Source: a virus (lineage: Duplodnaviria > Caudoviricetes). Taken from it: 34,823 nt of DNA. The notes beneath the pieces were generated by a model. The model did no database searches. It worked only from the letters and a program-made list of their open reading frames with translations, and had not been told where the DNA came from. The position numbers and the translations under genes are program-made. Location of the stretch: positions 1-34,823 of the IMG/VR virus record IMGVR_UViG_3300031260_000115. One strand, written 5' to 3'. Shown here one piece after another: positions 1 to 34,823 of this stretch. Every line of letters begins with the position of its first letter. Position 1 is the first letter of the stretch.

Positions 1-141
1 CAGTAATGCTCCCACGCTGACTTTCCAGTCGGGAGAGGGGAAGATTTCAAATTATTCCCCCTCTTCGCAAAAATATGATTTTGATATGTCTGAAAATTCG
101 TGGGAGGAAATCCCGGGACTCTGGCAGGAACAATTCAGGAA
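1..141 (+). repeat. Terminal direct repeat, copy 1 (assembly overlap of a circular contig)
   Basis: 1-141 is identical to 34683-34823. The ORF reads in frame through the junction. 141 is a common maximum assembler k-mer. Confidence 0.97.
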
Positions 142-3100
142 AAACTGGTCGGAGTATGAAAAAGAACATCACAAGCCGGCCGGCTGGGCGCTTGACAGAC
201 TTCGTGAATTGTATCGACCGCTTTTTGAATCTAATCCGGAAAACCACCTTATCAGAAACAATGCCTGGCTTCTGGGACTCACGGAATCGTCGGAGATGGC
301 GGAGCAGCTTAAGAATTTCACGCCGCAACCGCTTGAGTTTGAACATGATTTTGTAAGATTGGAACATGATTCCGCCGAAAAATTTGACGAAGCAATGCCA
401 TTCCTGACCTCTTTCGCTAAACGTATACGCGAGATGTCCGGTTTGGACGCCGGGGAAAGTCAAGCGCGGTTTTCGGTTGGTTCCGGTGATGGGTATGAAT
501 TTAATGGTGGCGGTAAGTTGGCCGCTGATATTGTTTCCGGTCGTGTAAAGAGGCCGTTACCTGAACAGCAAATTTTGCCAGACGAGGGAACTTATCCAGC
601 CGTGCGGACGGATGATGGAGGAATTTATGTTTTTAAAGCGCCGCAAACGACGCATGTAATTGAAATAAAAAAAGCGGGCATTCCTCCGGAACGAATCGTA
701 AGCGGTGGGTGGATTAAAGACGGTGTTTATGATGCATCCTATCGGTCAGATACATCGTCCTATGTTCAGCAGTATAAAGCACAGATTAAAGTTGCAGCGC
801 AGCGTTATAAAGATTCCCGGTTTTCGGTAGCGCCGCCGGTAGACACTCCGGAGTTCAAGAAGTGGTTCGGAGACTCGAAAGTCGTGGATGAACACGGCAA
901 TCCACTGGTTGTTTTTCATGCGACCTATAATGATTTTTCAATATTTGATCGGTCAAGATTGGGCGAAAATACAGAGGGTAATGCCTCATCTGCCGAATTA
1001 TTAGAAACAGCTAAATTAGGGTTTTGGTTCAGTACAAAGCCTTTGGCAAAAAATATGGCTCCATCTGGATCCGACATGCCGGTTTATCTGGCGATTGAAA
1101 ATCCATACACGACCGGGTCGCTTGATTCTCTGGCAATGGAGACGTCTGAGGCAGGCGGCGCAAATAACCTCGTTGATGATTTAGAACGTCGTGGATTTGA
1201 TGGAATAAAAATTTCAGACGAAGAATTCGGTGGGGATTCGTACGTAGTCTTCCTCCCGGAGCAGATCAAATCGGTATACAACATGGGGACGTGGGACGCG
1301 GACAATCCGGATATCCGGTTTTCTATGGAGCAGCAGTCCGATCCGTATCAGGAAACAGCGGTGCATGTGGCCGGGCGGATTTACAACCGGGATTTCCAGT
1401 ACGAAACCATCAAGCGCGGCAAGCGCAAGGGGCAGATGGTCGAGCGCCCGCAGAAGGATCAGGAAGCCGAGGTGGCCGCACTGCTCAAGGGGCAGGGGGC
1501 CAGTCCGAAACTGGCCGGAGAGGTGCTTGAAGCGGCACGCGAGATTGCACTGCATGTCGAGACGGACCGTGAAAACCTGACCAGTCGACGACTGATCAAT
1601 CGGGCGATCCGCGACGAGGGGCTGCGGCAGCAGTTTCGTGCCCTGGTGCGGAATGCCTATAGGAAAGGGCAGCAGGGCGGAGAATATTTCGAGTCGGCGC
1701 GGGCGCATGTGGAGGAACGCATCCGGCGGCAGGCGGAAGCAGCGATGCGCACCCGTCCGGGACTGACCATCGAGGATCTGGAAGACCGCTACGGCGTGAA
1801 AGTCAAGGATTTGCTCGATCAGCTGGAACTGGAAGAGAAAAAGGATGTGCTTAAGCCTCGAGACCAGAACATTGACACCGGCGAACAGGGAGAAGTTCAC
1901 GGAGAATCTCCCGATCTGAGTCCGGGGGAGCAGGAAATCTACAAAGAGCCGGCGGAGCAGTATCTGCACAAGATAAAAAGCGCGGTGATCCGCTCGCTGC
2001 TGCGCGAAGGAGCGATTGACGATGCGGGCAGTTTCAGCAAAAACCTGCGCAATCCGGTTGTCCGATCGGAATATGTCGAGACGCTGAAGCATGTGCTGCT
2101 GAAAACATCGGCAGAACTAAACTACGGATTTGCCCGGGATGTAATTGAACGCGGCATCCGCAATATCGGTGACGCGACGCTGCTGTCTACAATCGACAAT
2201 CGCGCAGAACGGCTGATACATCGCATGTTCGACGAACGGGTACGGGAGACTAAGGAAGAGCTGTATCAGCGGGCAGAGACCGCGCTGGCCGGTTTCAAGG
2301 GGCGGATAAAGAGCCGACAGCAGGATATCAGCCGTAAAGTGACGGCCCGCATCGATCAACTGTTTCGCTTTTCCCGCAAGGCGCTCAAGGTCCCGTCGGA
2401 ACTGGCCGAACGGCGTTTAATGGAACTGCAGGCAAGAGTGAATGATCTGGCCTCGCGGGCATACGACGGCGACACGGACAGCGAAGCGGCGTTTGAAGAG
2501 GCCCTGGATGAACTGAATGCGTACATGCGATTCGGAGCATTTAAATATAAAACCACGGCACAGATGGCTGAACAGCTCGACTGGCTCGAAAAAACGATGG
2601 CCGATGAAATAGAAAAACAGGAGGAACGCCGGGCAAAAGCGGCGGCTGAAGCACAGGGGATCCGCTCCCGTCTGCTGGCCGCGCTGCCGAACCGTAAACA
2701 CGGGGATGATATCGGCAGGCTGGAGAAGATGAACAGCTCCAGCCAGTTTCTTGAAATGCGGCTGCGGGCACTGCCGCGGTTCGGAAAAGATGCGGACCGG
2801 ACGGCGGCACTGAAAGATCTTGATGCCCTGGCGTTTGATCTGGCACGGGCAAACTTTCATAAAAACAACCGTGTCGCGGAGGATAACCGGGCCTTCGGAG
2901 AGGCGCTGCGTGAAATTTACGGTGGACGTCCGGATATGATTCTGCGTGATCTCATGAAGCCGCGTGATGAGTTTGAACGCTTCAGTCTGTACGGACATAA
3001 ACTCAGCCGGACGCAGCTGATCCAGATGGCAGGGATGCTGGCGCAGGAACAGTATCGCCATGCCGCGCAGCTGCAGGCGGAGATTGTTCCGCTGGTGGAA

Positions 3101-4786
3101 GGTAAAAAGGGTACAGCAGCCGAGATTGCCGAAAGTCTGTGGCAGTTTCCGGATGATTACATCAAATTTAAAACCCCGATCTCGGAAGAGGGTATGAGCG
3201 CGGGCGTGCTGGAGCACTTTGTGCAGACGGTTCTGGACGGAGCGCAGCTGTCGAAGCAGCTGGCGATGGAACCGGAAATTATGAAGGTGCTGACGGCGGA
3301 TGACATGAAGCTGCTCAACTGGTTCCGGGACTATTACCGCCGCAATCGTCCGGCGCTGTCTGATGTGAATGACCGGATAACCGGCCTGCCGATTCAGAAT
3401 CCTGATCCATACTATGTTCCGGCGAAAATCGATTTTGAACGCGGCGGCATGAAAGACGTGCATGTGAGCCTGCCGGTTGTTCCGCCGTCGCTTTCTCCGC
3501 GCGTGTTCAATGCGCGGGCACTGGATGAGCAGGCGGATATCGTTGAACTTTACATGCAGCGGCTGGAAAGCAATCAGCAGTATATTCACTTTGCGGAATT
3601 GCATCAGCGGGTATCCCGGATATTCAATGATCCGGCATTACTGAAGGCGCTGCGGAATACACACGGAGAAACAACGATCAAACAGCTCATGGTGCATCTG
3701 CGGGATGTCATCAGCGGGCAGCCGATCACATCGGGGCGTGATCCGTTCGCTGATGCGCTGGTCAACATCATGGCGGCGACACGGCTGGGATTCAATGTCA
3801 GCCTGACGCCGAGGCAGATCACCAGCCTGCCGGCGTTCGCCTTTTATGTGGATACCGGTAAATTCTTTAAATATGCGGGCAGTGCATTTTCTGCGGAAGG
3901 ACGTGCGGCGATGAAAACAATCCTGGCCTCGCCGCATGCCAAGACCCGTCTGCGGACCGGAAACACGCAGGTCATGAATGAATTCCTGAGCGGATTCGGA
4001 GAAAAGGGATCTACGGTCTGGGAAGCATACAAGCGTGCCGGGGCGTGGCCGACCAAGATCGGCGACATCATTCCGACACTGGTATTCGGGCAGGGCTATT
4101 ACCGCGCCATGATTGATGAGGCGGCGCGGCAGGGCATGCGTCCGGAAGAGGGGCAGGAATGGGCCATGGATCAGTTGTGGCGACTGGTGGAGATGAGTCA
4201 GCAGTCCGGCAGTATGATCAACCTGGCTGAATGGCAGCGGCACGGCGGCAGCTTCGGACGGGCGCTGGGACAATTTATTTCTGCGCCGCAGCAATACTGG
4301 GCAAAGGAAGTATTTGATTGGCGGGAAATGAAAGCGGCGTGGCAGACTGAAGGGACGGGCAGTGAGCGGTTTAAGACTGCCGGAAAACAGTTTGCGAAAA
4401 CCACTGCAATTAACTGGGGTGTGCTGGCCTTGCTCTACAACGGTATGAAACTGGCCTGGTATGCGTTGCTCGGCGATATGCCGGATGATAAGGACTGGCA
4501 GCGGCTGCTGGCGTCCACGGCAGCCGGACCTACCGGCGGAATTTTCATTGTCGGTGCGGCGCTTGAAGCGTTTATCAACGGAGTCAGTACAGGGGATACC
4601 GGATACGGGAACCAGCTTATTCCGCTGGCGGGCATTCTGGACGACGCACAGACCGCCGCGGCGATTGCTAACCAGCTCATGCTCGGTGATCCGGAAGAGG
4701 CGCTGGATGCGCTGGATCGCCTGCTGAGGTCCAATCTCCCGCCGTACCGGGATGTTTCGAAGGCGGTCGAAAACTACAGCCGGTAG
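2..4786 (+). CDS. C-terminal part of a ~2,980-aa giant internal virion/ejection (gp16-position) polyvalent protein; the gene starts at 30526 and wraps the origin; includes an ART-PolyVal-like ADP-ribosyltransferase domain (~818-1320)
   Basis: Frame is continuous with the ORF at the right end (…YDFDMSENSWEEIPG…). ART-like motifs: FKKWFGDSKVVD..GNPLVVFH, GFWFS, MPVYL.IENP, GFDGI, YVVF.PEQIKS..N.GTWD..NPDIRFS. The C-terminus is helical with hydrophobic segments. Confidence 0.85.
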   Translation, partial: SNAPTLTFQSGEGKISNYSPSSQKYDFDMSENSWEEIPGLWQEQFRKNWSEYEKEHHKPAGWALDRLRELYRPLFESNPENHLIRNNAWLLGLTESSEMAEQLKNFTPQPLEFEHDFVRLEHDSAEKFDEAMPFLTSFAKRIREMSGLDAGESQARFSVGSGDGYEFNGGGKLAADIVSGRVKRPLPEQQILPDEGTYPAVRTDDGGIYVFKAPQTTHVIEIKKAGIPPERIVSGGWIKDGVYDASYRSDTSSYVQQYKAQIKVAAQRYKDSRFSVAPPVDTPEFKKWFGDSKVVDEHGNPLVVFHATYNDFSIFDRSRLGENTEGNASSAELLETAKLGFWFSTKPLAKNMAPSGSDMPVYLAIENPYTTGSLDSLAMETSEAGGANNLVDDLERRGFDGIKISDEEFGGDSYVVFLPEQIKSVYNMGTWDADNPDIRFSMEQQSDPYQETAVHVAGRIYNRDFQYETIKRGKRKGQMVERPQKDQEAEVAALLKGQGASPKLAGEVLEAAREIALHVETDRENLTSRRLINRAIRDEGLRQQFRALVRNAYRKGQQGGEYFESARAHVEERIRRQAEAAMRTRPGLTIEDLEDRYGVKVKDLLDQLELEEKKDVLKPRDQNIDTGEQGEVHGESPDLSPGEQEIYKEPAEQYLHKIKSAVIRSLLREGAIDDAGSFSKNLRNPVVRSEYVETLKHVLLKTSAELNYGFARDVIERGIRNIGDATLLSTIDNRAERLIHRMFDERVRETKEELYQRAETALAGFKGRIKSRQQDISRKVTARIDQLFRFSRKALKVPSELAERRLMELQARVNDLASRAYDGDTDSEAAFEEALDELNAYMRFGAFKYKTTAQMAEQLDWLEKTMADEIEKQEERRAKAAAEAQGIRSRLLAALPNRKHGDDIGRLEKMNSSSQFLEMRLRALPRFGKDADRTAALKDLDALAFDLARANFHKNNRVAEDNRAFGEALREIYGGRPDMILRDLMKPRDEFERFSLYGHKLSRTQLIQMAGMLAQEQYRHAAQLQAEIVPLVEGKKGTAAEIAESLWQFPDDYIKFKTPISEEGMSAGVLEHFVQTVLDGAQLSKQLAMEPEIMKVLTADDMKLLNWFRDYYRRNRPALSDVNDRITGLPIQNPDPYYVPAKIDFERGGMKDVHVSLPVVPPSLSPRVFNARALDEQADIVELYMQRLESNQQYIHFAELHQRVSRIFNDPALLKALRNTHGETTIKQLMVHLRDVISGQPITSGRDPFADALVNIMAATRLGFNVSLTPRQITSLPAFAFYVDTGKFFKYAGSAFSAEGRAAMKTILASPHAKTRLRTGNTQVMNEFLSGFGEKGSTVWEAYKRAGAWPTKIGDIIPTLVFGQGYYRAMIDEAARQGMRPEEGQEWAMDQLWRLVEMSQQSGSMINLAEWQRHGGSFGRALGQFISAPQQYWAKEVFDWREMKAAWQTEGTGSERFKTAGKQFAKTTAINWGVLALLYNGMKLAWYALLGDMPDDKDWQRLLASTAAGPTGGIFIVGAALEAFINGVSTGDTGYGNQLIPLAGILDDAQTAAAIANQLMLGDPEEALDALDRLLRSNLPPYRDVSKAVENYSR

Positions 4787-4789
4787 AGA

Positions 4790-4800
4790 TGCGTATATAG
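4790..4800 (+). promoter_or_regulatory. Putative late promoter motif TGCGTATATAG, copy 1
   Basis: The identical 11-mer occurs at 4790, 20078 and 23696, each just upstream of a structural gene block. Confidence 0.65.
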
Positions 4801-4819
4801 TCCGGAGGAACACCGGATT

Positions 4820-5251
4820 ATGAAAAATTTAACGGCTTGGACTATGACGATTGGATTATCAACGCGCTGTATCCCGGCGCAGAACATCACCGCAGACGAT
4901 GCCGCGGAGTGGATCAACGGCATGAATGTGACTGCCGGTGAATATTACGCAAACAGCTCCGGCATGGTTTACATGGCCGTTACCGCGGGCACGTCAACAA
5001 ACGAACCGGTACATGGCAGCGGTGTAACCACCGGCGCGGATGGAATCGGCTGGCTGTTTTGCAGCAGATATTTCGGTCAGAACGGCGTCATTGCCTGCGT
5101 GCTAAGCGGCGATGAGGTGCACTACAACCGCAACGCTGCCGCAACAACGGACATGCCGTGGACGATCAAACGCACGTTTGATCCGGATCGCGGAGACTGG
5201 CATTTCGTGCCGGCTGAAGACAGTTCCACCGTCGCTTTTCTCGAACTCTAG
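4820..5251 (+). CDS. Small tail-associated protein with a carbohydrate-binding-module-like motif
   Basis: Pattern W..G....AGEY...SSG.VY.A.TAGTS...P.H.SG....DG..W resembles tail/CBM repeats. GGAGG RBS. Lies directly before the DGR target. Confidence 0.55.
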   Translation: MKNLTAWTMTIGLSTRCIPAQNITADDAAEWINGMNVTAGEYYANSSGMVYMAVTAGTSTNEPVHGSGVTTGADGIGWLFCSRYFGQNGVIACVLSGDEVHYNRNAAATTDMPWTIKRTFDPDRGDWHFVPAEDSSTVAFLEL

Positions 5252-5262
5252 GAGATACAGCA

Positions 5263-6624
5263 ATGAGATATGATCCGGGCGTACAGAGTAAATCAATTCC
5301 AGCAGGACACATCCCGGTATCAATCCGCCCCGGTCTGCTGGGCGATTCAGGGGTACTGGCTTCTGAACTGAACAATATGATGTATTACGGCGTCGAATGG
5401 GACCTTGCAAACAGCGACCCGGCCTGTACGCGGATCGGGTCAATGGACCTGCACCGCACGCTTCCGATACAGAGCGGCATGTACGCCTGTCTGCTGAATG
5501 ATGACCGTACGGAAAATTATAAGCTGCATCCGTCGGACTGGTCGCAGAAGAAAACCGGCGGGGCCTCGGCGCTTGACGGAACGGATGGGCAGGTAAAAAT
5601 TTACAGACCGGGCTTTTATTTCCGCCATGAGGAAGACGTAACCGTCCGCCGCTGGAAAATCAGCCCTTATCCGGTGAACGGTTTCACCTGGATTCCTCCG
5701 CAGTATGTGGGCGCGTATGAGGCATCTTTGGACAGGGTGAACAACAAGTTAGCCTCTGTAATCAACACCTCCGATGACTATCGCGGCGGAAATAATAATG
5801 CGTCGTACGATGGCACCGACCATGACCTGCACGGGATGCCGGTTTCAAATCTGTCGCGTGGATCATTCAGGTCATACGCGCACAACAGGGGAAGCGGCTG
5901 GGAGATGTACAACTACTGGGCGCACCGGGCGCTGATGATCCTGTTTACGGTTGAGTACGCAACCCGCTATTCGCAAATGGCCGTCAACAGCGCACTGGAT
6001 GCAAGCGGCTTCCGGCAGGGCGGGCTGGGAGCCGGATGCACCAATATTAACGCCACGACGTGGAACACATGGAACGCTTATAATCCGTTTATTCCGTGCG
6101 GATATACGAACGAGCTGGCGAGCGGCAGCGGTGAGGTGCTGTTCGACATGCCGGAAGGATACGGGACGTTAACAACACAGGCTAACCGTTATCGCGGCGT
6201 GGAGAATCCGTTCGGGCACATTTGGAAAAATTGTGACGGAATCAATGTCCGAGTTTATGCCGCCGATGCGGCGACTCCGATTACCGAGGCGTTTGTCTGC
6301 GACGATCCGAGTTTGTGGAATGACTCTAATTATGACGGGTATTACAAGATCGGCGAACTGCCGAGATCCAACGGTTATATCAAAGAAATGATCGCCGGGC
6401 AGGTCATGCCGCTGGTTGCATCCGGAGCCGGCGACTCAACGTACTGGACCGACCATTTCTACACGCTGGTTCAGGCGAGCGGCGACCCGGAGCTGCGTAG
6501 AGTGATGTTAGGCGGTTCGGCGTCTTATGGTTCGTCTGCGGGTTTCAGCTACTCGGATACGCATTATGCGCCCTGGATTGCGAATCCGTCTATCGGCTCT
6601 CGGCTCTGCTGTTTCCCTGCGTAA
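5263..6624 (+). CDS. DGR target protein, putative receptor-binding protein with a C-terminal CLec-like variable domain
   Basis: YRGVENPFGHIWK..DG motif and GG..(VR)..IGSRLC ending typical of CLec-fold DGR targets. Its 3' end matches the TR with adenine-biased differences. AGGAG RBS. Confidence 0.88.
   Translation: MRYDPGVQSKSIPAGHIPVSIRPGLLGDSGVLASELNNMMYYGVEWDLANSDPACTRIGSMDLHRTLPIQSGMYACLLNDDRTENYKLHPSDWSQKKTGGASALDGTDGQVKIYRPGFYFRHEEDVTVRRWKISPYPVNGFTWIPPQYVGAYEASLDRVNNKLASVINTSDDYRGGNNNASYDGTDHDLHGMPVSNLSRGSFRSYAHNRGSGWEMYNYWAHRALMILFTVEYATRYSQMAVNSALDASGFRQGGLGAGCTNINATTWNTWNAYNPFIPCGYTNELASGSGEVLFDMPEGYGTLTTQANRYRGVENPFGHIWKNCDGINVRVYAADAATPITEAFVCDDPSLWNDSNYDGYYKIGELPRSNGYIKEMIAGQVMPLVASGAGDSTYWTDHFYTLVQASGDPELRRVMLGGSASYGSSAGFSYSDTHYAPWIANPSIGSRLCCFPA
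6511..6614 (+). repeat. DGR variable repeat (VR)
   Basis: Ungapped match to 6691-6794 (offset 180). 20 mismatches in 104 bp, 17 of them opposite TR adenines. Weaker similarity extends to ~6502 and ~6620. Confidence 0.95.
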
Positions 6625-6630
6625 GCAGGG
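6615..6630 (+). promoter_or_regulatory. Post-VR hairpin CCCTGC-GTAA-GCAGGG (candidate DGR target-recognition stem-loop)
   Basis: Perfect 6-bp GC-rich stem with a 4-nt loop overlapping the target stop codon. Absent after the TR. Confidence 0.7.
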
Positions 6631-6690
6631 CGAAAACGAAAACGAAAAAAAATGATGGAAACAGGTTGTCATCTCATGAGCGTGCTGTTC

Positions 6691-6794
6691 GGCAGTTCGG
6701 CGAATAATGGTTCGAATGCAGGTTTCGGCTACTCGAATACGAATAATACGCCCTCGAATGCGAATGCGAATATCGGCTCTCAGCTAAGCTGTTT
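6691..6794 (+). ncRNA. DGR template repeat (TR), part of the DGR RNA
   Basis: Nine AAT codons in the VR reading frame and 27 adenines, 17 of which are substituted in the VR. Lies between the target and the RT. Confidence 0.95.
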
Positions 6795-6891
6795 AAATGA
6801 AGAGATGAAACCCTGCCGCCTGGCAAAAAACAAACAATCCGAAACGGGTGCCGGTAGTTTCGGCGAAGGTTCCCGGATGGACAGCAGAATA

Positions 6892-7872
6892 ATGAAACGA
6901 GTGAATCATCTGTTTGAGCGGATCGCGGATTTGGAGAATCTGCGCCGCGCCGATGAAAAGGCGCGTAAAGGCAAACTGAAATCATACGGCGTCCGGAAAC
7001 ACGATCAAAATCGGGATGCAAACATCCACGAACTGCACCGGGCGCTGCTGGCCGGGACGTATAAAACATCAAAATACCATGTATTCAGCATGGTGACCGA
7101 TGCCGGCAAAGAGCGCACAATTTATCAACTGCCGTATTATCCGGACCGCATCCTGCATCACGCGGTGATGAACGTGATGGAGCCGGTCTGGATGCAGCTG
7201 TTCACGGCGGATACCTATTCCTGCATCAAGGGCCGCGGCATACACGGCGTTGTGCGCAAAATGAAAGAGACTCTCAGGAATGTCGATGGCACGGAATACT
7301 GCCTGAAACTGGATATCCGCAAATTCTATCCGTCGATCGATCACGATATTCTAAAAGTCATGCTGAGGAAGAAAATCAAGGACAACCGATTACTGGCCCT
7401 GCTGGATGAAATCATAGACAGCGCTCCGGGCGTGCCGATCGGCAATTATCTGAGCCAGTTTTTCGCCAATATTTATCTGGCCTATTTTGATCACTGGATC
7501 AAAGAGGATCGCCGGATTGAGCATTATTTCCGCTATGCCGACGATATCGTGATTCTGCATCCGGATAAAACGGTCCTGCACAGCCTGCTGAGAGATATTC
7601 AGAGCTACCTGCGGGACAACCTGCGGCTGGAGGTAAAGGGCAACTGGCAGGTGTTTCCGGTGGATTCGCGGGGCATTGATTTCGTCGGCTACGTTTTCCG
7701 TCATTCGCACGTCCGGCTGCGTAAATCAATTAAACAATCCTGGGCGCGCAAGGCGGCCCGGCTGCGGCGGAAGAACATCAGCCCGGACGATATGCGGCAG
7801 GCGCTGTGCAGTTATACGGGCTGGGCGTCGCACTGTGACGCCCGGAATCTGGTGAGGAGGCTGGCGGTATGA
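6892..7872 (+). CDS. DGR reverse transcriptase (~326 aa)
   Basis: Motifs DRILHHA, YCLKLDIRKFYPSIDH, GVPIGNYLSQ (DGR-type SQ), YFRYADD, GIDFVGY. Start placed at MKRVNHLFE because the upstream in-frame extension is the TR. Confidence 0.95.
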   Translation: MKRVNHLFERIADLENLRRADEKARKGKLKSYGVRKHDQNRDANIHELHRALLAGTYKTSKYHVFSMVTDAGKERTIYQLPYYPDRILHHAVMNVMEPVWMQLFTADTYSCIKGRGIHGVVRKMKETLRNVDGTEYCLKLDIRKFYPSIDHDILKVMLRKKIKDNRLLALLDEIIDSAPGVPIGNYLSQFFANIYLAYFDHWIKEDRRIEHYFRYADDIVILHPDKTVLHSLLRDIQSYLRDNLRLEVKGNWQVFPVDSRGIDFVGYVFRHSHVRLRKSIKQSWARKAARLRRKNISPDDMRQALCSYTGWASHCDARNLVRRLAV

Positions 7873-8171
7873 AAGCCTTCCGCGACATGGGAATCAAGCC
7901 GCAGCATCAGCTGTTTGTCGGCGACAAAATCAAGATCAGCAAGGTGCTGAACTGCGAAATTACTGTCTCTGATTTTTCGGTGTCGGACAGCAAGTATCCG
8001 AAAAACAAATCAGGGAAACTGCTGACGCTGCAGATTGAACTGAACCGTGAGCCGCATGTGGTATTCACGGGATCGGACGTGCTGCTCGATCAGATCGGCC
8101 AGGTGCAGAAAGAGGATTTTCCGTTTCTGGCGACGATTGTGCAGAACGGTGAGCATTTTGAATTTCGATAA
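7869..8171 (+). CDS. Hypothetical beta-rich protein coupled to the RT, candidate DGR accessory protein
   Basis: ATGA overlap with the RT stop. 100 aa with alternating hydrophobic strand patterns, unlike the all-helical Avd. Confidence 0.7.
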   Translation: MKAFRDMGIKPQHQLFVGDKIKISKVLNCEITVSDFSVSDSKYPKNKSGKLLTLQIELNREPHVVFTGSDVLLDQIGQVQKEDFPFLATIVQNGEHFEFR

Positions 8172-8182
8172 GGGGGAAGTAT

Positions 8183-8524
8183 ATGAATAAGGTGCAATAT
8201 AATTCGGAGCCGCAGCAGCTGCAGCGATACCCTGACGGATCGACCCGTTTCCGCTGGGACATTGAGGCGGTTACAAACGATGACGGCGATACGCTGTACG
8301 CCTGCTATGAGTGCGTGATCCACACCACGCCGACGCCTGACAACATCCTCCGCGCGGCGATCAATGCGATGTGGCCGCGTGATACCGAGGGCAAGCTGAC
8401 CAGCGACTACAACGCGGCTGTTGCCGGGATTCTGGACGAGTCGTACAAACAGCCGTACCTGGATTTTCTGACCGAACGCGGCGCTTTGAAGGTGACGATT
8501 AACGCTTATTTTCAGGGGGAGTAA
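8183..8524 (+). CDS. Hypothetical protein (possible tail-fibre chaperone)
   Basis: 113-aa ORF with a GGGGG-type RBS, in the operon after the DGR genes. Function is guessed from position only. Confidence 0.6.
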   Translation: MNKVQYNSEPQQLQRYPDGSTRFRWDIEAVTNDDGDTLYACYECVIHTTPTPDNILRAAINAMWPRDTEGKLTSDYNAAVAGILDESYKQPYLDFLTERGALKVTINAYFQGE

Positions 8525-8845
8525 ATGCCGGATTATATTGTTCCAGAGGAACTGCTGAAGAGACTGCTGAACGAGGCGGCGCAAACCGCGGTGAAGCAGT
8601 TTGACCTGGAACATCCCTGCCGGCTGTCGCCGGAAGAGCGCGGTGTGGTGCATTCGCTGCATGAGGCAATGGCGGAAGAGGGCGCGAATCACGGCACGAT
8701 TCGCGTAATTGTCCAAATCGGCAAATCATTTCAGGATGTTACGCGGAGTTTCCGACGAGCGTTCGTTGTTATCCTGATTCTGAGTGCCTTTGCGGTCGTC
8801 ATGCTGTTTTTCGGCCGGGAAGCGGCGCTGAAGTTTTTGAAGTGA
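8525..8845 (+). CDS. Membrane protein with one C-terminal TM helix, possible holin
   Basis: Hydrophobic stretch AFVVILILSAFAVVMLFFG preceded by basic residues, at the end of the late operon. Confidence 0.5.
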   Translation: MPDYIVPEELLKRLLNEAAQTAVKQFDLEHPCRLSPEERGVVHSLHEAMAEEGANHGTIRVIVQIGKSFQDVTRSFRRAFVVILILSAFAVVMLFFGREAALKFLK

Positions 8846-8847
8846 AA

Positions 8848-8973
8848 ATGGAAAACACCTGTCCAATGTGCGGGGGGAAGCTCGACACGGATTTTGTCTG
8901 TATCGAGTGCGGCGGGCGCTATCCGCCGACGTGGGTGGAGAAAGAAGAAAGGGGAAAAGAGGAGTTAAAATGA
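8848..8973 (+). CDS. 41-aa zinc-ribbon microprotein (not in ORF track)
   Basis: MENTCPMCGGKLDTDFVCIECGGRY… has two CxxC motifs. Its TGA overlaps the ATG at 8970. Confidence 0.6.
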   Translation: MENTCPMCGGKLDTDFVCIECGGRYPPTWVEKEERGKEELK

Positions 8974-9461
8974 AGAACATCATATTGATTATTTTCGTAT
9001 TGCCGCTGATCGGCTGTGCGTCGTTCTTCGACCACATAACGCCGGCTACTCTGCCTCCTGATGCGGTTGAGTACACGGGGGAAACGAACATGCCGGGCAA
9101 AGTGATCGGTTTGTTCAACACGAAGGCGCAGCTCGATGACCTGAATGCTGCCGTAACCGATACGCACAAGCGCGCGGTATTCGAATTCCAGCAGCAGGCG
9201 GATCGTGAGAATTTTGAGTTCGAAATCGTCTATGGAGACGTTATGCGGCAGGTGGAGATCGCGACGGCATTTCAGCAGGACACGGTTGTCCCGCTGTGGA
9301 ATAATGGGACCTCGCTTCTTACGGGTGCCCTCGGTCTCGGGGCCGGCGGGATATTCATCAAGCGCCCGGGCGACAAGACGAAGAAGGAAAATGAGGCCGA
9401 GGTGAAAGAGGCCGGTCTTTCCGACCCGGAAGAGTTCAAAAAGAAAATCTCGGCGGTTTAA
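8970..9461 (+). CDS. Lipoprotein with a C-terminal hydrophobic segment, possible unimolecular spanin
   Basis: MKNIILIIFVLPLIG-C lipobox signal, GAGGAG RBS, C-terminal LLTGALGLGAGGIFI followed by KR. Confidence 0.6.
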   Translation: MKNIILIIFVLPLIGCASFFDHITPATLPPDAVEYTGETNMPGKVIGLFNTKAQLDDLNAAVTDTHKRAVFEFQQQADRENFEFEIVYGDVMRQVEIATAFQQDTVVPLWNNGTSLLTGALGLGAGGIFIKRPGDKTKKENEAEVKEAGLSDPEEFKKKISAV

Positions 9462-9574
9462 TGAAACGGACGCTGCAGGGACTGCTCGAACGGCTGCGGG
9501 TGTGGCTGAGGGATGCGCTGTATCTGTGGCGTGACTGGTTGAAAACGGGATCATCTAAAAACCGTGAAAAGTAG
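9461..9574 (+). CDS. 37-aa cationic amphipathic peptide (not in ORF track)
   Basis: MKRTLQGLLERLRVWLRDALYLWRDWLKTGSSKNREK, net about +6. TAATG overlap with the upstream stop. Confidence 0.5.
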   Translation: MKRTLQGLLERLRVWLRDALYLWRDWLKTGSSKNREK

Positions 9575-9684
9575 CGTGTCGCAAATTGGCGCAATAGTAT
9601 TTTAAACCATACACATACCGTACACATTTGCTCTATAATCAAATAAAAATCCTTTAAATATTGGTTTTTATTCATGACAGCAAA

Positions 9685-9751
9685 CTCAACTGGATAGAGC
9701 ACCTGACTACGAATCAGGAGGTTACAGGTTCGACTCCTGTCGGGTGCACCA
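9685..9751 (+). tRNA. 3' 67 nt of tRNA-Arg(ACG): attP core fragment, not a complete tRNA
   Basis: Most of the D-arm CTCAACTGGATAGAG, anticodon arm CCTGA-CTACGAA-TCAGG (ACG at 9709-9711), T-arm ACAGG-TTCGACT-CCTGT, 3' CGGGTGC-A-CCA. The expected 5' acceptor strand GCACCCG is missing. Confidence 0.9.
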
Positions 9752-9758
9752 CTCTTAT

Positions 9759-9784
9759 AAACCCTGTTTTTACAGGGTTTTTTT
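9759..9784 (+). terminator. Intrinsic terminator after the tRNA fragment
   Basis: AAACCCTGT-TTTT-ACAGGGTTT followed by a T-run. Confidence 0.8.
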
Positions 9785-9878
9785 ATTATCCCGGCTTTTG
9801 ATGCGCCGCGTCTGTTTTTTTGTCTTTAGTTGGCGCAAGTTGCGGTTTACCGTACAGACTCCATACAAAGGAGCGGGC

Positions 9879-11084
9879 ATGAAGATTCCCTACGGTTATT
9901 TGTACAAGCGGGCCGGCGGCAAAAGATTCTCCAGGGACTCAAAAAGAGCGGCCATTTTCTATTTTTCGAATCCGGGCCCGGACGGCAGGGAGCATCCGGT
10001 GTCGCTGCGGACGACGGACCGTGAGACGGCGGAACTCCGGGCGGTCGAGATGTGCGGACGAATGAAGCTTACAAATGAAGAGGAGTGGCTGCACAGTCTT
10101 GTTGATCTCGGTCAGTGGGCGAAGGAACGGTTGTCCGGTGCAACGGTGTCAGTGGAATTTACGAAGGTATGGGCGGCATATACCGCATCCCGTCGCCGTC
10201 CGGCGAGCGGGGAGCGGACGCTGAAACATTACGGGGTGATCTGGACGCAGTTTACGAAATGGTGCAGAGGATGTTTCCAGACGCTGGAAGCCCTGGATGC
10301 GGGCACCTGCGAACGGTATGTGGCGCATCTGGAAAACCGGCTGAAAGAATCCAGTATTAAGAAGCATCTGGCGACGCTGAAGCTGATTTACCGGGTTGTA
10401 TGTCCGGATGCAGTGAATCCCTGGGACGGTCTGCAGATAATGAAGCAGAGCCGCACGGTGAAGAAGCGTGCGCTGGATCCGGATGAGGTGAAGCGGATTA
10501 TTGCGAGTTCACTGGCGTTTGAGGTGGTGGATAAGCGCTATACGGAGCGGCATGTGGTCAGTCCGCCGAATATCGGGAGGGAGTTTGCCGGTCTGCATCT
10601 GACGGGATACTGGACGGGCTTGCGGCTGTATGATGCTGTGCATCTGTGCGGGGAGCTGATTGACCGGAATCTGTGGGTCATCCGGATTGTGCCGAAGAAA
10701 ACCGGCCGCCGGAAAGTTGATCCGCTGGAGATTCCGGTTTCCGCGGAGCTGCAGGATTGGTTTGAGGAGTATGCACCGCTGCGCGGGCAGGTGTTCCCGC
10801 TGCTGACCGCATTATACGACGGGACGTCCGGGGGCAGGCTCAGCGAATATCTGGCGCAGATCTGGGCAGACGCCGCCGTGAAGGACGATGAACGCGGGAC
10901 GGCCAGTTTCCATTCCCTGCGTGTTACTTTCCAGTCGCTGAATGATGCCGCGGGCACGAGCAGGGTGTTTACACGGGCGGTGACAGGGCACAGCGGGGCG
11001 AAGATGAGCGATACCTACAGCCGGCAGAATACGGAAGCCGTGAGGACCGCGGTGGGGCGGGCGCTGCCGGAGGTGCTGAAATGA
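9879..11084 (+). CDS. int: Tyrosine recombinase / phage integrase (401 aa)
   Basis: Catalytic motifs TGLR, K (PKKTG), HSLR, GH, Y (SDTY). AAGGAG RBS before ATG 9879. Next to the tRNA core. Confidence 0.93.
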   Translation: MKIPYGYLYKRAGGKRFSRDSKRAAIFYFSNPGPDGREHPVSLRTTDRETAELRAVEMCGRMKLTNEEEWLHSLVDLGQWAKERLSGATVSVEFTKVWAAYTASRRRPASGERTLKHYGVIWTQFTKWCRGCFQTLEALDAGTCERYVAHLENRLKESSIKKHLATLKLIYRVVCPDAVNPWDGLQIMKQSRTVKKRALDPDEVKRIIASSLAFEVVDKRYTERHVVSPPNIGREFAGLHLTGYWTGLRLYDAVHLCGELIDRNLWVIRIVPKKTGRRKVDPLEIPVSAELQDWFEEYAPLRGQVFPLLTALYDGTSGGRLSEYLAQIWADAAVKDDERGTASFHSLRVTFQSLNDAAGTSRVFTRAVTGHSGAKMSDTYSRQNTEAVRTAVGRALPEVLK

Positions 11085-11088
11085 ATGT

Positions 11089-11331
11089 TCAATCGATCAT
11101 GGCTTCGACCATGGCGTCGCGAACGGCCTGCAGGCCGTCCTCTACATCATCGAGCAGGTCGAGGGTGTGTCCTGCGGCTTTCTGACGCATGCCGCTGACC
11201 TGTTCGAGCAGGTCGAGCAGTTCGTTCGCACCGGGACATTCGTCGCGCAGGTAGGCGTTCAGGCGCCGCCGCGCCTTTCCTTTGTTCCTGTATTTTTCGT
11301 TGATTTCGCGGATTGCCATTTTTGCCAGCAT
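11089..11331 (-). CDS. Hypothetical helical protein (80 aa)
   Basis: ORF with an AAGGA RBS, last gene of the leftward operon, converging on int. Confidence 0.6.
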   Translation of the reverse strand: MLAKMAIREINEKYRNKGKARRRLNAYLRDECPGANELLDLLEQVSGMRQKAAGHTLDLLDDVEDGLQAVRDAMVEAMID

Positions 11332-11399
11332 GGTCTATTTTCCTTTGATCGTTCCGACTGGAGCGCGGATTGAAATATTATTGTTTTTGCCGCTTGTTT

Positions 11400-12239
11400 T
11401 TAAATGTCATTTTTTCCTCCAACAAGCACAGGCTCGATCCAGATGAGTCTGTGTTTTCCTTCATCGCGTGGACCGATAGCCTGGTTGCGCCAGTGTCCTG
11501 ATCGCCAGTGCATGGAGGGTCCGGCGTGCGTTCCGCCGGCTGATCCGGAGCGGACGCTGCGGGCATAGCCGGAGCCGACGATCCACGGAAGCCACCAGTC
11601 GCGGGCATTCGGTTTTCCGGCTTTGGCGCGGGTTTTCAGCGCGCCGTCGGTGATGTCGCTGCGGGCAGTGATGTAGGCCATGATTTTGATGACGATGCCG
11701 GCCATGAGTCCGAGCTCGATCTGCACATCTGATTTGTCTCCGCCGTGCGGCATGTGCAGGTCTCCGGCCATGGCGTCGAGATCCGTCATTGACTGATGCA
11801 GCGCCAGGGAGCCTCCGTTGGAGAGTCCGCCGCAAAGGACAACGTTACGCTGTCCGCTGTGATCCACCTGGGAGACAATGACGCCGGTGAGGTCGCCGGA
11901 CTGCGGATCGGTCTGGATTCCGCCGCGCGGGAAAACGATAGCAAATGCGGGCAGCGGCCAGTGCAGATCGGCCATGTTCGCCCCTTCCAGGCGGGTACGC
12001 TGCAGGGAGCGCAGCAGGTCCGGTTCGACGGCATAGACGCGGGAGCCGAACCGGGCGAACGATACGGATGCCGCTTGCCAGAGCTGAGCGTTGTAGGGGT
12101 CGCCGTCGGTCTGGTTGGTGGCGGCATGTACGGCCAGTGCCTCGGGATCATGCGCCCATGCGGGCATGTTGTAGCGGCGGGGGAAGAGGGCGGAGATTTC
12201 CGCGGCCAGTTCGGATTTACATATTTTCAGCCAGTCCAT
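11400..12239 (-). CDS. Conserved phage hypothetical protein with a C-terminal HWRxGHWR…WIxP motif
   Basis: PSMHWRSGHWRNQAIG…LIWIEPVLVG matches a widespread, uncharacterised phage motif (recalled, not searched). Confidence 0.7.
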   Translation of the reverse strand: MDWLKICKSELAAEISALFPRRYNMPAWAHDPEALAVHAATNQTDGDPYNAQLWQAASVSFARFGSRVYAVEPDLLRSLQRTRLEGANMADLHWPLPAFAIVFPRGGIQTDPQSGDLTGVIVSQVDHSGQRNVVLCGGLSNGGSLALHQSMTDLDAMAGDLHMPHGGDKSDVQIELGLMAGIVIKIMAYITARSDITDGALKTRAKAGKPNARDWWLPWIVGSGYARSVRSGSAGGTHAGPSMHWRSGHWRNQAIGPRDEGKHRLIWIEPVLVGGKNDI

Positions 12240-12241
12240 GG

Positions 12242-12469
12242 TTATTTGTTCCGCCGCGCCGACCGTTTTTCTTCGCGGATTTTAACGGCATTTTCAGCCC
12301 GTGCGCGGCGCTGCTCTGGTGTCATAGCGGCGCTTTGTTTTTTGGCATTGATGCGATTGATCAAGCTGGAGATGCGTGCCCGGAACGTGCCGGAACGCTC
12401 GACATAGGTGAGGATGTCGCGCTCCGGTATGTTGATGGTCTGTCGGCATTTCGGGCAAGTGTGTTTCAT
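12242..12469 (-). CDS. Small basic protein with an N-terminal CxxC
   Basis: MKHTCPKC…MTPEQRRARA. ATGA overlap with the upstream gene. Confidence 0.65.
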   Translation of the reverse strand: MKHTCPKCRQTINIPERDILTYVERSGTFRARISSLINRINAKKQSAAMTPEQRRARAENAVKIREEKRSARRNK

Positions 12470-13272
12470 TTTGTGGCCTCATTCCATTTTTCCCATGCGG
12501 CGCGGTACTCCATGCACCGGTCGTATTCCTCGTCGGTTAGTGTGTATCTCACGTTATCAACGTAGTAATTCCAGCGTCCAGGAGCGCCGTAATATTTTCC
12601 GTTCCAATGGCCGCGATGCTGTTTGCGAGGGTGGCATTCCGGTTTTTCAGGTTTCGGTCCGGCGGTGATCTGCCGCACTGCACGCTCAGCATCTTTTTCG
12701 GCCTGTTGCTTAATGACTTCGCGAGCCATGGCGAGATCAATCGGATTAACGGACTGGTCTACCTTATCGGCAATTCCTCGTGTAGCCTCTTTTACTGACG
12801 CAGTAAGATCCTGTTCGTTAGTTTTTTTATTTATTTTTTTCGGCGGGAAAACGGCAAGGGCGATGAGGCCGATGATGTTGAGCAACGGGATTAAGAAGAG
12901 CAGAGAGCAGGCGGGATGGATGCCGATATCCCGCAGGCGGCCGATGATGACGCGGGCGAGCAGCAGGACGAGGATGAAACCAACGACGGTGAAGAGGATG
13001 GCGCCCATCTGGTCGGAGGGATGAAGCAGCTGTGTGATGAATGCCCAACCGGCGATGCAGATGACGGCGGTGAGGGCGAATTCCATGCGGGATGTTTTCC
13101 GCGGCGGCGGTTTGGATTCGGTTCTCGGTGATGTTTCCGGGGGGATGAGTTTGTTTTCGGACACGGCGGGCAGGTTTTTACGGGAAGGCAGGAGGATCGT
13201 CAACAAGATAAAGGCTATTCCGGTGGCGCCGATGAACAAGAGGACGATTCCGGTGATGACGTTGGGTTCCAT
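12466..13272 (-). CDS. Multi-pass membrane protein with a DUF805-like segment
   Basis: Several TM segments. GRLRDIGIHPACSLLFLIPLLNIIGLI resembles the DUF805 RRLHDxG…LIP motif. AAGGAG RBS. Confidence 0.72.
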   Translation of the reverse strand: MEPNVITGIVLLFIGATGIAFILLTILLPSRKNLPAVSENKLIPPETSPRTESKPPPRKTSRMEFALTAVICIAGWAFITQLLHPSDQMGAILFTVVGFILVLLLARVIIGRLRDIGIHPACSLLFLIPLLNIIGLIALAVFPPKKINKKTNEQDLTASVKEATRGIADKVDQSVNPIDLAMAREVIKQQAEKDAERAVRQITAGPKPEKPECHPRKQHRGHWNGKYYGAPGRWNYYVDNVRYTLTDEEYDRCMEYRAAWEKWNEATK

Positions 13273-13282
13273 GGAAGTCTCC

Positions 13283-13486
13283 TTACATCATGTTGTCGCC
13301 GAGCATGGAAAACAGAATGAGTATGCAAAGGACGATGACGACGGTGATACCGATTGAGACGGATTTTCTAAGGACTCGGTTTTCTATGTTCTGTATTCGC
13401 GGCTTAAGTTTTTCGAGCCGGTACCAGCCGAAGAGAGCCGCTACGACGATTGTTACGTTGAGCAGTATGTTAAGCAGTGTTTTCAT
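13283..13486 (-). CDS. Small two-TM membrane protein (start uncertain, 13486 or 13582)
   Basis: Two hydrophobic segments separated by a basic loop. Confidence 0.55.
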   Translation of the reverse strand: MKTLLNILLNVTIVVAALFGWYRLEKLKPRIQNIENRVLRKSVSIGITVVIVLCILILFSMLGDNMM

Positions 13487-13595
13487 GATTCTGATTTTTC
13501 CAATTAATCCATCAGAATAGATCCAGTTGAGTTTATAGTCAGAATAACAAGCTATAAAAAAAATGAAAATAATGTATTGCATTATTTTACAAACA

Positions 13596-13609
13596 GGTGT
13601 TTAGTCACC
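13596..13609. promoter_or_regulatory. Operator O1 GGTGTTTAGTCACC
   Basis: 12/14 match to the perfect palindrome GGTGTCTAGACACC. In the AT-rich divergent intergenic region. Confidence 0.7.
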
Positions 13610-13622
13610 GTGTTCAAAGGGA

Positions 13623-13805
13623 ATGAATATGCCAAATCAGAGAGCCAGTAAAAAACAAATGCTTGGGGTTTACCTTTCAAAAGAAGAATACGCTGCTCTG
13701 AAGCATATTGCTAAAGTTAAGAAAACAAACATGACTGAACTTGTGAAGCAATACATTTCCGAATATGCGGAGAAAAAAGATGAAAACACTGACAATAAAA
13801 ATTGA
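13623..13805 (+). CDS. Ribbon-helix-helix (CopG/Arc-like) regulator 1
   Basis: Strand MLGVYLS, helix KEEYAALKHIAK, turn, helix MTELVKQYISEY. Confidence 0.75.
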   Translation: MNMPNQRASKKQMLGVYLSKEEYAALKHIAKVKKTNMTELVKQYISEYAEKKDENTDNKN

Positions 13806-13971
13806 TGATGAGCTTCGCGGGAAGCTTGAGCAAGTCGCCGCCGCTGAACAGCGGACTCTTTCGAATACAGCACGTTTGGCGATTCGCGAAGGGATTGAAC
13901 GTTTTTTTTTGAACGAGGTGTCTAGTCACCCTAAAAATAAAAGAGCGCAATTTTTTGTACCGGGTGTCTAG
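13780..13971 (+). CDS. Ribbon-helix-helix (CopG/Arc-like) regulator 2
   Basis: Strand KTLTIKID, helix DELRGKLEQVAAAE, RTLS, helix NTARLAIREGIE. GGAG RBS. Confidence 0.8.
   Translation: MKTLTIKIDDELRGKLEQVAAAEQRTLSNTARLAIREGIERFFLNEVSSHPKNKRAQFFVPGV
13917..13930. promoter_or_regulatory. Operator O2 GGTGTCTAGTCACC
   Basis: 13/14 match to the palindrome. Confidence 0.72.
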
Positions 13972-13976
13972 ACACC
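13963..13976. promoter_or_regulatory. Operator O3 GGTGTCTAGACACC
   Basis: Perfect 14-bp palindrome just upstream of the rightward early operon. Confidence 0.75.
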
Positions 13977-14004
13977 TTTTGCAATAAACGGAAGGAGCTG
14001 ACGC

Positions 14005-14169
14005 GTGAACACATATCAGCGAACTGAACTGAAGTTTTTGAAATCGCTGGCGCGGGCAGGGGAGAAAGCCTGTGCGCGGCTTTCCGGCGGAGTGACGGGG
14101 TCAGAGGCAGGATGCCGGAGATTAGCAGTTGAAATTCATCGGTTAGAGGTCCCGGTTAGAGGTTTATGA
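14005..14169 (+). CDS. 54-aa hypothetical protein (not in ORF track)
   Basis: GTG start with an AAGGAG RBS. MNTYQRTELKFLKSLARA… Its stop overlaps the next ATG. Confidence 0.6.
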   Translation: MNTYQRTELKFLKSLARAGEKACARLSGGVTGSEAGCRRLAVEIHRLEVPVRGL

Positions 14170-14246
14170 TGAGCACATATAAGCGGATGGAACTGATTGC
14201 GGATATCGAATCGCTGGCGGCGGCATCGGAAGGGTATGCGGCATGA
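14166..14246 (+). CDS. 26-aa microprotein (not in ORF track)
   Basis: ATGA overlaps at both ends and an AGAGG RBS. Similar to the N-terminus of the preceding ORF. Confidence 0.5.
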   Translation: MMSTYKRMELIADIESLAAASEGYAA

Positions 14247-14590
14247 TTCTGGAAAGCACAAAGACCGCCGTGCTGGCGGTACTGGCGATTGATCCGGGAG
14301 TAGATGCCGGACTGAAGGCGGCGGTGGCGTCTGTTCTGACCGGCGGGTCGGCGAGAATTTCCGCTCCGCAGGCGGCCCGTCTGCTGGGAGTGAGCAAACG
14401 GACGCTGCTGCGCAATATTGCCGGCGGAAAGTGGCCGCTGGCGGTGGATTACGAGAACCGGACGCATTCTTTTTGTTACCGGGCCCAGGTGGAGGCGTTG
14501 CTGCACGGCGAAGAGGTCCCGGCGATTGAGGATCTGGGGGTTTCTCCGCGTCCGCAGCCTGCGATGAATTTTTGTCCGCAGGAGACTTGA
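14243..14590 (+). CDS. Excisionase-like / MerR-type HTH DNA-binding protein
   Basis: ISAPQAARLLGVSKRTLLRNIAGGKWP matches the HTH_17/Xis pattern. Confidence 0.72.
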   Translation: MILESTKTAVLAVLAIDPGVDAGLKAAVASVLTGGSARISAPQAARLLGVSKRTLLRNIAGGKWPLAVDYENRTHSFCYRAQVEALLHGEEVPAIEDLGVSPRPQPAMNFCPQET

Positions 14591-14592
14591 AT

Positions 14593-14748
14593 ATGAAACG
14601 GGTGTTTGACGGTGAAACAGCGGTGATGGTGGACGAGTGGCCGCGAAAGGTGCGGCCGCACATCGAGCCGCTGGAGGAACTGCCGCCTGCGGATGATTTT
14701 AAACGATGGATGGAAGAGCGGCGGCGGGATGCGGGGCGGAGAACGTAG
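14593..14748 (+). CDS. 51-aa hypothetical protein (not in ORF track)
   Basis: MKRVFDGETAVMVDEWP… AGGAG upstream. Fills the gap in the operon. Confidence 0.45.
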   Translation: MKRVFDGETAVMVDEWPRKVRPHIEPLEELPPADDFKRWMEERRRDAGRRT

Positions 14749-14787
14749 AACGTGGACTGTGGAGCGTGGAAGGTGCGGCTTAGATTT

Positions 14788-16035
14788 ATGCAGGCTGAGT
14801 TTGATTATCTGAATATGAAACGAACAGTTCCGCGTCCGCGGTGTAAGCGTGAAATTACAATCGATTTGTTCTGCGGCGGAGGCGGGGCCAGCATTGGAAT
14901 TGAGGCGGCGGTCGGAGTTCCGGTTGATGAGGCGATCAATCATTCGCGCGATGCGATTTATTATCACGAGCAGAATCATCCCTGCACCCATCATTTCCGA
15001 ACAGATGTTTTCGATGTGCATCCGCTGGCGGTGAGCAAGGGCCGTCCTGTGGGCCTGCTTTGGCTGTCGCCGGACTGCACTCATTTCAGCAAGAGCCGCG
15101 GAGGGAAACCGAAGAGCCGGAGGATCCGATCTTTAGCGACTGTCGGGCTGTGGTACGCCCGGGAAGTCAGACCGCGGATTATTATTCTGGAAAACATATC
15201 TGAATTCCGTACCTGGTGCCGACTGGATAAGCGGACCAACCAGCCTGATTTTCGCAAGAAAGGCGAGTGTTTCCACAAGTTTGTTCGGCGTTTGCGGCAG
15301 ATGGGTTACGTTGTTGAATGGCGCGTTTTAAAAGCCTGTGATTACGGCGCACCGACATCCCGCGAACGGCTGGTGCTGATTGCCCGGTGTGACGGCAAGC
15401 CGATTGTGTGGCCGCGCAAGACGCACGGGAAAGGCCGGAACAAAAAACCATACCGCACGGCGGCGGATTGCATTGATTTTTCGATTCCCACTGTTTCGAT
15501 TTTTGCGACGAAAGAAGGATGCAAGGCGGCGGGCATTCGGGCGGTTCGTCCGCTGGCGGATAAAACGATGGAACGAATTTTCAGGGGTATACGGCAGTTT
15601 GTAATCAATAATCAGGAACCATATTTTGTTTCATCGCCGACATCAGCCCTTTGCGCCGAGGTCAACCACCATGCCCTGGTGACTTCGCACCTGATGAGTT
15701 ATCACAGCCAGCAGGGAAAAGAGAGCCGTTGCTATCCGCATACCCAGCCGCTTCCGACAGTTGATGGATCAAACCGTTTCGCCGAGGTGCGGGCATTCCT
15801 GGTGAAATATTACGGATGCGGAACGGGGCAGAAACTGGATGCCCCGCTCGACACCATTACCGGGAACGACCGGTTTGCGTTGGTGACTGTCCGCGGAGAA
15901 CTCTACCGGATTGTTGACATCGGTCTGCGGATGATATCCGCCGGGAGCTGCGCGGAAAGAATCTGGCGTGCTGGTGTCCGTTGGACGGTCCGTGTCATGC
16001 AGATGTGCTGCTGGAGCTGGCAAGCAGGAAATTAA
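14788..16035 (+). pseudogene. C5 cytosine DNA methyltransferase, C-terminally truncated
   Basis: Motif I DLFCGGGG, IV SPDC, VI ENI, VIII RER. Similarity stops at DIGLRM (~15933) and motifs IX/X (E…QGF…GNSV) are absent. Confidence 0.75.
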
Positions 16036-16079
16036 CCACAAAGGGTATGAATATGGGAATCATCGAAAGAAAAGGATGA
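15933..16079 (+). pseudogene. C-terminal remnant of a DUF4326-like gene, in a different frame from the MTase
   Basis: Translates to DIRRELRGKNLACWCPLDGPCHADVLLELA…, the characteristic DUF4326 C-terminus. No N-terminal half. Confidence 0.75.
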
Positions 16080-16085
16080 GATGCG

Positions 16086-17282
16086 ATGAATAAGGGACGG
16101 TACCGCGGGCATTATTATCAGCAGCTGAATCATCAGCGGATCGGGATGATGGCGCAGGGGCTGCCGGCGGTGGAGACGTCGGTCTGTTTCAAGGCGCTGC
16201 TGCTGGTCGGACAGACCCGGCAGCAATATGATTTGGCGGACGGAAGCCTGTCGGTGACCGGGGCAAAGATGAAGTCGGCGGATTTTGCGCAGTGGATTGC
16301 GGGGGTTACTCCGCAGGTGTCGGTTCCGCGGGCACAGAAGGCGATTGAGACGCTGTGTTCCGCCGGTCTGCTGGCTGTTACGAAGGCGGGATACATTAAG
16401 GTCCATGGCTGGGCGCAGGACCAGGGCGGAGCGCCTACGGCGGCGGCAGAACGCAAGAGGAGGAGTCTGGCCGCCCGGCGGCTGGCCAATGCCCGCGACG
16501 GGCTGGCCGGATATGCCGGCACGGTGTTTGAGGCGGATGATTTAATTTCGGCGATTTGCACGGCGACGAAGTACAGTCGGAAAATTTCCGTGGGTATCCT
16601 GAAGGAGCTGTCGGACGCCGGGGATGTTGTGCCCGCGGAGGGTGGACGGCTGTGTGTGCAGGCGTGTGTTTCGAGTAAGCCTGCCGCGCCTGCGGCGCTG
16701 CTGCCCCCCCGTGAGAGTGAGGGCCCTGACGGGCGTGAGAGCGGGTGTGATATGTCACAACCTGACGGTGTGACATATCACAATCATTATAATCATATTC
16801 ATAAAAGAGATTCTAACGAATCTCATGATCATGATGCGCGCGCGGATACCCGCGCTTATGAGGAGTCGCCCGAACCGCCGCTGCGCGCCGGTTCAGGTCC
16901 CGCCGACTCCATGAGGATGATCGGGGGGGGCAGCAGCGCCGCAGGCGCGGGCGTTCCGCCGAACCGTTCTTTTTCATCCGGCGGTTCGCGCGGGATCGAT
17001 GTGTGGAGTGTTGCCGATGATTGCCTGCCGGAGACGGCCTGTCGTATTTTCCAGCCGAACGAGTGGGCGAAGACACGCGGAATTCTGGAGTCTAAGCTGC
17101 TGAATTTACGGCGGCAGTTCGGTCCGCAGCAGGCGGGCATTATTTTCCGCGAGGAGGTTTCCGGGGTGCAGACGGATGTGATGTGTCCTGGGGCCCGTGA
17201 GCTGCGTTTTCCGGAGCGTGAGCTGTGCGCCCGGCTGAATGAACGGATGGGCAAACCGCGGCGGAAGGAAAGGGTGGCATGA
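16086..17282 (+). CDS. Phage replication initiation protein (replisome-organiser / lambda O-like)
   Basis: N-terminal wHTH-like AIETLCSAGLL..TKAGYIKVHGW..DQ….AERKRR. Low-complexity linker containing DNA repeats and an AT-rich tract. Confidence 0.65.
   Translation: MNKGRYRGHYYQQLNHQRIGMMAQGLPAVETSVCFKALLLVGQTRQQYDLADGSLSVTGAKMKSADFAQWIAGVTPQVSVPRAQKAIETLCSAGLLAVTKAGYIKVHGWAQDQGGAPTAAAERKRRSLAARRLANARDGLAGYAGTVFEADDLISAICTATKYSRKISVGILKELSDAGDVVPAEGGRLCVQACVSSKPAAPAALLPPRESEGPDGRESGCDMSQPDGVTYHNHYNHIHKRDSNESHDHDARADTRAYEESPEPPLRAGSGPADSMRMIGGGSSAAGAGVPPNRSFSSGGSRGIDVWSVADDCLPETACRIFQPNEWAKTRGILESKLLNLRRQFGPQQAGIIFREEVSGVQTDVMCPGARELRFPERELCARLNERMGKPRRKERVA
16746..16782. repeat. Perfect 14-bp inverted repeat inside rep, putative origin
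   Basis: TGTGATATGTCACA-N9-TGTGACATATCACA followed by an AT-rich tract (16783-16815). Confidence 0.65.
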
Positions 17283-17602
17283 TGATTTGCAAAGTCGAAT
17301 TGAAGCATGAGCTGGAGCAGTCGCTTGAAGCGGGAATGATGACGGAGCGGTTTGCGGTGCTGGCGGAGGAGATTGTCCGGGGATATTTCAGCCAGCGGAG
17401 CATGAGCGGATATCCATCATCTGTAAAAGATGAGTTTCTAAGTGAGTTTCGCCACCGAATTGTCAGGCACTGGAAAAAAATTGATCCGGGTCTTAATCCA
17501 TTTTCAGCGATTACTCAACAGGGGAAATGGGCTGGAATGACTGTTATTCGAAAATACAAAACCAGGAAAAGACTGATTGAAAAAATGGTGGATAATAAAT
17601 AG
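17279..17602 (+). CDS. T4 gp55-like minimal sigma factor, putative late transcription factor
   Basis: SGYPSSVKDEFL…WKKIDPGLNPFSAITQ…IRK parallels the recalled gp55 core FSGY…KxEMI…FD…NPxAYxTQ…RI. Last early gene before terS. ATGA-coupled to rep. Confidence 0.62.
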   Translation: MMICKVELKHELEQSLEAGMMTERFAVLAEEIVRGYFSQRSMSGYPSSVKDEFLSEFRHRIVRHWKKIDPGLNPFSAITQQGKWAGMTVIRKYKTRKRLIEKMVDNK

Positions 17603-17629
17603 CCGGAATTATTTAACGGGCGGCAGGTT

Positions 17630-18229
17630 ATGGCAAAAAAGGCAGTAGACAAAAGTAGACAGGCGGCGAAGAAGAGCACGGGGAAGAAGCGGACGGCGGC
17701 GAAGAAGCGGCGGGCACAGCAGCGTGCGGCGGCGAAACCGCTATCTGAACGGGCGCTGAAGTTTGCGCATGAGTATGCGGCGCACGGACTTAACGGAACG
17801 GCGGCGGCGATTGCGGCCGGGTATGCCGAACGGACGGCTAATCGGCAGGCGAGCCGGCTGCTGGATGATCCACGGGTACTGAAGCTGATTGCCGAGGTGG
17901 TGGCGGTGCCGCTGGCTGTTGCCGAGGTGACAACGGAACGTGTGCTGCAGGAGCTGGCGGCGATTGCGTTTGTGGATCCGGCGGACATCTGGGAAGACGG
18001 CGGTACGATTCGGAATATTTCGGATATCCCGACGCAGGCGCGGCGGGCGATTGCGGGCATCAGCCGCCGGGATACGAAGGAAGGAATAAGTATTGCGCTG
18101 AAGATGCACTCGAAGCCGGCTGCGCTGGAGACGCTGGGTAAATATCTGCGGATGTTCGGGACGCAGCTGCCGGAGGTTCCTCCCGGATCGCATGTTGATT
18201 TCCGCATGGTGGTGCATAAGGGGGATTGA
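17630..18229 (+). CDS. terS: Terminase small subunit
   Basis: KFAHEY…NGTAAAIAAGY..RTA…ASRLL..P.V, ERVLQELAAIAF, K..ALE.LGKYL.MF. Confidence 0.92.
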   Translation: MAKKAVDKSRQAAKKSTGKKRTAAKKRRAQQRAAAKPLSERALKFAHEYAAHGLNGTAAAIAAGYAERTANRQASRLLDDPRVLKLIAEVVAVPLAVAEVTTERVLQELAAIAFVDPADIWEDGGTIRNISDIPTQARRAIAGISRRDTKEGISIALKMHSKPAALETLGKYLRMFGTQLPEVPPGSHVDFRMVVHKGD

Positions 18230-19635
18230 TGGCCGTTGTCGTTAAAGAGGTGCCGGTGACCGTTAATTATGAGCGGCTGGTTAAAACGACATTGCCTGAA
18301 TATACGGAATGGCTGAATACGGAGCATCCGGCGCATCCTGCGCAGCGTCTCGGCGGATGGAATATGCCGGGTCAGCCGTACCGTCCGACCCGCAAGCGGT
18401 ACAGTGTTCTGGAGGGCAGTTCAGGATCGTCGAAGACGATTTCAATTCTGCAGTATCTTATCTCGCATCATCTTCTCCGTCGTAAAAAGATCCGGGTGGA
18501 CTGTTTCCGTCATGATCAGTCAACCTGCAATGATTCGGTGGTTGATGATTTCATGTTTGTGATGGGCCCGGACGGGTTTGACCTGTGGGATGACCGGGCG
18601 TGGAACAAGCAGCGGCTGGAATACCGGTTTTCGACGGGTTCGCGGCTGCGGTTCAGGGGATGCCAGAAGCCGGGCAAGCTGCACGGTCCGCGGCGGGATA
18701 TCGCCTGGCTGAATGAGGTGACGGAAATCTCGTATGAGAGTTTCCGGCAGATCAATGCGCGGACGAATGATTTCATTATCATGGATTTCAATCCGTCGCT
18801 GTCGGTGCACTGGGTGTTTGAGCGCATTCTGAAGCAGGCGGCGGACCGGGTGGATTATTTTCATTCGACGTTTAGGGATAATCCGTTCATCAGTCCGGAA
18901 TCCCGCGCGGATATTCTGAGCTGGGAACCGACGGTGGAGAATATCAAGGCCGGGACGGCCGATAAGTGGGCGTGGGAGGTTTACGGACTCGGCAAGCGGG
19001 CGCGGCGTGAAGGGGCGATATTCAGCAACTGGAAGGTTCTGGAGGATGAGCAGTGGCCGAAGCAGCTGTATGCGCGGCAGCGGGACGGGCATTTTGTGGA
19101 TTTCGGTTTTTCGCAGGATCCGACGGCGGTCGGGCGGTCGTTTCTGCTGCGCGACTGTCTGTATGTGCGGGAGATTGTCTACGAGACGGGCCTGATTACG
19201 ACGGTGAACCAGACGAACCCGGATAAACCGAGCCTGGAGCTGCGGCTGAGGGAGGCAATAGAGGTTGGTCTGTTCGATCCGGACCTTGAGCTGGTCGGTG
19301 ATGCAGCGGCAGCGGAGGAGATTGCGGACCTGCAGGCGAGCGGATTCAATGCGGTTTCGTGTGAGAAGGGTGCCGGATCAATACAGTACGGGATCAACCT
19401 GCTGAAACAATTCACGATCTATGTTCACCGTGACAGTACGAATTTCCAGAAGGAGCTGGAGAATTACGCCTGGAAGAAGATGCCGGACGGGACGTTTTCG
19501 GATGAACCGGAGGACCGGTTTAATCATTTGATCGACGGACTGCGCTACTGGGGGATGCGCAACCTGAAACCGCGGGCGCTCGCTGTGAACCGCAACCGCT
19601 ATCGCAGCCATGCGGCGCGAAAGCTGAGGAGGTGA
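18226..19635 (+). CDS. terL: Terminase large subunit, PBSX/SPP1-like
   Basis: Walker A-like EGSSGSSKT, Walker B AWLNE, DFNP, STFRDNPF, nuclease DFGF..DP and NHLIDGLRY. Confidence 0.94.
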   Translation: MMAVVVKEVPVTVNYERLVKTTLPEYTEWLNTEHPAHPAQRLGGWNMPGQPYRPTRKRYSVLEGSSGSSKTISILQYLISHHLLRRKKIRVDCFRHDQSTCNDSVVDDFMFVMGPDGFDLWDDRAWNKQRLEYRFSTGSRLRFRGCQKPGKLHGPRRDIAWLNEVTEISYESFRQINARTNDFIIMDFNPSLSVHWVFERILKQAADRVDYFHSTFRDNPFISPESRADILSWEPTVENIKAGTADKWAWEVYGLGKRARREGAIFSNWKVLEDEQWPKQLYARQRDGHFVDFGFSQDPTAVGRSFLLRDCLYVREIVYETGLITTVNQTNPDKPSLELRLREAIEVGLFDPDLELVGDAAAAEEIADLQASGFNAVSCEKGAGSIQYGINLLKQFTIYVHRDSTNFQKELENYAWKKMPDGTFSDEPEDRFNHLIDGLRYWGMRNLKPRALAVNRNRYRSHAARKLRR

Positions 19636-19639
19636 AGCG

Positions 19640-20176
19640 ATGACGAGGAACGGCGATGTGTTTATTCACTTGGATCCGATGCCCGGCGAGGTGCTGGGGG
19701 TATACAGAGAATTATGCGGGGAACTGGATTTCTTGCCGGAGCATCTGCGGTCGGAGGACGGATGGATGGATTATTTCCAGCCGCGCGGTCGGCGGGACAT
19801 CGCGTTCTGTCCGGTGGTGATCGAAATAGATGGTCGCTTTCCGGTGATCATCTGGATGACGGACTACTGCGCGGACAGCCGTTCGGCGCAAATCCATTTT
19901 GCGGCGCACGGACGGTACAGGCTGAAGACGGTTTTCGGCACGGCGAGGCTGGCGGTGAACATGATACTCGGTTCGCGTGAAATCGATCTGCTGCAGGCGT
20001 TTTATACTCCAGACAACCGGCGGGCGGCGCATGCGGCCGCAGAGATGGGGTTCCGGATTTATGCGCGCACTGCGCGCTGCGTATATAGTTTTGCTGCGCG
20101 ACGCGGCACGATGAATTCCAACGGAGGGTTAAATGGGCAAGAGCAAGAAGCCGAAGAAGATCGAACCGGAGGTTGA
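19640..20176 (+). CDS. GNAT-fold (acetyltransferase-like) protein
   Basis: AQIHF…A….DNRRA…A..MGF matches the RimJ-type GNAT C-terminal motif. Confidence 0.6.
   Translation: MTRNGDVFIHLDPMPGEVLGVYRELCGELDFLPEHLRSEDGWMDYFQPRGRRDIAFCPVVIEIDGRFPVIIWMTDYCADSRSAQIHFAAHGRYRLKTVFGTARLAVNMILGSREIDLLQAFYTPDNRRAAHAAAEMGFRIYARTARCVYSFAARRGTMNSNGGLNGQEQEAEEDRTGG
20078..20088 (+). promoter_or_regulatory. Putative late promoter motif TGCGTATATAG, copy 2
   Basis: Identical 11-mer, 44 bp upstream of the first head-module gene. Confidence 0.6.
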
Positions 20177-20336
20177 ACCGGCTCCCGTGACACCGGAGAG
20201 CGAAGAGGTTGCAGCCGCGGCGGATGCCGAACGGCGGAGGCTGCAGAAGCAGCGGGGCCGGGCGAATACCTATCGTGTCAATCCGGCCTACAGCGGGCAG
20301 TTTGTTAATTCCCTGAAAACAAAGACGGGTGACTGA
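20133..20336 (+). CDS. Small virion assembly protein preceding portal (T7 gp7.3-like position)
   Basis: GGAGG RBS, MG-K/P-rich start, basic helix. Its stop overlaps the portal ATG. Confidence 0.7.
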   Translation: MGKSKKPKKIEPEVEPAPVTPESEEVAAAADAERRRLQKQRGRANTYRVNPAYSGQFVNSLKTKTGD

Positions 20337-22012
20337 TGGCCAAAACGATTGCAGAGAAGATTATCCGGACGCGGGATGACCTGAAGAGTAAGCGGAGTAC
20401 GTACAAGACGCTCTGTGATGAAGCCTGCCGACTGTTCAATCCGGAGATGGAGGATTTGATGTCGAATACGGAAGGCTCAGAGATTCTGCAGCCGATTGTT
20501 TCGACGGGCATTCTGGCACAGGAACGACTTACAGCGGGACTGTTTTCGAACACGATGAGCATGGGCCGCGGAAACATCAAAGACGAAGATCCGCGGAAGA
20601 TGAAGAGTGCGTCGGTGAAGCGGTTTTATACAGCGCTGGGCAAGGAGACGCATCAGCGGATACAGACGAGTCCGTTTCCTGAGAAATACAATTCGATGCT
20701 GGAAGGGTTTGATGTGCGCGGGGAAGGGGTTATGTATGTGCATTTCAACCGTGAAACCCGGCAGCATGAATATATGGTGTATCCGGCGATCAAATGTTTT
20801 CCGGTACGCGATGTGAAGGGCAGTGTGGTGGAGATGTACCGTGAATATGAGTTGTCGGCGCAGCAGGCGGTGCTGGAGTTCGGGGAAGAGAATGTGTCGC
20901 AGGAGCTGCGCAACGCGTATGATCGCGATGATTATAATCTGAAATTCGAATTCATCCATGCGATGCGACCGCGCAAGGTGAGGGATCGGCGGCGGCTGGA
21001 TGCGCAGAATATGCGCTTCGAGAGCGTTCATATCGAGGTGGCACAGAAGAAGAAGGTTCGTGTTTCCGGTGCACGGCGGATGCGTTATCTGATGCCGAGG
21101 TTTTACGTTCGGGATGATGAAGAGTGCGGACGTTCGCCGGCTATGAGGGCGCTGCCGGTTGCCAGGACGCTGATGAAGGTGGTCAGTGATCATATGGACG
21201 GGGTTGAAATCGGCGTTGCTCCGCCGATTTTCCTGCCGGATAAGGATGCGGTGGAGAGCGCCTGCCTGGAAGCGTTCGGAGTGAATTACTGCGATACGGG
21301 CAAGGGCCAGATTTTCACCTATACCGGCAACGGAAATCTGCAGATGAGTTCTGATTTCATTGATTTTCTGAAGGAAGAACTGAACAAGCTGCATTACGTT
21401 GATCTGTTTACGATGCTGGAGCAAATGAAGGACCGGCAGAAAACCGCGTATGAAATTTCTCAGTTGATCGGGGAGCGCATCCAGGCAATCAGTCCGGTGG
21501 TGAACCGGTTGAGCAACGGATTTTTTGCACCGCTGTATGAAATTGTCGCGGAAGATATCATAGATTACGGCCTGCTGAACGAAACGATTCCACCCGAACT
21601 GCTGGTGGATAAAGGCGATGGACAGGGCAGCGGATTCCGGGTGATCTACACGAGCCGTCTGGATGTTCAGCTGGCGGATATGGAGATATCGAGCCTGTCA
21701 CAGGCTATTCAGCAGGCGGCGGAAATGGTCGCGGGCATTGAGCAGATTCCGCGTCTGGCGGCTGCGGTGAAGATCAGCAAGCTGATTGAGAAGATTTTCG
21801 AGGCAAAGAATGTTGATGTCGAGATCCTGTATACGGAAACCGAAACGGAAGACAATTGGGACGAGTACCTCAAATCGAAGGAAGAAGCTGCGGCACGTGA
21901 ACAGTTAGCCGGGGCCGTCAAACCGGTTGATGTGCAGAAGCGATCGGAAGAGGAGAGCCCTGCGGACCTGGCGGGACAAATGATGGATGAAAATATGACG
22001 GTGGCAATCTGA
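20336..22012 (+). CDS. Portal / head-to-tail connector (T7 gp8/BPP-1-like)
   Basis: 558 aa. STG..A…L.AGL, GRSPAMRALP, TAYEI motifs. Synteny. Confidence 0.9.
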   Translation: MAKTIAEKIIRTRDDLKSKRSTYKTLCDEACRLFNPEMEDLMSNTEGSEILQPIVSTGILAQERLTAGLFSNTMSMGRGNIKDEDPRKMKSASVKRFYTALGKETHQRIQTSPFPEKYNSMLEGFDVRGEGVMYVHFNRETRQHEYMVYPAIKCFPVRDVKGSVVEMYREYELSAQQAVLEFGEENVSQELRNAYDRDDYNLKFEFIHAMRPRKVRDRRRLDAQNMRFESVHIEVAQKKKVRVSGARRMRYLMPRFYVRDDEECGRSPAMRALPVARTLMKVVSDHMDGVEIGVAPPIFLPDKDAVESACLEAFGVNYCDTGKGQIFTYTGNGNLQMSSDFIDFLKEELNKLHYVDLFTMLEQMKDRQKTAYEISQLIGERIQAISPVVNRLSNGFFAPLYEIVAEDIIDYGLLNETIPPELLVDKGDGQGSGFRVIYTSRLDVQLADMEISSLSQAIQQAAEMVAGIEQIPRLAAAVKISKLIEKIFEAKNVDVEILYTETETEDNWDEYLKSKEEAAAREQLAGAVKPVDVQKRSEEESPADLAGQMMDENMTVAI

Positions 22013-22287
22013 TGGCAGTTAGAGCGGACAGGACGAAACGCGGCGGATCGGACGCTGAACAGCGCCGGCGTACGGCACGGTTCAAGAAAGTGTTCGGAAC
22101 TCCGGACGGGCGCAGGGTTCTGGATGATCTGCTGGATCATCTCGGCGTAAACGGCCGGCTGTTTGCAACCGATTCGCGCATTCAGGAACACAATGTGGCG
22201 AGAAACGATTTCGGGGTATGGATTCTGGAGCAGATCAACTGGAAGCCGAAAATGAAATCAAAAGAAGGAGGAGAAACGGATGAGTGA
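22012..22287 (+). CDS. Bbp19-like small protein
   Basis: FKKVFGTPDGRRVLDDL motif, immediately after portal. Confidence 0.7.
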   Translation: MAVRADRTKRGGSDAEQRRRTARFKKVFGTPDGRRVLDDLLDHLGVNGRLFATDSRIQEHNVARNDFGVWILEQINWKPKMKSKEGGETDE

Positions 22288-22690
22288 AATAAAACTGACC
22301 GAAGAACTGATTCTGAGCGGTGAAGTGGATGAAAAAAAAGTCACGGCGAAGGATCTGGACGAGTTTATCGCCGCTGAGGGTCTGGATGTGAAGCCGGGAA
22401 AAACAAAAGCGGATACGCTGAAAGCGATCTACATGGCGTTGACCGTGACCGATGATGATGTCGGAGATGCCGATCTCGAAACTGACGCTGATGAGATCTC
22501 TGGTGATAAGTTAAACGATGCTGCGCCTGCGGCGGTTAGCGGAGATCCGGCGGTGAAGGGATCGAATTATCTGCAACGTCGCGCAAAACAGATTGCCGCC
22601 GGGCGCGGAAATATGGCGGCGATTACGTCCAGGAAGGAAGAGGACGCGAAGAAAAGCAGTTATATCGCCCGGCGTCTGCGCAAAAAATAA
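22280..22690 (+). CDS. Hypothetical acidic protein, possible HeH/LEM-like motif
   Basis: Strong GGAGGAG RBS. TAKDLDEFIAAEGLDV….TKAD.L.AI pattern. Confidence 0.6.
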   Translation: MSEIKLTEELILSGEVDEKKVTAKDLDEFIAAEGLDVKPGKTKADTLKAIYMALTVTDDDVGDADLETDADEISGDKLNDAAPAAVSGDPAVKGSNYLQRRAKQIAAGRGNMAAITSRKEEDAKKSSYIARRLRKK

Positions 22691-22701
22691 AGAGGTGATC
22701 T

Positions 22702-23673
22702 ATGCTGAAATTCATATTGTCGATGTATGTCCCGATGCTGCTGTGCGGCCTGGTCGGGTTTGCTGAAGAGGGCGGAGGAGAAGGCGATGCCGGAGGTGCG
22801 GCAGGAGGAGAGGGTGATCCGGGCGGCACAGGTGAAACCGTTGATAACGGGTCTACGGTATCACGTGATCTGACCCATGATGAGCAGATCAGTTCCAGCC
22901 GCAAGGCGGCGGAGAAACCCTGGTATGAAGGGCTGGTTTCCGATCCGGCTGTTTTGACAGATAAGGACCGTGAATACAAAAGTTTCGATGAGTATGTCAA
23001 GGGGGCCCAGAACGCGCGGCAGCTGGCGGCGGCCAAGGGGATACCGATTCCGGGCAAGGATGCGACGGATGAACAGAAAGCGGCGTTTCGAGCGGAGGTG
23101 CTGAAGCATTTTCCGGATCTGCCGCTGGCTCCTGAATCTGCGGACGGCTATGAGCTGGAGATGTTCAAGGATTCGGAACTGGGCGAAGAGCGGCAGACGG
23201 CGATCAAGACGTCGTTTCACAAAGCCGGTCTGAGCAATGCGCATGCGGGTGCCGTGATGGATATTTATGCGGAGCAGGTGGCGCAGGACATGCAGGAGGC
23301 GCAGGCGCAGATTGAAGCCACGCGCAAAGCGACGGACGCGGAGCTGAAGAAAGAATGGGGCCCCGAATATGATGAGCGCACGGCGGGCATACAGACGGTT
23401 GAAAAACGGTATGCCGGGTTTGTGGAGAAGGCCAAAGCCTATGGACTGGATGCGGATATCGATTTCAGGCATATGCTGGATGATGTGGCGCGCAGTACCG
23501 CCGAGGATAATCCGGGCGGCGGCGGTTCGGGCGGTGAATCGGTGGATGAGCAGATAAAAACGGTACGCGCCAGCGATGAATACCGGAACGGAAATGCATT
23601 GACACGGCAGCGGGTGATTAAAGAAAAACTTGAACCGCTGTATAAAAAAAGGGAACAGATGCGCAAAAAATAA
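22702..23673 (+). CDS. Capsid assembly scaffolding protein
   Basis: Gly/acidic N-terminus, P….GYEL, GLS..A, LKKEWG.EY motifs. Precedes the capsid gene. Confidence 0.85.
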   Translation: MLKFILSMYVPMLLCGLVGFAEEGGGEGDAGGAAGGEGDPGGTGETVDNGSTVSRDLTHDEQISSSRKAAEKPWYEGLVSDPAVLTDKDREYKSFDEYVKGAQNARQLAAAKGIPIPGKDATDEQKAAFRAEVLKHFPDLPLAPESADGYELEMFKDSELGEERQTAIKTSFHKAGLSNAHAGAVMDIYAEQVAQDMQEAQAQIEATRKATDAELKKEWGPEYDERTAGIQTVEKRYAGFVEKAKAYGLDADIDFRHMLDDVARSTAEDNPGGGGSGGESVDEQIKTVRASDEYRNGNALTRQRVIKEKLEPLYKKREQMRKK

Positions 23674-23695
23674 ATAATTGAAATTGAAAGGGTGA

Positions 23696-23706
23696 TGCGT
23701 ATATAG
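23696..23706 (+). promoter_or_regulatory. Putative late promoter motif TGCGTATATAG, copy 3
   Basis: Identical 11-mer in the intergenic region upstream of the major capsid gene. Confidence 0.65.
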
Positions 23707-23733
23707 GCTGAGGGAACACCTCGGCCCTTTTTT
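23706..23733 (+). terminator. Intrinsic terminator-like hairpin after scaffold
   Basis: GGCTGAGG-GAACA-CCTCGGCC (8 bp, one G-U) followed by C and six T. Confidence 0.6.
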
Positions 23734-23870
23734 CGGCCTGAGCCCCTCCATCCGCGTGGAACGCGGCGGGTGGCGGCGGAACCGCAAGCGAGCCCCCTCC
23801 TTCGGAGGAATACGGCGAACGAGTTGGGAGAAATCCCGGTTTGTGAACTGAAAAACTGAAGGAGGAAATT

Positions 23871-24854
23871 ATGGCAAGTCAAAATGTACATATGTTTGAA
23901 CTGTTCAGTGACAACATCACTGACATGCTCGGGGAGCACCCGAACCATTCCATCCTGGCGCATCTGTGCGAGGAAGGGGCCGGATCCGGAAAGGGAGTCT
24001 GGCTACCGGGGCTTGATCCCGGAAACAGCGATGATGCTGAAGGGATCGAACTTTCTGCGGCGGATACGCTGAAAAAATTCCGCCAGCTCGATGACGCGAG
24101 CCAGAGCTGGGAAGAATACAAAAAGACGCTGACGCCGTTCATGGACGTGAGCAAGCTGACAACCTGGAGTTCTCCGCAGCGAAATGAATGGGGCCACACG
24201 ATTGAGGAAGATGAAGAGTGGCAGGAAATTGCTGATCCGAAGAGCTCAACAGTGAATACCGGGATGCGCAAGATCTTTAAAAAGCGCGACATCCGGTTTC
24301 TGCTGGCTGCAACGGCGGCATCAGTCAGCCGGAAGGACAATGACAACGACGCACTGTATGCAATGACGCTGCCGGCGTCGCAGACGCTGGATGACATGAC
24401 CTTTGCCGATGTGACGGTGGATACGCTACCGAGCATGATCCGGCATAAGTTCAGCAATGTGTGGTACGCAATCGGCATGCCGATTTACTGCGCGATCAGT
24501 TCGACGCTGGCATATAACTTCCGCAAAAACAGCCGGAATCAGATTCACAACAACGATTTTGTGAACAGTTATGAACATTTCCGGCAGGGGACGATTCCGA
24601 CGATCGAAGGGGTCACGTTCATTGAAATGCCAGACAGCATCATGGCGAACATTACAGCGGCTGAAGTGGTTGATTCGTATGTGGCCTGGGTGCCGAACGC
24701 GATCAAACGGGTGTCGTATAAGGCGATTAAAACGAGCATGGGCAATTCGATTATGAATCGCGATGCGACGGTGATCTATGTGCGCGAAAAAGAGGATTAC
24801 AAGCGCATCGATGATCTGGGCGTAGTGGTCGGCGATATTATCGCCGCGGCCTGA
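23871..24854 (+). CDS. Major capsid protein
   Basis: 327 aa between scaffold and tail tubular A. Strong GAAGGAGG RBS, downstream terminator, C-terminal RIDD.GVV. Confidence 0.82.
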   Translation: MASQNVHMFELFSDNITDMLGEHPNHSILAHLCEEGAGSGKGVWLPGLDPGNSDDAEGIELSAADTLKKFRQLDDASQSWEEYKKTLTPFMDVSKLTTWSSPQRNEWGHTIEEDEEWQEIADPKSSTVNTGMRKIFKKRDIRFLLAATAASVSRKDNDNDALYAMTLPASQTLDDMTFADVTVDTLPSMIRHKFSNVWYAIGMPIYCAISSTLAYNFRKNSRNQIHNNDFVNSYEHFRQGTIPTIEGVTFIEMPDSIMANITAAEVVDSYVAWVPNAIKRVSYKAIKTSMGNSIMNRDATVIYVREKEDYKRIDDLGVVVGDIIAAA

Positions 24855-24877
24855 TCCGTGTAAATGAAGAGTAAAGC

Positions 24878-24910
24878 AAAGGCGGAGCGGGCGACCGCCC
24901 CGCCTTTTTT
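24878..24910 (+). terminator. Intrinsic terminator after the capsid gene
   Basis: GGCGGAGCGG-GCGA-CCGCCCCGCC followed by TTTTTT. Confidence 0.85.
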
Positions 24911-24927
24911 AAAGAACGGAGGAAAAG

Positions 24928-25554
24928 ATGGCTGTTCCTGAAAATGTTACATCGACACTGGAAGGAGTTGCCAACCTGTCGCTGGGAAAACTGGGGCAGG
25001 CTAAACGGATCACGGATCTGACTGCAGACACGCATCCGTATGCCAAAGAAATCAGGCTGTTTATTTATCAGGTGATCCGCGAGGTGCAGACGGAGTTCCG
25101 CTGGGGAGAACTGACCCGTTCCGTGACATTGGAGGCTCCGGCGGAAGAGGTTGACGGGATCTATCGATACGCGCTGCCGGAGGATTACCTGCGACCTGCC
25201 AGCAACCGGGAACAGAGTTACCGGTTGGAGGACGGTTTCTTATGGACGCCGGTCGAGTCGAATTTCCAATTAAAATACATCCGTTATTCAGTCAATCCGG
25301 AGGAATGGAGTCCGCTGCTGCTGAAATGCATTTATTTCCGGCTGGCAATGGAAATCTGCATGCCGATTACAGAGGATGATAAACGGTATGACAAATTAAA
25401 CAGCGAATATGAAACGACGGTATTTCCGCGGGCACAGCGGATCGCCAGTTTTGACAATGAAAATCCGCGCAGCCGGCGCGCACGCGGGACATACAGCCGG
25501 ACACGCGGCGGGAGTATCCGCAGCGCGTATCCGTATTTTTACAGGGATATTTGA
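24928..25554 (+). CDS. Tail tubular protein A / adaptor (T7 gp11-like)
   Basis: N.SL.KLG…I, W…, YRYALPEDYLR, LKYI…..P..W.P…….RLA.E.C.PIT motifs. Confidence 0.85.
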   Translation: MAVPENVTSTLEGVANLSLGKLGQAKRITDLTADTHPYAKEIRLFIYQVIREVQTEFRWGELTRSVTLEAPAEEVDGIYRYALPEDYLRPASNREQSYRLEDGFLWTPVESNFQLKYIRYSVNPEEWSPLLLKCIYFRLAMEICMPITEDDKRYDKLNSEYETTVFPRAQRIASFDNENPRSRRARGTYSRTRGGSIRSAYPYFYRDI

Positions 25555-28202
25555 TGAGCCGGATCTACAGATACAATCTGAGCGGAGGAGAGATCGGAGC
25601 GGATCTGATTTACCGGTCCGATCTGGAGCATTATCACAAGGCGAACATTATCCAGGAGGGATTTCTGTCGACGCCGTACGGCGGAGTGATGCGGCGTCCG
25701 CCGACGGAGAAACTGACGGTGCACGGTCCGGTGGTGATGACGGTGAACGAAGTTGAGGTTGAATACACGCCGGAAGTGATCCGGTATTTTGATTTCATCT
25801 ATTCGCGCGACACAAAATACATTGCGGCGCTGATCAGTTACCGTGCTGACGAACAGAATTCATTCAGCCGATTTGAAATTTATGATCCGGCTGGAAATCT
25901 GAAGGATACAGTGGACTGCAGCTATGCGGCGCTGAATTTTTTTGAGCTGCATGTGAAGCAGATCAATGATGTGATGTACATTACGCACAACGGCTATCGT
26001 CCGCAGCAGCTGGTGCGCAACGGGGATGATGACTGGGCGCTGGAAGACATGAGAATCAAATCAGGTCCGTTTATGGACTGGAATCAGGATGATAATACCA
26101 CGCTGTCGATTGGCTGCGATGCATACATTTCCACGGAAACATATGCAGAGGGAGATATTGTCCTGTCGACAACAAGCAATCAATCAATCACCGGTGCAGA
26201 ATATGTCTACTGGTACCAGGATGGCGACAGCGATGATAGTCGTTACAGAATCTTTTACCTCACTCGCCTGACGGTTGCTGATCATGGATTATCGACCGGT
26301 GATACAATTATTGTTTCAGGATTCAGCGGGGATGCGGAACCGATTAACGGAACATATCAGGTGAAGCAGGTCTCCTCTTCATCAACGTTCGATATTTACA
26401 GCGGCCGGTATAAGAAAATTGAATATAGTTGGGAAACAGTTTATGGATCATACATCAGAGTAGCAACGACAACGTGGTACAATAATTACCCTCTGCCGAG
26501 TTCGTTCTCAGCAGAAAAGATAACCGTTACCGGAGACAGCACATTTTTCGTTTCACTGCATGATGACAATACAGGGAATTCTCTGCCTGTTTCGGCGGGA
26601 GCTGACAGCCACTGGAAACGGACATCGCTGCCATCAAAACTCAACCTGCAAAGTTCGCAGGATTTGTTTTCAGAAAAAAATGTTGGCCAGAAAATTTATT
26701 TGACGGTGCAGGGAGCCGAGGCGCTGTCCGGGACGTTTGATTCGACTGGAGAAAAATCAGATTTGTTTGTATGCGGTACCGGGTCGGTAACGCTGCGCAC
26801 GGAGGCGGGTGTCTGGGGCGGAAAAATCAGATTGCAGCAGACGATCGACGGCGGGACAACGTTTTCTTCGCTGGGAGTGATCAACGGTGCAAACGGCAAA
26901 CACAACGGGGAGCTGACGCGCGACATCACGGACCCGCGAGCCGCCGTGCGGGCATACATGGAAACCTATTCGGCACCGACCGGTGCAACGGGTTGCATGT
27001 GGCAGCTGGAATTTCCAAATGGATCCTCGTTTATCGGCGAAATAACCGAATACATCAATGCACGGACGGTATCTGTCAAGGCCCAGTCCTCGCTGATTAC
27101 GGTTTTTGAAACTGACGAGTGGCGCTTGGGAGCCTACAGTGATGACAACGGGTATCCCGGAACACTGGCGATCCATGAAGAGCGGATGCTGCTGGGCGGA
27201 ACAACGAAACAACCGTATCGGATTGATGGATCGGAAATCAACAACTGGGATCAGTTCGCCCCGGGTACACTGGACACGTCTTCGGTGACGCTGCAGGCGC
27301 AGGCGGACCGGGCGACGCAGCTGTGCTGGATGGTGAGCAAGGACGCGCTGTTGTTCGGCACGGATTTCAGCGAGTTTTCTGCCGGGCAGCGGGATTCAGA
27401 TGAAGTAATCAGCGCGGAGAATCCTCCGAAGATCCAGCTGCAGAATACATACAGCTCCGCGCCGATCCAGCCGCTGCTGCTGCGCAATGAAGTACTGTTT
27501 ATACAGAACAACTATAAAACGCTGCGAACATTCGCTTATGACAGCTACGCTGAATCAGGATATATCGGCGAGGATAAAACCATATATAATCCAGGAATTT
27601 TCGGAAGCGGAGTGAAGCAGATGGCTCTGCAGATCAATCCGTTTCCGGTTGTATGGTTTGTCACCAATGACGCTTCCGGCGATCTGATTTCGTTTACGTA
27701 CTACAAGGAAATGAACATTGAGGGATTCGGCAGGCATCCGCTGAGCGGCGGACAGGTCGAAAGCCTGTGTATGCTGCCGACGGATGCAGATGATGAAATC
27801 ATTCTGTGCGTAAAGCGCGGCGATATATTCCAGATGGAAAAAATGTCCTATGCAAACACGGTGCATACGGATGACCAGGGCGGGACGGAAACCGCGATTA
27901 CGAGCCTGCTGAAACCGACGAGTCTGCTGCAGAACCAGGAGGTGCTGGAAGAGAAGAAGTACAAAGTGAATGCAGTGTTTCTGTATCTGAAAGCATCGCA
28001 GGGCGGGCAGATTAGCGTGGATGACGGGGAAACGTGGATCGATATAGAGTATCCGTCAGAGGAACTGTTTACCGGCAAAGTCCAGGTGGATGTGATTGCC
28101 GATACGACCGAGACAGCGCCGCTGCAGATCCGCACATCGGGATCGCAGCCGTTCAATCTGCTGGCGGTCGGAATGGATGTGACACTGACGAGCACGGATT
28201 AG
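25551..28202 (+). CDS. Tail tubular protein B / nozzle (T7 gp12-like) with an inserted domain
   Basis: N.SGGEI, YGG..RRP, Q.NDVMYITH.GY.P..L.R, YP……ERM motifs. 883 aa. Confidence 0.88.
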   Translation: MMSRIYRYNLSGGEIGADLIYRSDLEHYHKANIIQEGFLSTPYGGVMRRPPTEKLTVHGPVVMTVNEVEVEYTPEVIRYFDFIYSRDTKYIAALISYRADEQNSFSRFEIYDPAGNLKDTVDCSYAALNFFELHVKQINDVMYITHNGYRPQQLVRNGDDDWALEDMRIKSGPFMDWNQDDNTTLSIGCDAYISTETYAEGDIVLSTTSNQSITGAEYVYWYQDGDSDDSRYRIFYLTRLTVADHGLSTGDTIIVSGFSGDAEPINGTYQVKQVSSSSTFDIYSGRYKKIEYSWETVYGSYIRVATTTWYNNYPLPSSFSAEKITVTGDSTFFVSLHDDNTGNSLPVSAGADSHWKRTSLPSKLNLQSSQDLFSEKNVGQKIYLTVQGAEALSGTFDSTGEKSDLFVCGTGSVTLRTEAGVWGGKIRLQQTIDGGTTFSSLGVINGANGKHNGELTRDITDPRAAVRAYMETYSAPTGATGCMWQLEFPNGSSFIGEITEYINARTVSVKAQSSLITVFETDEWRLGAYSDDNGYPGTLAIHEERMLLGGTTKQPYRIDGSEINNWDQFAPGTLDTSSVTLQAQADRATQLCWMVSKDALLFGTDFSEFSAGQRDSDEVISAENPPKIQLQNTYSSAPIQPLLLRNEVLFIQNNYKTLRTFAYDSYAESGYIGEDKTIYNPGIFGSGVKQMALQINPFPVVWFVTNDASGDLISFTYYKEMNIEGFGRHPLSGGQVESLCMLPTDADDEIILCVKRGDIFQMEKMSYANTVHTDDQGGTETAITSLLKPTSLLQNQEVLEEKKYKVNAVFLYLKASQGGQISVDDGETWIDIEYPSEELFTGKVQVDVIADTTETAPLQIRTSGSQPFNLLAVGMDVTLTSTD

Positions 28203-28210
28203 GATTTATT

Positions 28211-28765
28211 ATGTTTGCATCAATATTATTTCTGGCGGGACTGGCGACCACACTGGCGGGGACGGCGGTGTCCTACAGTTCACAGCGTCAGCAGGCCAAA
28301 CAGGCGCAGTATAATGCGGATTACAATGCCCGGCTGGAAGAACGCGAGGCGGATGAAGAACTGCAGCGACGGCAGGAGGATGAACGGCAGGAACGGAATC
28401 AGAACCGGCGCAGGCGGGCATCGATCGAGGCGGCGTATGCCAAGAGCGGACTGCTGATGACCGGGACGCCGGCCTATGCGCTGGAAGAGCAGGCACGGAC
28501 GGATGAACAGAACATCCAGACTGAAAACGCGCGGGCACAGACCTCGTTCAACAATTCGATGAACCGGGCGGCAATCATCCGGCAGACGGGATCTCAGCAG
28601 GCGGATGCCTACAAAACCGGAGCGACGAATACACTGATCAGCGGGGTGGGCAGTACGCTCCTGCAGGGCGCGACGTATGCAGCTGACAATGAGCTGTTTT
28701 CAACAAAAAAAACACCGGGCGCAACAGACAATTCGCTGTTTGATTCAGCAGAAGGATGGGTATGA
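28211..28765 (+). CDS. Internal virion / ejection protein (gp14-like)
   Basis: Hydrophobic Ala/Gly N-terminus, Q-rich coiled coil, A.YAKSGL..TGTP motif. Start moved to ATG 28211 (AGGA RBS). Confidence 0.78.
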   Translation: MFASILFLAGLATTLAGTAVSYSSQRQQAKQAQYNADYNARLEEREADEELQRRQEDERQERNQNRRRRASIEAAYAKSGLLMTGTPAYALEEQARTDEQNIQTENARAQTSFNNSMNRAAIIRQTGSQQADAYKTGATNTLISGVGSTLLQGATYAADNELFSTKKTPGATDNSLFDSAEGWV

Positions 28766-29010
28766 ATAAAAACCGGGTGATTACAGAGAGGGTTGTCGAT
28801 CAGATGATGGATCAGTTTTTAAACCGGATGTCCGAGTACTGCGACAGCGTGCAGGTCTTTGCAACGATGCAGGATCGCGGGACAACGTGCCGCAAAGCCA
28901 AAGGGAGCGGGAATTATTATGCGCGGATCGGAGTCTGCCGTGAATTTCTGGACCGTGATTCGGAACTGACCCGTGAAGACGTATCCGGTGAAGAAGGAGA
29001 TGGAGACTGA
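28762..29010 (+). CDS. Hypothetical protein (GSGNYYAR.G motif)
   Basis: ATGA overlap upstream and TGATG overlap downstream. Confidence 0.65.
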   Translation: MNKNRVITERVVDQMMDQFLNRMSEYCDSVQVFATMQDRGTTCRKAKGSGNYYARIGVCREFLDRDSELTREDVSGEEGDGD

Positions 29011-30548
29011 TGGGACGCATACCGCTTAATTTTGATGTAGATCCGTCTGCGGGGCGGACAGAGCGTGCGCCGCGGCTTCCGGCAGGCTTCGGTATGGCAC
29101 CGCAGGCGGCCAAGGTTCAGCAGGGCCGGGCGATTGCCCGGCAGGGCCTGCGGACGGCGGATGTTGCCGCGGACTATGCGGCGAAAAACCGGCAGGCCGA
29201 CCAGCGTGCGGATGTGATGGCGTACAAATCCAATCTGGCGGCGGTGCAGCAGGAGATGCAGCGGCAGCTGGCGGAAACGTCTGATCCGCGCAGGGTGCGG
29301 GACATTACAGAAAAATCGTGGCAGAAGATTGATTCGTGGGTAGCCGGTAAAAACGACAAAGGGGTTCCGAATATCCGCTGGAATTCGCAGCGAAGTGAAC
29401 TGCAGCAGGCGACCGCTGTATTTCAGAACGAATTCCGATTAGCAGCCGAGCAGCGGATTGCGGAAATCGGGAAGCGCGATACAAATACCAAGGCGAAACA
29501 GGCGCAGTATGATGCGGAAATGTCCGGCAACCGGGAACAGATTGCCGAGGCGGTGCAGGTGCGGGTGAAAAACGGAACGCTGACAGCGGAAGAGGGCCAG
29601 GTGGAAAAGCGTTCCGCCTTTCTGCGCTCGGATTTGATTCTGGCGAAAAACAACATCATTTCCATCGAGCAGATGCAGCCTGATCAGGCGGCGGAAGCGG
29701 CGAAAACATTTGAAGAGGGGCTGACGGCCAGGGAGAAAGGCGAATGGGTTGCCTTTGAGCACATCCCCGAAGCGGACCGGAAGACACTGGTGCGCCTGGC
29801 GAAGGACGCGGCTGCCACAGCGAAAAAGCGGGCCGCTGAACAGGAGAAAGCACGGCAGGCGGAAAGCAACAGTGCGGTTGTTGAATTTATTCAGCAGAAC
29901 GGCCGGCTTCCCGGAGCCGGGGAACGGGCCGGGATGGAACTGACGGCAGAGACAACTAAGACGCTGGAAAGCGGGCGTCTGGAACGGATTTCTCCGGCAT
30001 TGGAGCCTGCCGCGGCGATTGCGATGCGCAAGGAGATGCTGGAGTATAATCCGGATGAAGATGAGGATAAGTCCAAACTGCTGAATTATGCGCGGCGGAT
30101 CGAAGGATTCAGTTCCCCGGCTACCCGGAATTTTCTGAAGGATGTTCTGAGCCGGGCAACGGATCAGGAAGGCAGCGCTGTCGATAAGCTGGTCGATACA
30201 GAAATCGAGGATGTGATAACCGGTCTGGATTACCGGACCGGCTTCGGTGATCGATTTAAAGATAATGAAAAGCTGCAGATTATCGCCCGGGAAAAGGATC
30301 TATATAACCAGTGGGTGAAGGAAAACAACCCGTCGGTTGAGCAGCGCCTGAAGTATCTTGACAGCGGGCGCATCGGGTCAATCAAGGCGGCGAAGAACAA
30401 AGATGAATTTATTCGGCGGGCATGGAAGCAGGACCGGTTTAATTTTCAGCCTCCTGCGCTGAATCATACCCAGGCGGGATACCTTGAAGATGACAGTTCG
30501 CTGCTAAAACTGATTGGAGAGAAAAATGCCGATACCGATCAGCCGTGA
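29010..30548 (+). CDS. Internal virion / ejection protein (gp15-like)
   Basis: 512-aa helical Ala/Gln-rich protein with an M.RIP start, between the gp14-like and giant genes. Confidence 0.72.
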   Translation: MGRIPLNFDVDPSAGRTERAPRLPAGFGMAPQAAKVQQGRAIARQGLRTADVAADYAAKNRQADQRADVMAYKSNLAAVQQEMQRQLAETSDPRRVRDITEKSWQKIDSWVAGKNDKGVPNIRWNSQRSELQQATAVFQNEFRLAAEQRIAEIGKRDTNTKAKQAQYDAEMSGNREQIAEAVQVRVKNGTLTAEEGQVEKRSAFLRSDLILAKNNIISIEQMQPDQAAEAAKTFEEGLTAREKGEWVAFEHIPEADRKTLVRLAKDAAATAKKRAAEQEKARQAESNSAVVEFIQQNGRLPGAGERAGMELTAETTKTLESGRLERISPALEPAAAIAMRKEMLEYNPDEDEDKSKLLNYARRIEGFSSPATRNFLKDVLSRATDQEGSAVDKLVDTEIEDVITGLDYRTGFGDRFKDNEKLQIIAREKDLYNQWVKENNPSVEQRLKYLDSGRIGSIKAAKNKDEFIRRAWKQDRFNFQPPALNHTQAGYLEDDSSLLKLIGEKNADTDQP

Positions 30549-33500
30549 CCAGTTAAAGAAGCTGAATTCCATGCAGGCGGACATGACTGCTGTTCAGCGC
30601 AAAGAGCTGGATGAAGTCAATCGGCGGGCGACGGCGTTCGGTTCACATCGTGAACTGTATGACTACATCCAGAAAAGCGGATATCATGCCGGGGATGATC
30701 CGGAAAGCGTGGTGCGTTCCTATATCGATTTGACCGGTTATGGGAAAGGCAAACCGGAGCCAGACTGGACTGCTGAGGAGTATAATCAGCGTGATGTGAT
30801 GGAGATCGGCAGTCAGTATACTCCGCAGGCAGCCAGGGTGCTGAGTCCGTTTGAAAAAGTGGCGGAAGGATTTTTCGGTCGCGCAATGAAGCCGGACGAG
30901 GCGGAAGAAGCGGTGCTGGGTCAGCTGAAAAACATGTTCGGTCCGCAACCGGTTGACGACTATGCCTCCATGGAACCCGGAGAGCGGGCGAAAGTTGCCG
31001 TAGACAAGGAAAACCGGCGGCGGAAGTCGCTGCGGCAGACCTATAAACCGGCAGGAACCAATGAACCGCAGCTGAACATGCCCGGCGCGGAGTACACTCC
31101 GTTCACGAAGGATCAGCAGGATGTCAGTCCGGATGATCAGGAAGCGGTCGCCGGGGCGGTGAAAAAGGAATTTAATGAGCAACTGGAACAGAGTCCCGGT
31201 TATGTGTTTCAGGCGGCGGCGGCAGAGCTGACACCCGAACAGGAGATTATGGCAGCCGCTGTCGCGCTGTCGGATGATCCGTTCCATGTGTGGACGATGT
31301 ACCGCGATCCAATTGAGGCAATGAATCCGGCGCAGTGGGGAGCCTTCCGGACCGCCGTGTTTGCACTGAAACCTGAGTTTGACCGAAATTTTTTGGAGCG
31401 CCAGGGCGGTGTGTTCGGCATGGCGGAACACCGTATCCGCGGACTGGGCCGCACGATGAAGAATCTAGGCGGAGACCTGATTTCCTTTGCGGACAATTCG
31501 CGCGAAATTACGCGTGAAATCGACCGGAAGATTCCGGATGCGTTTGACGCTGCGGGCAACCTGAAACCGGAGCATGAGCAGGCGGTGCGTAAAATAATCC
31601 GCGACGCGACAAAAGTTGAGCGGTTATCAGTACGCAAGGGGATGAGTGAAAAAGTCGAGAATTATTACTTTGAGAACCTGCCGGAAATGGTGAGCGATGC
31701 GCGGGCGCGCGACCGGAAAGACCGGCTGGATTACGATGTTCGGCAGATGACCGGTACAACACGCTATACGGATATCGGAGCTTTTCAGGAGGGGCTGCTG
31801 AATGTCGAACAGATCACGACAGATATGCTGTCAGTTGCCGCTGTATCATTGATTCCAGGGGTAGGTAAACCTGCGGCACTGGCGTTGACATACGGCAGTG
31901 TGCAAAGCGATTGGGAGGATCGGCTGCGCTTCCAATATGATGTGGCTCCGGAGACTGCCAGGCTGATTTCGGGCGTTTTCGCAATACCCTATGCACTGAG
32001 CGAATATTATGAGGTGAAGTATTTAAATCCGGCGACGTGGGGCAAAGGCACGGCGGATGAAGGCTTGAAGCTGTTTACCGGAGTGCGCAGCAATCCCGGC
32101 ATGTTCATGCACTATTTCGGGCAGTATTTCCGCCGCGGGACGTGGAAAGAACTGAAAGAAGAATATATCCAGTCAGGAATCGAATTTGCCGCGATGGAAT
32201 CGGCACGGGTCTATGCCGAAAACAACGGGATCACATTCAGCGGTAATTTGCAGAATGCCGTGCAGGACGCGGTGCAGGCGACCTTATACATGCCGTTTGT
32301 AACGCTGCTGGGCGGGGGCGCAATACAGACAACCAAAGCGGCGGTGAAAGGCGATGCCGGCCTGCTGCTGCCGCCTGAAATGCGCCAGATGAGTCATGAC
32401 CGGTTTGTTCCTGATCAGGCGTGGAACGCATCGCAGACCTGGCGAAAACAATTTAACGATCTGCAGCGGGACGGTGGACTCAAACTTGATCGCTATCCGC
32501 GGGATTTGAAGCGACTGGTCCGCCGGGCGGATGCGGCGGCAGAGCGTCCGAACATGGACCCGCGCGACCTGCAGGCGCTGGAAGATGAGGTCAACGGGTC
32601 GCTGGAACAGGGCGGTTATGCCGACCGTGAAAAGGCGCTGTCCGGGATCCGCAGAGAAATTGAAGCGGACGATGTGATCCGCGGCCTGACGCGCGAAGAA
32701 ATTTCGGTTTACCGGGATGTTCTGGACCGTCAGCTCGGCGAAGCGGATGAAACGGATGTACTGAGCAGCCCGAAACTGTCGCTGATTGAAAGCGCAATGA
32801 GTGCCTACGGCGAGCGGCTGGGAGTGACTCTGAAAGTGTATCCGACACAAAAGGAAGCTGCCGCGGCACATCCCGAACTGGAAACGGCGCGCGGGCAAAA
32901 GATCAAGGCGTCACTGCTGCCGGACGGGAAAAGCGTGGTAGTTATTGAAGAGAATATTCAGAATTCGGCTGACGGAGCGGAACAGTTTTTCCATGAGGTA
33001 TTCGGTCATCGCGGACTGGATCTGAATCCGCGGGCGGAACGGCTGTTTGATGATCTGAAAAGCACGCTGGATTTGAACTTCATTCGTTCGCAGTTGCCGG
33101 AATTTTATCGTGACAAATCGGCAGAGACGGTAATGGAAGAATATCTTTCCCGTCTGACAGCGAAGGCGGCGCGCGGGCAGGAGCTGTCTGGAGAACAGGA
33201 AAAGGGCGTATGGAGCCGTTTCGGGGAGTGGGCCGGGCGAGAGCTTGGACTGACGCCGGACGCGGCCATGCGGGCGCAGGATACGGCGCGGCTGGCGCTT
33301 GATGTGCTGAATTTCTCAAAGAACTATAATTCGCAGTATCCGGATGGAACAGAAGTAAAGCTGAACCGGAGGAAATACCGGCGGTCCGGCGGACGCTGGG
33401 TCAACGCCAAGGGGCAGGCGATTACCGATGCGGGCATGGTGCAGGAAATTGAGATGGAAGCGGATGCCGCCGCACAAAAAGCGGAAGTCATAAAACAGAA

Positions 33501-34823
33501 GGAACGGAAGAAAGCGGCCGAGGATGAAATTCGGCAGATGGCGGATCAGGATCCGGTCATCCAAATGGTGCAGGAAAACGGCGGGGTACGGATGCCGGAT
33601 CTGAAGCCGGGAGAATCCTACCCGGATGAATACCAGGCGATACCGGAACGATTCCGCGGAAAGAAAGGCGGCGGTCTGCCGCTGGATGAACTGGCCGATC
33701 AGGTGGCGGCGCTGAGCGGGCAGGAAGCGGACTACTCGACTGATGAACTGCGCGGGCATCTTGAACAGTTTGACGACAAGGCGCAGCGCCTTCTCGCTGC
33801 TGCGGAACGCGGCGAGGATTTCCAGCCGGAGGAAGAAGATATTCCGATTCTTGGAAAAATTCATGATCCGGGGTTTGATTCCGCGCTGGATGATATGCGG
33901 TTTTCGGTTGGATCCGGCGATGAAATGAATATCCGGGATGCAGATGGGAAAATTGACCTCGAAAAATGGATTAATCTGCTTCGTGATCCTGATATACGCC
34001 GCCGGATAAATGATTCCTGCGACCGGTGGTTTAAAGAGAGAACTGGTTACCGCAGAGATTTTGTTCACAATCATCCTCGTGTTCTAGAAATGTCCGAAAA
34101 ACTGCATAAGCAGTATGGATTCGAAAAAGTACTTGGATTCAGTGATATAGATGAAATGATGTTTGAAGAAACCCTGGCTAACCAAGGGTGGAAAATCATT
34201 TCCAAGAGTCCGATAACACCATCCGGTACATTTGTCGGAACATTTTACGGCGGCGAAGTCGAGGAGGTTGAAGCAGAGCATCCCACTGAGGGACGTAAAT
34301 TCTTTTATGTCCTCCCGGAGCGCAATGATATCGATTCGTTCGGCGAAACAGTTCTTAAAACGAACAGGGCGATCAATCATAAGCAGTATCTCGATCTGTT
34401 TAAACGCGTGACTGGACGGGGAACATGGGATGACGATGAAGATACTCGGCGTCAAGAAAGCCTGTCGTCCATTAAGGAAAATCTGCACAGAGAATTCGAT
34501 AAAATGGATGGCGGAGGTATTTGGATATTACGATATGAAGCCGACAATGAATTAAAAAAACTCATTCTCGGCATGGACGAAAAAAACGCGGCGGAAATTA
34601 AGCAGCGGTATATTGAACAGCGACTGAATAGGTTTCATGGATATGAAAAAAAGGATATTGCGAAAGCGTGGAACTTCAATGTCAGTAATGCTCCCACGCT
34701 GACTTTCCAGTCGGGAGAGGGGAAGATTTCAAATTATTCCCCCTCTTCGCAAAAATATGATTTTGATATGTCTGAAAATTCGTGGGAGGAAATCCCGGGA
34801 CTCTGGCAGGAACAATTCAGGAA
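30526..34823 (+). CDS. N-terminal part of the ~2,980-aa giant polyvalent/ejection protein, continuing across the origin to 4786; contains a zincin-like metallopeptidase motif
   Basis: ATG 30526 (GGAGAG RBS), MPIPISRDQL… No stop found in this frame (spot-checked; consistent with its absence from the ORF track). FFHEVFGHRGL at ~32986-33018. Confidence 0.85.
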   Translation, partial: MPIPISRDQLKKLNSMQADMTAVQRKELDEVNRRATAFGSHRELYDYIQKSGYHAGDDPESVVRSYIDLTGYGKGKPEPDWTAEEYNQRDVMEIGSQYTPQAARVLSPFEKVAEGFFGRAMKPDEAEEAVLGQLKNMFGPQPVDDYASMEPGERAKVAVDKENRRRKSLRQTYKPAGTNEPQLNMPGAEYTPFTKDQQDVSPDDQEAVAGAVKKEFNEQLEQSPGYVFQAAAAELTPEQEIMAAAVALSDDPFHVWTMYRDPIEAMNPAQWGAFRTAVFALKPEFDRNFLERQGGVFGMAEHRIRGLGRTMKNLGGDLISFADNSREITREIDRKIPDAFDAAGNLKPEHEQAVRKIIRDATKVERLSVRKGMSEKVENYYFENLPEMVSDARARDRKDRLDYDVRQMTGTTRYTDIGAFQEGLLNVEQITTDMLSVAAVSLIPGVGKPAALALTYGSVQSDWEDRLRFQYDVAPETARLISGVFAIPYALSEYYEVKYLNPATWGKGTADEGLKLFTGVRSNPGMFMHYFGQYFRRGTWKELKEEYIQSGIEFAAMESARVYAENNGITFSGNLQNAVQDAVQATLYMPFVTLLGGGAIQTTKAAVKGDAGLLLPPEMRQMSHDRFVPDQAWNASQTWRKQFNDLQRDGGLKLDRYPRDLKRLVRRADAAAERPNMDPRDLQALEDEVNGSLEQGGYADREKALSGIRREIEADDVIRGLTREEISVYRDVLDRQLGEADETDVLSSPKLSLIESAMSAYGERLGVTLKVYPTQKEAAAAHPELETARGQKIKASLLPDGKSVVVIEENIQNSADGAEQFFHEVFGHRGLDLNPRAERLFDDLKSTLDLNFIRSQLPEFYRDKSAETVMEEYLSRLTAKAARGQELSGEQEKGVWSRFGEWAGRELGLTPDAAMRAQDTARLALDVLNFSKNYNSQYPDGTEVKLNRRKYRRSGGRWVNAKGQAITDAGMVQEIEMEADAAAQKAEVIKQKERKKAAEDEIRQMADQDPVIQMVQENGGVRMPDLKPGESYPDEYQAIPERFRGKKGGGLPLDELADQVAALSGQEADYSTDELRGHLEQFDDKAQRLLAAAERGEDFQPEEEDIPILGKIHDPGFDSALDDMRFSVGSGDEMNIRDADGKIDLEKWINLLRDPDIRRRINDSCDRWFKERTGYRRDFVHNHPRVLEMSEKLHKQYGFEKVLGFSDIDEMMFEETLANQGWKIISKSPITPSGTFVGTFYGGEVEEVEAEHPTEGRKFFYVLPERNDIDSFGETVLKTNRAINHKQYLDLFKRVTGRGTWDDDEDTRRQESLSSIKENLHREFDKMDGGGIWILRYEADNELKKLILGMDEKNAAEIKQRYIEQRLNRFHGYEKKDIAKAWNFNVSNAPTLTFQSGEGKISNYSPSSQKYDFDMSENSWEEIPGLWQEQFR
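34683..34823 (+). repeat. Terminal direct repeat, copy 2
   Basis: Identical to 1-141. Confidence 0.97.

Follow-up and report, generated by a model that had tools for sequence, protein, structure and literature searches.

A Predicted gp55-Type, Single-Domain Sigma Factor and Its Candidate Late Promoters in a Small, Likely Temperate Podophage

The closest described counterpart of the locus presented here is the late sigma factor gp55 of bacteriophage T4 (7D7C/7D7D; PMC7892883, PMC2988020). In the available sections of PMC2988020, gp55-based late transcription belongs to T4-related phages and is linked to the sliding clamp, and, in the corresponding sections, two reviews associate gp55 with T4-related and with jumbo phages (PMC2988020, PMC7824862). 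The accessible part of the structural work reports that gp55 and core RNA polymerase alone give basal transcription, that tail-less gp55 retains it, that gp33 alone represses, and that open-complex formation is compromised when the helix-loop-helix is lost (PMC7892883). The 107-residue protein described here, P0001, shares with gp55 a predicted sigma-2 fold with an extra first helix and a long fourth helix, the NP.A.ITQ motif, and two of the three acidic residues on the helix-3 face, and its putative promoters are, like the T4 late promoter, −10-only, with T−11 A−10. A−8 T−7 A−6 in common in the register proposed below. However, gp55 has 185 residues, helix 5, the clamp tail, gp33, and gp45 of T4 were not found here, and the 8-bp TATAAATA of T4 contrasts with a 13-bp, GC-containing word at three sites here. 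As several T4 features (helix 5, clamp tail, gp33, gp45, and TATAAATA) are thus missing, we regard the locus as a gp55-lineage variant and not as the T4 late system.

Two other described systems are related in part. Phage phiEco32 (gp36/gp79; PMC12276001) is likewise fairly small, encodes a sigma factor for its middle/late genes, and has a G at a flipped upstream position (−11G), but in a 77-kb genome, with a sigma-4-like domain of gp36 that contacts the −35 element and with gp79 as activator, and the available text of that paper does not describe gp36 as gp55-type. The split sigma factors SigO-RsoA, Tn916 Sig7-8, and SPO1 gp33/gp34 resemble our locus in having a free-standing region-2 polypeptide on a mobile element, but, in the accessible part of the report, need a second subunit (region 4, reading the −35 element, in SigO-RsoA and Sig7-8), and none was found here (10.64898/2026.10.01.756105). 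Known sigma factors of temperate phages are sporulation-like, according to the available sections of PMC9429907, and among open-access titles and abstract openings we found no description of a gp55-type factor in a small temperate phage.

Bordetella phage BPP-1 has a similar virion module (with a Bbp19-like gene) and a tail-gene DGR, but neither a match to our family profile nor a copy of the word described below. The late activators of temperate phages, such as lambda Q, P2 Ogr, Mu C, and RinA, are antiterminators or activators that work on the host-sigma holoenzyme, and their genes close the replication region, just ahead of terS. The gene for P0001 lies in the same genomic slot and has the same predicted job, but its product would replace sigma instead. 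We consider P0001 likely to be a stand-alone late sigma factor that would start transcription at three words, located before the portal, capsid, and tail-fibre/DGR blocks.

Phage Record and Gene Layout

The phage record is 34.8 kb long with direct terminal repeats (CheckV estimate 70%); the window is the whole stretch of DNA analysed, 34,823 nucleotides. Unlike the large lytic T4-type phages, it represents a 35–40-kb-class, integrase-bearing podophage without a recognisable replisome. The gene set comprises a tyrosine integrase adjoining a tRNA-like piece, a C5 methylase, terS/terL, and a DGR, together with podovirus-type portal, capsid, tail, and internal proteins, and, as it includes the integrase and the tRNA-like piece, the phage is likely temperate. 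Near-identical DNA is found in metagenomes from oil-field, sludge, sediment, and soil samples (five studies, not counting the possible source study), and a search of GTDB genomes with the sigma and capsid alignments gave no prophage. The relevant features are:

4820..8845, + strand: tail gene, DGR target gene, reverse transcriptase (6652–7872), and small ORFs; predicted target
9680..11084, + strand: tRNA-like piece (likely attP, with its attachment core at 9680–9748) and tyrosine integrase, pointing to a temperate lifestyle
16086..17282, + strand: 398-residue ORF whose stop overlaps the start of the sigma gene; found in 3 of 10 relatives
17279..17602, + strand: P0001, 107 residues, predicted gp55-type protein with sigma domain 2 only (model, structure and profile searches)
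17630..19635, + strand: terS and terL, by family matches, without the promoter word
19640..20176, + strand: conserved 178-residue ORF containing the portal-block word; in 9 of 10 relatives, no family match
20133..23673, + strand: portal, Bbp19-like, and protease/scaffold-like block, by Pfam/PHROG; predicted target
23871..34821, + strand: block of major capsid, tail tube, and internal virion genes that crosses the terminal repeat and carries on in ORF 86–4786; predicted target

The first-pass annotation had placed the 107-residue gene after rep and before terS. The frame is indeed open and ends 27 nt before terS, but the label "rep" for the 398-residue ORF at 16086–17282 is backed by no Pfam or PHROG match. 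Similarly, in what had been described as a tail/DGR/lysis block, the DGR is real, but the "lysis" genes after it match no named family. Its variable repeat (VR 6499–6614) and template repeat (TR 6679–6794) are identical at 93 of 116 positions, with 17 of the 23 differences opposite TR adenines, as counted by eye. The TR is located within the 5′ end of the longest reverse-transcriptase frame (region 6499–8524), no Avd family match was obtained in the DGR region, and two small ORFs of conserved families (phrog_19665 and phrog_11557) follow. Among the virion genes, a very large predicted internal protein extends across the terminal repeat (86–4786 plus 30514–34821) and has an ART-PolyVal domain at residues 268–399. 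The capsid ORFs of relatives (L001:17557 onward, L005, and L036) have a hydrophobic N-terminal extension that the window capsid lacks, and the first tail gene of relatives starts with a signal-like leader.

The 107-Residue Protein

On its own, P0001 has no Pfam or PHROG family and no PDB sequence match, and tblastn with P0001 or the bridging sequence P0027 against 50,697 phage records found nothing. The AF2 model, built with twenty close homologues of 101–154 residues, has a pLDDT of 91.9 and four helices (5–18, 23–39, 47–67, and 74–106). The best of 48,161 chains in a PDB structure search is T4 gp55 (7d7d_F; Z 12.0, where the tool advises caution with helical bundles below about 13, rmsd 1.9 Å, 106 residues aligned to gp55 10–127); the top 22 rows are all sigma-factor entries, judged by title, and bacterial sigma-2 domains rank after gp55, at Z 8.8 and below. 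Foldseek also returns gp55 as the best PDB match (7d7c_F; TM 0.76, probability 1.00, E 0.058, i.e., above 0.001), and the BFVD match list is filled by viral models labelled sigma or gp55.

In the profile searches, a 21-sequence profile found 251 representatives, and 48 of the 111 scanned (among 150 listed of the 251) match phrog_234, "late sigma transcription factor". A narrow profile reaches gp55 with only 7.6%; a 46-sequence profile reaches it with 88% (E 2.9e-6) and places gp55 on top in a PDB sequence search (E 0.006). The likeness to gp55 and sigma region 2 that the first-pass annotation had read from the sequence pattern is supported, with gp55 first in Foldseek and in the structure search and reached by the profiles. 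Structure and profile searches place the sigma-2 homology domain (gp55 H1–H4) in P0001, and the model supports a gp55-type sigma-2 fold. All 107 residues align to domain 2; regions 2 and 4 in one chain, as in ECF/group 4 factors, are not found.

At the residue level, the core-binding acids, pocket residues, and R114 of gp55 were mapped from the available sections of the structure paper (PMC7892883). Two of the three acidic core-binding residues are kept (E70/E52 and D74/E56, gp55/P0001) and E77 becomes H59, while R114 corresponds to K94. Only T99 among seven pocket residues is identical (T79), the changes being N13/K5, L54/Y36, R57/Q39, F86/I68, H95/F75, and Y97/A77. The match stops at gp55 residue 127, such that helix 5 is absent, as is the clamp-binding tail: 16 residues follow R91 in P0001 vs 74 in gp55, and by eye this C-terminus shows no clamp-type hydrophobic tail. 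A predicted complex of P0001 with E. coli beta-prime 245–330 scores 0.64 vs 0.00 for the best of three controls, passing a mark that 116 of 157 solved pairs attain but just 2 of 215 mismatched ones, although E. coli is a stand-in host and the pass may stem from resemblance to the solved gp55 complex. The runs show at least 94% contact agreement with a partner pLDDT of at least 81, and helix 3 (E52, E56, and H59) is predicted to contact the beta-prime clamp helices.

The Candidate Promoter Word in the Window and in Relatives

The word TGCGTATATAG occurs at exactly 4790, 20078, and 23696, and as part of a fuller element, G-N-TGCGTATATAG, in which the G is present in 27 of 27 sites of this type (9 records):

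4788..4800, + strand: word before the tail-fibre/DGR block; predicted +1 at 4805, then GAGGA and ATG at 4820
20076..20088, + strand: word within ORF 19640–20176, ahead of ORF 20133 and of the portal block, with +1 predicted at 20093
23694..23706, + strand: word ahead of the major capsid block, with +1 predicted at 23711

An exhaustive count over both strands of the window confirms three exact copies, all on the coding strand, and no one-mismatch copy on either strand. None of 100 shuffles reaches three copies (chance mean 0.01). The triple alone is nevertheless not unique, as 30 different 11-mers have at least three copies on the + strand, and the case is therefore carried by position and conservation. 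Among 165 strand-exclusive 10-mers with at least three copies, the word ranks first of those spaced by more than 1 kb. The placement of the 11-mer upstream of three late blocks holds for all three sites, with two qualifications: the 20078 copy sits in frame inside ORF 19640–20176 and not in a spacer, and terS and terL lack the word (the highest PWM score elsewhere is 10.4, vs 21–22 at the sites). The T4 late promoter TATAAATA is absent from the window. A further tripled 12-mer, GAATATGAAACG, occurs at 14589 and 14811, both in the early region, and at 25405, in the tail-tube gene.

In 31 of 34 sites (12 related records), the base 15 nt downstream of the first T (offset 15) is a purine, which follows a pyrimidine-richer spacer, and one ATG in G012 starts exactly at this offset. 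From this purine we infer that +1 is at offset 15 and that the element spans −17 to −5, which would give the register G−17 N T−15 G−14 C−13 G−12 T−11 A−10 T−9 A−8 T−7 A−6 G−5, compared with T−13 A−12 T−11 A−10 A−9 A−8 T−7 A−6 in T4. Five of eight positions would then match TATAAATA, which is itself not found at −13 to −6, and the invariant G−12 and A−8 would fall at the two deep pockets of gp55; T4 relatives vary naturally at −13/−12, according to the available sections of PMC2988020. A register two bases further upstream (offset 9 A as −8; T79 to N or S with A-to-T) was dropped because offset 9 varies, whereas offsets 3 and 7 never vary and are separated by four positions, as the two deep pockets are, and because of the purine step and the leader-free ATG at offset 15. 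As the first-pass annotation had it, there is no shared −35-like element: in an alignment of 23 sites, no base 45 to 4 nt upstream of the word occurs in more than 15.

The capsid site adjoins two further predicted elements:

23706..23733, + strand: terminator-like 8-bp hairpin and U-run straddling the predicted +1, by folding
23711..23870, + strand: conserved structured capsid mRNA leader (predicted; no Rfam family)

The hairpin folds in read-through RNA, and 3 of 8 pairs are left in RNA begun at 23711, while in G008 and G012 a hairpin and T-run lie, by eye, just upstream of the capsid-site word; both layouts are compatible with a stop followed by a restart for the capsid. The leader itself is a predicted multi-hairpin RNA with two-sided changes in 15 of 35 predicted pairs and a GG(A)GGAA(C/U)AC-like loop that is repeated twice, and is possibly a capsid or scaffold feedback element.

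Turning to the relatives, exactly three same-strand copies occur in each of G001–G007 and G010 (8 of 8 longer close relatives), two in the fragments G009 and G011, and none of that pattern in G008, with a reversed-pattern control at zero in all 11 records searched. Wherever mapped, the copies fill the slots seen in the window, ahead of portal block, capsid gene, and tail-fibre gene, and the word is kept in G007 despite a portal that is only 27% identical. It changes in concert at all copies in four lineages, reading TGCGTACATAG three times in G001, TGCGTATATTG twice in G009 and G011, AGTGTATATTA twice in G008, and GGCGTATATA three times in G012. The last of these phages, 36 kb in size and equipped with terminase, portal, and integrase-like genes, was retrieved by distant protein alignment alone (27% identical protein), without use of the word, and GGCGTATATA is its top-ranked de novo 10-mer, in the same three slots. 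In de novo ranking the word comes first in 5 of 10 genomes, within the top four in 9 of 10, and below the top four in G002. We note that the sites are related across records, such that these counts are not independent. The position and strand of the word, its conservation and concerted change, and the structure of its flanks in relatives together support reading it as a promoter.

Of 10 relatives, 9 have the sigma gene and the other is a fragment; it is the only gene between 11,000 and 17,600 common to most of them; no other early gene is common to more than 4 of 10. Neither the gene nor a strand-biased word was found in HTVC010P, epsilon15, phiSG1, BUCT708, or BPP-1, with T4 gp55 as positive control, although these cultured phages are distant (the four other than BPP-1 have portals only about 25% identical), and no close relative without the sigma gene was found. 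The expected co-occurrence of gene and motif thus stands as far as the recurrence of both goes, with gene-less controls provided by distant phages only.

Proteins that are 42–73% identical, with different region-2.3 residues, are paired with one and the same word, and none of the base changes in the word goes with any single residue; H75 was rejected as the determinant of the G001 C-variant, since G006, G008, and G012 have H with T. In phages that are near-identical from terS on, the last two-thirds of the sigma gene are swapped (window 17382–17624; L002:2283–2573; X3 contig) for an allele type with a 64–67% identical protein and extra DNA before terS. The portal-block word of L002 is unchanged despite the swapped allele, and the two allele types, which differ over the DNA-reading two-thirds, share the same word. 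One-mismatch fourth copies are seen in G007 (L003:11433, before an ORF upstream of the portal block) and G005 (L008:10871, before the tail-tube gene), suggesting that sites can be gained.

Seven short low-GC capsid relatives have words with a like core, TGCGTATA in six of the seven and TGCGTATAAT in one, which is marine. The sigma gene is not visible in these 4.6–9.6-kb fragments, which are too short to score it, and a search for longer contigs of this group found none. In the low-GC (41–45%) fragments L038–L045, GCGTATA-core words lie upstream of capsid and other late genes, often right after hairpin/T-run elements, at no more than four positions per fragment.

Helper Proteins, Rival Explanations, and a Proposed Mechanism

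Profile searches with positive controls uphold the initial impression that no gp33 or clamp is evident: gp33 (PF16805) and gp45 (PF09116) are found in none of 4 records at E 0.1, with a positive T4 control, at a depth that very divergent forms could escape, and sigma-4 (PF04545) in none of 6, again with positive controls. With PF04545 at 0 of 6 and no −35 element, the separate region-4 subunit and −35 element of a split sigma were not found, nor was a conserved small partner, as no small early ORF is common to more than 4 of 10 relatives. Because basal transcription needs no more than gp55 and core, and gp33 by itself is repressive, a mode without helpers is plausible in biochemical terms (available sections of PMC7892883). 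Loss of the helix-loop-helix impairs T4, however, and the main rival is therefore a host or hidden co-factor.

This rival, which we consider unlikely, keeps the same sigma and promoters but has them need a helper, either a host factor (the beta clamp, or a CarD/RbpA-like protein) or an unrecognised phage protein that replaces gp33/helix 5. Helix 5, which is missing from P0001, is important in T4 (PMC7892883), the described split sigmas (T4 gp55-gp33, SigO-RsoA, and Tn916 Sig7-8) use two subunits (10.64898/2026.10.01.756105), and phage Mu late genes use the host clamp (PMC12867686), in each case going by the accessible part of the source; in addition, by eye, the window has small HTH/RHH-like ORFs, for example at 14243–14590. 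The searches just described nevertheless gave no PF04545, PF16805, or PF09116 match with positive controls, no small early ORF shared beyond 4 of 10 relatives, and no −35 consensus that a sigma-4 partner could recognise, while the 16 residues after R91 lack, by eye, a clamp-type tail, and the tail-less gp55 of T4 retains basal transcription, according to the available text of PMC7892883.

An improbable second alternative is that the words are read by the host primary sigma as extended −10-like elements, perhaps with another activator, the gp55-like protein serving, for example, in sigma competition. The word does contain TG and a TATA-rich core, and the marine relative has TGCGTATAAT. The extended −10 consensus is TGnTATAAT, and the spacing of the word does not fit it. 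In addition, a sigma-70 scan flags neither of the two sites covered, the genome-wide concerted word changes go with divergent proteins, and a constitutive host promoter before virion genes would presumably be costly in a lysogen. Least credible of all is a word that acts as an operator or RNA signal (a repressor or processing site) and is no promoter, since, even though one copy abuts conserved RNA structure and one lies within coding sequence, the word is strictly oriented and non-palindromic outside its TATATA core, a purine start follows at a fixed distance with short leaders (once directly at ATG), and terminator-like elements precede the word in two relatives.

We return to P0001 as a probable stand-alone late sigma, the interpretation that the first-pass annotation had put forward and that fold, homology, conserved words, and absent helpers largely support. 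After induction, the sigma gene would be expressed towards the end of the rightward early transcript, along with terS/terL, which, having no word of their own, would share the sigma-gene transcript. P0001 would dock on the clamp helices of the host RNA polymerase core (the sigma-2 site) and initiate at the G-N-TGCGTATATAG sites, with +1 at 4805, 20093, and 23711, opening three promoters for the head, capsid/tail, and tail-fibre/DGR blocks. G−12 and A−8 would enter two deep pockets, and the long helix 4 would read the upstream G-N-TGC as duplex DNA, this extra information substituting for the boost provided by gp33 and the clamp. At the capsid site, the start inside the terminator hairpin would let upstream RNA stop and the capsid mRNA begin anew, and the DGR reverse transcriptase and template repeat would be expressed late via the 4790 site, offering a concrete candidate for the timing of a phage DGR.

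If this is correct, a single-domain sigma replacement joins the late switches of temperate phages (35–40 kb, clamp-free, and gp33-free) and sets a lower bound on what a sigma needs. A broader proposal, which we advance tentatively and with somewhat more doubt than conviction, is that these proteins of about 100 residues are complete, helper-free sigmas (core binding, melting, and a 13-bp promoter) that form a wide family in small temperate phages, that gp55 with gp33 and the clamp is an elaborated offshoot, and that the protein/word pairs form a readable recognition code. To our knowledge, helper-free sigmas of about 100 residues would be smaller than any known. The system offers a direct test of whether a longer −10 element can do without helix 5 and a domain-4 surrogate, and the five natural word variants, each paired with a protein of its own, permit swaps that address sigma-2 specificity and suggest compact orthogonal expression tools.

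In a quick, midpoint-rooted tree (161 rows and 105 columns, with 10 fragment or repeat rows excluded), the small-phage proteins split from the gp55 group with an SH-aLRT of only 91, a split that sets no direction of descent. Of the scans aimed at more distant subgroups, one added a single new phage and another nothing new. The apparent absence of fused late sigmas is discussed in the available part of PMC2988020. We observe in the same tree an 18-row clade (SH-aLRT 98; including P0048, P0057, P0064, P0067, P0072, P0074, P0082, P0107, and P0109) of proteins mostly 173–214 residues long, with a gp55-type domain 2 and a C-terminal helix-turn-helix, which are candidate natural fused late sigmas.
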